Positions 1 to 32,486 of a DNA stretch of 32,486 bases are shown here, piece after piece. Source of the DNA: Candidatus Woesearchaeota archaeon. Lineage in GTDB: Archaea; Nanobdellota; Nanobdellia; Woesearchaeales; JACRKL01. Position 1 is the first letter of the stretch. Every line of letters begins with the position of its first letter. The position numbers were made by a program, and so were the translations under genes. The stretch covers positions 1 through 32,486 of the forward strand of contig JACRKL010000043.1 of NCBI GenBank assembly GCA_016219835.1, written 5' to 3'. A model generated the notes under the pieces. It was not told where the DNA came from. It did no database searches and saw nothing but the letters and a program-made list of their open reading frames with translations.

Positions 1-139
1 TCTGCTTCTTGGCAGAAGTAAGTCCATTCATAACGATATTGCTGCTGTTGCAGCTTGTGCAGATGAGTTTTGGTGCCATACGCACACCAAATATTTCAAA
101 GAATAAAAATCTTTCGGTCAGTCATTTACTAACACTACC
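1..139. repeat. Left terminal inverted repeat (ITR)
   Basis: The reverse complement of 1-139 equals 32348-32486. It is perfect for 115 nt from the tip, with a single mismatch (g116 vs a32371), and identity is lost at 140/32347. Internal small hairpins: tctgc/gcaga (1-5/12-16) and tttggtg/caccaaa (69-75/85-91). Confidence 0.95.
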
Positions 140-142
140 CGG

Positions 143-595
143 ATGATTAGTTATGCCAAGAGCAAAGGCTATCATCTGCCGATTCATCTCTGCACCGCAA
201 AGCTGAAAGATGCCATCCAGTTTAGAAATAGAATTAAACGCGAGGCGTTGCATACCCATCGCGCATTTGATGAGATGGATGATGAAGGCATGCTGACCCG
301 TGGAGCAATCTATGTGCCTGAATTGTCGCCTGGTTTCGAGTATAACAAACGCTTGGCAGCAGCAGACAAGGATGCCCTTCACAAGAAGCTGCTGGATGTT
401 ATGGCTTCGATCACCGCCTCGCTTCATCTTGCTGTGCCAGATATCGCCCTTGATGAACAGAAGATGAGGATCCTGCTTTCGCATAAGCATGTCAAACGAT
501 GGGCATCACCATGCAAGAAGCAAGGGCTGATTCCTGCTATCGTTGTTGAATATCCAACCGCGGATCAGTTTGAAGTGGATATTGAGTATCTATGA
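143..595 (+). CDS. Hypothetical protein (150 aa)
   Basis: ATG ORF starting 4 nt inside the left ITR boundary. Amino-acid composition is balanced, unlike the Cys-rich antisense ORF 122..490. No motif recognised. Confidence 0.6.
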   Translation: MISYAKSKGYHLPIHLCTAKLKDAIQFRNRIKREALHTHRAFDEMDDEGMLTRGAIYVPELSPGFEYNKRLAAADKDALHKKLLDVMASITASLHLAVPDIALDEQKMRILLSHKHVKRWASPCKKQGLIPAIVVEYPTADQFEVDIEYL

Positions 596-684
596 CTGAT
601 GTCGATCTCCATCTTTCTGAGATCTTGCGAGCACTGCTTCACGTCGGTTTCTTCTTGCTGCTGTCCTTCCCACCACAGCGCATG

Positions 685-692
685 ATTTTATA
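685..692 (+). promoter_or_regulatory. TATA-box-like element upstream of CDS 715
   Basis: ATTTTATA is centred ~26-27 nt upstream of the ATG at 715, and no RBS lies in between. This is consistent with an archaeal promoter producing a leaderless mRNA. Confidence 0.35.
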
Positions 693-714
693 GGATGTTC
701 GGCTAACACACTTC

Positions 715-1056
715 ATGGGCGTTGTAGAAGTGTTTACCGGCAAAAGTAAGAAATATTCCTCACCGACATCGTATCTCTTTCGCGTTCTTGCACGGAAAGC
801 GATCGTAACGGGACTATTTTTCGCCGGCGGCTATCTTTTGGGCAACTCAAAACCTGAGCCTTCACTGGATCTTTACAAGCTTCATCGGCTCAACGAGACG
901 TATTACATCACGCAGACAACCACAGGTATCCGGCAGCCGATAACCGAAGACTTTCAGCTTGGATCCTTGGAGTATCGTCTTGATGGCATTGTCCGTGAAT
1001 CGTTGAGAAGTGGCAGAGAGAATCTTTACACCGCATTGAGCGGCATAAAACAGTAA
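715..1056 (+). CDS. Hypothetical signal-anchored membrane protein (113 aa)
   Basis: Single N-proximal hydrophobic helix (AIVTGLFFAGGYLLG) after basic residues. A TATA-like box (685-692) is centred about 26 nt upstream of the ATG. Confidence 0.6.
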   Translation: MGVVEVFTGKSKKYSSPTSYLFRVLARKAIVTGLFFAGGYLLGNSKPEPSLDLYKLHRLNETYYITQTTTGIRQPITEDFQLGSLEYRLDGIVRESLRSGRENLYTALSGIKQ

Positions 1057-1072
1057 TGAGGGAGGTATCAAC

Positions 1073-1933
1073 ATGAAACTTGGAAGAACAATCGGAAAAG
1101 TTATCGTCACTGCTGCAATCTTTGGAGCAGGCTATGTAACCCATGGGTTCCTTGGTCCCACAAAACCACAGAATTATTTAGAGGCAATGCAGTATGCTGT
1201 TGGAAAAGATCCTGCACAGTATGAGCAGGTGATTGATCAGACGAGAGAATGGAGCCATCAGATGAAGGCACAAGCTCATCCGGTTCCAACTGCTGAAGGA
1301 TACATTCCCTTCAATAATGTTCGCTTGGAGATGAAAGTGAACGGTGGATCCAGCTATCCCATCCTTGTTGTGAAGAGCAGTGGGCAGCAGGAAGGTGTGC
1401 GTTATATGGATGGCAAGTTGCGTGTAGGACCTGTCCAGCCGGAAGCTCTGGTCTCAGATCTTGAGGCTGCTGTGGTCAAAAATCCTCAAGGATATGAAGC
1501 GCTGGCTGATCGTCTGCTTGCCTTTGGACATGAAGCAAAAGCGGCTGCAAATCCTCTTGGACCGAGAGACAACTATGTTGCTTTTGAAGACGTCTCTTTT
1601 CACGTCCAAAAAACCCTCGTAGGTTATGAGCTTTTCCTCCAGAATCGCCGTACGAGTGAAGAGATGCCCATCCGGTATGTCGACGGTAAGACTGCAGTTG
1701 GCACCCTCGAGCAACGATTCGCAACAACACAGTCTGAAGCACAGACTGAAGGAAAGACCTTCATGCGTGAGGTTACCCATGATGCAACAAAAGATGCTCG
1801 TTCGTTCAAGGACTATGTTAAAGACAAAGCAACAGATGCATGGAAGAAGATGTTCGGCAGCAGCACCCCTGACCACAACAGCAGCGCTGTTTTCCACACA
1901 CCCGATCTCAATGCAACCAGTTTGATGAGGTGA
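1073..1933 (+). CDS. Signal-anchored protein with an internal tandem domain duplication (286 aa)
   Basis: GAGGGAGG RBS upstream. N-terminal TM helix (VIVTAAIFGAGYV). Residues ~45-122 and ~136-213 align with each other (K[DN]P..YE ... H..KA.A.P ... Y[IV].F..V ... RY[MV]DGK..VG). Confidence 0.7.
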   Translation: MKLGRTIGKVIVTAAIFGAGYVTHGFLGPTKPQNYLEAMQYAVGKDPAQYEQVIDQTREWSHQMKAQAHPVPTAEGYIPFNNVRLEMKVNGGSSYPILVVKSSGQQEGVRYMDGKLRVGPVQPEALVSDLEAAVVKNPQGYEALADRLLAFGHEAKAAANPLGPRDNYVAFEDVSFHVQKTLVGYELFLQNRRTSEEMPIRYVDGKTAVGTLEQRFATTQSEAQTEGKTFMREVTHDATKDARSFKDYVKDKATDAWKKMFGSSTPDHNSSAVFHTPDLNATSLMR

Positions 1934-1937
1934 ATCG

Positions 1938-2648
1938 ATGTCCTACCTGCTCAAGAACGTGCTAAAAACAACGATCTCAGTTGCCCTTGTTGGTAGTCTT
2001 GCCATCGGCGCAAGAACATGCTATAAAAACTATCAAGCCACACAGCAAGAAGCAGCAGTGATTACTCATCTCGAGGAGAAAGTGCACAATTCCTATCATC
2101 AGGTTTCCGGAAAGACCTGGGTGGAGAGCAAAGTAAAAGCAGATGTTCTGGAAGGAGATCGATTTCTTTTTCAAGAATATCTGAGAAGCAACCCTGCGTT
2201 TGTTGACTTCATAGAACTTGGTCAACGGTTAGTAGAACTGAGCACTGATGCTACGGCACATAGAACAGAACTCAGCGATCTTGCCGCATACGTTAACAGG
2301 GTAGAGTCAAGAGATTTTGGACAAATAGGTGTGCCATCCCAGAGCTATAACGCAACCTCATCACTCCCAGCATTTGGTGGTGCCTTGAAACTTGTTGCAG
2401 GACATCTTGATGAAGACCTTGCTTACATTCCAAAGATGGCAGCTCTGCTTGCCGGAAAGCCCGGAGGACCGATAAAAGATTATCTCCGATTGTCCACTTT
2501 GATGTTGGGCAGCAGGCAAGAAATGAAATTGTTAGTTGATCATTATGTCCAAGGGTACGCCCTTGATCAGAAACTTACGGGGCGTTTGAATACTCTTCCA
2601 GCATCTCCAGCTCTCTCACCCGTGCCAAGTGCCTCTTCCTCGCCATAG
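1938..2648 (+). CDS. Hypothetical signal-anchored protein (236 aa)
   Basis: GAGGTGA RBS upstream. N-terminal hydrophobic helix (TTISVALVGSLAIGA). Ser/Pro-rich C-terminus. No catalytic motif recognised. Confidence 0.65.
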   Translation: MSYLLKNVLKTTISVALVGSLAIGARTCYKNYQATQQEAAVITHLEEKVHNSYHQVSGKTWVESKVKADVLEGDRFLFQEYLRSNPAFVDFIELGQRLVELSTDATAHRTELSDLAAYVNRVESRDFGQIGVPSQSYNATSSLPAFGGALKLVAGHLDEDLAYIPKMAALLAGKPGGPIKDYLRLSTLMLGSRQEMKLLVDHYVQGYALDQKLTGRLNTLPASPALSPVPSASSSP

Positions 2649-2703
2649 AATGATCGGTGAGAGATTTTGTTGAGGGGCCTTGGTATTTTTCAGGTGCATT
2701 GCG

Positions 2704-2940
2704 ATGAAGAAACACGACAAACTCGCGGAAGAAGCACTTCGTTTGCTGAAAGGAGAGACGCTCGGGTATCAGCCAAATCCTTCTTCGTTTGAGCAGAATA
2801 GAAAACGTGCTGGCTACGGTCTTGGAGGTCTTGTTGCTCTTACTATCATTCCAGGACCACAGCCGTTGTTGGGAGCTGTGCTGTTGGGGTATTCTGCCAT
2901 CAAAGGTTATCAGGCGTATCGTGATTACCATGCAAAATGA
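2704..2940 (+). CDS. Small hydrophobic protein (78 aa)
   Basis: ATG at 2704 preceded by AGGTG; the TTG at 2680 in the ORF track is less likely. C-terminal Gly/Leu-rich hydrophobic hairpin (GLGGLVALTIIPGPQPLLGAVLLGY). Confidence 0.5.
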   Translation: MKKHDKLAEEALRLLKGETLGYQPNPSSFEQNRKRAGYGLGGLVALTIIPGPQPLLGAVLLGYSAIKGYQAYRDYHAK

Positions 2941-3541
2941 ACAGCGCTCAACGCTTGCTCAACGCAAGGCGAAAGAAGAGCGGACTAACGGCTTGCGGTT
3001 CGAGCTCTGGCTTGCTGAACTTCTGAGGCAGAAGGAATATCTTAATGTCCTGCATCATGTTGAATTCCACCGTTCACCTGATTGCTTTCGGGAAGTGGAT
3101 GTCAGCTACAACGTTCTCAACAACGAGAAGCTCTACCATGTGCTGGTCGAAGCGAAATACCGCAAGAGCTGGCCAGTGCAATATGCTTTGAGAAAAAGAA
3201 AGAGAAAGAATGGATCTTCTGAAATTTTCAATCTGGTGGATGAAGTAGCTGAACGTCAGCAGTTTGTTGGTGCTGATCTCTCCATCATCGTTACCAACAG
3301 CACGTTTGATGAGCAGATGCAGGAAGAAGCACCGAAGAAAGGCATCAAACTCGTTGATGGTTCTTGGCTGCAATCTACCTATGAAAGGTACGGTGGGAAG
3401 GGGAGCATTGAAGACAGCATCGCTTCCGTTGAGGTGCATGAAAAAGGGCATAAGAATGTGATTTATCTGAATCCTGTTGTCTCTGCCACGACAGCGCAGG
3501 TTTATATGAAAAAAATGATTCATCATTATGCAGGGGAATGA
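2930..3541 (+). CDS. Mrr-like restriction-endonuclease-fold (PD-(D/E)xK) protein (203 aa)
   Basis: Motif order typical of the Mrr catalytic domain: GLRFELWLAELL, then EVDVS (Asp), then VLVEAKYRK (E-x-K), then IIVTNSTF...GIKLVDGSWL. The internal ATG at 2930 is chosen because the upstream part of ORF 2789.. overlaps CDS 2704..2940 and looks non-protein-like. Confidence 0.7.
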   Translation: MQNEQRSTLAQRKAKEERTNGLRFELWLAELLRQKEYLNVLHHVEFHRSPDCFREVDVSYNVLNNEKLYHVLVEAKYRKSWPVQYALRKRKRKNGSSEIFNLVDEVAERQQFVGADLSIIVTNSTFDEQMQEEAPKKGIKLVDGSWLQSTYERYGGKGSIEDSIASVEVHEKGHKNVIYLNPVVSATTAQVYMKKMIHHYAGE

Positions 3542-3544
3542 CGC

Positions 3545-3847
3545 ATGGTAGTCTACGAAACACTCACGCTTGGAGAAGTTGTCAAGAGGGCTCTTCGCAC
3601 AACCGTGCTCATTGGCTTGACGGGGGTTGCAGCCTACTACTATGGTTCGACGCAAGGCATGCTTGCACAAAAAGAAAAGCAGGTCGATGTATTTTACAAC
3701 CATCTTGATACTTATGTTGAGCAGCAGATGCCTTCGCGCAGAGGCATCTTGTATGACTATCACGATCATCGATTCGCACCGTACCGCGTGGACATGAACT
3801 GCGCAGTACCGTTGATGTCTTTAGGTTTAGAAAACAAAGCAAAGTAA
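3545..3847 (+). CDS. Hypothetical signal-anchored protein (100 aa)
   Basis: N-proximal TM helix (TTVLIGLTGVAAYYYG) after basic residues. It starts 3 nt after the previous stop. Confidence 0.6.
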   Translation: MVVYETLTLGEVVKRALRTTVLIGLTGVAAYYYGSTQGMLAQKEKQVDVFYNHLDTYVEQQMPSRRGILYDYHDHRFAPYRVDMNCAVPLMSLGLENKAK

Positions 3848-3860
3848 GGAGGGATGAGAA

Positions 3861-5165
3861 ATGGGTAATGCGAGAACAATGGCTACAACGGGTGGTGACC
3901 CGTTTGATGTGGAATCTGAAACGGTTGAACCGGTTGAAATAGAAGAACCTGCACAGCAACAGGCAACGGATGCTCACGGGAATTTAGAAACGAAGGTAGA
4001 ATCTACAACAGCATCAACAGAGAACACCGACGCACATATGCAGGACTTGCTCTCCAAGTATTTCAAGTTTCTCCCCAAAGATCAGGCAGAGCCGATGGCA
4101 AATACCACCACCAGCCTTCGTGAGCAATGGAATATCGCCGATCGGTTAAGCATGATCGTTATGAATTTGTCAGACCAGAATGGGTTGACCGATGAGCAAA
4201 TTAAATCTCAGGAAAAAAACATGGATAGAAAACTCAAGGTCTATGACACCCTCAAGAAAGTTGGCATTAATCTGTATCAGGTTGATTCGTGGTGGTTCAT
4301 GCGGCAGCTTACACAGACCAGAGATGCGCTTCAGCATAACCTTGACCAGTTTAATGAAGAGCTCAAGGGAGTAAGAACCAAGGGGAATCACTCTGAGCTG
4401 TATGCGCGGATTCTTGAGAGCCTGCCGGATACCATCAAGACGGATAAGCAGTATCGCCCTCTTGTTGACCGCTTAAAGGCGAACAGTGAATCATCGCCGC
4501 AGGGCGGATTGCGTGATCAATTTAGAACCTACAAGCAGCAAGCCAGAGAATTGTCCGAGGTTGATGACGGGCTTGAGGCAAGTATTGTGATGTACAACGG
4601 CAGCATCGACGAAACCTCAGAAAAGATAAAGGAACTTGCCACGCAACTCGCAGCAAACCACATGGATGCTGAATTGATGAAACAAAAGCAGGCGTTGGTT
4701 GACCTCTACAACGGTTACGAGAAAGAGCGTTATGCCCTAATGGATGCACGGGAAGAGATCTCTGACCAGCTTTCTCAGGCAAGAGAGAATTATCGGTTTG
4801 CTGAACTCCAGATGAACATGCGTGAAGTCGCTTTGTTAAGATCCAGAAAAACGTCTGAACGGCTGCATCATGCAATCAAGCAGCTGGAGCATTACCGACA
4901 GAGCAAGAAAGATGTCGTTCTCGTCTCTGGTCACCTCATCCTGGTTGAGCAAGCAGAAGAATACCGGAGAAAAGCAGATCTCATCTCTGCTATCGGTGGC
5001 GACGTTGCACGAGGGCAGTACGACCGCATGAAAGAGCCAGAATCAACTGAAGGGTATACGAAGCAAACTTCCCAATGGGGCACGATAAAAAACGACTTGC
5101 TAGCCAAGAGGCAAGAAGAGAATGCACTGTTCAAGAAAGAGCTTGCCAAAGAATTGTACCATTGA
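3861..5165 (+). CDS. Coiled-coil protein with acidic N-terminus (434 aa)
   Basis: AAGGAGGG RBS upstream. Long heptad-like, charged, helical sequence rich in E/K/Q/L. No catalytic motif. Confidence 0.7.
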   Translation: MGNARTMATTGGDPFDVESETVEPVEIEEPAQQQATDAHGNLETKVESTTASTENTDAHMQDLLSKYFKFLPKDQAEPMANTTTSLREQWNIADRLSMIVMNLSDQNGLTDEQIKSQEKNMDRKLKVYDTLKKVGINLYQVDSWWFMRQLTQTRDALQHNLDQFNEELKGVRTKGNHSELYARILESLPDTIKTDKQYRPLVDRLKANSESSPQGGLRDQFRTYKQQARELSEVDDGLEASIVMYNGSIDETSEKIKELATQLAANHMDAELMKQKQALVDLYNGYEKERYALMDAREEISDQLSQARENYRFAELQMNMREVALLRSRKTSERLHHAIKQLEHYRQSKKDVVLVSGHLILVEQAEEYRRKADLISAIGGDVARGQYDRMKEPESTEGYTKQTSQWGTIKNDLLAKRQEENALFKKELAKELYH

Positions 5166-5177
5166 GCACGGGGGAAG

Positions 5178-6782
5178 ATGTCAATTGTCATCACCCCTGA
5201 TTCGCTCAGGGCGTATTGCAGGATTGCCGATGTAAAGTACGAAACACTGTATCGGGTTGGCTCTGGAAAAATTACTCGCCATGGCGGATCTGCATGGCAG
5301 GAGTCTTTTTATCAGGATGCACAGCTTTTCGCTGCGGTTACCCATATCGTTACCGATCAATGTAAATCAGATGCCCCTCTTAAAGAGCTTTGCGAAGGTC
5401 ATGAACTGCTCTATGCTGCTGATGTCGCAAGCCGCGTTCTTGAGCAGAAAAACGCCCTGAGCACAATGCCTGATTCTCCAACGCAAACGCTATCGTTGGC
5501 ACCATTCACTATCTCCTATGGAACTGGAGATCTGCAAACAGAGTATTCGCTCATCCGAAAAACTCTGGAGGGATTGGTTGAACGTGTCTCTACATCATCC
5601 TTTGAACCTCGCGTTGCAACGAGGGATTATTTCAGCAGGTATTCCTGCCAGTTGGATCTTGCCCTCCAAAAGCACCTTGGCCAAGATCACTATCGGGAAA
5701 TGAAGTCTATCGAATGGACTATTGGGACCTATATCTTCAAGGGACTAACGCCCCCGCAAATCGTTTCGCGCCCGAACCCAAAGAAGCAGGACGCATCAAA
5801 GCAGGGCGCATCTGATGATCAGGTCGTAGATACCATCGACAATCAGTTCTACACTCCGCTGGCTTACCTTGCTATTCCGCCAAACAAAGTGCTTCCGCGG
5901 GAACGAATCATCGGTGATCAGGACATGATCGCCTATCTTGAGCGCATGGTCAAATGCCTGTTTATGTATAACCCAATAGTCGGCAGGAATCCTATGAGAG
6001 AGAAAAAGATCTTCCAGAACAAAGTTCTCCTGCAGGGCGATCCTGGAGAAGGAAAAGGCGCAGTTTCCTTTTATCTCATCAACTTTGCCGAGCAGCTCAA
6101 TAAGCGCATAGGCTCAGACCTTTTAGTAACCTCATTCAGCATAGACTCTTCGTTCGAAGATGGCAAGATCCAGAAGCTCAAGAGCCAGTTTCATCAGTTA
6201 ACCACGGCAAAACGGCCGTTCTTTATCTATGAAGATGAAATCGATGGCTTATTGAAGTCGGATGATGAATCACATCAGAAGAAAGCAGATCTGCAGGTTG
6301 CGCTTGAATTCAATAAATTTCTCGATGGGCAATATCCTGACAACGGCAACTATTTTTTTCTGGCGAATCTGAACAATGTTAGAAATCTTCGCGGCTCAAC
6401 CAGAAGGCGTTTTGAGGTGCTCCACTGGAAGGGTGCAACAACAAAAGAGGAGAAAGCAACGCTTCTCAGCTACAAGCTGGAGGATGGCATTCGTGCAGGA
6501 TATGTTCATGTAAGCCAGACTCAGATCCAGAAACTGGGATCTCTTGCGTATGAATCGGGTCTTTCCGGAGCAGACATCACCAAAGTCTGCGAGAAGGCAT
6601 GCAGTGATTCCTTTCGTTGGGATCATCTGATTGACATTAAAAACCAAGAGCAGGATTATGAGCAGCAGTTGGATGCCATTGACCACAATCATGACATCGT
6701 AACCTTCGAGAAACTTTCGCAGGCGCTTCTGCAGGAAGTTGACCATCGTGAAACTGCTTTGAAATCATCGAGGAATTACTAA
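5178..6782 (+). CDS. Classical AAA-family ATPase with a ~280-aa unknown N-terminal region (534 aa)
   Basis: Walker A variant GDPGEGKG (nt 6036-6059). Walker B FFIYEDEIDG. Sensor/arginine region FFLANLNN...RRRF. Lid motif LSGADITKVCEKA, typical of CDC48/FtsH/Vps4-type AAA proteins. Confidence 0.8.
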   Translation: MSIVITPDSLRAYCRIADVKYETLYRVGSGKITRHGGSAWQESFYQDAQLFAAVTHIVTDQCKSDAPLKELCEGHELLYAADVASRVLEQKNALSTMPDSPTQTLSLAPFTISYGTGDLQTEYSLIRKTLEGLVERVSTSSFEPRVATRDYFSRYSCQLDLALQKHLGQDHYREMKSIEWTIGTYIFKGLTPPQIVSRPNPKKQDASKQGASDDQVVDTIDNQFYTPLAYLAIPPNKVLPRERIIGDQDMIAYLERMVKCLFMYNPIVGRNPMREKKIFQNKVLLQGDPGEGKGAVSFYLINFAEQLNKRIGSDLLVTSFSIDSSFEDGKIQKLKSQFHQLTTAKRPFFIYEDEIDGLLKSDDESHQKKADLQVALEFNKFLDGQYPDNGNYFFLANLNNVRNLRGSTRRRFEVLHWKGATTKEEKATLLSYKLEDGIRAGYVHVSQTQIQKLGSLAYESGLSGADITKVCEKACSDSFRWDHLIDIKNQEQDYEQQLDAIDHNHDIVTFEKLSQALLQEVDHRETALKSSRNY

Positions 6783-6783
6783 C

Positions 6784-8301
6784 ATGGTGCTCGATCTCAA
6801 TATCATAAAATCCAAGTTTGGCAAACAGGTGCTGAATAATTATTTCGGGATAGATTTCACCGAGAGAATTCCGGTTGCTGATCTCCCACAAGCTGCTCAA
6901 CCTCTGACATCTTCTGCATCTCAAGTTTCTGCTCTGCCTGCTGCAAAGCAGGAGAAGCCAGCACCCAAGAACAAAAGTTCTCCGGGTAATGGTTCTTTTG
7001 ATCCTTTTAAAACCGACGGAGAAACTCGCAGCGTTATTTCGTTTCCTCCAGTTGGTGTTCGGGAAGTGCTTCAACCTCCTTCCGTATCTCCTGCAATTTC
7101 TCCGTATGACCTCACTCAGTATCTTCGGAACTGTTCAGTGGTTGGTGAAGAGGCGAATGGTATCCTCCTCACCGTGAGTTTGTCGAGTGGTATGCATACC
7201 ATTCTGGAAGGCGAATCCGGAAGCGGGAAAAGCCATCTGATGCAGGCAGTCCTTTCTCTCTTTCCTAAGAGTGAAGTTTGCACGGTTGAACAAGTCTCTG
7301 GTCAGGCGATCTGGCATTTTGCTGACCAGTTGAATCAGGCACGCATCGTTTATTTTCCGGAGCTTCAGAAAGTTGTAGCTGATCGGAACAGGAAGCATGC
7401 AGGTATCGTTGAGCTGATGAAGTCCATCGCCGAAGGAAAAGATGCAAGTCGGATGGTTACCAATACGAGCCATGATGGTGTTGATACCTATTGCATTAGC
7501 AAGGAAAAAACACTGGTTGCAACACTTGCAACTGAAAATGATTTCGTTTACGATCGGGAATTTCAGCGAAGATTTTTGTTCCTGAACACTGACGCATCTC
7601 CGCAGCATATCCGTGAAATCATTGACCATAAAGTCACTGACCGGATTGCCGCTACCTTGAGTAGTAGGTATGATCCCCTTGAAGAACGCCTCAGCAGTCG
7701 TGTAACCGAGTTAGGCCATCGTGACGACCTTTATGTCCTGAATCCATTTCTCCCTTATCTCCGCAGAAGCTTTCCCAACAGCAGCAAGACGCAGGCATAC
7801 CTTGAGCATTATCTCAATCTCTTTGAAGCATGGGGGAAATTTTTCCATGATGACCATCAGCAAATCTCCTTGTATGGAAAGACGTTTGTGTTGTTGAATC
7901 TGGAAGACGTGTATCATGTCTACTCCGCTTATCATGATTCGTTTCTTAGGACGCTGGAGTCTTTCAGCGGTGAACAGGCACTGCACTTCAGCCCGGATTG
8001 GAAGACCTGTTTCCTCGAGGGAGTATCCGTTGCTAACACCTTGATTTCTGTTGGCGATGGCACCGATCGGAGTGTTCTCGGGCAGGAGTACCCTCAACTG
8101 ATTGCAGCGTGGAGGGATGCGCAGATGGAAGGATCTTCAATCTATGCCAGAAGTTATAGCACCGGAGAACGTTTTATTCTTGCAGACCTCCGCCAACCTG
8201 CTCCTGCGGCTTTATCTCATACTCATTCTTCTTATGTGACTCCTATCACCGATCCAGCCAGAATGCTTCCTGCATATTGTGAACACCATGATACGACATG
8301 A
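6784..8301 (+). CDS. P-loop NTPase, SF3 (D5/P4-type) helicase-like (505 aa)
   Basis: Walker A GESGSGKS (nt 7210-7233). About 40 aa later comes RIVYFPE (Walker B-like), then MKSIAEGKD..R, then LVATLATEN (motif C-like Asn) and RRFLFL. This spacing matches SF3 helicases. The N-terminal ~130 aa is Pro/Ser-rich. P-loop assignment is confident; SF3 assignment is tentative. Confidence 0.6.
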   Translation: MVLDLNIIKSKFGKQVLNNYFGIDFTERIPVADLPQAAQPLTSSASQVSALPAAKQEKPAPKNKSSPGNGSFDPFKTDGETRSVISFPPVGVREVLQPPSVSPAISPYDLTQYLRNCSVVGEEANGILLTVSLSSGMHTILEGESGSGKSHLMQAVLSLFPKSEVCTVEQVSGQAIWHFADQLNQARIVYFPELQKVVADRNRKHAGIVELMKSIAEGKDASRMVTNTSHDGVDTYCISKEKTLVATLATENDFVYDREFQRRFLFLNTDASPQHIREIIDHKVTDRIAATLSSRYDPLEERLSSRVTELGHRDDLYVLNPFLPYLRRSFPNSSKTQAYLEHYLNLFEAWGKFFHDDHQQISLYGKTFVLLNLEDVYHVYSAYHDSFLRTLESFSGEQALHFSPDWKTCFLEGVSVANTLISVGDGTDRSVLGQEYPQLIAAWRDAQMEGSSIYARSYSTGERFILADLRQPAPAALSHTHSSYVTPITDPARMLPAYCEHHDTT

Positions 8302-10267
8302 AGAACTCTACCAAACCTATCGGACGAAACTGCATCGTCCAGCGGAGGTTTGTCCCATAGAGTCATCGCTCTTGCTTCCACCACTCGATAGCATCGTACC
8401 GTATTTGTATGCCGAACGGCATTGGATTCACCAACTTCCAGAACAGATATCGCAACTGGCTTCTGCTGTCGCAATGCAATCATCTCATGAAAAATTATCG
8501 TTACTTGAATCCATGATCGACCAGCTTCTGCATACCTGCTTCAGCAATGATGCGTATCTTCACCTTGCTGCGCACGTGGTTGCAGCAGGAGATCAGTTGG
8601 ACACTCTGCTCTTTAAACAGATCAATTCCCATACCAAACAATTCGCTCAGCTTCAGGATGCATTGCGGAAGCAGCGGAATAGGGATCGTCTGGTTTCGAT
8701 GCGAACCTCATGCAATACTCTTCATGATGCCTGGCTCTCGCTTGAACAGCTCTATTCCCAACGAGGGCTTCCAGAAAAAGCTATTGCTCGATCCCATCAC
8801 CTCTTGCAGCAGTATGGCAAAGAACGCCAACAAACTGATGTGCTGCGCACCCAGATCGATACGTTGATCTTGGACTATCAATCCATCGGAGAATTATTTT
8901 CTGTCGAGCATCTTGCTCGTCTCCGGAAAGCATCTTCCACGGGATATTTTGGAGGATCGTTAGCAAAATCATGCAACGCTGCTCATTATCCCGAAGGCAT
9001 AGTGCAGCTCAAGGCTCTGCATGAAGAAGTAAACTACATATTGCGAAACCGTGATACGAGCATAGCAGAATCACAGCTCATTCGTTCTGAGACTCAAAAG
9101 ATCAAAGCATTGCATGACCGACTCATTCCCGATGAACATCAGCTTGCAACCAACGATCTTTCCATCGTATTCTCATCGTTATTTCCAGCAGATCGTTTTG
9201 ATGGCACGAGAACTCCACTCTTACTCTCGCAGCAGATCGTTGATTATCAAACCTCAGCAGATGCCTTCATGCACTTGCGAACCGATCTTCTTACCCAAGA
9301 ACAACAAAGGGTGAAACTCGATCTTGATCGTTACGGTGCTGCGGTAAGATCTCTGCCTGCAAGCATGAGCGGCATTGGCGATTATCTAGAACGTTTGACG
9401 ACCGTTCAGCACGCGTTACACGACTGCAATCTCAGAGTCAATGCAGTCGGTGATACCACTACCGGAAAAATAGTGTTGAAGTTACTCGATGATGTGAAAG
9501 ATATGATTCCTGCTCTTCAGGAAGCACATCTCGCTTATGCTACGATGGTGCACTATGCAGAGCAATGCAAAGAGCAGCAGCATGATCTTATCAGCAATTC
9601 CCTCAGCCCCCAACGTCTTGATGCCATTGCCGTGCTGAAGAAGAATGTCGATGGCATCAGTCTCAATCACCCTGCCTACAAAGCAGAAGGAATGCTGTTG
9701 AAGAACAGCGTTCAGGACGGTCTTGCTCTTCTTGTCAGTACTTGCCTCACGCAGGCAGACCAGCTCTATCGTGCAGCAGAAGAACAGAAATACGACCCGG
9801 TGTATGTGCTTTCCCTCTATAAAAAGCTGCATGCCATCAAAGACATCAGCGAGCGGATTGCCAAAACAGAACAGCTCATCCGAACCATGGAGCATGGATC
9901 TTATGTTCAAGCACCCATTGCAGAGTCAGTTGCTCCTCGGGTTGTTGTTCGTAATATTCATTCCCCCTCACCGGTGATTGATCTTTCCGGATTTGATATC
10001 ACCGAATATTTCGAAGGGGTTGTGCCAGAAAATCAGAAGCTGAAGAAATGCTTGGATATTCTCAATGGAGAATACGATGATACTTGGCCCGAACGATTTA
10101 CCCGATTATCAGACTATCTTTCAAAAGCTGACCTCTCTCAAGATGCATCTTATTGTCATCGTTTGAGCAGTGGCATTGAACAGCTTTTGGGAACCCGCTA
10201 TGCTGCTGCTCTACAAGACCATCCAGAGCTTACCGGAAATGTCCTAGGAATGTTGCGCATTCATTAA
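8288..10267 (+). CDS. Large alpha-helical hypothetical protein (659 aa)
   Basis: Long uninterrupted ORF. The ATG at 8288 overlaps the upstream stop by 14 nt; GTG at 8279 is an alternative start. Helix-rich composition, no motif recognised. Confidence 0.7.
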   Translation: MIRHEELYQTYRTKLHRPAEVCPIESSLLLPPLDSIVPYLYAERHWIHQLPEQISQLASAVAMQSSHEKLSLLESMIDQLLHTCFSNDAYLHLAAHVVAAGDQLDTLLFKQINSHTKQFAQLQDALRKQRNRDRLVSMRTSCNTLHDAWLSLEQLYSQRGLPEKAIARSHHLLQQYGKERQQTDVLRTQIDTLILDYQSIGELFSVEHLARLRKASSTGYFGGSLAKSCNAAHYPEGIVQLKALHEEVNYILRNRDTSIAESQLIRSETQKIKALHDRLIPDEHQLATNDLSIVFSSLFPADRFDGTRTPLLLSQQIVDYQTSADAFMHLRTDLLTQEQQRVKLDLDRYGAAVRSLPASMSGIGDYLERLTTVQHALHDCNLRVNAVGDTTTGKIVLKLLDDVKDMIPALQEAHLAYATMVHYAEQCKEQQHDLISNSLSPQRLDAIAVLKKNVDGISLNHPAYKAEGMLLKNSVQDGLALLVSTCLTQADQLYRAAEEQKYDPVYVLSLYKKLHAIKDISERIAKTEQLIRTMEHGSYVQAPIAESVAPRVVVRNIHSPSPVIDLSGFDITEYFEGVVPENQKLKKCLDILNGEYDDTWPERFTRLSDYLSKADLSQDASYCHRLSSGIEQLLGTRYAAALQDHPELTGNVLGMLRIH

Positions 10268-10989
10268 TCCTGCTTTGCAATATCATAAAGAAGATGAAAA
10301 TAGCGTTTGTAGGCATCGGCAATGACCTGATCCTTAATGAGAATAGTCTTGAGGGGCGTTGCCCACAACGTGAAGAGCACTTCATCGCCGCAGATCATCG
10401 TGGAAACATGGGAATCAAACTGTTCGGGCAAATACTTTGCTTCGGTAAACGGCAGCGAGTTCAGGTAGGTAATCCTCTCTTGTGCGTTATGATTGTAGAT
10501 ATGCTTCATGCTAATCTTTTTCTGGATTCTCAGTTTGTGGAAATGCGGAATCTTTGTTTTAACAATCTCTGGCGCGATTTTAGGAATGCCATAAATCAGA
10601 ATATCTTCCTTACAGTCCAGAAAACCATACATCAAACCCATAAATGCATCAACACCATCAATTACTTTAGCCACGCTTTCCGTACCGGCAATTTTTCTGG
10701 CGATTTTAAACTCCGGGATCATTTTCTTGAGTTGGTCTTCACGTTCTTTCAGAAGATGCAACAGATGCGATGGATCGGCCGCTTCAAAATACTTTGTTTC
10801 GCCTTTCATGAAGTAGGCAACAAGACCTTTGGTAGCAAGGCGATCCAAAGCCTCATAGGCATTGGTGCGATGCACTTTAGCAGCTTTGGAAATGACTCCG
10901 GTTGCAGAAGGTCCCTGCTCCATCAATGCCATGTACACTTTAGCTTCATTTTTACTCAATCCCAGACTTTCCAGCAGGTTTTCGTCCAT
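10264..10989 (-). CDS. TrmB-family winged-helix transcriptional regulator (241 aa)
   Basis: The N-terminus MDENLLESLGLSKNEAKVYMALMEQGPSATGVISKAAKVHRTNAYEALDRLATKGLV matches the TrmB-type wHTH pattern, followed by a ~150-aa C-terminal domain. The start at 10989 is chosen over the upstream ATGs at 11031 and 11211. This is the only minus-strand gene. Confidence 0.8.
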   Translation of the reverse strand: MDENLLESLGLSKNEAKVYMALMEQGPSATGVISKAAKVHRTNAYEALDRLATKGLVAYFMKGETKYFEAADPSHLLHLLKEREDQLKKMIPEFKIARKIAGTESVAKVIDGVDAFMGLMYGFLDCKEDILIYGIPKIAPEIVKTKIPHFHKLRIQKKISMKHIYNHNAQERITYLNSLPFTEAKYLPEQFDSHVSTMICGDEVLFTLWATPLKTILIKDQVIADAYKRYFHLLYDIAKQD

Positions 10990-11010
10990 GGTGCGGGGTG
11001 GGGAGAAATA

Positions 11011-11020
11011 CTTTAAAAAG
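11011..11020 (-). promoter_or_regulatory. TATA-box-like element upstream of the TrmB-like gene
   Basis: The minus strand reads CTTTTTAAAG, centred ~26-27 nt upstream of the ATG at 10989. The geometry matches the box at 685-692. Confidence 0.35.
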
Positions 11021-11062
11021 ATTCCTTTCATTAAGAGTATATTTGTCGACGCAGGCATAAGC

Positions 11063-11070
11063 TTTATATA
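11063..11070 (+). promoter_or_regulatory. TATA box (TTTATATA) in the divergent intergenic region, upstream of CDS 11119
   Basis: Exact match to the archaeal TTTAWATA-type consensus. The predicted start site at ~11093-11097 would leave a short leader containing the GGGGTGA RBS. The core is near-palindromic, so it could also serve the minus strand. Confidence 0.4.
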
Positions 11071-11118
11071 GCGTTTGCCATTAGTGAGGGAGGAACATAG
11101 GCAGGGGTGAATGGTTGT

Positions 11119-13242
11119 ATGGGTACGATAGATCCCTATTACATCAATGAAGCTCTTCGAATGGTAAAGGGAACGGTTGATGTGAGTAATCGGTTCTTCC
11201 AATCTTTTCATGATGGGAGTGCTGAAAGTTGCACCCTGATGTTATATGGGTTTAAAGATGTTGCCAATGCAGCATTGGTTTCTATTCTTCAAGAGTCTGC
11301 TTTTCTTCATCCGATAAAGAAAGTGTATGCCGTGATGACTGACCATCTCAATACTCCCGAGAGTGTAGAGAAGCACAACGGTCGTAAGGAGTTTTCTGAA
11401 CGTCAAGTGCTGGGTTTACCTCTGAGTACCCGATTTCAAGCGCTCACTCCACAAGAGGTTCCCGGCCATATAGACGAAGTTGACTTCTTCTTTCTTACTG
11501 AATCACGCTGCACTCTTGATGAGGCTATGAACCTCGGCGGGAAAGAGTATTTTCGTGAAGCGATGATTAGAAAGAATCTGCCGATTATTGAGGATATAGC
11601 GTATCTCTTCCAAAAGCCATCTGACCTACAGGTTTGCGTGGTTACCAATCTTCCAGAGATTCTTGCTGCAAAGCTGTTGTTTGAGACTCATCTTGATCCT
11701 GCACAAATATCTGGTTTTAGCCACGCTGATAAGGTCCGCATTGATGGATACTATAATAAGCTATTAGCCTTGAAATCACATCCTTCTTTTTTGAGGAGTG
11801 AATTTTTTGCGGTGGGCAGTCATGATAATCCTTGGCCAGTACTCTCAGGACCTGCACGATTCGATTTTGGTTTAGGGTTTAATGAGCATGCTTTGGTAAT
11901 GAATGAATCTCAATGGAACCGCTTTATTCAAGATGTCCAAGCTTTTGGAGCACGGCAGTATGCAGCTCGAGGTCTTGCACAGCTCAAGAGGCCTCCTACA
12001 AGTGACGTTACTGCATCAGCGATGCGTGAAGTTCTGTTAGGCTATCTCAACAAAGATCGTTTGCTCAACCTTAGCGTATATCATGAGGGTGTCTTTCAGG
12101 AGGGACCAACGTATTTCCAGCACGGAGCACGCATGAACACGATTTTGCTTGAGCGAATGAGTCCTCATGACAGAGAACAACAGTTGCTTCGGGCCAAGAA
12201 TCTCGAGAGCCTGCTTCAAACCTTTTCTATTACTAAAAAAGGGACGATTATTGCTATGCCAGAAATGATGAATCCCGTTCTAGTTCCTAGTCAAGGAGCG
12301 CCTTCACCTACCGCTCCGAGAAAAGAGCTTCAGAGTGAGGATCTTTTAGTTGCCAGAAATACGCTCCAGCCAAATCAACTGATTATCTATGACCTTTCCG
12401 GCAATCATCTCCGAGAGATTCCATTTGGCGAGCGCTCCTATATATTCGGACTTACGTCTTTGGATGATCATCTGATTGTGATGGTGAGGGAACATCCAAA
12501 GCATGGTACACCCTACTGCCGTATGCAGGTCTTAGACTTGAAAACATTCCATGAACAAAAAACCATCGACATCCCCTCTGTCGATGCTTTTGTCGTTACA
12601 CCTCAGAAGATGTATTATACTTCCTCCGACGCTGTTCGTGGAGCAATCCAAGTATGTAACGTACCTGGCGGTCCGGATAAGAAATCATTTAGTTATGATA
12701 ACGATAACTACTTATCACTCCATGTCACTGATTCCCATCTTCTGGCTTGTTCACCAACAAAAGCTGTCGTATGGCTCCTGACAAAACCACATCTTGGAAG
12801 TATTGATTATGAAGGGGCTATCGATCGGAGTACATCCCTCAGTTTCCCTAACGGCGGTGGACTGATCTCCTTTGAGCATGATGGCAAATTAGTTGTCCAA
12901 GAGATTGGCGGTATCTCTGGCGTACGAAAAAGATTGGATGGCACATTCAGCTCTTTTTATGCTGATGAGCAAAACCGTAGTTTGTTCGTAGTAGATCCTA
13001 AAAATTACCTCTGCAGGTATACGTCACCTACTTTAGATCAATTACTGAAAACAGATGAAGTAATGATCTCTAATACTAAAGTTCCGGAGTCAGTTAGGAG
13101 CCTGATCATAACGCCTCGTTCAGTCATTGCTGCTGGTGCTTCAAACTGCTATGTGTTTGATCCATCAAACCTTGCTTATCTCGGACCAGTCGCTTTTGAA
13201 CATGCGTCGAGGGAATGCTATGCCATCATCCAAAAACTTTGA
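11119..13242 (+). CDS. LDH/MDH-like Rossmann-fold domain fused to a C-terminal beta-propeller-like region (707 aa)
   Basis: The N-terminal half follows the lactate/malate dehydrogenase pattern: VCVVTNLPEILAAKLL...ISGFSHADKVRID...AVGSHDNPWPVLS corresponds to vvtNPvD...viG..LDsaR...GEHGds.vP.wS. The dinucleotide loop is degenerate (YGFKDVA). The C-terminal ~300 aa shows repeated beta-strand blades. ATG at 11119 is preceded by GGGGTGA; GTG at 11107 is an alternative start. Confidence 0.6.
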   Translation: MGTIDPYYINEALRMVKGTVDVSNRFFQSFHDGSAESCTLMLYGFKDVANAALVSILQESAFLHPIKKVYAVMTDHLNTPESVEKHNGRKEFSERQVLGLPLSTRFQALTPQEVPGHIDEVDFFFLTESRCTLDEAMNLGGKEYFREAMIRKNLPIIEDIAYLFQKPSDLQVCVVTNLPEILAAKLLFETHLDPAQISGFSHADKVRIDGYYNKLLALKSHPSFLRSEFFAVGSHDNPWPVLSGPARFDFGLGFNEHALVMNESQWNRFIQDVQAFGARQYAARGLAQLKRPPTSDVTASAMREVLLGYLNKDRLLNLSVYHEGVFQEGPTYFQHGARMNTILLERMSPHDREQQLLRAKNLESLLQTFSITKKGTIIAMPEMMNPVLVPSQGAPSPTAPRKELQSEDLLVARNTLQPNQLIIYDLSGNHLREIPFGERSYIFGLTSLDDHLIVMVREHPKHGTPYCRMQVLDLKTFHEQKTIDIPSVDAFVVTPQKMYYTSSDAVRGAIQVCNVPGGPDKKSFSYDNDNYLSLHVTDSHLLACSPTKAVVWLLTKPHLGSIDYEGAIDRSTSLSFPNGGGLISFEHDGKLVVQEIGGISGVRKRLDGTFSSFYADEQNRSLFVVDPKNYLCRYTSPTLDQLLKTDEVMISNTKVPESVRSLIITPRSVIAAGASNCYVFDPSNLAYLGPVAFEHASRECYAIIQKL

Positions 13243-14068
13243 AGTGCTTTCCTGCTATCGCCTTGGCAGGCAGAAAAAACAGCTGTCCCATACGAATGAG
13301 GATTGCCGTTGGATAGATCGTACACATAATCTTTACATGGTTGCTGACGGGCTTGGTGGTCATGGTCATGGTGATGAAGCTAGCAGGATTACTCTGGAGT
13401 CTATTGCACACAAGCTTTCCCGGATGTATCTTGGTCTTCGCAATGGCATCTTTCAGACGGAAGACATCCCCGTGGAGATTAGTTCTGCCATGGGTTACGC
13501 TAATCACGAGATCCTCTGTCCATTGGCAACGTACTCGCCGAGCCTCGAGAATTTTGCAACGACCGTTGCGCTGTTATATTGCCATTCCTCTCAAGCATAC
13601 ATCGCCCATGTTGGTGATTCGAGAGTCTATCGTTTTCGTGATGGGTCTCTCAGTTGTCTTACGGCTGATGACCGTGAACTGAAGGATGCTCAACATCCGC
13701 TTGCAGGGTCTTATGTTACCCAATCGCTCGGGAAAGAAGCGATCGAGATACATCAGTCTCAGTTGGAGATTGCCACTGGGGACACGTTCCTCCTCACGAC
13801 TGATGGTTTGACTGATTATGCAACTGATGGAGAAATTGAACAGATTCTCCGAGAGAGTTCGTTCGCTGATGCTCCAAAACTGCTGGTGCATCTGGCAAAT
13901 TATCCTCAGGATGTCGCTGCTGCGTACGCGGATTACTGGCAGATATCCAAGAGCAGCGCAAGGAAGATGCTCGGCGGGAGGGATAACATTACCTTCATAC
14001 TCTTAAAAGCTGGGAGGGAGAACAATGGAAAGGCTGGAATTGTTAAGGTATCTGGATCAGGACTTTAA
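13220..14068 (+). CDS. PP2C-family Ser/Thr protein phosphatase (282 aa)
   Basis: Motifs NEDC...YMVADGLGGHGHGDEAS, AHVGDSRVYRF..G.L..LTADD, LLTTDGLTDY and GGRDNITFILL. The internal ATG at 13220 (GAGGGAA upstream) is preferred over 13127 or 13202. Confidence 0.85.
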   Translation: MPSSKNFEVLSCYRLGRQKKQLSHTNEDCRWIDRTHNLYMVADGLGGHGHGDEASRITLESIAHKLSRMYLGLRNGIFQTEDIPVEISSAMGYANHEILCPLATYSPSLENFATTVALLYCHSSQAYIAHVGDSRVYRFRDGSLSCLTADDRELKDAQHPLAGSYVTQSLGKEAIEIHQSQLEIATGDTFLLTTDGLTDYATDGEIEQILRESSFADAPKLLVHLANYPQDVAAAYADYWQISKSSARKMLGGRDNITFILLKAGRENNGKAGIVKVSGSGL

Positions 14069-15377
14069 GATCATGGATGTAACAAGGGGTGGTGGCTCTG
14101 CTCATATTGTTAAGGCAACGGCACTTCGTGAGTTGTCACAGTTTTCTCTTAAGAAAGGAGTTACGGTGGCACTGAAGTCTCCGAAAAATCCCAATGCAGA
14201 AGCCAGACAACGGTTTAAGATTGAGTATGAAGTGCTCAACCGATTTAAGAATCATCCCCATATTGTCACGCCATATGGGCTTACTCAATGTGGTGAACGT
14301 TATCCTATCTTGGTTATGGAATGGGTGGAACGTTCTCTTGCGAGTTATACTCGAGATCAGAATGCCCACTTCCTGACGCCAGATATTGCCGGAAAATTCC
14401 TGAAGCAGGCAGGTGCTGCACTTTCAGCTCTTCACGACCAAAATGATTCTGTCGGCTATCTCCACAGGGATATCAAACCAGACAACCTTCTTTTGCTTGG
14501 GAATAATCAAACCGTTAAATTGAGTGATTTTGGATGCGTCATGCCTTTAGGATCCGCACCTGAACGGGAGCTGCTTCCTGCGTCAAGTAGCCACGGTCTT
14601 GTTTACTATGGGGCGCCAGAAACTCTTGAGGATGATGAAACAAAGCGGGTCTACAGCAGGGAATCGGACATCTATTCACTGGCTGTATCGATGATTTACC
14701 TGCTGGCAGGAACAACTCCTTTTGAAGGGGATGCTGCCGGAACGAAACGGAAAGAACTGGTTGTGCGGAAGAGGGATAGCACCTATCTTGATGATGCTGT
14801 TGCTTTCCTGCTCTCGGAGAGAATTCCAAAGCACCAGCAGGAAGTTTTACGACAGGCGATTGATGGAACACCAGGAAACCGTCAACCTTCCGTCCAAGCA
14901 TTCCTCGACGACTTTTTTAGGGAGAAAAAGGATCCGCATGGATTGTATTTTGCAGAACGGTACAAGACGATTGAAGAAGTCCTTGGTGACCCAGCACGAA
15001 ATGTTTTTGGAGTAACGCAGGAGATTGGAGTCGATCGCATGCTAACAGCATATGAGGAAATGGTGAAGTATGCAAGTGAACATACCGTTACATCTTCGTT
15101 GGTTGGAGATGCAAAGACGAAGATCACCACACGGGCACAGCAGGATTATAGAATCCTCGAGGGTCACATTGCTGGTGCATCTGCCTTGGAGAATGCAGCT
15201 AAGAAGCATCCAGGTGGGTACACTAATTTTGGACAGGAGTTGGTGCATTACTTTAGGGTCTGGGGTGACGAATTTTCTCCATTTGCCAATCCTCAGCAGA
15301 AGAGAATCCATGCTACGGATGTTCTGGACTTTAGCGATCCAAGATACAAGGAGTTTACATTTGATCCACGGAAGTGA
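14025..15377 (+). CDS. Hanks-type Ser/Thr protein kinase with ~170-aa C-terminal extension (450 aa)
   Basis: Gly-loop TRGGGSAHIV, VALKSPK (catalytic Lys), HRDIKPDN (nt 14463-), LSDFG (nt 14526-) and YYGAPE. GGGAGGGAG RBS 4 nt upstream. It overlaps the PP2C gene by 44 nt. Confidence 0.9.
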   Translation: MERLELLRYLDQDFKIMDVTRGGGSAHIVKATALRELSQFSLKKGVTVALKSPKNPNAEARQRFKIEYEVLNRFKNHPHIVTPYGLTQCGERYPILVMEWVERSLASYTRDQNAHFLTPDIAGKFLKQAGAALSALHDQNDSVGYLHRDIKPDNLLLLGNNQTVKLSDFGCVMPLGSAPERELLPASSSHGLVYYGAPETLEDDETKRVYSRESDIYSLAVSMIYLLAGTTPFEGDAAGTKRKELVVRKRDSTYLDDAVAFLLSERIPKHQQEVLRQAIDGTPGNRQPSVQAFLDDFFREKKDPHGLYFAERYKTIEEVLGDPARNVFGVTQEIGVDRMLTAYEEMVKYASEHTVTSSLVGDAKTKITTRAQQDYRILEGHIAGASALENAAKKHPGGYTNFGQELVHYFRVWGDEFSPFANPQQKRIHATDVLDFSDPRYKEFTFDPRK

Positions 15378-15385
15378 GGCTTGTC

Positions 15386-16531
15386 ATGGTTGAACAAAGT
15401 TTGGAAGAACGGCTGAAAGAAACCTTTCAGCGATTGAAAGAGCGAGAAGCAGCGGAAGCTGCATTGGAAAAGAAATCCGTAAGATGGAAATGGTTTAAGA
15501 GAATTAGCGGCAGCATTGCAGCATTATGCCTTGCTGCGGGCATTGGCTATGGTGCCATGAACTACAAAAGCCTATCGCATGAGTTCTTTCCTCAGCCGAC
15601 GCCGACATCGACTGCAACGGTAACGCCAACAGCTACTCCAAAAAAAACACCAACATTGATGGGTACCATCTTAACAAGTTATCGTTCGAATCTAAATCTC
15701 CTTAGGGGATACAACTACGAAGAAATAAATCGGATTGTTTATGAGTCTATTGGTAATCTTCCTCCTCTTAACCAAAAACAGATAACTGAGGTTGTACAAA
15801 CGATTCTTTCTCATGAAATGCCCTCCATTAAAACTAATGAGATTACGACATATAACGATCTTTTCTTTACACGTTTTATTGGTACTTCATACTATGCAGG
15901 GTACAATCATTTTATTGTTTCAAATAGAGAACCAATAGCGGTATTTGGAAGGAGTCTGCTCGGAAAAGATAATGACCCTCTTATGATTAATATCACTGGA
16001 GATATAGGTTCCTTAGGGCATTCTGCAGAATATACCCATTTTATTGTTAAAGGGAATGTGTCTCTTTGTGGAGAAGATTCCGAAAGGTGTACTTTCAGAG
16101 TAGATGGAAATACTGAGGGTTATTTAGGTCATAATTCCAATGATAGCATTTATTTCATAAATGGAGTAGTAGGAACAGAGTTAGGAGACAGATCGAGTTT
16201 TTGTAAATTTACCGTGATGGGGAATGTTGGAGACTCTTGTGGGGATTGGTCAAATAACGCCGAGGTTATGGTCTCTGGAAATGTTGGAGCCCATTTAGGT
16301 ATTAATGCACGCGATGGTACGTTTACCATAAAGGGCTCAACTGGTGATTATATTGGTCATGAAGCACGTCGCTCAACCTTCATTATATTTGGAACTATTG
16401 GACAATTATTCTATCGTGATGGTTTTCCCTCAGATTGCACATTCATTTGTTATCTTCCTGAAACGTACCAAGCTCTCATGAACCATTATAACGTCAATAA
16501 CAACACCATCAAGTTATCGACTCAAAAATAG
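15386..16531 (+). CDS. N-terminally anchored surface protein: PT linker plus GXGXG-type beta-helix repeats (381 aa)
   Basis: Cytoplasmic helix LEERLKETFQRLKEREAAEAA, basic stop-transfer, TM (ISGSIAALCLAAGIGYGA) and PT linker (PQPTPTSTATVTPTATPKKTPT). These are followed by 7-8 coils of ~19 aa with the pattern h.h.G..G..hG (nt ~15983-16405), as in the GXGXG domain of FwdC / glutamate synthase. The ATG at 15386 aligns with the paralogue's start. Confidence 0.65.
   Translation: MVEQSLEERLKETFQRLKEREAAEAALEKKSVRWKWFKRISGSIAALCLAAGIGYGAMNYKSLSHEFFPQPTPTSTATVTPTATPKKTPTLMGTILTSYRSNLNLLRGYNYEEINRIVYESIGNLPPLNQKQITEVVQTILSHEMPSIKTNEITTYNDLFFTRFIGTSYYAGYNHFIVSNREPIAVFGRSLLGKDNDPLMINITGDIGSLGHSAEYTHFIVKGNVSLCGEDSERCTFRVDGNTEGYLGHNSNDSIYFINGVVGTELGDRSSFCKFTVMGNVGDSCGDWSNNAEVMVSGNVGAHLGINARDGTFTIKGSTGDYIGHEARRSTFIIFGTIGQLFYRDGFPSDCTFICYLPETYQALMNHYNVNNNTIKLSTQK
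15408..15462 (+). repeat. 55-nt near-identical segment, copy 1 (5' end of CDS 15386)
   Basis: 53 of 55 nt are identical to 16566-16620, although the rest of the two genes has diverged. It contains a perfect 7-bp hairpin ctgaaag-aaac-ctttcag (15413-15430). Confidence 0.85.
15590..15655 (+). repeat. Pro/Thr-rich linker-coding low-complexity region
   Basis: Encodes PQPTPTSTATVTPTATPKKTPT directly after the TM helix. Confidence 0.8.
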
Positions 16532-16543
16532 GCTTCGAAAAAA

Positions 16544-18106
16544 ATGACCGACAAACCCCTCGAACAACGGCTGGAAGAAACCTTTCAGCGATTGAAAGAG
16601 CAAGAAGCAGCGGAAGCTGCGAAGGGAACTGAACAGAGTACAGTTGGAGCACCCTATGAAACCAAAGCATCAAATCCTATGGGTCATTCATGGTTCAGAA
16701 AACTAGGGATAGGGATTACCGTTTTAGGGTTGGCTACACTTTGCTATGTGGGGATGCTAAAACCCACCCAATCTACCCTTACCTCAAACGTCTCTACTCC
16801 TGCCCTAGTACAGAAACTGCCTGATGGTGTTACTGCACTCAACTCAGCGTTCTACCAGATTGATTCTGTGATTACTCTTCCGTTAGGTAAACATTTTGTG
16901 GATAAAGATATTTGTGTTGCATCGACCGGGAAGCTTACACTCCTCCCCGGATCTGAATTGTATTTCGGCAAGGATGCAGGAATCTCGTGCAAAGGAAACT
17001 TGGAAGCTATCGGTGATCAACAGCGTCCCATCTTGTTTACTTCGTTAGGCGATTCATGGAAGAATATCGTCCTCACTTCCAACCAACCCTCTAAACTCTC
17101 CTATTGTATCTTCCGGCAGGGCCATGGTCGTGATCATGATGCTTACTTAGACCGACAACCCATGGCTTTCAGTGGTCAAATGAGAGGCGGAGCAATTTTA
17201 ATAGCAAACTCTAAAGCAGGTATTGACCATTGCACATTTGAGAATAACCAAGCGTATGAAGGCGGTGCTATTTTTCTTGATGATGCCAATGCAACAATCT
17301 CTTACTGTAATTTTTTTGATAATTCGGGTAGTACAAGAGGCGGAGGCATTGCAACCATGAACTCAAAGATCAGCATTAACCAGAACGTCTTCTCTAGGAA
17401 TAATAGCAGTTTTGGAGGCGGAGCATGGTTTTTTCGATCGGAAATCATGTTAATCGAAAACCTCTTTGAGGCTAATAACGCTGATGAGGGTGGCGGGTTA
17501 AAGTGTGAAGCAACAGGTGGTGGTATTTGGGATAATACTTTTAGAAGCAATCGGGCAACTCAGCGTGGTGCAGGATTAGACCTTCGTGGAAATTCTCCTG
17601 AAGGTCATAGCTTCCTTATGGAAGGAAATAAGATCCTCTCCAACGTTTGTACGGGGGAGTATTCTCGTGGTGGGGGTGTACATGCTGAGTACTTAGTAAT
17701 GCCGTTAATGAGTTGGAATCATGTTGAGGGAAATAAAGCTGAGTGTGGGGCAGGATTTTCGTTTATGGATAGTTCAGATATTTATCTTTCCCAGAATACA
17801 ATGGAGAACAATACTGCTTCTAACACTGGCGGAGGGATTTGGATGCAGCGCGTTAAGAAGATGTATATGCAAAAAAATCTCATAGGTTATAATACCGCAG
17901 GAAATGGGGTTGGAGGGATATTCTTTGCTGACATGAATTTATCTGGATTGTATACCTATGTCTGCAAAACCACCGCAACAACGGTAGACTACGATTCAAA
18001 GACTAGCGTTGGCATTAACTTAGTAGATCTTGATAAGAACACTATCATAACTGAATGGAAGAAGATGAATCATAATGTTGTTATTGGCAACACTCCTCCT
18101 CCCTAA
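16544..18106 (+). CDS. N-terminally anchored surface protein with right-handed parallel beta-helix (PbH1/Pmp-like) repeats (520 aa)
   Basis: Same N-terminal motif (LEQRLEETFQRLKEQEAAEAA) plus a TM helix. More than 10 repeats of the GGAI/GGGI...F..N type follow (e.g. GGAILIANSKAGIDHCTFENN, GGAIFLDDANATISYCNFFDN, GGGIATMNSKISINQNVFSRN). Confidence 0.8.
   Translation: MTDKPLEQRLEETFQRLKEQEAAEAAKGTEQSTVGAPYETKASNPMGHSWFRKLGIGITVLGLATLCYVGMLKPTQSTLTSNVSTPALVQKLPDGVTALNSAFYQIDSVITLPLGKHFVDKDICVASTGKLTLLPGSELYFGKDAGISCKGNLEAIGDQQRPILFTSLGDSWKNIVLTSNQPSKLSYCIFRQGHGRDHDAYLDRQPMAFSGQMRGGAILIANSKAGIDHCTFENNQAYEGGAIFLDDANATISYCNFFDNSGSTRGGGIATMNSKISINQNVFSRNNSSFGGGAWFFRSEIMLIENLFEANNADEGGGLKCEATGGGIWDNTFRSNRATQRGAGLDLRGNSPEGHSFLMEGNKILSNVCTGEYSRGGGVHAEYLVMPLMSWNHVEGNKAECGAGFSFMDSSDIYLSQNTMENNTASNTGGGIWMQRVKKMYMQKNLIGYNTAGNGVGGIFFADMNLSGLYTYVCKTTATTVDYDSKTSVGINLVDLDKNTIITEWKKMNHNVVIGNTPPP
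16566..16620 (+). repeat. 55-nt near-identical segment, copy 2 (5' end of CDS 16544)
   Basis: See copy 1. The hairpin is retained with one G-U wobble (ctggaag-aaac-ctttcag, 16571-16588). Confidence 0.85.
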
Positions 18107-18122
18107 TATGGTGATCTAAAAA

Positions 18123-18947
18123 ATGACTCTTGAATCCCAACTCAAACATGCTTGGATCCGCATGATCTACCATGACGGCATCAGTGATCTTATATGTGAA
18201 TCGCTGTTTGCAATGCCGGGCTGGGATGATGTCTTTGCGAAGCTGGAAGATCCCTCGCTTCTTTCATTATGGTCTTCTTATATGTCCGCATGGCTTGGCA
18301 ATCCATCAGATCGACAATCGCTCCAAGAGGATCCCGCCTATGCACCTGCTGTTTCCCTCCGGAATCAATATCGCCCTTATCTTCTCTCCATCAAAGAACT
18401 CTTGGACAGCCATGGTGAAGATCATGGCTACTTGCGTGCTTCTTTCTTGAAAGGGCTTGCAGATGCAAACACCACATCAGCGGATGATCCGCTTCCGATA
18501 TTGGTGAGGGAATATCTCGATCTCTATCAGCATACCGAGATGGTATGGTCAGCTCACTCTCCCTCAACAAATAGTTCTGTTGGTCTCTCGTTTAGGGAAT
18601 TTTACCGGGAGAAGAGAGAACGAATGAAGAGCATGCCGTGGGATTTCACCGTCCAGACGCCGTATGGGATCTTCCAACGTCAAGTGAATGATTCCTCGCT
18701 TCAGGTATCCCTCTCAGGAAAGCCCGTTGTTGAAGCCGTTGGTTACCTGATGGCATCCAGTTCTCCACATGATCTGTCGATTCCATTCTTGTATGATCTT
18801 GCTCATGGAAACGCGTTTTACGCGTCTTGTGAAGGCAGCAGCATCGACCGTTCCGTGCCGCTCTTCAACTTCCTGCTCGGCAGGTCAGAGAAAAATGGCA
18901 GGATGGTTTGTGCGATTGAATTGATAACAGGTGAGCACCATGGGTGA
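18123..18947 (+). CDS. Hypothetical protein; C-terminal region resembles the two downstream beta-grasp-like proteins (274 aa)
   Basis: GGTGAT RBS upstream. The C-terminus ...LFNFLLGRSEKNGRMVCAIELITGEHHG parallels ...THFLKIGTSDPYLLCEIRIY and ...PFLLAKHF..KPYRLCEMRMM of the next two products. Confidence 0.6.
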   Translation: MTLESQLKHAWIRMIYHDGISDLICESLFAMPGWDDVFAKLEDPSLLSLWSSYMSAWLGNPSDRQSLQEDPAYAPAVSLRNQYRPYLLSIKELLDSHGEDHGYLRASFLKGLADANTTSADDPLPILVREYLDLYQHTEMVWSAHSPSTNSSVGLSFREFYREKRERMKSMPWDFTVQTPYGIFQRQVNDSSLQVSLSGKPVVEAVGYLMASSSPHDLSIPFLYDLAHGNAFYASCEGSSIDRSVPLFNFLLGRSEKNGRMVCAIELITGEHHG

Positions 18948-19326
18948 ACAAGACTTTTTGCTCTTGCCAGTACAGATTGAGCTGTATTACCAGACTCAGA
19001 TCTATGGCGCTTATTTCCGTCCGGATGAGGAGCAGAAAAAACTGCTGAGAGATATGACCTTGAATGAAGCTATCGCATTCAGCTGGCATCATGCATCATG
19101 CGCCAGAGCAATTCCTGAGCTCAAGGTATTAGTTTCCTATCCTATCGAAGCTCGTGTCTTCCATCATACCTATCGGAAAATGTTCGATGGTTCCGGCACG
19201 TGTCTTGTTGATGAGCTTGCCAGAAGATTTGTTGATCCAACTCATTTCCTGAAGATAGGGACGTCTGATCCTTATCTTCTTTGCGAGATTCGCATCTATC
19301 ATGAAAACAGGAGGGATGTACCATGA
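18940..19326 (+). CDS. Beta-grasp-like protein, paralogue of the 19323 product, no di-glycine (128 aa)
   Basis: ATGGGTGA start/stop overlap with the upstream gene. It aligns with the next product over the whole domain: PVQIELYYQ/PLVIRLYPE, MTLNEAIAFSW/ITIADAVRFAM, LKVLVSY/IKLVIGS, PYLLCEIRIY/PYRLCEMRMM. Confidence 0.55.
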   Translation: MGEQDFLLLPVQIELYYQTQIYGAYFRPDEEQKKLLRDMTLNEAIAFSWHHASCARAIPELKVLVSYPIEARVFHHTYRKMFDGSGTCLVDELARRFVDPTHFLKIGTSDPYLLCEIRIYHENRRDVP

Positions 19327-19763
19327 GTGAAGAAACCATAGATTTAATGACGCAGCCGCTGGTGATACGATTGTATCCGGAAAGTAATCTTACGGGCATT
19401 GAATCAAAGTGCCAAGATGATCGGAGAAAAGGGCTAATAACCATTGCAGACGCTGTTCGATTTGCGATGGAGAATTACCAGAAGACTAGTTATTCGGCAA
19501 CGAATTATAATTCCTTGAAGAAACTCGTAGACAAGCCCAGCGGTATTAAATTAGTTATTGGTTCATCGACCTATGGCTTTAAGGATCTCCATGGTACGAC
19601 TATTTCGACTCCGCCTTTTCTGTTAGCGAAGCATTTCTCTCCTCAGGTCGATCGAGACTTAAAGCCCTATCGTCTTTGTGAAATGAGAATGATGGATGTA
19701 GGAGGAGATGTATTAGGAGGGTTGTATGGATCAGACTTATCTGACCGAATTGGCTCGAAGTAA
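19323..19763 (+). CDS. Candidate ubiquitin-like modifier precursor (146 aa)
   Basis: ATGA overlap and AGGAGGG RBS. The strand-helix-strand pattern is compatible with a beta-grasp fold. The terminal strand YRLCEMRMMDV is followed by G127-G128 (nt 19701-19706) and an 18-aa tail containing a second LGG. It lies directly upstream of the E2-like/JAB/E1 genes. Confidence 0.5.
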   Translation: MSEETIDLMTQPLVIRLYPESNLTGIESKCQDDRRKGLITIADAVRFAMENYQKTSYSATNYNSLKKLVDKPSGIKLVIGSSTYGFKDLHGTTISTPPFLLAKHFSPQVDRDLKPYRLCEMRMMDVGGDVLGGLYGSDLSDRIGSK

Positions 19764-20916
19764 TCTGGTGCTTATCGCACTGGATCGAATCTTTGAAGTA
19801 AGCATGAAGGGATCTCATCATCCCTTTTGGTGCAACTTCTCAGGTCAATACTGTGGATTGAGGGAGTCGGAGATGATCCGCTACTTTGAGAACCAGCTGA
19901 TGACTCCTTTGCTTTTCAAGGATTCTTCCGTTCCCCAGATAATCGAAACGCTTGGTCAGCTTAACGGACGCATAGCTAACGCACAAAAAAAGATGGAACG
20001 GAATGCTCTTGAAGCATTTATTGAGAATTTCCTGAATGACTGGAGCATTGGTGGAAGGCTCAAAAAGCAACGGAACACTGATCAGCAACCGATGGAGATT
20101 CCTTCTCTTGATGCATACTCATTCCACGAAGGAGATGGCACAGATTATGTGCTCCAGCGGTTGCTTCCTTCTCCGGGAGCGCTTATAGCAAGTAAGGATG
20201 TTTTCCATTTGGTCCCTTATGATGGCGGAAATACTCGTGTGAATATGGGCGATCAGTCTTTCTCTCTACGATACCATACCTCGTTAGCAGAACTCGAGAA
20301 ATCCTACACCCGTGAGCTTTCAAAACATTGCTCACATAAACAAACCATCTTGATAAATCAGTACCAGTCCATTGCACAATCTCTTGAACGGATGATTACG
20401 GAGATTGAAGCATCTAGTGTTCCTGCAGAAAATGCGAGGGGCGAGGTTGGCTGGTTCAAGGAAGACGGCAATTACTATCTGTACATTGTAAAGGATAATT
20501 TCACACTGGAAGAGGAGGGGATCGTTTGCAGATTCCCTTCTTGCAAGTTAGGGGTTCGGTTGATCTTGACTGGAAAAACGATCAGTTATGATTCTAATTC
20601 AAGTACTGGGGCAACACGTATATTCTTTTCTCGCAGTATTAAAGATGGCAAAGAAGTCGGTGATATGCAGAGTCTCAAGAATGGAGTATATAAACATCCA
20701 GCAACTACTACTAACGGGAGCGTTCCTTACCCCTACTTATGCGTAAGCGGCACCAATCTACCTAAACCCTCCGAAACTCTTTCATCTGCTGCATGCCTAC
20801 GAACAGTACTCTCAAAACTCCATCTGGTCATTGAGCATGGGTATCATGGAGGAACAGTGCACGTATATCGTCATCTCAGTGACTCTTCATTTGAACCGTT
20901 CAAGGTGAGGCCATGA
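19726..20916 (+). CDS. Hypothetical protein; possible E2 (UBC-fold)-like C-terminal domain (396 aa)
   Basis: GGAGGG RBS 5 nt upstream. In residues ~215-375, a helix, four strand-like segments, then YKHP-x13-LC(339)VSG and a following helix (LSSAACLRTVLSKLHLVIE) resemble the E2 HPN...Cys active-site layout. Its position between the Ubl and JAB/E1 genes supports the call. The CDS is confident; the function is tentative. Confidence 0.4.
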   Translation: MDQTYLTELARSNLVLIALDRIFEVSMKGSHHPFWCNFSGQYCGLRESEMIRYFENQLMTPLLFKDSSVPQIIETLGQLNGRIANAQKKMERNALEAFIENFLNDWSIGGRLKKQRNTDQQPMEIPSLDAYSFHEGDGTDYVLQRLLPSPGALIASKDVFHLVPYDGGNTRVNMGDQSFSLRYHTSLAELEKSYTRELSKHCSHKQTILINQYQSIAQSLERMITEIEASSVPAENARGEVGWFKEDGNYYLYIVKDNFTLEEEGIVCRFPSCKLGVRLILTGKTISYDSNSSTGATRIFFSRSIKDGKEVGDMQSLKNGVYKHPATTTNGSVPYPYLCVSGTNLPKPSETLSSAACLRTVLSKLHLVIEHGYHGGTVHVYRHLSDSSFEPFKVRP

Positions 20917-22943
20917 GGACTCTCCATAATCTGAGACAGCCGATCCATGGTGAAGAAATCAACGTAGCAACTACCCCTATGGAGAAACTAATGACGATTG
21001 CTGAGATCATGGACTTTCTGGAGTTCCGCGTTATTTCCTTGTCTTATCCTGGGCCTTATGAACGCGTCATTCAGGATTTTTATATCCCGTATCAGAAAGT
21101 GACCGGGGCATCTGCTGATCACGATGATCTTGATGTCATTGAGGATTATTCCCTTCTGCGCAACAACGGGTTTCGTATCCTTGGCATCGCACACGGTCAT
21201 GGTAAATTTCAACCATTCCACTCTGCAAAAGATGACGAGGCAATCGAAAAGGTATTATTACGTTCGTGGGATCACCAAAAACAGCTGAACCACATTTATT
21301 TTAGTCTCGCCAATGGACTTGAAGAGATGGATGAGCAACATCTCTCGATTACCGGGTTTAATGAAATGGACTTTACCCTAATGATGGATTGGTCGCGGCA
21401 GGCTACAAATAAGACATTCTGTACAGAGGAAGTAACTAAGATCAAGGAAAATCTACGGGGAAGGACATTGAAGAGTCTTCGTGGTGAAGTCTCTAGTCTG
21501 GTTGTCAACGGTACTGCAAGGGATATCTATGCGATGAAACGCATTCGCGAGGATCATTTCATCTTCTTTCCAGATGACAAAGATATGTATCGTGAGATCC
21601 AGAACCAATCTCGTGCTCAATTTGTTCGTGAGGGCAATAGTGTCCGATACAGCCTTGAGACTGCAGTTGTGCAGAGGGATGATATTCAGCTGGATGGATT
21701 TCAAGTAGATCTTCTCGTTGAAGAATTACGGGAGAAGGTGCAGGTCTGTGGCAATCGCGTTCCGGAGGCATTACGGAAGTCATATGCACTATATGGTCGA
21801 GAACAGGCGTATGCTCCAGATAGAAGTCTTGAGCGTTGGGGGTATCATATCCCGGTTATTCAGAAATCGGCGTTCGAGCAGCCGATTATTGAACTGCCAG
21901 TCATTGCACCGCCAAGAACCGATGGACTGGAAGATCACCTTGTTGCACCAGAGTTTCGTTCATTAGACGATGGAACTCTCCATCAACCGACTACTGATGG
22001 AGATAATATCCTGGTTTCAGAACCCCATGAACAGAACGTAGACGTTTCATCTCTCAAACCGCTAGCGACCGATGAGAATCTTCCTGCCATTGCTGTTCCG
22101 TTAGAAGTGGCTGAATGCAAAGCACCAGTGGTAGTGCATATTCCTATTTATGCTCCGCCTGGTTCCGAAATCCCTATCGAAGTTCCTATCCGGGTAGTAT
22201 CACCAACTGCTCATGCAGAGGTATTGCATCCTGCAACTCCTGCGAATACAACTCTAGATGGTAATCTCCATACGGATCTGGAATTATTCAGTCAATACAC
22301 TGAAGAGATTCATGGGAAACCGACCATTGAAGCGATCATCGGCAAACCAAACATGGCATCTCCTGAACCAGATCTTTTGCCAGAGAATTCTGTTGAGCTT
22401 TCACCTCTAGTTGTTGCTCCATCCCCTTTTGTTCCTGCACATTCTATTGCTCAAGCTACCACTGCTCCGGAAGCAGCTCCTGTTCCAAGAGTCTATGCTA
22501 TGATCCAATGCGATCCAGAAGATCGGCATGCGGATGTTGTTCGTTGTTATGAGGAGTTATTCATTCAACAGGATGACTATGTTTTACGTTCAAGTTTACT
22601 TCATAACCTTCAATCAATGTATGGCGAAGTACAAAGAGATTATCCTTCGATGAGAGTTCTGTTAGATCCGTTAGAGGGGCTCATTGAGCGTGTCTCTTCC
22701 AAACTCTCCCAAGCCAAGACATTTCAGCATTCCATCAAAGATCGTGCATCAGAGAAAGAGCGACTCCATGGCTTTGGGAAATTAACTTCATCTGACTTTC
22801 AGGAGCTGTTGCGCCTTCGTAATGGATTCTGCCAGTTAGGTCACTATGATCGAGCAGCAGATTTGCAGAAACTAGTGGTGGGAATTCAGAACCATGAAGG
22901 TATTTACCCCTTAGTGCATGCCGGAGCGGATAAGCATGGTTGA
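20913..22943 (+). CDS. JAB/MPN+ (JAMM) metalloprotease domain protein with long Pro-rich and helical C-terminal extension (676 aa)
   Basis: E37, then ~57 aa, then H94-G-H96-x7-S104-x2-D107 (ILGIAHGHGKFQPFHSAKDD, nt 21192-21233), an exact HxHx7Sx2D JAMM signature. ATGA overlap with the upstream gene. Confidence 0.85.
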   Translation: MRTLHNLRQPIHGEEINVATTPMEKLMTIAEIMDFLEFRVISLSYPGPYERVIQDFYIPYQKVTGASADHDDLDVIEDYSLLRNNGFRILGIAHGHGKFQPFHSAKDDEAIEKVLLRSWDHQKQLNHIYFSLANGLEEMDEQHLSITGFNEMDFTLMMDWSRQATNKTFCTEEVTKIKENLRGRTLKSLRGEVSSLVVNGTARDIYAMKRIREDHFIFFPDDKDMYREIQNQSRAQFVREGNSVRYSLETAVVQRDDIQLDGFQVDLLVEELREKVQVCGNRVPEALRKSYALYGREQAYAPDRSLERWGYHIPVIQKSAFEQPIIELPVIAPPRTDGLEDHLVAPEFRSLDDGTLHQPTTDGDNILVSEPHEQNVDVSSLKPLATDENLPAIAVPLEVAECKAPVVVHIPIYAPPGSEIPIEVPIRVVSPTAHAEVLHPATPANTTLDGNLHTDLELFSQYTEEIHGKPTIEAIIGKPNMASPEPDLLPENSVELSPLVVAPSPFVPAHSIAQATTAPEAAPVPRVYAMIQCDPEDRHADVVRCYEELFIQQDDYVLRSSLLHNLQSMYGEVQRDYPSMRVLLDPLEGLIERVSSKLSQAKTFQHSIKDRASEKERLHGFGKLTSSDFQELLRLRNGFCQLGHYDRAADLQKLVVGIQNHEGIYPLVHAGADKHG

Positions 22944-24447
22944 TTTCAGTCGGCAGGAAGTCATCTGGGGGAAAGCAGGTCAGGAAGTTCTTGCATCCAC
23001 CAATCTTGTCGTTCTTGGGGCAGAGAATCTCGGCAGGGAAATCGTGAAGTCTGCTGCAATTCTCGGTATCGGGGAAGTTGGCAAAGGGAAAATTCATGTC
23101 GCTTCCAATTATCGTGCTACTGCTGCTGATATGTTCCTAGATCTCCCATTTGAAGAGGGCAGTTTAGTCGTCCGAAGCCTTCCTTCGATGATCTCCCGTC
23201 TGAATCCTACTACGTCAATCATTCCGTTTCATGGTGATCCAACAGTTCATTACCTTTCCCATCTAGGCACCATTGATGGTATCATTTCCACCGTTAATGA
23301 TCCTCGTATACAGGAGTTGGTATTGGAGTATGCTTCATCCAAGAAAATTCCTCTCTTCCTGCTTTCAACTGATCTTTGTAAAGGGACGTTGTCTCCCGGG
23401 ATTGACCGTATAGCTGGTTATGATGGTAGTATCCAAGGAACTATCGTAAGCAATATCTTCGCTGGCGTAACTCTGGAAGAATGCCGGAAACAATTATTTC
23501 TGAAGAACCAACGTAAATTTAAGGACACTCGTGTGATGCTGAGGGATGGAACCATTCAAGAATATTTTAAGGTTATTGGTGATGATATCCGTCTTGACCG
23601 TGCGTTCACGTATTCCATCAATGGTGATCGCATGGGTCAAGGGTCGGAATGGATGCTTGGTGAGGGCGACCTTTCAGGGAAGAAGATTATGATCTTAGGT
23701 GGCGGTGCAATCGGCAATTATGTTGCTGATATCCTTGCTCGGTTTTTCCCTTCTCGCTTGGACGTTGTTGATTTTGATGTTTATGAAGAACACAATCTTA
23801 ACCGACAGCCGCTTGCGTATGGTCAGATTGGACGAAAAAAAAGCGAGGTTCTTGCTGAACGAATCCGAACGATCAGCCGGGGGAAAACTGCATCTCAGGC
23901 ATTCTTTGCCAAGATTGAAGAATCCAGCTCCAGCAAGGAAGCATATCGGTCTATTGGCCGTTCATGGCTCGAGTTACATCCTTATGACCTGCTGGTAGGA
24001 TGCTTTGACCGATTTGACGTCCGGAAGTTTGTTCATGAATGTGCTCTCACTTTACAGACGCCCTATGCGGATTTAGGTTCTTCTCCCCAAGGTGGCAGGG
24101 TTAATCTCTATGTTCCGGGAAAGACTCGGTGCCTTGATTGCAGTTACGGCATTCATCAGGTCTATGCAAATGATGTGATTCTGAGGACCAAACATGAAGC
24201 CGCCAGGGCTCGTGTTGTTGCAGGTAACCCTTCAGGGATAGATCATCTTCACTGCCGTGATGTAGAAGGAAGTGTGAACATGAGTAACCAGATCGTTGCC
24301 GGACTCTTTGCCGGTGAAATGAGAAAAGTATTCTCCTCCGATTATGGGAATATCTGCGACTTCTTGAAATACCGAGGGGAAAGTGGCATGAAGATTCAGT
24401 GGGAACCAGATACTAAACCTTGTTCTTGTTCGGGGAGGAAATCATGA
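22936..24447 (+). CDS. ThiF/MoeB/E1-like Ubl-activating enzyme with tandem inactive plus active adenylation domains (503 aa)
   Basis: The C-terminal half carries MILGGGAIGNYVADIL (nt 23698-), DVVDFDVYEEHNLNRQ, then CLDC and later CSC (Zn-site-like). The N-terminal half has the same fold pattern (FSRQEVIWGKAGQEVL..NLVVLGAENLG...) but degenerate nucleotide-binding motifs. ATGGTTGA overlap with the JAB gene; ATG at 22918 is an alternative start. Confidence 0.85.
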   Translation: MVDFSRQEVIWGKAGQEVLASTNLVVLGAENLGREIVKSAAILGIGEVGKGKIHVASNYRATAADMFLDLPFEEGSLVVRSLPSMISRLNPTTSIIPFHGDPTVHYLSHLGTIDGIISTVNDPRIQELVLEYASSKKIPLFLLSTDLCKGTLSPGIDRIAGYDGSIQGTIVSNIFAGVTLEECRKQLFLKNQRKFKDTRVMLRDGTIQEYFKVIGDDIRLDRAFTYSINGDRMGQGSEWMLGEGDLSGKKIMILGGGAIGNYVADILARFFPSRLDVVDFDVYEEHNLNRQPLAYGQIGRKKSEVLAERIRTISRGKTASQAFFAKIEESSSSKEAYRSIGRSWLELHPYDLLVGCFDRFDVRKFVHECALTLQTPYADLGSSPQGGRVNLYVPGKTRCLDCSYGIHQVYANDVILRTKHEAARARVVAGNPSGIDHLHCRDVEGSVNMSNQIVAGLFAGEMRKVFSSDYGNICDFLKYRGESGMKIQWEPDTKPCSCSGRKS

Positions 24448-26960
24448 TTCCCTCATCTGCCCGTAAGCACCTTCATGACATCTTCATGAAGGATCATGCA
24501 GAGGTTGAAGAAGTCATCGCAGCTTACCATGCAAAGGATCTTGACCGGCTTTCATTTAGTCTTAAAGCAATTCGTCCATGCACTGAACCAGTCTCTTTGG
24601 AAGGCATTACAGCATCTCTTCTTTATGGTCGCATCAAGAATCATGCATCATCTTCAGCAGGCATGCTGCAACGGCTTGATTTTACTGAAGGTTTGCTCTA
24701 TCAACATGTTGTGGATTATCTTCCCTGGGCAACAACTGCAGGCAAAGTTCCTGCAAAGGATGCCATTATGTTAGAAGCTTTGCTCTTTGACGCTGCGGCA
24801 TCTTCCTATGCTGCATTTATCAAAGAAGCTGAACGCATCCTGCAAGAGGGAGGATTGCATGATGCACGTTCATTCCCCCTTGACGATGCGGTGAGTTGGT
24901 GCTATACCTTTGCACAACGGCTATCTTCTGCAAAGAAAGAATCCGATCATCGCAAACCAACGACAAAGCAGCAGCAAACGTATAGAACAAATCCAACGGT
25001 TGAGCTTGCTGCTGATCTGTTCATTGGACTCTTGACAACGCAGGAAGCAGTATCGCTGGTTGGATCCCTTCCCGAAAAACAGGACGCGAAACGACTGCTG
25101 TTGTTTGATGCTCTGTTTTCGTATCTCCGGCAAGAAGCTCCACAGATATACTCCTATATTGATCACACCCTGCGGAATGCAGGGTTGTATTCTTCAGCAG
25201 ATCCAGCTTCCATTCGAAAAAACGTACCACTCTTTGTCCCTTCACTTCTCTCTTCACTTCAAGAGTCTCTGCATTCTCCGCATTTGCCCGCAAGAGAACT
25301 TCAACTTCTTGCACCACTGCAAGTTATGCATTCTGCACTGGTTGACTTGCAGCAAAAAACCAAGAAGGAGATCGAGAGCATGTATAGTGATATTTCTTCT
25401 GGAAAGATCCCCTATGAAGACATCATTGCCATGCCTCAGAAAAGATCTATAGACTTATTTATTTCAGCATATGCGCAGGGAGATATACATCTTGCCATGA
25501 CCGGGTCTGCTCTCTACTGCCTGCTTGTTGAGGGCACCTCGGATGATCCTCAGTTATGCGATGGTCTTGTCAAAAGTGCAACGGACTATTGCAGGAGAAC
25601 TGCACAAACTGTCCCTATATTATTCAATGGAAGCATATCCGAGGAATCTGTTGGCAAACTCGCCAACCATTTGGAAATGCTTTCTTCGATGAACAAATTT
25701 ACTGCTCTTAGCAGCGTGAGTGATGCACATGCTGAGGTTTTTCTTAAGGAACGTCATGCTGCAAACGTTGCGGTTGATGAACAAAAGAAGAAGATTATCG
25801 ATTTGATCTTCCCAACTCACCATGCAGCAGAGGGATACTCTAGGCGGGGATGTCACAACTATGCTGACTGGAAGATGCAGAATGACTTCATGAGCAATAC
25901 GTTGCCATTCCTGAAAAGCCCATCGGTGGTTTCCACGTATGCGAGACTCATCGACGATGAGGTTATTGAATTTGAACCCGGTGCTTGGCTCATTCCTCCC
26001 ATGACCGATCTTGAAACAAAGATCGCCAACCTTGAAGTTGTAGCTCAAGAGATCAACGATAACCTCTCCGCCTATGCCTCTTCCTCTGCAGATCGGCGCC
26101 ATCATCTGCAGGAGACTGAGCAAGGTATCACCGCTCTCCTCAAGCAGCTTCTCACCGTTTCATACGGTGATGCCTCTCGAGTTTGTGATGTTCAAAAGAT
26201 CCTGCAGGATGGTCTTGCTTACCTCCATTCCTGCGTGTCTGATGAAGGCTCACCCGAGTACGAGTCAGCAAAGAATGCGATCTATGCAGGTGTTATCCTG
26301 GCTGATCAGAGAAAGAACGAAATCCTGTCTGAAGCTGCGGTAGAAGTGCAACGCATCAGAGAGTCACTCATTCCTTACGGTCTCTATAGTCAGGAGGCAG
26401 ATGCATTGCGTGAAGAACGAATGCTGCTCGATGACATTGCATCTGCGTATGCTGCACTTGATGCATCATCGGGACAACAAGAACTGCTTTCTACAACCAT
26501 CTCGCAAGTGGAATCGCTCAGCGAACTGATCCAGAAGACCGTAAGCCAGAGATCAGACCTGCTCATGGAGGTACAACTGCATCTCAAGCCGATAGCTACA
26601 AGAATCAAAAGCCTTGCGAAACACAAGCAGAATTATGCCACTCTTTCCCAGATTGCATACCAGTACCGTAAGTTGGTTGAAGTAGAATCTAGAGTTCCAA
26701 GATGTTTGGAGCACGACCAGCAGCTTCGTCAGACCTATAACCAGATCATCGAGCAGATTGCAGATACGCGGCAAACGGCAGAACAGCGGCTTGGAGAAAT
26801 GGAAGCGAGAGTTTCTTCATCTCTTCAATCGCTTCGAGGCGGACTTGAGGAACTGCATGGAAATTTTGAACTGGGTTCATACATGACGCTGCGTGATTCT
26901 TTTTCTGAACAGCAAAAACTCTATGGGGTTCTACAGCAGGCACGGGGTGGTCATTCATGA
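24444..26960 (+). CDS. Large alpha-helical hypothetical protein (838 aa)
   Basis: GGGGAGGAA RBS and ATGA overlap with the E1 stop. Long helix-rich ORF with no TM helix and no motif recognised. Confidence 0.7.
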   Translation: MIPSSARKHLHDIFMKDHAEVEEVIAAYHAKDLDRLSFSLKAIRPCTEPVSLEGITASLLYGRIKNHASSSAGMLQRLDFTEGLLYQHVVDYLPWATTAGKVPAKDAIMLEALLFDAAASSYAAFIKEAERILQEGGLHDARSFPLDDAVSWCYTFAQRLSSAKKESDHRKPTTKQQQTYRTNPTVELAADLFIGLLTTQEAVSLVGSLPEKQDAKRLLLFDALFSYLRQEAPQIYSYIDHTLRNAGLYSSADPASIRKNVPLFVPSLLSSLQESLHSPHLPARELQLLAPLQVMHSALVDLQQKTKKEIESMYSDISSGKIPYEDIIAMPQKRSIDLFISAYAQGDIHLAMTGSALYCLLVEGTSDDPQLCDGLVKSATDYCRRTAQTVPILFNGSISEESVGKLANHLEMLSSMNKFTALSSVSDAHAEVFLKERHAANVAVDEQKKKIIDLIFPTHHAAEGYSRRGCHNYADWKMQNDFMSNTLPFLKSPSVVSTYARLIDDEVIEFEPGAWLIPPMTDLETKIANLEVVAQEINDNLSAYASSSADRRHHLQETEQGITALLKQLLTVSYGDASRVCDVQKILQDGLAYLHSCVSDEGSPEYESAKNAIYAGVILADQRKNEILSEAAVEVQRIRESLIPYGLYSQEADALREERMLLDDIASAYAALDASSGQQELLSTTISQVESLSELIQKTVSQRSDLLMEVQLHLKPIATRIKSLAKHKQNYATLSQIAYQYRKLVEVESRVPRCLEHDQQLRQTYNQIIEQIADTRQTAEQRLGEMEARVSSSLQSLRGGLEELHGNFELGSYMTLRDSFSEQQKLYGVLQQARGGHS

Positions 26961-29900
26961 CAACGCTGGAAGAACAGTTCAGCCAGCTGGAAGCGATGAT
27001 CCAAGAATCTGATAATTTCGCAAGGCATAGGCTTACTGAAGAGATGAAGAGTCTCTTGGAATTTCCTAGTGGACCGTTGTATAGCCAGGACATTCCTGCT
27101 ATTCGTGCGCAGATGAAAAAAGCAAGCTCTCTGGAACGGTGCGCAAGAAAGTTATCGGTTGAGCATGCTTCCTTGGGATCATGGAAATCCTCGATGAGCC
27201 AGAAGGTGGGATCCTTTCAGCAGGAATTCAAGAACCAAGAATCTGCTCTTGCATCGACGGTAAAGACCCTTCATGAACTCGAGGAAACAGTTAATGCAGT
27301 ACCGGATGCAACCCGCCCCATGCATGCCCTTCATTGGATGGATGCTGTTGAGGCATTGCAGCATCAGAAGGAAGATAAGCTTAGTGTATATGCTCCATGG
27401 AAAGATGACGTGCACCTCCGAGTGCGTATTGAACTCATAGAACAACGGCTTGCAGATGCCAGAAAAATCTACGATGCCCATCGGCTGGAGCTTGCGTCTT
27501 CTTCTCGTGCATATCTCACGACTGCAACAACGGTTTCTGGTTCCTTGACCTTGGACGCTGTTGCGAAGCAGCAAGCCCTTCAGAAGAAGGCTGCGCCATA
27601 TCGTGAGTTGCTGCAACGAACTTCCCCTGCGGACAATGAGGGGGGAGATTATGCATCACTCCTCTCTGCATATGTTACAGGGATACATGCTCGTATCATT
27701 GAGGAACTTGACGGACTGTCGCAACGATGTAACCTAACTTATATCCCTCATCAGGAACTGCCTGACTTCAAAGAACAAATTACTCGGGTAAAAGAACTCC
27801 GCAACATTTCACGCCTGCTTTCCATAGACGGGCTGCCCTTTAAGGAAATGATCCATCACGCCAAAACGCTCATCTCTTCATCAGCCAGAGAACGCAAACG
27901 CCGCGCTCAGGTGATCGCATCAATAGACGATGCTGCACAGCAGGTTTTTACGTCTGTTGCATCAGACGACTGGCGTTCCATACTTGCTTCTTATCACACG
28001 CTGCTGGGCATGAAGTACCCTGATGAAACATGGAAGCTGGATGATACACTTGCTCGAGATGTTGAACGATATGTAACAACGCGGAGAGATCATGCCTCGC
28101 AATTGCTTTCCATGCTGTGGGAGTCAGCCAGAGCATATCATCAGCATCAGAAGGATGCGATCGTTAGTGTTGAGTCTCTGCTTACTCGCCCGATCATTGC
28201 AGAGTACGTCTCTGCATTTTCTAACGAAAAGAAACGATGGTTGGAGAACGGCAAAGATCTTGGTGAGTTATTGCAGCATCTCCCTCCATCTGGTGAAAAC
28301 CTTTCCCCGTCATGGGGTCAGCAGGAGATCGCAGCGTATGATCTTCGTCTTGCAAAACTTCCGGAAGAACTGGATTTTCTTGACCAGCAGATTGATGATG
28401 TGCACTGGTATCACCAGCGCGAGCAGCTTGATGGCATAGCACAGCGGGTTACCGAAATCAAAGCAGTCTATACGCTTCTTAGCCTCCCTGAAGAGATGCC
28501 TGCTTCACTGCTCGAAAAAGTAACGGAGGCCACATCACTCATTGCATCTGCCTATGACACCCATCAGCGTGCCTTAACAACGTTAGCACAGGAGCTTGAT
28601 GTGATGCAGAGAGAAACCGCTGACGTAGACGGAGCATCACTCTATCCGCTGTTTTCTCGTTTGGAGAACATCTGGGAAAGACTTTCCCCGCTCTATGCAG
28701 AAGAAGCCCTTACCGAGCAGATCAATCATACTGCTGCACATGCTGATACTATCGCTGGAACTCTTGATGGAAAAGTCAAGGCGATGCTTCTTAGCGAGTA
28801 TGCCCGACCGATAAAACAACATGCAGGGAGCATCAGAAAAAATGCAGGAGCAACATCAGCCGACCATGATACGCTTACGGTTGGTGTTCAGGCGCTTGAG
28901 GAGCTGATACCTGCGCTTGCTCAACTCAAACATCCGCGGTATGATCTAATTATTAACCATCTTCTTTATCATACTGAGCAAGCCGTTGCTCTCGGCAGAA
29001 AAAAAATAGCAGAGTATGACGTGCTCTTTGCAGATCGAAAACAGATGCTGGAAACAGAAGCGGTTCAGCTCGAGCAGCTGTATTTCCGCGCTGCTGCTAT
29101 TGCTTCGAATGACTTCTTTGCCAACGCCGCTTTTTTAAAAGAATGGTTGGCCTTGGGCGAAGCATTTTTCTCTCGGCTGTTGGGTGAGACGCCGGCATGG
29201 AAGAAAGATCCTGCCTTTGTGAATGACACACATCGGATTGAAGAGGCAAGTGAGATGCTCGGTTCTGTGATAACCGGTATAGGAAATACGCTTGAAACTG
29301 ATGCTCGTGCCTCGCATGAGGAGTTTTCCCGTCTTGTTCAGTTGCCGTGTTTGACCTCTTCAGATACATGGGCACTCCAGTTTGCGAAAGGAGTTTATTG
29401 TTTACTGGTTGATGCTCTCAAGTCCATTGAGCCAACAGATCTTGGTGTGGAATCCTCAGCGGCGAGATTTATGGACGACCATCTCACCAGCATCGTCAAA
29501 GAGTCTCCTTCCCTTCTCATTGCTGCCGATGCTGCCATTGCTTCATACGATCTTGCTGTTGCAGCTGATAGGAAAAAGATTGCGGACATCCAGCAGAAAT
29601 TATCGCAGCTCTATTTTCCAACAATTGAAGAGAAAAAATACCGTGATCCTGCAGATATTTCCTTGCCGAAGAGAGGGATAACTCTGGCTACGTATGGTAC
29701 CACTTTACAAAATCTCCTTGAGCAATATGCTTCTTTGTCGCCTAGAAAAGAAGATGATGCTCTGCGTGATGAACTCAGGGCTATAGATGAGCAGATGTTC
29801 CGCCAGATAAAATCCTATCATCAGATGGTGAAGCCGGTGATCAATCAGTTGCGAGTGGAATATCAGGCACAGGAGAAAGCTGCAACTGCTTTGCAAGAGC

Positions 29901-30040
29901 AAGGTATTGGAATCATGCATCCACTCCGCAATAGGCAGTACCAATCTCTGCAGCGGGAAGTTGACGAAAAGAAAGCATACCTGCAACCCCTGACTACGAT
30001 CTTAGGAAATCTGCGCCGACTGTCGGAGGTACTTTCATGA
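26957..30040 (+). CDS. Very large alpha-helical / coiled-coil hypothetical protein (1027 aa)
   Basis: ATGA overlap with the upstream gene. Uninterrupted 3.1-kb ORF with helix-rich, E/L/A/Q-rich composition. No motif recognised. Confidence 0.7.
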   Translation: MTTLEEQFSQLEAMIQESDNFARHRLTEEMKSLLEFPSGPLYSQDIPAIRAQMKKASSLERCARKLSVEHASLGSWKSSMSQKVGSFQQEFKNQESALASTVKTLHELEETVNAVPDATRPMHALHWMDAVEALQHQKEDKLSVYAPWKDDVHLRVRIELIEQRLADARKIYDAHRLELASSSRAYLTTATTVSGSLTLDAVAKQQALQKKAAPYRELLQRTSPADNEGGDYASLLSAYVTGIHARIIEELDGLSQRCNLTYIPHQELPDFKEQITRVKELRNISRLLSIDGLPFKEMIHHAKTLISSSARERKRRAQVIASIDDAAQQVFTSVASDDWRSILASYHTLLGMKYPDETWKLDDTLARDVERYVTTRRDHASQLLSMLWESARAYHQHQKDAIVSVESLLTRPIIAEYVSAFSNEKKRWLENGKDLGELLQHLPPSGENLSPSWGQQEIAAYDLRLAKLPEELDFLDQQIDDVHWYHQREQLDGIAQRVTEIKAVYTLLSLPEEMPASLLEKVTEATSLIASAYDTHQRALTTLAQELDVMQRETADVDGASLYPLFSRLENIWERLSPLYAEEALTEQINHTAAHADTIAGTLDGKVKAMLLSEYARPIKQHAGSIRKNAGATSADHDTLTVGVQALEELIPALAQLKHPRYDLIINHLLYHTEQAVALGRKKIAEYDVLFADRKQMLETEAVQLEQLYFRAAAIASNDFFANAAFLKEWLALGEAFFSRLLGETPAWKKDPAFVNDTHRIEEASEMLGSVITGIGNTLETDARASHEEFSRLVQLPCLTSSDTWALQFAKGVYCLLVDALKSIEPTDLGVESSAARFMDDHLTSIVKESPSLLIAADAAIASYDLAVAADRKKIADIQQKLSQLYFPTIEEKKYRDPADISLPKRGITLATYGTTLQNLLEQYASLSPRKEDDALRDELRAIDEQMFRQIKSYHQMVKPVINQLRVEYQAQEKAATALQEQGIGIMHPLRNRQYQSLQREVDEKKAYLQPLTTILGNLRRLSEVLS

Positions 30041-31491
30041 CGGAGAAACAAGATTCACGAAAGGACATGTTGCTCAAGGACATGGATGCTACACTTGGAG
30101 ATCTGGAAACAGTACTCTCACAGCCGCATCCCGTTGTCCAGAGATCACGATGGAAGAAAGCAGTTCTTGGAGTCATGAGTAGTCTTGCAATTGCTGCTGG
30201 GATTTTTTATGCTGGAGGAAGAGCTTTGGTCACTGAAGTGATACAGCATCCTGCAACCTACCAAAACGATTGGACCATGCGAACCATCGGTGATTTTTAT
30301 GCTCCACTGTTTGGAATTCCAACGATAACGCCAACTCCTAGCGCAACACCAATTCCAACCACGACTCCGCAACCTAGAAGGCGTCCAAAGAAAAATACCC
30401 CAACACCAGAGCCAACGGCAACAGCGACACTTACTCCAACGAATACGTCAACCATACAGCCGACACTAACCCCCACTCTGATCCCAACCAGTACTCCAAC
30501 AGCAACACCTTCCCACACCATGACAGCTTCTCCAAAAAACACATGTACTCCTACACCGTATCCTACCAACACACGACGACCAACAAAAACACCAACAGCA
30601 ACTCTTACCCCAACCAGCACCAAAATCCCAATACCTACGAAAACTCCAACGAGGACACCAACTCCAAAACCGTATCCTCTTTTCTTTTACCAGACCGGTT
30701 GTTCTTGGGAGAAAGTCAATGAGATTCTCTCCTGGAATCAATCCGTAGTTCTCTACAATGTTTCTACTTGCTTAAACAAACCTATCACGATTGACCTGTA
30801 CGTTCTTCCCGGTCATACCCTTGAGATTGAAGAAGGAGTAACACTCAACTTTGGCGAACAAGGGTCGTTAAATGTAGGCGGCACCTTGTCTGCCATAGGT
30901 AAGAAAGGAAGAGAGATTATGTTTAAGGGGGGTGATTTATTTTTCTATGGTGTAGGCTCAAATAATTCACAACTCGAATATTGTGTTATATCCCATGGAA
31001 GTGGCAGAAAACAGTTCACTGCAAGAGGTTCACCGGAGGTAGTTCCTGTTCAAAAAGCAACTATCGGCGGAGGTTTATTGCTCTGGCGATCTTCACCAAC
31101 ATTTCGGCATTGTACGATCGAGCATAACGCTGCAGGTTACGGCGCTGGTGCTTACCTTATGGACTCATTAGCTCTTTTTCAGTATACTACGTTTAGGAAC
31201 AACGCTGCTACCTCCAACGGAGGTGGTCTTTGTGTTGTCGGCGGAGATCCTCACTTCATCATGAATACAATTACAAAAAATACTGCATCGCGGGGCGGTG
31301 GTCTTGAATTGTTTAGAAGCTCCGTTAATGGAAAAGCATTGCCAAATAATAACTCCATCACCTTAAACCAAGCGACAGAAGGTGCAGGGATCTATCGGTT
31401 TGATAATCAATCTCCCCATGAAAAGCCGATTGAGTTGAATAGTAATAACTACCTTTGCATCGATGGCAAATGCACGCTGGTGAAACCATGA
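30037..31491 (+). CDS. N-terminally anchored surface protein: ~120-aa PT linker plus PbH1 beta-helix (484 aa)
   Basis: GGAGGT RBS and ATGA overlap. N-terminal motif [16 protein letters not shown] ([19 protein letters not shown]), PT-rich linker (nt ~30319-30675), then beta-helix repeats ([63 protein letters not shown]). Paralogous to the 16544 product. Confidence 0.8.
30319..30675 (+). repeat. Pro/Thr-rich linker-coding low-complexity region (~120 aa)
   Basis: Imperfect ACN-CCN periodicity encoding [19 protein letters not shown]...[12 protein letters not shown]. It generates the Gly/Val-rich shadow ORFs on the minus strand. Confidence 0.85.
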
Positions 31492-32369
31492 ACCCTGAAG
31501 ATAGAAAACAAAAGCTGTTGCAGGATCTTGATGAAACACTGGGATCACCAGCAGAGGATCATGGTGGTTACCAGATACCACCTCCTCATCGACGGATATC
31601 ATCGTTCAAACGTACGCTTATCCATGGTGCATGCGTTGGGCTTGCCTCCGGAATATTGGTTGTTGCGTCGAATTATCTGGAGACGCATGATTCGTTCTTT
31701 CCACCTACACCGACTCCTGCTGTTGCTGCGACTCTCACTCCTACATCTACCCCAACTTCATATCCTACACTCACACCTACATCAACTCCAACCATGACAT
31801 CAACGCCGACTCAATATCCTACTTCAACATCCACGCCTACTCCAACTGGGACATCGACACCGATAAGAACTCCTTATCCCGCTCAAACACCCGACCTTTC
31901 TTCTATAACCCGTCTAACAGCTAGAAAAGAGGTGGCTAATGCACTTTTTCATAGCAGTTATCAGGATCTTCTTTTTGAGCCACAGAAACTAACTTTTCTG
32001 AGGTTTGATGCAAGCCTTGCTGCACTCAGAATGAGAGGATATGATCGTCATGCAAGGCCTAGTGAAGAATTCGGATTTATCATCGCAGGGATGGAAGGAA
32101 GACTCTCTGCTGCAGATACCAAAATTGCCGGGGGCATGGTTTTTGATGGTAGAGAATGGCTGAGTATGGCTTATGAAGTCACACAGTCAGGAGGGAAGCA
32201 GTGGCTTACGGTGTACGTTGATCCGACGAACCTTCAGTATAGAATTCTTGAATACCAATGGAACGGCCCTCCTCAGTATTCTGCGTCTAAAAGATATGAG
32301 ATCACCGGTTTACCTCTCAAGAGAATGGTAGACTTGGATAAATTTCCGGTAGTGTTAGTAAATGACTGA
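31488..32369 (+). CDS. N-terminally anchored surface protein: PT linker plus unknown C-terminal domain (293 aa)
   Basis: ATGA overlap. The N-terminal motif RKQKLLQDLDETLG is paralogous to the 30037 product. TM (LIHGACVGLASGILVVA), PT linker (nt ~31701-31892), then a ~150-aa C-terminal domain of unknown type. The last 22 nt lie in the right ITR. Confidence 0.7.
   Translation: MNPEDRKQKLLQDLDETLGSPAEDHGGYQIPPPHRRISSFKRTLIHGACVGLASGILVVASNYLETHDSFFPPTPTPAVAATLTPTSTPTSYPTLTPTSTPTMTSTPTQYPTSTSTPTPTGTSTPIRTPYPAQTPDLSSITRLTARKEVANALFHSSYQDLLFEPQKLTFLRFDASLAALRMRGYDRHARPSEEFGFIIAGMEGRLSAADTKIAGGMVFDGREWLSMAYEVTQSGGKQWLTVYVDPTNLQYRILEYQWNGPPQYSASKRYEITGLPLKRMVDLDKFPVVLVND
31701..31892 (+). repeat. 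Pro/Thr-rich linker-coding low-complexity region (~64 aa)
   Basis: Encodes [64 protein letters not shown]. Confidence 0.85.
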
Positions 32370-32486
32370 CAGAAAGATTTTTATTCTTTGAAATATTTGG
32401 TGTGCGTATGGCACCAAAACTCATCTGCACAAGCTGCAACAGCAGCAATATCGTTATGAATGGACTTACTTCTGCCAAGAAGCAGA
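32348..32486. repeat. Right terminal inverted repeat (ITR)
   Basis: Reverse complement of 1-139 (see left ITR). It overlaps the last 22 nt, including the stop codon, of CDS 31488..32369. Confidence 0.95.
32378..32389 (+). terminator. Oligo-T tract downstream of the last CDS
   Basis: TTTTTATTCTTT begins 9 nt after the stop at 32369. Oligo-T tracts act as archaeal intrinsic terminators. It lies inside the ITR. Confidence 0.25.

Follow-up and report, generated by a model that had tools for sequence, protein, structure and literature searches.

The window analysed here is a contig of 32,486 nt from an archaeal assembly of 128 contigs, representing a 1.3-Mb genome that is 92% complete. The source is a tiny symbiotic-type archaeon (Nanoarchaeota, DPANN). 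Three genes in the window encode a fusion protein with an LDH-like domain, a PP2C (PPM) phosphatase and a Hanks-type Ser/Thr kinase (Table 1). With ATG 11119 and ATG 13220 chosen as start codons, which set the overlap lengths, the genes overlap by 23 nt and 44 nt, as originally predicted. The order LDH-like, PP2C, kinase, all on a single strand, was found in 10 related loci spanning different GTDB families, with the genes either overlapping or separated by gaps of no more than 29 nt. These results support the assignment of the three genes to one tightly coupled operon, and show that the PP2C and kinase genes are translationally coupled to the LDH-like gene.

Table 1. Features of the operon and its surroundings (positions in the window)
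Feature	Position	Strand	Remarks
AAA ATPase (Vps4/fidgetin-like), novel P-loop NTPase, 662-aa protein	5178–10267	+	Conserved upstream neighbours
TrmB-family regulator, 241 aa	10264–10989	-	wHTH, dimerisation helix, family-specific C-terminal domain of about 120 aa
Divergent intergenic region	10990–11118		TATA-like TTTATATA at 11063–11070, upstream of LDH-like gene
LDH-like fusion gene	11119–13242	+	707 aa from ATG at 11119 (711 aa if 11107 start); LDH/MDH-like domain, Pro/Ser/Thr-rich linker, β-rich C-terminal domain
Complete two-domain LDH/MDH fold, residues ~35–385	11221–12273	+	AF2, Foldseek, profile against PDB
Degenerate dinucleotide-binding loop G44-F-K46-D-V-A49	11248–11265	+	Alignment to 22 relatives
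R146-x6-N153	11554–11577	+	LDH/MDH RxDLxxxN motif (Arg109); aligns with R in 1a5z
Asn177 in VVTNLPE	11647–11649	+	Asn140 of TNPVD; sequence/profile alignment
Asp204-Lys-Val-Arg207	11728–11739	+	Asp168 and substrate Arg171; sequence/profile alignment
Gly233-Ser-His235-Asp	11815–11826	+	GEH195G with catalytic His; sequence/profile alignment
β-rich C-terminal domain, residues ~418–707	12370–13239	+	DSSP on AF2 model; propeller possible, unproven
PP2C (PPM) gene	13220–14068	+	282 aa from ATG at 13220; ORF open from 13127
Hanks-type Ser/Thr kinase gene	14025–15377	+	450 aa
Kinase domain	roughly 14151–14885	+	Pfam Pkinase
Family-specific helical kinase tail	14886–15374	+	Alignable across 12 cluster kinases
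Two membrane-anchored β-helix proteins	15374–18106	+	NosD and PMP-repeat matches; directly 3′ of kinase

The N-terminal half of the fusion protein was compared with solved structures. A family profile gave 51 matches in the PDB, all to LDH/MDH-type dehydrogenases, the best being 1a5z (E 2.4e-11); one of the 51, a metagenome entry, carries only the name MGS-M5. Searching with the single sequence gave a match to an archaeal L-2-hydroxycarboxylate dehydrogenase (E 0.019) in which the motifs align. In an AF2 model made from a 30-sequence alignment, residues ~35–385 form a block with pLDDT mostly 75–95 that dips around 80–100. The top 50 Foldseek matches of this model in the PDB were all LDH/MDH (E 4e-14 to 6e-13), with TM-scores (target) of 0.71–0.79 over ~355 columns, the whole LDH chain. 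No other Rossmann family was matched in these searches. These results show that the N-terminal half belongs to the LDH/MDH superfamily but has diverged strongly within it, and the active-site correspondence originally proposed was borne out: GSHD (residues 233–236) and ADKVRID (203–209) align to GEHGD and LDxxR of solved LDH/MDH chains. Among 23 aligned sequences, whose mutual identity is only about 20%, N153 is invariant, and R146, N177, R207, G233 and H235 are kept in at least 90%. As judged from the aligned residues, the protein keeps the whole predicted set for 2-oxo/2-hydroxy-acid binding and catalysis, with equivalents of Arg109, Asn140, Asp168, Arg171 and His195.

Canonical L-lactate and L-malate dehydrogenases (Ldh_1_N plus Ldh_1_C), here 1a5z (Thermotoga maritima LDH) and 1hyg/9sa7 (Methanocaldococcus jannaschii MJ0490), have the same two-domain fold, the same residues at these five positions and the same R-x6-N motif. 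However, the fusion protein is only about 15% identical to them and falls below every Pfam threshold. It has NLPE in place of NPVD, about 30 additional N-terminal residues, and a further 320 residues of linker and β-rich domain, and its gene sits in a kinase/phosphatase operon. The specificity loop (TA motif to Arg146) exceeds that of canonical MDH by 9 residues, has no Q/R102 and varies across the family.

The NAD-binding glycine loop had been described as degenerate, and it is: in the studied copy the second Gly, present in canonical LDH/MDH, is replaced by Lys46 (AAA, 11254–11256). This break is peculiar to the studied copy: at the same columns, most of the 22 relatives in the alignment retain GxG. 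A 783-aa relative (G019), for one, has an intact GxG. Dinucleotide binding would probably be weakened by the lysine, and this copy may therefore have been pushed towards a binding-only role. The suggestion of a pseudoenzyme must be divided accordingly. It is unlikely for the family, because the R/N/D/R/H set is near-invariant and GxG is mostly kept, which argues that the family consists of working enzymes; it is possible for the studied copy only, because of Lys46.

In most relatives, one ORF of 670–870 aa encodes the fusion. DSSP assignment on the AF2 model gave about 24 strands, grouped in fours, in the C-terminal domain, but with pLDDT of 58–73 for residues 420–515 and below 50 for most of 518–707. 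The domain matched nothing in Pfam or, by sequence, in the PDB, and even other family members yielded no sequence relatives for it; no internal repeat was found in the corresponding domain of a related subfamily. The β-propeller that had been proposed for this half was thus not upheld. The C-terminal domains of the family form more than 10 sequence clusters that are unrelated to one another, and in close relatives a membrane anchor and ectodomain take the place of the C-terminal partner. In a same-genus pair the C-terminal region evolves fastest, with 67% identity against 90% for TrmB. A flexible linker connects the LDH-like domain to this fast-evolving β-rich domain.

The phosphatase and kinase are both complete, as predicted. 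The phosphatase matched Pfam PP2C_2 with 54.4 bits (cut-off 24, E 1.6e-14), and inspection revealed the motifs NED, ADGLGGH, GDSR, TDGL and RDN, with the metal-binding motifs present; its orthologues lie directly 3′ of the LDH-like gene in 10 loci. The kinase matched Pfam Pkinase with 112.6 bits (cut-off 31.7, E 2.9e-32) and has a Gly loop, VALK, HRDIKPDN, DFG and APE by inspection. K, HRD-D, N and DFG-D are retained in all 12 cluster kinases. Its 170-aa tail, originally called unknown, matched no Pfam family, but it can be aligned among the 12 cluster kinases, with a WG..PF motif in common; this helical C-terminal domain is found only among cluster kinases. Operons pairing a Hanks kinase with a PP2C phosphatase are known in bacteria, such as PknB-PstP in Mycobacterium and PrkC-PrpC in Bacillus. 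As there, an adjacent PPM phosphatase and eukaryote-like Ser/Thr kinase are co-transcribed, both predicted here to be catalytically intact. Unlike the bacterial systems, the archaeal (DPANN) operon is headed by an LDH-like fusion gene, and its kinase has a cluster-specific helical tail instead of a membrane anchor, PASTA or other known sensor domain.

The link to a divergent TrmB-like regulator was substantiated by comparison of loci: in 19 of 24 loci, mostly in divergent orientation, a TrmB orthologue (39–54% identity) adjoins the LDH-like gene. The regulator matched Pfam TrmB over residues 6–73 (59.3 bits, cut-off 25.6), and its profile matched Pyrococcus furiosus TrmB (3qph, E 1.7e-9) and TrmBL2 (5bqt) over residues 4–122 only. 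The likeness to these Thermococcales proteins thus covers the N-terminal wHTH and the next helix, whereas the C-terminal ~120 residues are unlike the TrmB sugar-binding domain. The family is also expanded here, with at least 15 paralogues in the 1.3-Mb genome, among which the operon's regulator is a distinct orthologous line. The promoter layout upstream of the LDH-like gene is conserved. Seven related loci have AAAnnTATATAAAT(A/G)TT in the place equivalent to TTTATATA, followed in 5 or 6 of them by an inverted repeat, YACT-N4-7-AGTR; of this repeat, the studied intergenic region has just the right half, ATTAGTG.

A neighbourhood of AAA ATPase, P-loop NTPase, divergent TrmB-like regulator, LDH-like fusion, kinase and, often, PP2C is kept in about 20 very divergent Nanoarchaeota genomes. 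Of 401 genomes sampled from the order, about 20 (about 5%) carry the long form, and only 16 matches were found among 1.8 billion representative proteins; the module is therefore accessory, not housekeeping. TrmB and the AAA ATPase (17/24 loci) are the partners that really stay constant, with the kinase in 15 and PP2C in only 11. In the window's clade the kinase accompanies every long soluble form for which downstream DNA is available: the window and eight related loci have both kinase and PP2C, and the P0001 locus has the kinase only. The membrane-anchored and short forms (G400, G077, G233) lack both kinase and PP2C.

This distribution bears on an alternative in which the fusion protein just serves the cell as its working 2-hydroxyacid dehydrogenase, for lactate, malate or a related acid. 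Kinase and PP2C would then tune its activity or assembly, the β-rich domain would be an appendage for regulation or oligomerisation, and the TrmB-like protein would be an ordinary metabolic regulator of the operon. TrmB-family regulators classically govern sugar metabolism, and no other Ldh_1_N match was found in the source genome (92% complete). Canonical TNPVD motifs persist in half of the family tree, and this half is intermixed with ordinary 305–312-aa MDHs of the same order. These points, with the near-invariant catalytic dyad and substrate arginines and the GxG of most relatives, favour such an enzyme. The rarity of the long form, Lys46, the extreme sequence divergence, the length-variable specificity loop without Q/R102 and the exchange of the C-terminal partner do not; moreover, a bulk metabolic enzyme would not usually be coupled translationally, in equimolar amounts, to a kinase and a phosphatase. 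We regard this explanation as unlikely.

Other neighbours were also compared. The AAA ATPase matched Vps4/fidgetin chains in the PDB, whereas matches of the P-loop NTPase (11/24 loci) to solved structures were confined to the Walker A motif; the 662-aa protein is present in 10 of the 24 loci. The β-helix genes are likely to share a transcription unit with the kinase. Relatives of the 520-aa β-helix protein occur in 5 related loci, and in L039 two Beta_helix proteins lie immediately 3′ of the kinase. The window shares an Mrr_cat-like gene and the β-helix surface genes with several loci, and a ubiquitin-like conjugation cassette lies nearby. The neighbourhood might be a conflict or host-interaction island, serving to defend against viruses or to control the symbiont surface and comprising the Mrr-like nuclease, AAA ATPase, P-loop NTPase, regulator, LDH-like protein, kinase/PP2C and β-helix proteins. 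The constant LDH-like domain would be its effector or transducer, and the variable C-terminal domain would recognise a changing target. The patchy distribution and fast evolution, greatest in the C-terminal region with its unrelated sequence clusters, are consistent with this. In PADLOC the best kinase match was mad6 and the P-loop protein weakly matched mad8, but these are generic kinase-domain and Walker A matches, and the remaining components matched no defence model. No toxic effector was recognisable in the neighbourhood, and an oxidoreductase as defence effector is without known precedent. Such an island appears improbable.

The original prediction had placed the module as cargo on a 32-kb linear mobile element or virus, where it could reprogramme host phosphorylation or sense host metabolism. 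A 139-nt inverted repeat does occur at both contig ends, the contig has no recognisable housekeeping gene, and the P-loop NTPase matches a phage family of unknown function (E 3e-11). However, more than 50 further contigs of the assembly terminate in this 139-nt sequence, which is never internal, indicating an assembly break at a dispersed repeat. The G+C content of the contig (46.0%) matches that of the genome (45.2%), and in other genomes the orthologous cluster is internal to contigs of 191, 262, 389 and 439 kb. A mobile element is therefore very improbable. Overall, what had been observed at this locus was confirmed, and its interpretation was partly supported.

Our preferred explanation, plausible but tentative, is that the operon is chromosomal and lineage-specific to Nanoarchaeota (DPANN), and encodes a cytoplasmic phospho-signalling unit in which the LDH-like protein is a ligand-binding partner or target of the kinase and PP2C. 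Counted against it are the incomplete association of PP2C and kinase (11 and 15 of 24 loci), TrmB and the AAA ATPase being the constant partners, and the lengthened, family-variable specificity loop; moreover, if the family members are working enzymes, the LDH-like protein could be a regulated output and not a sensor. Metabolic enzymes in regulatory settings have parallels in trigger enzymes and enzyme-derived sensors such as Bacillus subtilis RocG-GltC, and in vertebrate UEVLD, in which UEV and LDH-like domains are fused. In these, as here, a metabolic-enzyme fold stands beside a dedicated transcription factor or is fused to a protein-interaction domain, although homology is limited to the LDH fold and the partner domains differ.

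The operon is conserved yet undescribed, every member being annotated "hypothetical protein". In the phospho-signalling unit that we propose, the three proteins would act together. The LDH-like domain would bind a 2-oxo- or 2-hydroxy-carboxylate, plus NAD(P)H in most relatives, and would thereby report metabolic or redox state. The β-rich domain may be a docking surface for the kinase tail, a phospho-acceptor, or both. The state would be written by the kinase and erased by PP2C, and read out on co-encoded proteins: the membrane β-helix proteins, the ATPases or the regulator.

When analysed alone, the 707-aa product of the first operon gene had no Pfam match and in the PDB only marginally matched an archaeal L-2-hydroxycarboxylate dehydrogenase (E 0.019), in an alignment pairing VVTNLPE with ITNPVD, SHADKVR with THLDSLR and VGSHD with IGEHGD. 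A word-indexed homologue search returned no matches, whether the single protein or a 30-sequence alignment was used as query. Distant relatives were, however, found by genome search in the same order, and a profile of four relatives gave 51 PDB matches, all of LDH/MDH type and headed by Thermotoga LDH (1a5z, E 2.4e-11). Structure prediction by AF2 from the single sequence was of no use (pLDDT just 35.6); the model based on 30 very divergent sequences has a block at residues ~35-385 with pLDDT mostly 75-95, lower at ~80-100. All of the best 50 Foldseek matches of this model in the PDB were LDH/MDH chains (E 4e-14 to 6e-13, target-normalised TM 0.71-0.79), and as these matches extend over ~355 columns, the domain has the complete two-domain enzyme fold. 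When LDH/MDH was compared with GH4 (AglA-type) enzymes and other Rossmann families by profile and by structure, LDH/MDH alone matched; none of the others was present among the 51 profile matches or the best 50 Foldseek matches.

The active site was compared in an alignment of 23 N-domains sharing ~20% identity. N153 is invariant, R146, N177, R207, G233 and H235 are kept in at least 90% of the sequences, and Asp204, which aligns to Asp168, the partner of the catalytic His195, is kept in most. R146, N153, N177, R207 and H235 are equivalent to Arg109, the Asn of RxDLxxxN, Asn140, Arg171 and His195 respectively, as assigned by HMMER alignments and motif identity in textbook LDH numbering. The PDB profile, the predicted fold and the active-site residues all agree with the LDH/MDH pattern originally predicted for the N-terminal half, and establish an LDH/MDH fold in which the substrate and catalytic residues are intact. 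The near-invariance of these residues favours real catalysis across the family. It also speaks for the main alternative to a signalling role, in which the fusion protein works as a dehydrogenase under control by phosphorylation; we consider this unlikely.

The dinucleotide loop of the window copy reads Y-G44-F-K46-D-V-A49 instead of GxGxxG/A, confirming that its NAD-binding glycine loop is degenerate. The Lys46 codon (AAA, 11254-11256) is two substitutions away from Gly. GxG is kept by most of the 22 relatives aligned, and by the nearest (P0001-P0007) without exception, so degeneration of the loop is restricted to this copy rather than typical of the family. An acidic residue (Asp75) is retained after beta-2. 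The loop between the TA motif and Arg146 has 18 residues, whereas that of the order's ordinary MDHs has 9, and because this loop varies through the family there is no assignable Gln/Arg102 specificity position. Elsewhere in the window's own assembly, which is 92% complete, no canonical LDH/MDH (Pfam Ldh_1_N) could be detected. Loci L030, L034 and L035, from other genomes of the order, do encode ordinary MDHs of 305-312 aa.

A Pro/Ser/Thr-rich linker (~residues 386-417) precedes the C-terminal domain, which is all-beta in the AF2 model, with ~24 strands (DSSP) arranged in groups of four; pLDDT is 58-73 at residues 420-515 and below 50 further on. Pfam searches with the C-termini of the window protein and nine relatives gave no matches and no repeat family, the domain had no match among PDB sequences, and no internal repeats were detected by hhalign in a related subfamily. 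Of the beta-propeller originally predicted, strands in groups of four were seen, in a low-pLDDT model, and support from Pfam, the PDB and repeats was not; a propeller, which would need six to eight repeated four-stranded blades closing a ring, is at most plausible. The C-terminal regions of the family fall into more than 10 clusters without detectable mutual similarity, the window's being a singleton. A related locus (L007, contig C116 of G009) has a gene of its own for a beta-rich protein of 392 aa at 1143-2321, between the TrmB-like gene and an LDH-like gene that is cut off by the end of the contig; the arrangement may be a split or rearranged fusion.

The features of the window are listed in the table. 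The predicted gene overlaps of 23 and 44 nt were reproduced by ORF calls with the ATG starts chosen. The second ORF matches PP2C_2 in Pfam (54.4 bits, cut-off 24), and its translation contains all of the NED, ADGLGGH, GDSR, TDGL and RDN motifs, the metal-binding Asp motifs among them. The third matches Pkinase (112.6 bits, cut-off 31.7) and contains the Gly-rich loop and the VALK, HRDIKPDN, DFG and APE motifs, with the catalytic Lys, HRD Asp, Asn and DFG Asp. Phosphatase and kinase are thus both intact, as had been predicted, and look catalytically complete from their translations; Lys, HRD-Asp, Asn and DFG-Asp are retained in all 12 cluster kinases. The kinase also has the 170-aa tail that had been described as unknown. 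This helical tail can be aligned across the 12 cluster kinases and includes a common WG..PF motif, and is therefore a conserved, cluster-specific domain.

Features of the window and neighbours of the LDH-like gene in 24 loci (neighbour counts are minimum values, as contig ends truncate several of the loci)
Feature	Coordinates	Strand	Description	Loci with neighbour
Terminal inverted repeat, left copy	1-139			
Mrr_cat-like nuclease-fold gene	2789-3541			
P-loop NTPase	6784-8301		505 aa	11/24
TrmB-family regulator	10264-10989	-	PF01978, 59.3 bits (cut-off 25.6)	19/24
Archaeal-type promoter layout	11040-11100			
TTTATATA	11063-11070		TATA-like element	
LDH-like fusion	11119-13242	+	707 aa, ATG start	
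PP2C	13220-14068	+	282 aa, ATG start	11/24
Hanks kinase	14025-15377	+	450 aa, ATG start	15/24
N-terminal peptide, first beta-helix protein	15374-15470			
N-terminal peptide, second beta-helix protein	16544-16630			
Ubiquitin-like cassette	18123-24447			
484-aa protein	30037-31491			
Terminal inverted repeat, right copy	32348-32486			
Vps4-like AAA ATPase				17/24
662-aa protein relative				10/24

Among 401 genomes of the order, a profile search gave a match in 40, ~20 of these in ORFs of 670-900 aa. HMMER, run exhaustively against 1.8 billion representative proteins, yielded just 16 relatives, each through its N-domain; named members are annotated 'hypothetical protein' throughout (Nanoarchaeota / Candidatus Nanoarchaeia archaeon). 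Twenty further loci were fetched and annotated with profiles grown from the window proteins. In 10 loci, which belong to different GTDB families, the LDH-like, PP2C and kinase genes follow one another in this order on the same strand, overlapping or separated by <=29 nt, and form a tightly coupled, conserved operon. At the locus of P0001, the closest relative (31% identity), the P-loop NTPase, a 662-like protein, a divergent TrmB gene and the LDH-like fusion are found together with the kinase (4-nt overlap).

In a tree of LDH-like domains the window clade (25 rows, support 99/96) is the sole well-supported half, and the long forms, with LDH-like domain and long C-terminal part in one ORF, were not recovered as a single clade apart from ordinary MDHs. 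Within the window clade, every long soluble form for which downstream DNA is available is accompanied by the kinase, and by PP2C too except at the P0001 locus. Both enzymes are absent from forms with a membrane anchor and ectodomain (G400 and several metagenome proteins) and from short forms (G077, G233). The beta-rich domain thus co-occurs with the kinase/phosphatase pair and is functionally tied to it. The membrane-anchored proteins P0002, P0003, P0005, P0010 and P0011 (the last being the G400 form, L045 6626-9040) have one or two predicted TM helices and an ectodomain of ~150 aa in place of the beta-rich domain, a receptor-like layout with the LDH-like domain predicted to be cytoplasmic. 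TrmB was present, and kinase and PP2C absent, in the one locus of this kind that was examined.

Within a same-genus pair, identity is 90% for TrmB, 85% for the P-loop NTPase, 76% for both the LDH N-domain and PP2C, and 67% for the C-terminal region. Patchy distribution, fast evolution and swapping of C-terminal domains would suit a conflict or host-interaction island. There is, however, no recognisable effector and no specific support from PADLOC; its matches, like those in PHROGs, were confined to generic ones for kinase, PP2C and Walker A, and we regard an island of this kind as distinctly unlikely.

The module had also been placed on a mobile element. The window is the entire contig C23 of a 1.34-Mb assembly in 128 contigs, and its ends form an inverted repeat of 139 nt (99%). 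In a blastn search of the whole assembly, this repeat (copies of 135-146 nt) was located at over 50 further contig termini (among them those of C1, C2, C4, C5, C6, C13 and C128), at both ends of several contigs and never internally, which speaks against a replicon-specific terminal repeat of a linear plasmid or virus. The repeat opens with a small hairpin, CTTCT-TGGC-AGAAG, and is probably a dispersed foldback or palindromic element of high copy number, at which the assembly breaks. The G+C content of the contig (46.0%) matches that of the genome (45.2%), and in other genomes the orthologous clusters are embedded in contigs of 191-439 kb, where the flanking genes were uninformative. Together these observations leave the mobile-element premise unsupported and correct the idea of the contig as a linear mobile element; we now consider it highly improbable.

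The divergent TrmB-like protein matches PDB entry 3qph (E 1.7e-9) over residues 4-122 only. The sugar-binding C-terminal domain of TrmB sensu stricto was not found, the PDB match ending at 122 and the C-terminus lacking a Pfam match; the last ~120 residues are family-specific. At least 15 TrmB-like paralogues are encoded in the genome (for example at C49:2205-2945, C51:19386-20123, C14:4423-5124 and C110:28690-29424), and matches at E<=1e-30 occur in 285 of 401 genomes of the order, many of which have at least seven copies. This expansion is unusually large for one regulator family in reduced genomes. The copy beside the LDH-like gene nevertheless belongs to an orthologous line of its own, 39-54% identical across the order, and is a conserved neighbouring regulator. 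Upstream of the LDH-like gene, AAAnnTATATAAAT(A/G)TT is common to seven relatives, and in five or six of these the inverted repeat YACT-N4-7-AGTR comes next, after ~12-16 nt. In the window, TTTATATA stands at 11063-11070, and of the repeat the right half-site alone is kept. The repeat is a candidate TrmB operator. This conserved promoter of archaeal type lies at 11040-11100 in the window, at ~6120-6175 in L005 and in the intergenic regions of L039, L040, L042 and L043.

Two membrane-anchored beta-helix proteins follow the kinase in the window and in relatives. In the window both have the N-terminal cytoplasmic peptide LE(E/Q)RL(K/E)ETFQRLKE, which was found nowhere else in the genome, and in G058 the gene immediately before the LDH-like one (L006 10725-11921) encodes a 398-aa protein that begins with LENRVEETLKELRE. 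The peptide is a possible docking or phosphorylation motif. Its designation as a kinase target was dropped, as it was found in three proteins only. The P-loop NTPase ranks second in conservation among the cluster's proteins (E 1e-126 to relatives). Its profile matched the PDB through the Walker A motif alone, a phage family (phrog_12057, E 3e-11) was a further match, and it appears to belong to an undescribed NTPase family. The Mrr_cat-like gene recurs in four related loci and the gene for the 484-aa protein in five; the conserved neighbourhood is therefore wider than the operon. The ubiquitin-like cassette is absent from all 23 related loci.

We propose, with slightly less than even confidence in the reading as a whole, that the fusion protein, kinase and PP2C together act as one cytoplasmic phospho-signalling unit. 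The LDH-like domain would bind a 2-oxo/2-hydroxy acid, and in most relatives NAD(P)H as well, dinucleotide binding having perhaps been lost from the window copy owing to Lys46. The beta-rich domain would dock the kinase tail or bear phosphosites, PP2C would reset the state, and the outputs would be co-encoded proteins such as the membrane-anchored beta-helix pair. It is conceivable, if improbable, that the LDH/MDH-like domain is an enzyme-derived sensor that gates a dedicated kinase/PP2C pair via the variable beta-rich domain, with a 2-oxo/2-hydroxy acid or the NADH/NAD ratio as input, and that this pair switches the co-encoded surface beta-helix proteins, and with them the attachment of these host-dependent DPANN cells to their host, by metabolic state. 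If this is true, the domain represents a novel type of input module in the Ser/Thr phospho-signalling of archaea.

Kinase, PP2C and vWA themes have been described in actinobacterial conflict systems by the Aravind laboratory (PMC7159879); none is described there with an LDH-like protein. The parts of the operon are of known kinds, namely an LDH/MDH fold, a PPM phosphatase, a Hanks kinase and a TrmB wHTH. In the literature searched we found no description of an LDH-like domain with a variable beta-rich or membrane-anchored C-terminus, nor of an LDH-like operon with kinase and PP2C, a dedicated TrmB orthologue and two ATPases.

DPANN archaea are host-dependent, with tiny genomes, and to our knowledge very little is known of how they sense their own state or exert any regulation. 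Here a recognisable enzyme fold, that of LDH/MDH, has been recruited to an operon that also encodes a eukaryote-like kinase and a PP2C phosphatase, next to a dedicated regulator and two ATPases; this arrangement is conserved within one order, in many families that have diverged deeply. Through the operon, archaeal phospho-signalling and the conversion of metabolic enzymes into regulatory components become accessible in a concrete and testable way.

What the first reader, a model, noticed from the sequence alone, without database searches (positions are those of the whole stretch)
18123..24447. Apparently complete ubiquitin-like conjugation cassette (beta-grasp x3, E2-like, JAB, two-domain E1) encoded by the linear element
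Six consecutive, start/stop-overlapping genes make up the cassette. (i) 19323..19763 encodes a beta-grasp-like protein whose last strand ends ...LCEMRMMDVGG (G127-G128), followed by an 18-aa tail. (ii) 19726..20916 has a C-terminal region with a YKHP-x13-LCVSG layout resembling the E2 HPN...Cys site. (iii) 20913..22943 carries an exact JAMM signature, E37...H94xH96x7S104x2D107. (iv) 22936..24447 has GGGAIG...DFDVYEEHNLNRQ...CLDC...CSC (ThiF/E1 adenylation domain). The order Ubl-E2-JAB-E1 is, as far as I recall, that of bacterial Bil-type (ISG15-like) antiphage operons, and eukaryote-like Ub cassettes are known in some archaea. This one differs in several ways. It sits on a mobile linear ITR replicon, its E2-like (396 aa) and JAB (676 aa) proteins are much larger, it has three beta-grasp paralogues, and it is chained to two giant helical proteins. 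It could be a defence or counter-defence module, or a system that modifies the element's own or host proteins.
Basis: partly seen in the sequence, partly recalled or inferred. Interest (0 to 1): 0.9.

Follow-up and report, generated by a model that had tools for sequence, protein, structure and literature searches.

The report
Archaeal ubiquitin-like tagging operon, divergent parts
A 32-kb linear DNA element from a tiny archaeon carries a rare four-gene kit that looks built to attach a small ubiquitin-like protein to other proteins. It has a eukaryote-style activating enzyme, and its modifier and carrier proteins match no described family.

Summary
The six ORFs exist as described and are mostly start/stop-coupled. 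Two components are solid.

- **E1 (22918/22936-24447).** It is a single-chain, two-domain E1. It has a degenerate N-terminal ThiF fold, an active adenylation domain, a CxxC+CxC zinc site and an invariant extra Cys446. Its family profile hits eukaryotic UBA1/UBA7/UBA6 best.
- **JAB (20913-22943).** It has a complete JAMM motif that is invariant in 12 relatives.
- **Modifier (19323-19763).** It belongs to a small orphan family found directly upstream of the carrier or the E1 in related loci. Most members carry Gly or Gly-Gly followed by a variable tail. The model has beta-grasp-like strand/helix order, and its best (non-significant) Foldseek hits are mainly ubiquitin-fold domains. Processing is more likely after G132-G133 (VLGG) than after G127-G128.
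- **"E2-like" protein (396 aa).** It belongs to a rare orphan family (26 clusters among 1.8 billion proteins) with a YxHP...Cys339 signature. A confident model matches nothing in PDB. Profile comparison with canonical E2s gives only a weak match, in the correct active-site register and above all controls.
- **Beta-grasp copies.** Only two paralogues are supported, not three.

Gene order equals BilABCD, but Bil membership is not met. This is a new archaeal variant of a known kind of system, and its targets and role are unknown.

The parts
18123..18947 (+). 274-aa accessory protein of unknown function. It is not a supported beta-grasp paralogue.
   Evidence: ORF. Its two halves match two ORFs directly upstream of the Ubl in the closest relative L004 (phmmer 6e-7 and 6e-6; BLASTP 7e-8). 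hhalign against the Ubl family gives probability 0.5%. No Pfam, PADLOC, PHROG or NCBIfam hit.
18931..19326 (+). 131-aa Ubl-family paralogue without a C-terminal Gly (ends ...NRRDVP). It is probably not conjugatable.
   Evidence: BLASTP 2e-5 to the 19323 product. It aligns along its whole length in A2 and A7. Gly-less second copies also occur in L005.
19323..19763 (+). 146-aa pro-Ubl. Folded core is about residues 10-125. V130-L131-G132-G133 lies at nt 19710-19721. The 13-aa tail L134-K146 lies at nt 19722-19760.
   Evidence: Orphan family. AF2 model has pLDDT 79.9 and pTM 0.74, with order b-b-a-a-b-b-b-b and a disordered tail from residue 129. Foldseek PDB best E-value is 0.038, but most top hits are ubiquitin-fold domains: PI3K RBD, DIX, GABARAP, TBCB/TBCE Ubl, FAF1 UBL. 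Gly or Gly-Gly plus a variable tail recurs in homologues.
19716..19720 (+). GGAGG Shine-Dalgarno-like sequence for the E2-like gene, formed by the G132-G133 codons of the Ubl.
   Evidence: The sequence TTAGGAGGGTTGTATG reads directly into ATG 19726.
19726..20916 (+). 396-aa E2-position protein. The N-terminal region (1-230) has two beta-meander + long-helix units. The C-terminal catalytic-candidate domain (about 235-396, nt 20428-20913) carries Y322-K-H324-P325-A (nt 20689-20703) and Cys339 (nt 20740-20742).
   Evidence: Exhaustive phmmer finds only 26 cluster representatives. P325 and C339 are invariant and Y322 and H324 nearly so in diverse members, while C273 is not conserved. Stand-alone ~200-aa versions consist of this domain only. 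AF2 pLDDT is 85.9. No Foldseek, Pfam, PDB or PADLOC match. hhalign against canonical E2s aligns H324/P325 with H75/P76 and C339 with C85 of UBE2D2, scoring 20-24.7 against at most 15.7 in 120 column shuffles.
20913..22943 (+). 676-aa JAMM/MPN+ metalloprotease. The conserved N-terminal region covers about residues 1-290 (nt 20913-21782), with E37, H94xH96, S104 and D107 at nt 21021-21233. A Pro/Ala/Val-rich linker and a conserved C-terminal helical domain follow.
   Evidence: Motif invariant 12/12 (A4). Pfam Prok-JAB scores 19.8 bits, below the 25-bit cut-off. Relatives linked by the family HMM pass it (L010, 35 bits).
22918..24447 (+). E1, 509 aa from ATG 22918 or 503 aa from ATG 22936 as annotated at NCBI. 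It has an inactive adenylation-like domain (about residues 8-235) and an active adenylation domain (about 250-509). Key sites: G261xGxxG266, D285, H292NLNRQ297, K308, zinc Cys 405/408/502/504 and candidate catalytic Cys446 (nt 24253-24255).
   Evidence: ThiF 1.3e-33. The family profile gives eukaryotic UBA1/UBA7/UBA6 as best PDB hits at 1e-17 to 1e-20, with the N-terminal domain aligned to their IAD and to SAE1/NAE1. Invariant residues in 12 divergent members include C405, C408, C446 and C504. It falls below every NCBIfam ThiF/MoeB/UbaA cut-off.
24420..26960 (+). 846-aa low-complexity protein, translationally coupled to the E1 (ATG 24444 overlaps the E1 stop). It may be a partner, scaffold or target.
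   Evidence: ORF; overlap. A protein of more than 800 aa follows the E1 (or the JAB in L015) in L001, L002/L006, L092, L093 and L015, with no sequence similarity among them.
26957..30040 (+). 1027-aa low-complexity protein, joined by ATGA overlaps on both sides.
1..139 (.). Left terminal inverted repeat.
   Evidence: 139 nt, 99% complementary to 32348-32486.
32348..32486 (.). Right terminal inverted repeat.

Best explanation
This is a ubiquitin-like protein-conjugation operon of an undescribed archaeal family. The proposed steps are as follows.

1. The 146-aa protein is made as a precursor. The JAMM protease removes the tail after VLGG (G132/G133). This step is inferred.
2. The single-chain E1 binds it. 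Its C-terminal adenylation domain, completed by the inactive N-terminal domain (conserved R12), adenylates the exposed Gly. Invariant Cys446, in the insert after the CxxC zinc knuckle, then takes it as a thioester. The motifs are shown; the chemistry is inferred.
3. The modifier passes to Cys339 of the 396-aa protein, next to the conserved YxHP loop. That protein acts as the E2, possibly with extra N-terminal domains for substrate or partner binding. This step is inferred.
4. The modifier is transferred to lysines of unknown targets. The JAMM enzyme can also reverse the modification.

The always-adjacent giant low-complexity proteins are candidates for scaffold, E3 analogue or target. The Gly-less paralogue would be a non-conjugatable regulator or decoy.
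For: - **E1 architecture and residues.** ThiF 1.3e-33. The family profile is closest to eukaryotic UBA1/7/6 and aligns to their IAD. In 12 divergent members GxGxxG, D285, HNLNRQ, K308, C405, C408, C446 and C504 are invariant, and R12 is present in 11 of 12. This layout matches BilD as described in PMC10557695.
- **JAB.** The full JAMM motif is invariant 12/12.
- **Ubl.** It sits directly upstream of the E2-like or E1 gene in all complete loci. Gly or Gly-Gly followed by 0-19 variable residues occurs in the primary Ubl of 13 of 14 related loci, and one natural C-terminus lies exactly at that Gly. The model has a disordered tail and a beta-grasp-like order, and its top Foldseek hits are dominated by ubiquitin folds.
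- **E2-like.** P325 and C339 are invariant and H324 nearly invariant. Stand-alone 200-aa forms exist. The profile match to E2 is register-correct and above 120 shuffles, a reversed control and three unrelated families.
- **Operon conservation.** The operon is conserved with variable order in L001-L006, L010-L017, L092 and L093.
- **Coupling.** Genes are tightly translationally coupled.
Against: - No UBC fold was detected for the 396-aa protein despite a confident model.
- The Ubl Foldseek hits are not significant: E-value at least 0.038 and TM-score below 0.5.
- The only Ubl of the widespread L002/L006 operon ends in Asn, not Gly.
- No E3, target or phenotype is known.
- There is no biochemical evidence at all.
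Confidence: 0.62

Rival explanations
1. An E2-independent Ubl system. The E1 activates the modifier and conjugates it directly, as archaeal SAMP/UbaA or Urm1/Uba4 do. The 396-aa protein would be an adaptor, E3-like factor, regulator or principal substrate, not a thioester carrier.
For: No UBC fold or E2 profile hit for the 396-aa protein. Archaeal SAMP systems work without an E2 (established knowledge; PMC4895103 and PMC2948915 listed). Some related loci (L011, L014) show E1 + JAB with no detected E2-like gene.
Against: Cys339 and Pro325 are invariant and His324 nearly so across very divergent members, while other cysteines vary. The domain survives as a stand-alone 200-aa protein next to E1 and Ubl. 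The match to E2 is register-correct and above controls. The E1 carries an invariant crossover-insert Cys typical of thioester-forming E1s that hand over to an E2. The E1 is far below the UbaA model cut-off, 36 against 450 bits.
Confidence: 0.22
2. A sulfur-carrier or small-molecule/peptide biosynthetic pathway. The small protein would be a ThiS/MoaD/CysO-type thiocarboxylate carrier or an MccB-type substrate. The E1 would only adenylate it, and the JAB would be a Mec+-type processing peptidase.
For: The best single-sequence PDB hit of the E1 is MccB (2.4e-9). JAB + ThiF + beta-grasp triads exist in cysteine and siderophore pathways (established knowledge, PMC1779556). The L002-type Ubl ends in Asn, like MccA.
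Against: With the family profile, canonical eukaryotic E1s outrank MccB, MoeB and ThiF by 6-8 orders of magnitude. All ThiF, MoeB and MoeZ equivalog cut-offs are missed by large margins. There is no rhodanese domain, and no ThiG, MoaE, CysM or other biosynthetic gene in the window or in related loci. The pseudo-dimeric IAD-AAD architecture and the conserved Cys-bearing partner protein are unnecessary for sulfur transfer.
Confidence: 0.08
3. A decayed or chance arrangement, in which motif-bearing ORFs do not form a working system.
For: The components are highly divergent and lack database annotation.
Against: Intact, overlapping ORFs. The same four families co-occur in at least 12 independent loci at 20-40% identity, with catalytic residues invariant.
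Confidence: 0.02

Closest known systems
Type II BilABCD (CEHH/6C) bacterial ubiquitination operons (Chambers et al., PMC10557695)
   Same: Gene order is Ubl-E2-JAB DUB-E1. [quoted passage not shown] A Cys-bearing insert lies in the crossover loop. Zinc is bound by CxxC plus a C-terminal CxC. The Ubl is made with a short non-conserved tail after a conserved Gly, which the JAB removes.
   Different: - No Bil/PADLOC, Pfam or NCBIfam model recognises the Ubl or the E2-position protein.
- The BilB signature is Cys...Glu..His...His, with the catalytic His after the Cys, in a ~150-aa UBC fold. Here the signature is YxHP before the Cys, in a 396-aa multidomain protein with no detectable UBC fold.
- The E1 lacks the Pfam Prok-E2_C-annotated N-domain hit, and its insert is about 38 aa rather than about 80 aa.
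- The Ubl is 131-171 aa with extra helices.
- The hosts are archaea or archaeal elements, not Rhizobiaceae.
- A protein of more than 800 aa follows the E1 (the JAB in L015) in every locus whose contig extends past it.
Type I BilABCD (ISG15-like) antiphage system (Hor et al., 10.1101/2023.09.04.556158)
   Same: Four-component Ubl/E2/JAB/E1 logic and gene order.
   Different: Type I BilA has two beta-grasp domains. Its function (tagging the phage central tail fibre) is shown only in bacteria. There is no sequence-level relationship here beyond the ThiF and JAMM cores.
Canonical eukaryotic E1s (UBA1/UBA6/UBA7; heterodimeric SAE1-SAE2, NAE1-UBA3)
   Same: They are the best profile matches in PDB. 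The architecture is IAD + AAD pseudo-dimer. The N-terminal (Y/F)SRQ motif is present. A catalytic Cys lies after the crossover CxxC.
   Different: This E1 is half the size (503-509 aa). It has no FCCH/SCCH half-domains and no C-terminal ubiquitin-fold domain.
Caldiarchaeum subterraneum / Asgard eukaryote-like Ub-E1-E2-RING-Rpn11 clusters (PMC3082918, PMC5654768)
   Same: Archaeal operons that combine a Ubl, E1, E2 and a JAMM protease.
   Different: Those components are readily recognised as ubiquitin, UBC and RING by standard profiles. Here the Ubl and the E2-position protein are orphan families, and no RING protein is present.
Archaeal SAMP/UbaA and Urm1 systems
   Same: Archaeal Ubl activated by a ThiF-type E1. 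A JAMM protease is associated.
   Different: Those use a single-domain homodimeric E1 and no E2, and they double as sulfur carriers. This E1 scores 36 bits against the 450-bit UbaA cut-off.
Bub operons (PMC11601596), e.g. the Sinorhizobium plasmid locus L090
   Same: Divergent bacterial Ubl/E1/E2 operons.
   Different: Bub uses oxyester chemistry, an E1 lacking a catalytic Cys, a DUF6527 E2 and a Ser-His protease. Here conserved cysteines and a JAMM protease are present.

Membership tests
BilABCD (types I/II) | Gene order Ubl-E2-JAB-E1 | tested here: met
   Order 19323 / 19726 / 20913 / 22918, conserved in L001-L004, L092 and L093. Order given in PMC10557695.
BilABCD (types I/II) | E1 with IAD + AAD + Cys insert, and Zn bound by CxxC plus a C-terminal CxC | tested here: met
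   Tested at sequence level only. No structure was predicted for the E1.
BilABCD (types I/II) | E2 (BilB) with UBC fold, catalytic Cys and adjacent downstream His (CEHH in type II) | tested here: not met
   The conserved motif is YxHP upstream of the Cys, and there is no E/H/H after Cys339. No UBC hit by Foldseek.
BilABCD (types I/II) | Recognisable sequence homology of all four proteins to Bil families | tested here: not met
   PADLOC gives no hit for the Ubl, E2-like or JAB proteins, and the E1 hits only Cap2-type E1-E2 models among the 25 shown. I could not confirm that Bil models are in that library version.
BilABCD (types I/II) | Antiphage activity | not testable with these tools
   Needs an experiment.
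JAMM/MPN+ metalloproteases | E...HxH...S..D metal-binding and catalytic motif | tested here: met
   E37, H94, H96, S104 and D107 are invariant 12/12.
JAMM/MPN+ metalloproteases | Pfam Prok-JAB/JAB gathering score | tested here: inconclusive
   The window protein scores 19.8 bits, below the 25-bit cut-off. Relatives L010 (35 bits) and L014 (27.5 bits) pass and are linked by the family HMM at 1e-18 and 6e-12.
E1 / ThiF superfamily, canonical two-domain type | ATP-binding GxGxxG, Asp, Arg finger and Lys of the adenylation domain | tested here: met
E1 / ThiF superfamily, canonical two-domain type | Catalytic Cys in or after the crossover loop | tested here: met
   C446 is invariant 12/12, 38 residues after CxxC. 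Its position was not verified in three dimensions.
E1 / ThiF superfamily, canonical two-domain type | FCCH/SCCH and C-terminal ubiquitin-fold domain of eukaryotic UBA1-type E1s | tested here: not met
   The protein ends 5 residues after the CxC zinc ligands and is 503-509 aa long.
UBC/E2 superfamily | HPN-type loop followed by a catalytic Cys, after a beta-meander and before a long helix | tested here: inconclusive
   HP[A/F] lies 9-15 residues before the invariant Cys. DSSP order is strands, then loop, then helix 354-375. The hhalign register is correct, with P 0.0045-0.056 and scores above 120 shuffles and controls. Asn is replaced by Ala or Phe.
UBC/E2 superfamily | UBC fold or Pfam UQ_con/Prok-E2 profile | tested here: not met
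   No Pfam hit in 4 + 5 + 3 members. No PDB sequence hit. No E2 among the top 50 Foldseek hits.
Ubiquitin-like beta-grasp modifiers | Beta-grasp fold | tested here: inconclusive
   The model's secondary-structure order is compatible. Most top-50 Foldseek hits are ubiquitin-fold domains, but the E-value is at least 0.038 and TM-scores are 0.3-0.48.
Ubiquitin-like beta-grasp modifiers | Flexible C-terminal tail ending in, or processed to, Gly or Gly-Gly | tested here: met
   Window VLGG + 13 aa, with pLDDT below 50 from residue 129. The same pattern holds in homologues. Exception: L002 ends in Asn.
ThiS/MoaD-ThiF/MoeB sulfur-carrier systems; SAMP/UbaA | Orthology of the E1 to ThiF/MoeB/UbaA, and presence of sulfur-transfer partners | tested here: not met
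   All NCBIfam equivalog cut-offs are missed (e.g. 67.8 against 275 bits, and 36 against 450 bits). There are no partner genes.

The most novel reading that the evidence does not exclude
The 396-aa protein family is a previously unseen kind of Ubl carrier. It would be either an extremely diverged UBC core or a convergent fold that reinvented the HP-loop/Cys site, fused to extra domains that replace an E3. The whole operon would be an independent, archaeal, partly mobile-element-borne lineage of eukaryote-like ubiquitination. It already has the single-chain IAD-AAD E1 thought typical of eukaryotes and Bil. It would be used by small linear elements of DPANN and other archaea to tag host, rival-virus or their own giant scaffold proteins.
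Probability: 0.3. Interest if true: 0.85.

Novelty: new variant of a known kind. Interest (0 to 1): 0.68.

Why it matters
- **Domain range.** Complete E1/E2/DUB/Ubl cascades outside eukaryotes are known from a few archaeal lineages with easily recognisable components, and from the bacterial Bil, Bub and CBASS systems. This operon would add an archaeal family whose E1 is closest to eukaryotic E1s and has the IAD-AAD pseudo-dimer. Its modifier and carrier are invisible to all current profile libraries.
- **Evolution of ubiquitination.** That widens the known sequence space, and perhaps fold space, of ubiquitin-type conjugation. It bears on where the eukaryotic E1 architecture arose.
- **Mobile elements.** It shows such systems riding on small linear elements of DPANN-type archaea, where defence or counter-defence biology is almost unexplored.
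- **Testability.** The system has four small, clearly delimited genes with predicted catalytic residues: Cys446, Cys339, the JAMM site and Gly132/133.

Tried and rejected
- **Word-indexed homologue search with the E2-like protein.** It found only itself.
- **Concatenated Ubl+E2+JAB alignment.** I used this to recover three families in one search. It returned nothing and consumed the last search of that kind.
- **Structure prediction with locus-derived sequences.** I worked around this with representative-search hits and cluster look-ups.
- **The search for related loci with the E2-like alignment.** The E1 alignment was used instead.
- **IMG/VR scan.** It gave only one weak partial E1 hit. Phage blastn gave nothing.
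- **Exact look-up of the JAB protein.** It is not on record.
- **Foldseek of the E2-like model.** Neither PDB nor BFVD gave a usable match.
- **PDB profile searches.** Searches with the E2-like (full length and C-domain) and JAB families gave nothing.
- **Search for a Bil type II operon on plasmids.** I wanted a BilB sequence for direct profile comparison. It yielded a Bub operon and a ThiF/multiubiquitin pair instead, so I abandoned it.
- **Third beta-grasp in 18123-18947.** Rejected on hhalign. A loose pattern resemblance remains (xxAVxYLM helix, last strand ...VCAIELITGEHHG ending in Gly).
- **Sequence relationship among the giant downstream proteins.** None was detected.

Full report
**What the window is.** The 32,486-bp window is a whole contig deposited as 'Candidatus Woesearchaeota archaeon' (locus tags HZB02_...). 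It has 139-nt terminal inverted repeats with one mismatch. GC content is about 46% with no tRNA. Nearly all genes lie on the + strand. The region 18123-24447 holds six ORFs of 274, 131, 146, 396, 676 and 509 aa. They overlap by 17, 4, 38, 4 and 26 nt. ATGA-type overlaps continue into two large downstream genes of 846 and 1027 aa.

**E1 (22918 or 22936 to 24447).** Pfam ThiF scores 1.3e-33 over residues 251-475.

Three full-length homologues (30-38% identity) were found by protein search. Eight more distant two-domain relatives came from the metagenome scan.

In 12 sequences the following are invariant: G261xG263xxG266, D285, D287, H292-N-L-N-R-Q297, K308, D364, C405, C408, C446, N457, E467 and C504. 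R12 is present in 11 of 12.

The N-terminal half (about residues 8-235) is a second ThiF-like fold whose nucleotide loop is degenerate (G34-AENL-G39). A profile of the family gives eukaryotic UBA1, UBA7 and UBA6 as best PDB matches (2e-20 to 1e-14). Residues 4-200 align to their N-terminal inactive adenylation domain and to SAE1/NAE1. MoeB, ThiF and MccB score 6-8 orders of magnitude worse. The single-sequence search had put MccB first.

The protein misses every NCBIfam ThiF, MoeB, MoeZ and UbaA cut-off by a wide margin.

The layout is IAD + AAD, a Cys-bearing insert after the CxxC, and a CxC five residues from the C-terminus. This is the layout reported for BilD of type II Bil operons (PMC10557695). 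I conclude that it is a thioester-type, canonical-architecture E1 and not a sulfur-carrier adenylase.

**JAB (20913-22943).** Pfam Prok-JAB scores only 19.8 bits against a 25-bit cut-off. However, E37, H94, H96, S104 and D107 are invariant in 12 family members. Distant members linked by the family HMM (1.7e-18, 6e-12) pass the Pfam threshold. After the conserved region of about 290 residues come a Pro/Ala/Val-rich linker and a C-terminal helical domain shared with L001 and L002.

**The modifier (19323-19763).** No library recognises this protein. It belongs to a small family of 131-171-aa proteins. These are encoded immediately upstream of the E2-position gene, or of the E1 where that gene is elsewhere, in every locus whose sequence reaches that far.

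The product of 18931-19326 is a paralogue (BLASTP 2e-5). The product of 18123-18947 is not detectably one (hhalign probability 0.5%). Its two halves instead match two ORFs upstream of the Ubl in L004.

The C-termini are informative. After the last strand (...LCE-M-R122...) the homologues read as follows:
- PLGG|LEAALR (L004)
- PLGG|IEDRLSN (L005)
- DLG|DE (L001)
- TLG-stop (L003)
- FDQG|TDK and QYGGG|KNGK (L092)
- FIQG|AAQ... (L093)

In the distant branch they read QEGG|NSRWY, ISGG|RMALY, AVGG|K, KEGG|RAVTH... and KEG-stop.

The window's V130-L131-G132-G133 is in register with these. Processing after G132/G133, leaving a 13-aa tail, is therefore more likely than after G127-G128. Incidentally, the G132-G133 codons (GGAGGG) form the GGAGG upstream of the E2-like start codon.

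An AF2 model built on 10 family members has pLDDT 79.9 and pTM 0.74. Its order is strand-strand-helix-helix-strand-strand-strand-strand, with a disordered tail from residue 129. Foldseek against PDB gives no significant match (best E 0.038). Most of the top 50 hits are ubiquitin-fold domains: PI3K Ras-binding domain, DIX, GABARAP, TBCB/TBCE Ubl, FAF1 UBL1, ELMO RBD and staphylococcal superantigen-like beta-grasp. TM-scores are 0.3-0.48 on the target. The fold is thus compatible with an enlarged beta-grasp but is not proven.

**The E2-position protein (19726-20916).** The word-indexed search found only the protein itself. The exhaustive phmmer scan of 1.84 billion representatives found 26 clusters. 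No Pfam, PADLOC, PHROG, NCBIfam or PDB-sequence hit exists for the window protein, for 11 relatives or for family profiles.

In the close family C273 and C339 are both nearly invariant. In the wider family, which includes E1/JAB-linked members of L007, L010, L013, L015 and L017, only Y322-x-H324-P325 and C339 persist.

In L012 and L016 the family occurs as stand-alone proteins of about 200 aa that correspond only to the C-terminal domain (...YNHPFVLDGNEIC...RW...). L012 also has a Cys-less paralogue.

An AF2 model on 23 sequences is confident (pLDDT 85.9). It shows two units of four-stranded meander plus long helix. A C-terminal beta domain follows, and after it come the HP loop, Cys339 and a 22-residue helix. 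Foldseek finds nothing in PDB (best E 0.38, no E2 in the top 50) or in BFVD.

They always return one local alignment in the catalytic register: H324/P325 on H75/P76 and C339 on C85 of UBE2D2. P-values are 0.0045-0.056 and HH probabilities only 1-8%. The scores (24.7 and 20.0) exceed all 120 column shuffles (maxima 15.7 and 14.4). They also exceed the reversed alignments (11.8, 15.9) and the Ubl, JAB and E1 families used as negative controls (12.4-14.4).

I therefore treat it as the functional E2 candidate, with a real possibility that it is either an extremely diverged UBC or a different fold.

**Distribution and context.** The four-gene module occurs in these places:
- JGI metagenome contigs L001, L002, L003 and L004.
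- A Bathyarchaeota MAG (L005).
- A Methanosarcinales MAG contig that is the same element as L002 (L006).
- A second Woesearchaeota MAG (L017).
- A 32,084-bp Logan contig (L092). It also shares a 37%-identical TrmB regulator and two tandem Ubl paralogues with the window.
- A 169-kb contig with ordinary cellular neighbours (L093).

The L002-type Ubl is seen on contigs up to 153 kb, next to cellular genes. The module is therefore not confined to small elements. In the distant branch the gene order varies: E2-like-E1-JAB, or Ubl-E1-JAB.

A protein of more than 800 aa, rich in L/E/K/Q/A/S, follows the E1 (the JAB in L015) in every locus whose contig extends beyond it. There is no detectable sequence similarity among these proteins. 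IMG/VR and GenBank phages hold no relative. I found no paper in the searchable library that describes this family.

**Mechanism and rivals.** The best-supported reading has four steps:
1. JAMM processing of the pro-Ubl.
2. Adenylation and Cys446 thioester formation on the E1.
3. Transfer to Cys339 of the 396-aa protein.
4. Conjugation to unknown targets.

I put confidence in this at about 0.62. Motifs and operon logic are shown; every chemical step is inferred.

The main rival (about 0.22) is an E2-independent system in which the 396-aa protein is an adaptor or substrate. The invariant HP...Cys, the stand-alone domain form and the E2-register match argue against it. A sulfur-carrier or MccB-like pathway (about 0.08) is disfavoured by the E1 architecture, the missed equivalog cut-offs and the absence of partner enzymes. 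The one odd fact in its favour is that the L002-type Ubl ends naturally in Asn where the others have Gly.

**Comparison and novelty.** The system works like BilABCD, especially type II: it has the same gene order, the same E1 layout and a tail-processed Ubl. It fails the membership tests that could be run. There is no CEHH motif or UBC fold in the E2 position, and no profile-level homology of the Ubl or E2. It also differs in the much larger accessory domains, the archaeal hosts and the obligatory giant partner. I rate it a new variant of a known kind.

Biological role is open. It could be defence, counter-defence or modification of the element's own giant proteins. The neighbouring PP2C/kinase pair and the beta-helix surface proteins give no direct clue.

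Noticed in passing
window 1-139 and 32348-32486: 139-nt terminal inverted repeats with a single mismatch sit at the exact contig ends. This is consistent with a complete linear replicon. No protein-primed polymerase or capsid gene was recognised.
   Followed up: partly
window 13127-14068 and 14025-15377: Overlapping PP2C-family phosphatase and Ser/Thr protein kinase genes lie on the same strand upstream of the cassette (Pfam 2e-14 and 3e-32).
   Followed up: no
window 15374-16531, 16544-18106, 30037-31491, 31455-32369: Four proteins share a plan: a coiled-coil N-terminus (near-identical LEERLKETFQRLKEREAAEAA in two of them), a hydrophobic segment and a Thr/Pro-rich linker. At least 16544-18106 and 30037-31491 then have beta-helix-like Gly/Asn-rich repeats, and 16544-18106 has a NosD hit. 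They bracket the cassette and its giant partners.
   Followed up: no
window 10264-11211 (-) and L092:2747-3520: The only sizeable minus-strand gene is a TrmB-family regulator. It is 37% identical (2e-54) to the TrmB on a second ~32-kb contig (Logan SRR7589087) that carries the same cassette. This suggests a family of related ~32-kb elements.
   Followed up: partly
window 19713-19728: The codons for L131-G132-G133 (TTA GGA GGG) contain the GGAGG that sits 5 nt upstream of the E2-like start codon. The putative processing site and the ribosome-binding site of the next gene are therefore the same nucleotides.
   Followed up: yes
L002:6355-6765 (= L006 element; protein P0032, seen in 55 collection blocks): The only Ubl of this widespread operon ends naturally in ...QINN, exactly where the others have Gly. 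The window paralogue 18931-19326 ends in Pro at the same position. C-terminal Asn recalls the MccB substrate MccA. This is unexplained.
   Followed up: partly
L012:4947-5561, L016:7326-7985, L012:1826-2422: These are stand-alone ~200-aa versions of the E2-like C-terminal domain (YNHPFV...IC...RW). L012 also has a paralogue in which the Cys is replaced (…NTID…), reminiscent of UEV-type inactive E2 variants.
   Followed up: partly
window 24420-30040; L001:11566-14745; L006:4741-8031; L092:14090-17350; L093:14664-18887: A protein of 800-1400 aa, rich in L/E/K/Q/A/S, follows the E1 wherever the contig extends past it. These proteins share no detectable sequence similarity. Position is conserved without sequence conservation.
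   Followed up: partly
window 2789-3541, 5178-6782, 6784-8301: An Mrr-type restriction endonuclease domain, an AAA ATPase and a P-loop ATPase matching phrog_12057 (3e-11) lie in the left arm. AAA ATPases also lie upstream of the cassette in L001, L002-type and L093 loci, but they are not detectably orthologous to the window's.
   Followed up: no
L090 (Sinorhizobium alkalisoli plasmid NZ_CP034911.1, 185471-188094): A plasmid tblastn hit of the E1 turned out to be a Bub-type operon (multiubiquitin-domain protein, ThiF, DUF6527). It is unrelated to this family beyond the ThiF core.
   Followed up: no

Follow-up and report, generated by a model that had tools for sequence, protein, structure and literature searches.

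Complete ubiquitin-type cascades are found outside eukaryotes in a few archaea and in the bacterial Bil, Bub, and CBASS defense systems and, to our knowledge, the tag has a recognizable ubiquitin fold in all of these except CBASS. The DNA considered here (32,486 nucleotides, hereafter the window) is one entire contig labeled Candidatus Woesearchaeota, on which three small open reading frames (p1, p2, and p3) stand before genes for a JAB/JAMM metallopeptidase and an E1-type enzyme. Does this locus encode a protein tag and, if so, is the tag built like ubiquitin? The original prediction described the three products as tandem paralogous beta-grasp modules that share a conserved terminal strand, with a GG and a tail on the last one only. 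We conclude that p3 is probably a ubiquitin-style protein tag, though its predicted shape is unlike ubiquitin, because copies of its family sit just before E1, candidate E2-like, and JAB genes. The features of the tag end of the locus are as follows:

18,123 to 18,947, + strand: p1, an open reading frame of 274 aa; residues 1 to ~165 are helical and without relatives
18,615 to 18,947, + strand: putative C-terminal domain of p1 (residues ~165 to 274), from hhalign against profile A11; ends in ITGEHHG
18,940 to 19,326, + strand: p2, 128 aa from ATG 18,940 (131 aa from GTG 18,931), a "short form" family member
19,323 to 19,763, + strand: p3, 146 aa, a "long form" family member and candidate modifier
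19,716 to 19,721, + strand: codons of G132-G133 (gga ggg) of p3, from the sequence, the tail register of 14 members, and the family alignment
19,722 to 19,763, + strand: predicted removable tail of p3 (L134-K146), from the tail register and pLDDT below 50 from residue 132

The p2/p3 family and its relation to p1

All three open reading frames lie where they had been placed, and their C-termini had been quoted correctly. They are tightly packed: p1 and p2 overlap by 8 nt (ATGGGTGA), p2 and p3 by 4 nt (ATGA), and the last 12 codons of p3 are read in a second frame as the start of the following gene. As predicted, p2 and p3 align across the whole domain (BLASTP E = 2e-5, about 26-27% identity), and the alignment withstands comparison with shuffled controls, the Smith-Waterman score being 61 against 26.1 ± 4.1 for 1,000 shuffles, none of which reached 61. 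A family HMM scores both proteins at 1e-37 to 1e-41. An exhaustive HMM search of 1.84 billion representative proteins returned 12 real relatives of 116-164 aa; a 677-aa repeat protein from the same search (P0010) was judged a false positive and excluded. Judged by these alignments, p2 and p3 are members of a tiny family without annotation. No family for the modifier was found in Pfam, NCBIfam, PADLOC, or PHROGs, a word-indexed homolog search with p3 returned only p3 itself, and scans of metagenomes and of viruses with the family alignment gave no match. A scan with P0014, the family member of locus L002, recovered that locus together with two chance matches (L003 and L004). In the literature searched, the system is not described for DPANN or Woesearchaeota.

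The arrangement first noticed in the window, a tailed copy beside a tail-less relative, recurs: in 8 of 10 loci, a relative without the glycine plus tail lies directly upstream of the tailed copy. At least three independent tandem duplications are represented (p2/p3, about 26-27% identity; L009up/P0011, 52%; P0015/P0012, 67%), and tail-less copies recur as components of the system. The upstream module is in some cases fused to another domain, namely a coiled coil (L006 and L013), an LDH/MDH-like protein (L001), or a helical region (p1). We also considered p2 as a decaying pseudogene and rejected this explanation, as p2 is full length and keeps the family core; further against it, an analogous short form arose independently in L009, and a stop at this tail position is common to other short forms.

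The position of p1 is less clear-cut. The terminal strand cited as evidence of its kinship scores no better than chance, its pairwise scores against p2 and p3 lying within the shuffle range. With the whole-family HMM (E ≤ 100, filters off), p1 was not among the best ~50 open reading frames, and with an HMM of the last strand only, it ranked 207th of 279 at −1.9 bits. A signal comes from profile A11, which joins the family to divergent "upstream-type" relatives from other loci: the C-terminal ~110 residues of p1 reached an hhalign local score of 23.7 (P = 0.002-0.007), which was attained by 0 of 200 shuffles (mean 11.0, sd 2.1, maximum 19.0) and 0 of 266 real 110-aa segments (maximum 21.5). The aligned part, residues 167-213, corresponds to the first hairpin and helix of the family profile. 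In HMMER, the upstream-type profile matched p1 at E = 0.095-0.21 among 506 open reading frames, and a spurious 40-aa frame scored higher. The hhalign match is suggestive only, and the C-terminal domain of p1 is, on this sequence comparison, a probable and very divergent upstream-type relative of p2 and p3. The claim of three paralogous modules therefore stands for p2 and p3, while p1 as a third module is only plausible, because the hhalign signal is set against a weak HMMER result and a chance-level terminal strand. The first ~165 residues of p1 form a separate helical region (single-sequence AF2 model, pLDDT 45.5, too poor for structure search). In 5.8 billion proteins, p1 matched only itself (P0016), and it belongs to no Pfam, NCBIfam, PHROG, or PADLOC family.

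Predicted fold and C-terminal tail of p3

The AF2 model of p3 (pLDDT 87.2, pTM 0.79) is folded over residues 1 to ~131 and disordered over residues 132-146, with strands at 13-19, 26-30, 75-79, 82-87, 106-109, and 115-125 and helices at 33-37, 41-50, and 56-70. This model bears directly on the reading that all three proteins are beta-grasp Ubl domains, a split version of ISG15 or poly-Ubl in which p3 would be the canonical modifier and p1 and p2 non-conjugatable copies. The E1/JAB operon context agrees with such a split Ubl, the Ubls of Bil and Bub themselves vary in structure from one to three beta-grasp domains, and the order of elements in p3 (hairpin, helices, hairpin, long last strand, flexible glycine tail) fits an embellished beta-grasp. 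The top TM-scores in the PDB list also fall on beta-grasp-containing proteins (GABARAP, 0.31-0.35; PI3K-alpha, 0.33); however, scores of 0.31-0.35 are no higher than those between unrelated folds. Foldseek with this confident model returned nothing with E below 0.7 among 350,542 PDB chains, although that set holds very many ubiquitin-fold chains, and nothing with E below 0.14 in BFVD. Against seven reference sequences (Ub, NEDD8, SUMO, SAMP1, SAMP2, ThiS, and MoaD), hhalign gave the family a probability of 0.3%; none of the 14 members matched a Ubl Pfam family at E ≤ 10, and a PDB sequence/profile search with the family gave no Ubl match. The six strands and three helices within ~125 residues also count against a split Ubl, as does the chance-level terminal strand of p1. 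We consider this reading possible but doubtful.

The beta-grasp assignment thus found no support in Foldseek, hhalign, Pfam, NCBIfam, PADLOC, or PDB sequence searches. The structural comparison proposed for p3 yielded a confident model without a Foldseek match to ubiquitin-type folds, and beta-grasp remains unproven for p3 because that model resembles no solved or viral structure and the family no Ubl profile. As modeled, p3 is a confidently predicted alpha/beta protein without assignment to beta-grasp.

The tail is more informative. With the tail register set across 14 family members and counted from the last strand, the family-conserved glycine of p3 is G132 (within LGG) at position 8; 7 of 10 long forms have this glycine at position 8, two have it at position 7, and one at position 9, and it is followed by G, A, or C. 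The observation that only the last of the three products carries a GG plus a tail therefore holds as it was read from the sequence, with three refinements: the key glycine is G132 rather than G127 or G128, p2 (ending in EIRIY-HENRRDVP) stops exactly at position 8 with proline instead of glycine, and p1 itself ends in glycine (ITGEHHG, 5 residues past its putative last strand). A flexible C-terminal tail with, or processed to, glycine is a Ubl trait that p3 has and p2 does not, as pLDDT in p3 falls below 50 from residue 132. As to whether cleavage would follow G128 or G133, as had been asked, the relatives point to G132/G133, and G132 is the predicted site of processing and activation.

These same codons had been noted to double as the ribosome-binding site of the downstream gene, with the suggestion that the overlap shaped part of the tail. 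The overlap is real: in tta GGA GGg (L131-G132-G133), the GGAGG lies at 19,716-19,720, 5 nt before the ATG at 19,726, and the N-terminus of the next gene product (M-x-x-T-Y-L) is kept in other loci. The bases are indeed shared, but the glycine is not a mere by-product of the ribosome-binding site, because it is kept in the L001 and L002 relatives, where there is no downstream overlap.

Short forms arose repeatedly and stop where long forms carry the glycine predicted to be processed. Counting against a modifier role, the sole family gene in L002 (P0014) encodes a short form that has a terminal Asn and lacks glycine at position 8; either the terminal glycine is dispensable or short forms have another job. 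A bolder version of our reading is that the modifier has a previously unseen, non-beta-grasp fold, serves as the tag of a eukaryote-like E1, E2-like, and JAB cascade in DPANN archaea, and works in an obligatory pair with its tail-less paralog, the short forms acting as acceptors or as length-matched regulators of E1. We regard this as rather unlikely.

Enzymes and gene order

Downstream of p3, and at some distance upstream of p1, the window encodes the following further proteins:

19,726 to 20,916, + strand: 396-aa protein in the BilB (E2) position, with orthologs in L001 and L002
20,913 to 22,943, + strand: JAB/JAMM metallopeptidase, 676 aa, from Prok-JAB, the intact motif, and orthologs
22,918 to 24,447, + strand: E1, 509 aa, from ThiF (1.3e-33) and an alignment with invariant residues
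24,420 to 26,960, + strand: coiled-coil protein, 846 aa, an open reading frame whose start overlaps the E1 stop
11,107 to 13,242, + strand: 711-aa protein, of which residues 119-310 resemble the LDH/MDH-like protein of L001

Downstream of the family gene, there is invariably a gene for a ~400-aa protein that has two conserved cysteines. The order modifier, ~400-aa cysteine protein, JAB, E1 is found in the window, L001, and L002, and also in L009, L012, and L013 as far as the contigs extend; in L005, L006, and L010, the cysteine protein likewise lies downstream of the modifier. In the window, this protein is the 396-aa product, whose orthologs in L001 and L002 match at E = 8e-36 to 2e-51. Cys273 (in FRFxxCxxG) and Cys339 are kept in every locus that covers them, and an HPA precedes Cys339 ("HPA-x11-C") in 5 of 6 loci. 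With UBC E2 sequences, hhalign gave a probability of 0.1-0.2%, there was no match in Pfam, PADLOC, NCBIfam, or the PDB, and BilB/CEHH-type homology was not found. From the HPN-like motif and the gene position, we infer that this protein may be an E2-like carrier.

The JAB protein has an intact HxHx7Sx2D motif (HGHGKFQPFHSAKD) with a conserved Glu upstream, and both elements are present in the window, L001, and L002. Its N-terminal ~290 residues are conserved. Prok-JAB matches it at E = 7e-4, with further Prok-JAB matches in L009 and L012, all of them under the Pfam cut-off. The E1 is made of two halves, namely an inactive adenylation-like domain at the N-terminus, with residues 10-210 aligning to the IADs of UBA1, UBA7, and APPBP1, and an active ThiF-type domain at the C-terminus (residues 250-475) with GxGxxG, NLNRQ, and CxxC...CxC motifs. 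The crossover-loop Cys446 is invariant and belongs to ~40 residues inserted between the CxxC and SVNM motifs. Genome-contig scans with the E1 and with the alignment of the E2-position protein gave no match.

The affinities of the E1 depend on how it is compared, and this feeds two further readings. As a profile, it matches the IAD and AAD regions of eukaryotic UBA1/UBA6/UBA7 and APPBP1, with UBA1, UBA6, and UBA7 best; as a single sequence, its best PDB match is MccB, and the top NCBIfam models for its active domain are of the ThiF/MoeB type. The last two results would suit a biosynthetic or sulfur-carrier system, with either a ThiS/MoaD-like thiocarboxylate or an MccB-like peptide modification, and JAB and Ubl pairs reportedly occur in siderophore and cysteine biosynthesis as well. 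However, the ThiF and MoeB scores (38-68 bits) are all far under the curated cut-offs (152-275), ThiG, ThiH, MoaE, cysteine-synthase, and rhodanese partners are missing from every locus, the E1 is a eukaryote- or Bil-like pair of inactive and active domains, and sulfur-carrier pathways have no use for a conserved ~400-aa cysteine protein in the E2 position. We hold such a role to be very improbable, and the ThiS/MoaD assignment was rejected on the missing partners and the low scores; an MccB-type system was likewise considered and rejected.

Alternatively, the E1 might activate something else, such as the C-terminus of another operon protein, as Cap2 does with a CD-NTase, leaving p2 and p3 as substrates, regulatory subunits, or adaptors. 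E1-type enzymes can act on C-termini outside the beta-grasp fold, as the CD-NTases handled by Cap2 illustrate, and the MccB match, the p3 model without a match to any known fold, and the family members lacking glycine at the expected terminus would all fit. Against this, no small protein other than the family member is always encoded next to the enzymes, and its gene holds the position of BilA. The family has a conserved glycine at a fixed distance from the last strand and then a variable, disordered tail, a combination that marks processed modifiers, not targets. In the loci compared, no second conserved candidate had a tail of this kind. A non-modifier role for p2 and p3 appears improbable.

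A candidate Bil-like cassette and its counterparts

With moderate confidence, we favor the explanation that the region is the modifier end of a Bil-like (Ubl-E2-JAB-E1) conjugation cassette on a DPANN-type archaeal contig, and that p3 is the modifier precursor. Of the original view of p3 as a ubiquitin-like modifier, the functional traits (compact domain, glycine tail, enzyme context) are supported and the beta-grasp fold is not supported. In the proposed scheme, the JAB peptidase would cut off the disordered tail after G132 (possibly G133), and the active ThiF domain of the E1 would adenylate the exposed C-terminus and take it onto Cys446. From there, the 396-aa protein may accept p3 on one of its conserved cysteines, most likely Cys339 with its HPN-like HPA, before p3 goes to a target lysine. 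In this scheme, p2 is a paralog of the length predicted for processed p3, with a proline end in place of glycine, and the C-terminal domain of p1 is probably a more divergent, nearly tail-less relative. Copies of these types are most likely partners of the machinery and not second modifiers. Such a partner could be (i) a dedicated acceptor, in the way that Atg5 serves Atg12, or (ii) a docking or decoy module bringing its attached domain to the E1, E2, or JAB.

The nearest counterpart is BilABCD, which encodes the Ubl BilA, the E2 BilB (CEHH), the JAB BilC, and the E1 BilD in this order (PMC10557695). Type II BilA has one conserved glycine followed by up to nine variable residues that are removed by the JAB. 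The gene order here is identical (modifier, E2-position protein, JAB, E1), the JAMM motif is intact, the modifier has a single conserved glycine and a variable tail of the kind that BilC-type peptidases remove from BilA, and there is no E3. The differences are nevertheless considerable. PADLOC, Pfam, and NCBIfam recognize neither the modifier, the E2-position protein, nor (above cut-off) the JAB; BilA superposes on ubiquitin at 1.7 Å, whereas the p3 model does not superpose on it; the E2-position protein is ~400 aa with "HPA..C" instead of CEHH; the JAB (560-676 aa) has a long extension at its C-terminus; a separate gene for a relative without glycine plus tail recurs; and the cassette is in a Woesearchaeota-labeled archaeal MAG, where TrmB-type regulators are close by, rather than in a Rhizobiaceae defense island.

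ISG15, Type I BilA, and multi-domain BilA/BubA resemble the present locus in having two or three related modules in series with an activatable glycine in the last only. Unlike those proteins, the modules here are separate, translationally coupled genes, the upstream one sometimes fused to other domains, and a beta-grasp fold is not demonstrated for them. In Atg12-Atg5, a glycine-terminated modifier is paired with a dedicated partner made of related, non-conjugatable modules. For p3 with p2 and p1, this is a functional analogy only, without any claim of homology, and that p3 becomes attached to p2 or p1 is no more than a hypothesis.

CBASS Cap2/Cap3 offers a precedent of another kind, namely E1, E2, and JAB chemistry on a protein other than a beta-grasp Ubl. 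The active domain of the E1 matches Cap2 models at 1e-8 to 1e-13, but these matches are limited to the generic ThiF nucleotide-binding part (residues ~250-340). A type II CBASS was rejected because the locus lacks a nucleotidyltransferase (CD-NTase) and encodes the E1 apart from the E2-position protein, not as an E1-E2 fusion. A Bub system (6E/DUF6527), characterized by the DUF6527 serine protease BubE and by an E1 and E2 that act through oxyesters without a catalytic cysteine, was rejected as well: no window protein matched DUF6527, the E1 keeps a conserved crossover cysteine and the E2-position protein two conserved cysteines, and the PDB match of the E1 to BubCD is weak (1.8e-6).

The cassette thus joins Bil gene order with a eukaryote-like two-domain E1 on a Woesearchaeota-labeled contig, and its tag and E2-position protein families are new to Pfam, NCBIfam, and PADLOC. 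If the proposed chemistry is true, a wider range of proteins would be usable as tags by E1/E2 machinery, an archaeal lineage would join the Bil-like systems, and the separately encoded tail-less relative beside the tag would be a new recurring feature that is directly testable.

Two further proteins may accompany the cassette. The 711-aa protein matches a 538-aa LDH/MDH-like protein of L001 (BLASTP E = 2e-5) that precedes the modifier genes of that locus and whose C-terminal part is an upstream-type domain (E = 8e-6); the homologs of the 711-aa protein in L001 and L006 give weak Ldh_1_N matches. It is possibly an associated component. The 846-aa coiled-coil protein is an uncertain member of the system. 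At its place, L002 carries a 1,096-aa coiled-coil protein with no detectable similarity to it.

Gene string and its conservation

The products of three consecutive plus-strand ORFs, p1, p2 and p3 (p3, locus tag HZB02_02395, being the candidate modifier precursor), are encoded in a single long plus-strand gene string that extends from ~11.1 kb to 27 kb of the window. The window, 32,486 bases long, is a complete contig from a metagenome-assembled genome that NCBI labels Candidatus Woesearchaeota. The archaeal origin rests on this label and on the TrmB-type neighbours. The best-supported reading of the region is a Bil-like conjugation cassette. The gene string is made up as follows.

Features of the gene string in the window
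10264-11211, minus: TrmB-type regulator accompanying the cassette
11107-13242, plus: 711-aa LDH/MDH-like Rossmann protein (weak Ldh_1_N matches to this type), first of the string
within 13127-15377, plus: PP2C-type phosphatase-like ORF and Ser/Thr protein kinase-like ORF (translations read by eye)
15374-16531 and 16544-18106, plus: two paralogous helix-TM-beta-helix proteins, just before p1
18123-18947, plus: p1, 274 aa (ORF)
18940-19326, plus: p2, 128 aa from the ATG (ORF)
19323-19763, plus: p3, 146 aa (ORF)
19726-20916, plus: 396-aa protein in the E2 position (ORF)
20913-22943, plus: 676-aa JAB protein (ORF and JAMM motif)
22918-24447, plus: 509-aa ThiF-type E1 (ORF and ThiF domain)
after the E1, plus: 846-aa coiled-coil protein, end of the string

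Starts and stops overlap between p1 and p2 (ATGGGTGA), between p2 and p3 (ATGA) and between p3 and the next gene (38 nt); therefore, these four genes are translationally coupled. As originally predicted, part of the p3 tail doubles as a ribosome-binding site: L131-G132-G133 is encoded by tta GGA GGg, with GGAGG 5 nt ahead of the start codon of the next gene (ATG, 19726). The p2/p3 junction AGGAGGGATGTA (19308-19325) resembles the p3/next-gene junction AGGAGGGTTGTA (19705-19728) at 11/12 bases, a score reached by 34 of 2000 shuffles, and a similar stretch, AGGAGGAGATGTA, is present once more within the p3 tail. Given this likeness, the RBS-bearing junction looks to have been duplicated along with the gene. 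At the p2 junction GGAGG is read as Arg-Arg, where the +1 frame would give KTGGMYHE and a stop.

The DNA of ten loci was compared, and BLAST identified four orthologous genes common to the window, L001 and L002. Two further genes are common to the window and L001 by BLAST: that for the LDH/MDH-like protein and that for the TrmB regulator (50% identity).

Gene order at related loci (P-numbers, family proteins)
L001, 29.5-kb contig: TrmB regulator (minus), 538-aa LDH/MDH-like protein, P0015, P0012, 417-aa protein, 560-aa JAB, 535-aa E1
L002, 153-kb contig: AAA ATPase, eight paralogous small proteins, P0014, 413-aa protein, 653-aa protein (intact JAMM), 535-aa E1, 1096-aa coiled-coil protein
L005-L013, shorter contigs: family gene, then ~400-aa protein; JAB, then partial ORF where the contig extends

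BilABCD operons run modifier, E2, JAB, E1 (PMC10557695), and the order modifier, E2-position protein, JAB, E1 in the cassette is the same. In the window, L001 (L001:2308-3924) and L006 (L006:2453-4504), the cassette is found together with the LDH/MDH-like protein and a regulator of the TrmB type. The kinase-like and PP2C-like genes and the next three, including p1, are missing from the otherwise syntenic L001; therefore, p1 is part of a window-specific insertion.

The p2/p3 family, its tail and its fold

The proposed paralogy of p2 and p3 was borne out over their full length (BLASTP, 27% identity, E=2e-5), and their Smith-Waterman score of 61 was equalled by none of 1000 shuffles (26.1 ± 4.1). 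Searched as a single sequence against 5.8 billion clustered proteins, p3 retrieved only itself. When a p2+p3 profile was run exhaustively with HMMER against 1.84 billion representatives, 14 proteins scored E<=1e-3: p2 and p3 themselves, a repeat protein judged a false positive, and eleven proteins 116-164 aa long. P0015 came from a word search made with the alignment so obtained, which brings the real relatives to 12. The family is tiny and wholly metagenomic, none of its 14 members has a Pfam family, and p3 matched a PHROG of unknown function weakly (E=0.0049). Conservation is concentrated in a hairpin (PVVIELYP..I), a helix (T..EAVDYVMENY) and the last strand (Y-x-L-[CS]-E-I-R-V-Y).

If tail positions are numbered from where the last strand ends, every one of the ten long-tailed members has a Gly at 8 (seven members), 7 (two) or 9 (one); the next residue is G, A or C, and 2-25 variable residues complete the tail. 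The GG and tail originally noted in p3 are present, although the family-conserved glycine is G132 (codon 19716-19718) and not the G127/G128 pair; the AlphaFold2 (AF2) model of p3 is disordered from residue 132 on. Type II BilA has been described with the same layout: one conserved Gly precedes up to nine variable residues, and the JAB cuts behind the Gly. The four short forms, p2 (window 19303-19326), P0004, P0014 and L009up, the gene upstream of the tailed copy in L009 (L009:167-574), all end exactly at position 8, in P, R, N and R, respectively. They do not form a single clade on a crude identity tree and therefore probably arose more than once. The P0004 stop is real, since it is internal to its contig (JGI sample 3300042731), where a 159-aa gene and a further overlapping gene follow; this could be another short-then-long pair. 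In L002, the sole family gene is a short form ending in Asn, at odds with a strict "terminal Gly" rule.

The AF2 model of p3, built with a 14-sequence alignment (pLDDT 87.2, pTM 0.79), has strands at 13-19, 26-30, 75-79, 82-87, 106-109 and 115-125 and helices at 33-37, 41-50 and 56-70. Foldseek searches of 350,542 PDB chains and of BFVD gave no match with an E-value under 0.7 and 0.14, respectively. The top TM-scores in the PDB list, 0.31-0.35 for GABARAP and PI3K-alpha, are at a level typical of unrelated folds; both proteins have beta-grasp domains. Comparison of the family with seven Ubl and sulfur-carrier sequences by hhalign gave a probability of 0.3%. The original beta-grasp assignment was therefore supported by neither Foldseek nor hhalign, although the element order of the model is compatible with an embellished beta-grasp.

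Upstream partner copies and p1

In eight of the ten loci, the gene directly upstream of the tailed gene is a family relative. Both p2 and L009up count as ordinary family members (for L009up, E=1e-34 and 52% identity with the adjacent P0011), and the upstream copy in L001, P0015, is itself long-tailed. A divergent, upstream-type domain is found in L005, L006, L007/8, L010 and L013, fused to an N-terminal coiled coil in L006 and L013; it ends 0-5 residues past the last strand, except in L008up, the corresponding gene of L008 (10 residues, without Gly). The 538-aa LDH/MDH-like protein preceding P0015/P0012 in L001 also ends in an upstream-type domain (E=8e-6). The upstream-type and ordinary groups are linked by a match of the upstream-type HMM to P0003, an ordinary member (4.7e-6). 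In L002 and L011/12, the upstream gene encodes an unrelated "helix + GGNY beta domain" protein.

The original prediction had counted p1 as a third paralogous module, citing a shared terminal strand. That strand did not hold up: a strand-only HMM ranks p1 207th of 279 (-1.9 bits), so the likeness is within chance. Pairwise, p1 resembles neither p2 nor p3, whole or split at residue 150, and it was not in the best ~50 of 506 ORFs with the family HMM, all filters off. Residues 167-213 (MPWDFTVQTP..SLSGKPVVEAVGYLM), however, can be aligned with the first hairpin and the helix of a family-plus-upstream-type profile, with an hhalign score of 23.7 (P 0.002-0.007), against a mean of 11.0 (sd 2.1, maximum 19.0) for 200 shuffles and a maximum of 21.5 for 266 real 110-residue segments. 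By HMMER, p1 reaches E=0.095-0.21 only and is outscored by a spurious short ORF. It is probable but unproven that the C-terminal domain of p1 is an upstream-type module. The first 165 residues of p1 form a helical region, and no relatives of them were found.

Enzymes and proposed conjugation pathway

In searches of NCBIfam and PADLOC, only the E1 among the window proteins has a family. Its C-terminal half is an active ThiF domain (GGGAIGNY, NLNRQ, CxxC...CxC) with an invariant Cys446 in a ~40-residue insertion, and its N-terminal half, without those motifs, can be aligned with the inactive adenylation domains of UBA1, UBA7 and APPBP1 from eukaryotes. Against the PDB, a three-sequence E1 profile matched UBA1, UBA6 and UBA7 best (1.8e-15 and weaker), then MccB, UBA5, Cap2 and BubCD, with no BilD chain among the best 60 matches; the eukaryotic UBA1/UBA6/UBA7, with their inactive adenylation domains included in the match, score above prokaryotic ThiF, MoeB and BubCD. 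In three loci, the JAB protein carries HxHx7Sx2D (HGHGKFQPFHSAKD) together with a conserved Glu upstream of it; its Pfam scores are under cut-off. In the ~400-aa protein, Cys273 (FRFxxCxxG) and Cys339 are kept in all loci covering them, and "HPA" 15 residues before Cys339 (5/6 loci) is reminiscent of the HPN...Cys arrangement in E2s. None of the searches made supports E2 homology; the E2 identity is therefore proposed from position and motif.

From this anatomy we infer each chemical step: (i) the JAB would cut p3 behind G132 (or G133); (ii) the E1 would adenylate trimmed p3 and hold it on Cys446; and (iii) the 396-aa protein would take p3, probably on Cys339, and hand it to targets, with p2 and the p1 C-terminal domain as putative unprocessed partners. 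Unlike in Bil, the modifier and E2-position protein are unrecognised by sequence, so the cassette is not a Bil member by sequence, and a literature search found no description of such a cassette. Other assignments were rejected: Bub (no DUF6527; cysteines kept), CBASS (no CD-NTase) and a sulfur-carrier system (no partner enzymes).

The two proteins before p1 have a common N-terminal helix (LEERLKETFQRLKEREAAEAA / LEQRLEETFQRLKEQEAAEAA), then a TM segment and beta-helix or PMP-like repeats. Upstream of the L002 modifier, eight paralogues (L002:4185-9987) have a common N-terminal helix (MTDQKKINELEQKL..DKEYGDLGAYKEYG) and a "GGNY" beta domain, and one helix + "GGNY" protein occurs in L011 (L011:3614-4018). 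The helix-TM-beta-helix and "GGNY" proteins are possible clients or targets of the system. Further upstream, the window encodes two AAA/P-loop ATPases (5178-6782 and 6784-8301) and, before them, a restriction endonuclease domain of the Mrr type (2789-3541); the L002 gene string is also headed by an AAA ATPase.

Follow-up and report, generated by a model that had tools for sequence, protein, structure and literature searches.

A probable compact single-chain E1 with paired inactive and active adenylation domains in an archaeal operon

The operon described here was found in a window of 32,486 nucleotides (the whole stretch of DNA that was analysed), within a 32.5-kb linear element that ends in terminal inverted repeats of 139 bp and whose host is a small uncultured archaeon. 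An SSU rRNA search of the genome gave no match, and the host was identified as archaeal by its ribosomal protein S8e. Its genes run in the order small proteins, 396-residue protein with an HPx...C motif, JAMM peptidase and E1, the last of which closes the operon, and the order of E2-like protein, JAMM peptidase and E1 is conserved in the related loci that were fetched. The E1 gene can be read from two starts, of which 22936, corresponding to Met7 (MVDFSRQ), fits the N-termini of relatives better than 22918; the residue numbers used below are counted from 22918, and 6 is to be subtracted for the 22936 start. The collection record of the protein (P0001) has 503 residues. All of the motifs that a first-pass annotation had quoted for the E1 were located at recomputed coordinates, namely GAENLG (residues 34-39), GGGAIG (residues 261-266), DFDVYEEHNLNRQ (residues 285-297), KKSEVLAERI (within which K308 sits), CLDC (residues 405-408), HLHCRD and CSC (residues 502-504). 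The features of the operon are as follows:

18931-19326, + strand: 131-residue paralogue of the small protein that follows, without the terminal glycine (family alignment)
19323-19763, + strand: 146-residue small protein ending in ...DVLGG plus a 13-residue tail, candidate modifier precursor (family alignment)
19726-20916, + strand: 396-residue protein with the motif H324-P-A ... Y-L-C339, probable E2-like carrier, adjoining the E1 in 14 of 16 loci
20913-22943, + strand: JAMM/MPN+ metallopeptidase of 676 residues (Prok-JAB, E 7e-4), directly upstream of the E1 and overlapping its start
22936-24447, + strand: E1 gene, 503 residues (509 from the upstream ATG at 22918, as in the ORF list)
22939-23517, + strand: inactive adenylation domain (IAD), residues 8-200, ThiF fold with a GAENLG nucleotide loop and without the D-x-D/NLNRQ motif (profile matches and column counts)
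22951-22953, + strand: Arg12 of the SRQ motif, candidate arginine finger (Arg in 77/82; putative role)
23596-24432, + strand: active adenylation domain (AAD), residues 227-505 (Pfam ThiF, E 9e-28; 98.5 bits against the Uba1 AAD, residues 412-574)
23698-23715, + strand: GGGAIG nucleotide-binding loop (G261 and G263 in 82/82, G266 in 80/82)
23770-23808, + strand: DFDVYEEHNLNRQ ATP/Mg motif (D285, D287, N293 and R296, each in 82/82)
23839-23841 and 24007-24009, + strand: K308 and D364, completing the ATP/Mg site (each in 82/82)
24130-24141, + strand: CLDC, first half of a predicted structural zinc site, opening the crossover insertion (C405 in 73/82, C408 in 67/82)
24142-24276, + strand: short crossover insertion, residues 409-453, modelled as a long helix (412-436) and then a flexible loop with Cys446
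24253-24255, + strand: Cys446 (HLHCRD), candidate catalytic thioester cysteine (82/82)
24421-24429, + strand: CSC, second half of the predicted zinc site (C502 in 71/82, C504 in 60/82)

The C-terminal half of the E1 is a complete ThiF/E1 adenylation domain, as had been proposed from its motifs, and column counts over an aligned family set of 82 proteins (435-575 residues) show that every catalytic residue is kept invariantly. The same counts favour the earlier suggestion that the cysteine of HLHCRD, in the insert that follows the CxxC, could be catalytic, since Cys446 is invariant. In the AlphaFold model pLDDT drops to 82, 64 and 87 in the residue blocks spanning 431-460. The chain stops 5 residues past CSC, and the E1 therefore has no ubiquitin-fold domain.

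The N-terminal half had been described as a second ThiF-fold domain that has lost its ATP motifs, with GxGxxG degraded to GAENLG and D.D..NL.RQ gone. When the Pfam ThiF model was run on each half separately, it matched only residues 11-54 of the N-terminal half (E 2.9e-5), and because the score of 23.8 bits lies under the 28.1-bit cut-off, the resemblance of this half as a single sequence is weak. Once family profiles are used, the resemblance to ThiF at the sequence level is far beyond chance: the profiles of the N- and C-terminal halves align in hhalign with a probability of 99.7% (E 1.3e-25, 172 columns), and the N-terminal profile matches Uba1 (1e-27), MoeB (4e-22, 82 bits) and ThiF (1e-21, 80 bits) in the PDB, as well as NAE1 and SAE1. 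Together with the AlphaFold model, in which residues 11-240 have pLDDT 93-98 (in blocks of 10), and the Foldseek matches described below, these comparisons establish the ThiF fold of the N-terminal half and rule out an unrelated Rossmann domain. The loss of the ATP motifs was likewise upheld by hhalign and column counts, in that the counterparts of all five ATP/Mg residues are replaced in the N-terminal half of this E1 (D285 by Ser63, D287 by Tyr65, R296 by a gap, K308 by Val84 and D364 by Asn127).

Remnants of a nucleotide site are found in part of the family, where the N-terminal G-x-G is retained in 35/82 members, an Asp stands at the first Asp position in 61/82 and a Lys or Arg occupies the K308 position in 58/82, so that in some members the N-terminal half may retain residual nucleotide binding. 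These remnants would fit a two-site enzyme in which both halves bind nucleotide, or an N-terminal half that serves as a regulatory nucleotide sensor. Against such readings, all five positions are replaced in the E1 itself, the arginine of NLNRQ has no counterpart in its N-terminal half, the Mg-binding Asp position is Asn in 76 of the 82 members, and the half carries neither a zinc site nor a cysteine insertion; the probability that either holds is slight indeed. At the level of residue conservation, the AAD alone carries the ATP/Mg site of the family, the corresponding site of the IAD being degenerate, and an arginine is present at the IAD N-terminus.

Over the whole chain, the AlphaFold model of the E1, which was built from the 82-sequence alignment, reached pLDDT 93.1 and pTM 0.94; an earlier run with 4 sequences had been poor (pLDDT 56.7, with the C-terminal half below 50). 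The best 50 Foldseek matches of the model in the PDB are all Uba1, UBA6 or UBA7 (E 4e-20 to 8e-18, TMq 0.53-0.61, about 590 columns), and the resemblance extends over both halves. In the viral library, both halves are matched only by a giant-virus Uba1, and single-domain phage ThiF proteins align with one half of the model (about 260 columns, TMq about 0.3). The whole-protein profile aligns collinearly with Drosophila Uba1, placing the N-terminal half on IAD residues 17-163 (38 bits) and the C-terminal half on AAD residues 412-574 (98.5 bits), and human UBA6 is aligned in the same IAD-AAD order. Family profile scores are 143 bits for Uba1, 126 for UBA3, 116 for MoeB, 111 for ThiF, 88 for BubCD and 75 for Cap2, and the MoeB and ThiF scores arise through the C-terminal region. 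The homology of the halves, the collinear Uba1 alignment and the predicted structure all point to a pseudo-dimer of two halves, and the eukaryote-like fusion of inactive and active adenylation domains that had been read from the sequence is thereby corroborated.

The E1 belongs, as judged from sequence, to a sizeable archaeal family of single-chain two-domain E1s. An exhaustive profile search returned 1,421 proteins at E<=1e-10, the two-domain fusion occurs in at least 215 protein clusters (E<=1e-30), and within the host phylum about 40 of 401 genomes carry a two-domain E1. Extreme rarity of the family was considered and rejected: a word-indexed search had given only 3 relatives, and the apparent rarity is due to that method. 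A search for related loci seeded with 4 sequences had returned one true relative. It has also been considered that the two-domain ORF could be an assembly or frameshift artefact joining neighbouring ThiF genes, but both halves lie on a single chain in all relatives examined (16 independent loci, the 82 aligned proteins, which come from many assemblies, and the 215 clusters), and the linker region is conserved and modelled at high confidence. A fusion by sequencing error, which the first-pass annotation had named as a refutation of its reading, is excluded by these relatives, and an artefact of any such kind has virtually no chance of being the explanation. No description of this two-domain archaeal family was found in the literature searched.

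The JAMM peptidase next to the E1 has a complete motif, as all 4/4 relatives share E37, H94, H96, S104 and D107. The 396-residue protein was not matched in Pfam, NCBIfam, PADLOC or PDB profile searches, and Pfam also gave no match for 10 more distant members of its family; hhalign comparisons with UBE2D2 (E 0.22) and BilB (E 0.1) were not significant, though HP...C lines up with UBE2D2, and P-[YF]-L-C and HP...C line up in the hhalign comparisons of this protein. Among its relatives P325 and C339 are invariant (Cys in 14/14) and the His is mostly retained, and the motif and gene neighbourhood suggest that it is a probable E2-like carrier. The 146-residue small protein showed no ubiquitin-like sequence signature, and the small proteins had no PDB match; x-L-G is found at the equivalent position in 3/5 members of its family, and the terminal glycine is kept in some, not all, close relatives. 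PADLOC matched the E1 by Cap2-type models only, through the ThiF core, and gave no match for the JAB and E2-like proteins. Two downstream coiled-coil proteins (846 and 1027 residues) were considered as core parts and rejected, there being no detectable conservation across related loci.

An adenylating enzyme of a non-conjugating pathway, such as peptide modification of the MccB/PaaA kind or sulphur carriage of the MoeB/ThiF/UbaA kind, with the N-terminal half merely a scaffold, would be consistent with MccB as the top single-sequence PDB match of the E1 (E 2.4e-9) and with the NCBIfam ThiF and MoeB models listed for it, all far under their cut-offs. However, the family profile ranks eukaryotic E1s above MccB, MoeB and ThiF, Cys446 is invariant, and a JAMM peptidase and an invariant-Cys protein adjoin the E1. 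Moreover, a separate single-domain ThiF for housekeeping functions is encoded on another contig of the genome (C41), and in a domain tree the single-domain ThiF proteins of the same archaeal phylum group with E. coli MoeB, away from both halves of the E1. A non-conjugating role is accordingly judged highly improbable.

The protein is very probably a compact single-chain E1 in which a dead ThiF-fold IAD is joined to a live AAD that activates a ubiquitin-like modifier, a reading drawn from sequence and the predicted structure. In the proposed mechanism, the N-terminal domain, having lost its ATP/Mg site, would act as the IAD, its internal pairing with the AAD would replace the homodimer of MoeB and ThiF, and it would contribute Arg12 to the sole active site. 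The JAMM peptidase would cut the tail of the 146-residue small protein and expose ...LGG, and the exposed C-terminus would be adenylated by the AAD. Cys446, on a flexible loop of the crossover next to the predicted Cys4 zinc site, would accept the modifier as a thioester, from which it would pass to Cys339 of the 396-residue HPx...C protein, and lysines of target proteins would receive it last; the conjugation could be reversed by JAMM.

The eukaryotic E1s (Uba1, UBA6 and UBA7, and NAE1-UBA3 and SAE1-SAE2) match the archaeal E1 best, in sequence profile as in fold, and like it they have an inactive followed by an active ThiF-type domain and one ATP site. An R-Q-x3-W/L-G motif at the N-terminus of the inactive domain is common to both, the catalytic cysteine of the eukaryotic enzymes follows the crossover CxxC just as the candidate Cys446 does, and the structural zinc site reported for the SUMO and NEDD8 E1s is predicted in the archaeal E1. 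[quoted passage not shown] With neither FCCH/SCCH nor UFD, it amounts to the eukaryote-like design in minimal form.

Another example of this design has been described in bacteria, where BilD couples an inactive and an active domain with a cysteine domain and has a 2+2 cysteine zinc site (PMC10557695), in agreement with the earlier remark that Bil-type E1s are fused pseudo-dimers. Like the archaeal E1, the Type II BilD of Ensifer aridi is a prokaryotic single chain (535 residues) with a Cys4 zinc site and without a UFD (PMC10557695). In the archaeal E1 the IAD and AAD likewise come with a mobile cysteine insertion and a predicted Cys4 zinc site and without a UFD, and the arginine that the IAD N-terminus provides in BilD, Arg9, is the residue equivalent to the candidate Arg12 (PMC10557695). 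The gene order of Bil operons (Ubl, E2, JAB, E1) also resembles the archaeal one (small protein, HPx...C protein, JAMM, E1), which is conserved in the related loci.

These likenesses in architecture and gene order would be expected if the E1 were orthologous to BilD and the operon were an antiviral system of the Bil (BilABCD) type. There is, however, no meaningful sequence similarity, as the E. aridi (Type II) BilD scores 16.5 bits (E 0.027) as opposed to 143 bits for Uba1 when profile and database size are kept equal; the match is confined to the nucleotide loop, hhalign gives a probability of 38%, and the N-terminal profile does not match this BilD at all. The IAD of BilD is so diverged that Pfam places it in 'Prok-E2_C' (PF14459), which is absent among the families matched by the 82 E1 members, while the archaeal IAD is plainly ThiF-like. 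The cysteine domain comprises about 80 residues in BilD as against an insertion of about 45, and the partner protein belongs to another family than the Bil E2, with HPx upstream of the Cys rather than CEHH and about 400 residues rather than 204. The archaeal host also speaks against Bil membership, and orthology with BilD is, as judged against the E. aridi (Type II) sequence, very unlikely. BilD is the nearest known prokaryotic analogue of the archaeal E1, yet by comparison with the E. aridi protein not a sequence relative.

MoeB, ThiF and UbaA have the ThiF fold and the same adenylation chemistry, but they are single domains of about 250 residues, paired in symmetric homodimers that have two active sites, whereas the dimer of the archaeal E1 would be internal and asymmetric; the archaeal E1s reviewed previously resemble MoeB and UbaA and have no catalytic cysteine domain (PMC11354881). 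BubCD and Cap2 likewise place a prokaryotic E1 adenylation domain within a conjugation operon, and neither has an IAD. BubCD is a homodimeric peptidase-E1 fusion without a catalytic cysteine, in a pathway that proceeds via oxyester intermediates, in contrast to the archaeal system, where both the E1 (82/82) and the E2-like protein (14/14) have an invariant Cys and the E1 is not fused to a peptidase. Cap2 is an E2-E1 fusion that dimerizes through its adenylation domains (PMC10557695), as opposed to the ThiF fold found in the N-terminal half of the archaeal E1.

The archaeal E1 is not categorically new, its architecture and operon logic being known from eukaryotes and Bil. In the literature searched, no prokaryotic E1 other than BilD has the eukaryote-like inactive/active design, and the archaeal E1, unrelated to it in sequence (as compared with the E. 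aridi BilD), would represent a second such prokaryotic family, spread over hundreds of sequence clusters in small-genome archaea and with far greater sequence similarity to Uba1, UBA3 and SAE2 than BilD has. In a small domain tree the archaeal AAD clade is sister to two eukaryotic AADs (support 89/79). AU tests rejected neither a grouping of both kinds of inactive domain (p-AU 0.48) nor an independent internal duplication (p-AU 0.26). A tentative and rather unlikely proposal is that this archaeal family and the canonical E1s of eukaryotes descend from one ancestral two-domain E1, in which case no other prokaryotic proteins would be closer kin of Uba1-type enzymes; were it true, archaea would have possessed a pseudo-dimeric E1, a carrier of the His-Pro...Cys type and a JAMM peptidase before eukaryotes arose. 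Because the inactive half is still recognisably ThiF-like, the family may preserve an early stage in the passage from homodimer to pseudo-dimer, and the origin of canonical E1s becomes testable by phylogeny and by structures of this 500-residue minimal enzyme. The operon also indicates an unannotated family of E2-like carriers of about 400 residues with an HPx...C motif.

PHROGs searches of ten other ORFs of the linear element revealed no capsid, terminase or polymerase. Gene neighbours on the element include a kinase, a PP2C, an AAA+ and an Mrr-like protein, and a role of the E1 cassette in conflict or defence is plausible.

The E1 region contains a single ORF at 22918-24447 on the + strand, encoding 509 aa, from whose first residue positions are counted here; a start at 22936 (Met7) agrees with the N-termini of relatives, and the protein recorded for the window in the sequence collection is 503 aa long. 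All of the E1 motifs quoted in the first-pass annotation were found at recomputed coordinates, as follows.

Motifs of the E1
GAENLG, residues 34-39, N-half
GGGAIG, residues 261-266, C-half
DFDVYEEHNLNRQ, residues 285-297, C-half
K308 and D364, single residues, C-half
CLDC, residues 405-408, C-half
HLHCRD, containing Cys446, C-half
CSC, residues 502-504, C-half

The same annotation had described the N-half as following the ThiF-fold pattern, with degraded motifs, and the C-half as having all motifs intact. When each half was searched with the Pfam ThiF model, the C-half was matched at E 9e-28, and the N-half alone gave a match below the curated cut-off (E 2.9e-5, residues 11-54). From the single sequence the ThiF claim for the N-half is thus weak, and evidence from the family is needed. 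A word-indexed search returned three E1 relatives at 30-38% identity, and an exhaustive profile search covering 1.84 billion cluster representatives returned 1,421 at E<=1e-10 and 215 at E<=1e-30; the majority of the best 150 relatives from this profile search are 430-575 aa long, with both halves matched. In a six-frame search, two-domain E1 ORFs were found in about 40 of 401 sampled genomes of the host phylum, several of them within long chromosomal contigs (169 kb to 1.16 Mb). Both halves form one ORF in all 16 loci examined, and these one-ORF relatives exclude the alternative in which two separate genes were joined by a sequencing error. No description of this archaeal E1 family was found in literature searches.

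When the 82-sequence family alignment was split and the half-profiles were compared by hhalign, the N-half aligned to the C-half over 172 columns with a probability of 99.7% (E 1.3e-25). An N-half profile of 16 sequences, used to search the PDB, matched Uba1 (1e-27), MoeB (4e-22), ThiF (1e-21), NAE1 (9e-17) and SAE1 (2e-15), in keeping with the ThiF fold first proposed for this half. The catalytic subunits UBA3 and SAE2 reached only 1e-7, probably because their alignments leave out the N-terminal R-Q-x3-W-G helix, starting beyond it at profile position 22-29. The proposed loss of ATP motifs is also borne out by the hhalign mapping, in which the G-x-G-x-x-G of the C-half corresponds to GAENLG, D285 to Ser63, D287 to Tyr65, K308 to Val84 and D364 to Asn127, and R296 falls in a gap. 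Across the family, the Mg-binding Asp position of the N-half is Asn in 76 of 82 members, and Arg12 of the SRQ motif is retained in 77 of 82. Judged from these sequences, the N-half appears to be a dead ThiF domain.

The motifs of the C-half are intact, as had been claimed, with the ATP/Mg residues identical throughout: G261, G263, D285, D287, N293, R296, K308 and D364 are invariant (82/82), as is Cys446 (82/82), and the zinc cysteines are kept in 60-73 of the 82 sequences.

An AlphaFold model built from the 82 sequences has a pLDDT of 93.1 and a pTM of 0.94; with 4 sequences only, modelling of the C-half failed. After CLDC, the model has a single long helix (412-436) and then a loop of lower confidence bearing Cys446; the two are predicted to form a minimal mobile cysteine element. 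Among PDB structures, the 50 that Foldseek ranked highest are without exception eukaryotic single-chain E1s (Uba1, UBA6 and UBA7), aligned over about 590 columns at TMq 0.53-0.61 and E 4e-20 to 8e-18, which agrees with the eukaryote-like two-domain architecture read from the sequence. In a viral structure library used as a control, a giant-virus Uba1 aligned over 573 columns (TMq 0.53) and phage single-domain ThiF proteins over about 260 columns (TMq about 0.3). On Drosophila Uba1, the E1 profile placed the N-half at 17-163, in the inactive adenylation domain (IAD), and the C-half at 412-574, in the active adenylation domain (AAD), in the same order, and the halves align in this order on human UBA6 as well. 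From the pTM and TM-scores, we infer the likely geometry of the domain interface.

Among prokaryotes, the known comparison is BilD, which has been shown to consist of an IAD, an AAD and an 80-residue cysteine domain with a Cys4 zinc site, with Arg9 contributed by the IAD and no UFD (Chambers et al., PMC10557695). A fused E1 in Bil systems had been mentioned in the first-pass annotation, correctly so, since BilD has both domains (PMC10557695). A 2024 review lists BilD as the only prokaryotic E1 with the IAD and AAD design, and characterises archaeal E1s as resembling MoeB/UbaA and lacking a cysteine domain (PMC11354881). The E. aridi BilD sequence from Chambers et al. (PMC10557695) was scored with the profile and the database size used for the PDB search.

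Scores of known E1s against the E1 family profile
Uba1, 143 bits
UBA3, 126 bits
SAE2, 124 bits
MoeB, 116 bits
BubCD, 88 bits
Cap2, 75 bits
E. aridi BilD, 16.5 bits (E 0.027)

PF14459, the Pfam domain of the BilD IAD, was matched by none of the 82 family members. While BilD has the IAD and AAD architecture in common with the archaeal E1s, its score of 16.5 bits and the lack of PF14459 matches in the family indicate, by comparison with the E. aridi sequence, a separate family that is not orthologous to BilD. With BilD judged from that sequence, the archaeal E1 lies outside the BilD, MoeB/ThiF, Bub and Cap2 families. Unlike Uba1, it has neither FCCH/SCCH nor UFD features, and the prediction that it works like a minimal canonical E1 is supported.

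In a domain tree of 49 sequences and 165 columns, the N-halves group together in a single clade (support 100/99), as do the C-halves (97/96), whose sister group is the two eukaryotic AADs (89/79); single-domain ThiF proteins of the host phylum cluster with E. coli MoeB (95/88), and the centre of the tree is not resolved. AU tests rejected neither a grouping of N-halves with eukaryotic IADs (p 0.48) nor one of N-halves with C-halves (p 0.26). Both a two-domain design common with eukaryotes and a separate origin are compatible with these tests.

The E1 start overlaps the end of a gene for a 676-aa JAMM protein, whose motif is complete (E37, H94-x-H96, S104 and D107, invariant in 4/4). Upstream of the JAMM gene lies that of a 396-aa protein, which adjoins E1 in 14 of 16 loci and was annotated by none of the libraries searched. 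UBC-type E2s carry the signature HPN...C, which the H-P-x ... [YI]-[IL]-C motif of the 396-aa protein resembles; its Pro325 and Cys339 never vary, and in 12 of 14 sequences the Pro follows a His. In an hhalign comparison with UBE2D2 the motif residues line up at a non-significant E of 0.22. On this motif and the gene neighbourhood, the protein is a probable E2. Two paralogous small proteins are encoded further upstream, of which the second (146 aa) terminates in ...DVLGG plus 13 residues, with x-L-G at the equivalent place in 3 of 5 members of the small-protein family; at loci of more distant relatives, the gene preceding the E2-like one often finishes with GG and a short tail. Cassette composition varies, since no E2-like gene was found near the two-domain E1 in locus L023, where two JAB paralogues flank it (976-5351), or in locus L025. 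Two further related loci (L001, 5976-6452; L002, 4682-6341) carry another conserved upstream gene with the N-terminal motif LxKEYGxxGAYxEYG; in L002 one copy is a fusion with thioredoxin. The window showed no counterpart of this gene.

The window spans contig C23 from end to end; the genome bin to which it belongs measures 1.34 Mb, is 92% complete and fits the contig in GC content and tetranucleotide use. An archaeal ribosomal protein, S8e, is encoded in the bin (among control genomes, the search for it was positive only in the four archaeal ones), and genomes of the phylum measure 0.5-2.1 Mb, which makes the host a DPANN-type archaeon. Elsewhere in the bin, a separate ThiF-type protein (C41:847-1251, locus L005; a 299-aa open frame with only the ThiF core matched) is presumably a housekeeping MoeB/UbaA-type enzyme. 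The contig looks like a complete linear element, given its 139-bp terminal inverted repeats (99% complementary) at 1-139 and 32348-32486. No capsid, terminase or polymerase, including protein-primed ones, was recognised among its ORFs, which include an Mrr-like nuclease domain, two AAA+ ATPases, a TrmB regulator, a PP2C and a Hanks kinase; the large ones all lie on one strand, the TrmB gene being the sole exception.

Other genes of the contig
2789-8301, Mrr-type restriction endonuclease domain protein, then two AAA+/P-loop ATPases
11107-15377, three overlapping genes upstream of the cassette
16544-18106, 520-aa protein with NosD-like beta-helix and Chlamydia PMP-type repeat
24420-30040, ORFs of 846 and 1027 aa after E1, both very large

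The first set resembles a defence island. The products of the overlapping genes at 11107-15377 are a 711-aa protein without a Pfam match, a PP2C phosphatase (E 2e-14) and a Ser/Thr kinase of the Hanks type (E 3e-32), and they may act as regulators of the conjugation cassette. The gene for the 520-aa protein, which by eye has an apparent N-terminal membrane segment, is directly upstream of the small-protein genes. The 846-aa and 1027-aa proteins are taken to be coiled-coil, one with a weak JetC/MukB-like PADLOC match; most relatives also have large genes downstream of E1, with no detectable homology between loci.

The closest cassette (L028, CAZXEM010000007.1; E1 38% identical) is on a 22.9-kb contig binned as 'uncultured Methanosarcinales archaeon'. 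The ORFs of this contig and of JGI contig L002 have identical last residues. These findings suggest either that the cassette moves between archaeal lineages on mobile elements or that the L028 contig was mis-binned.
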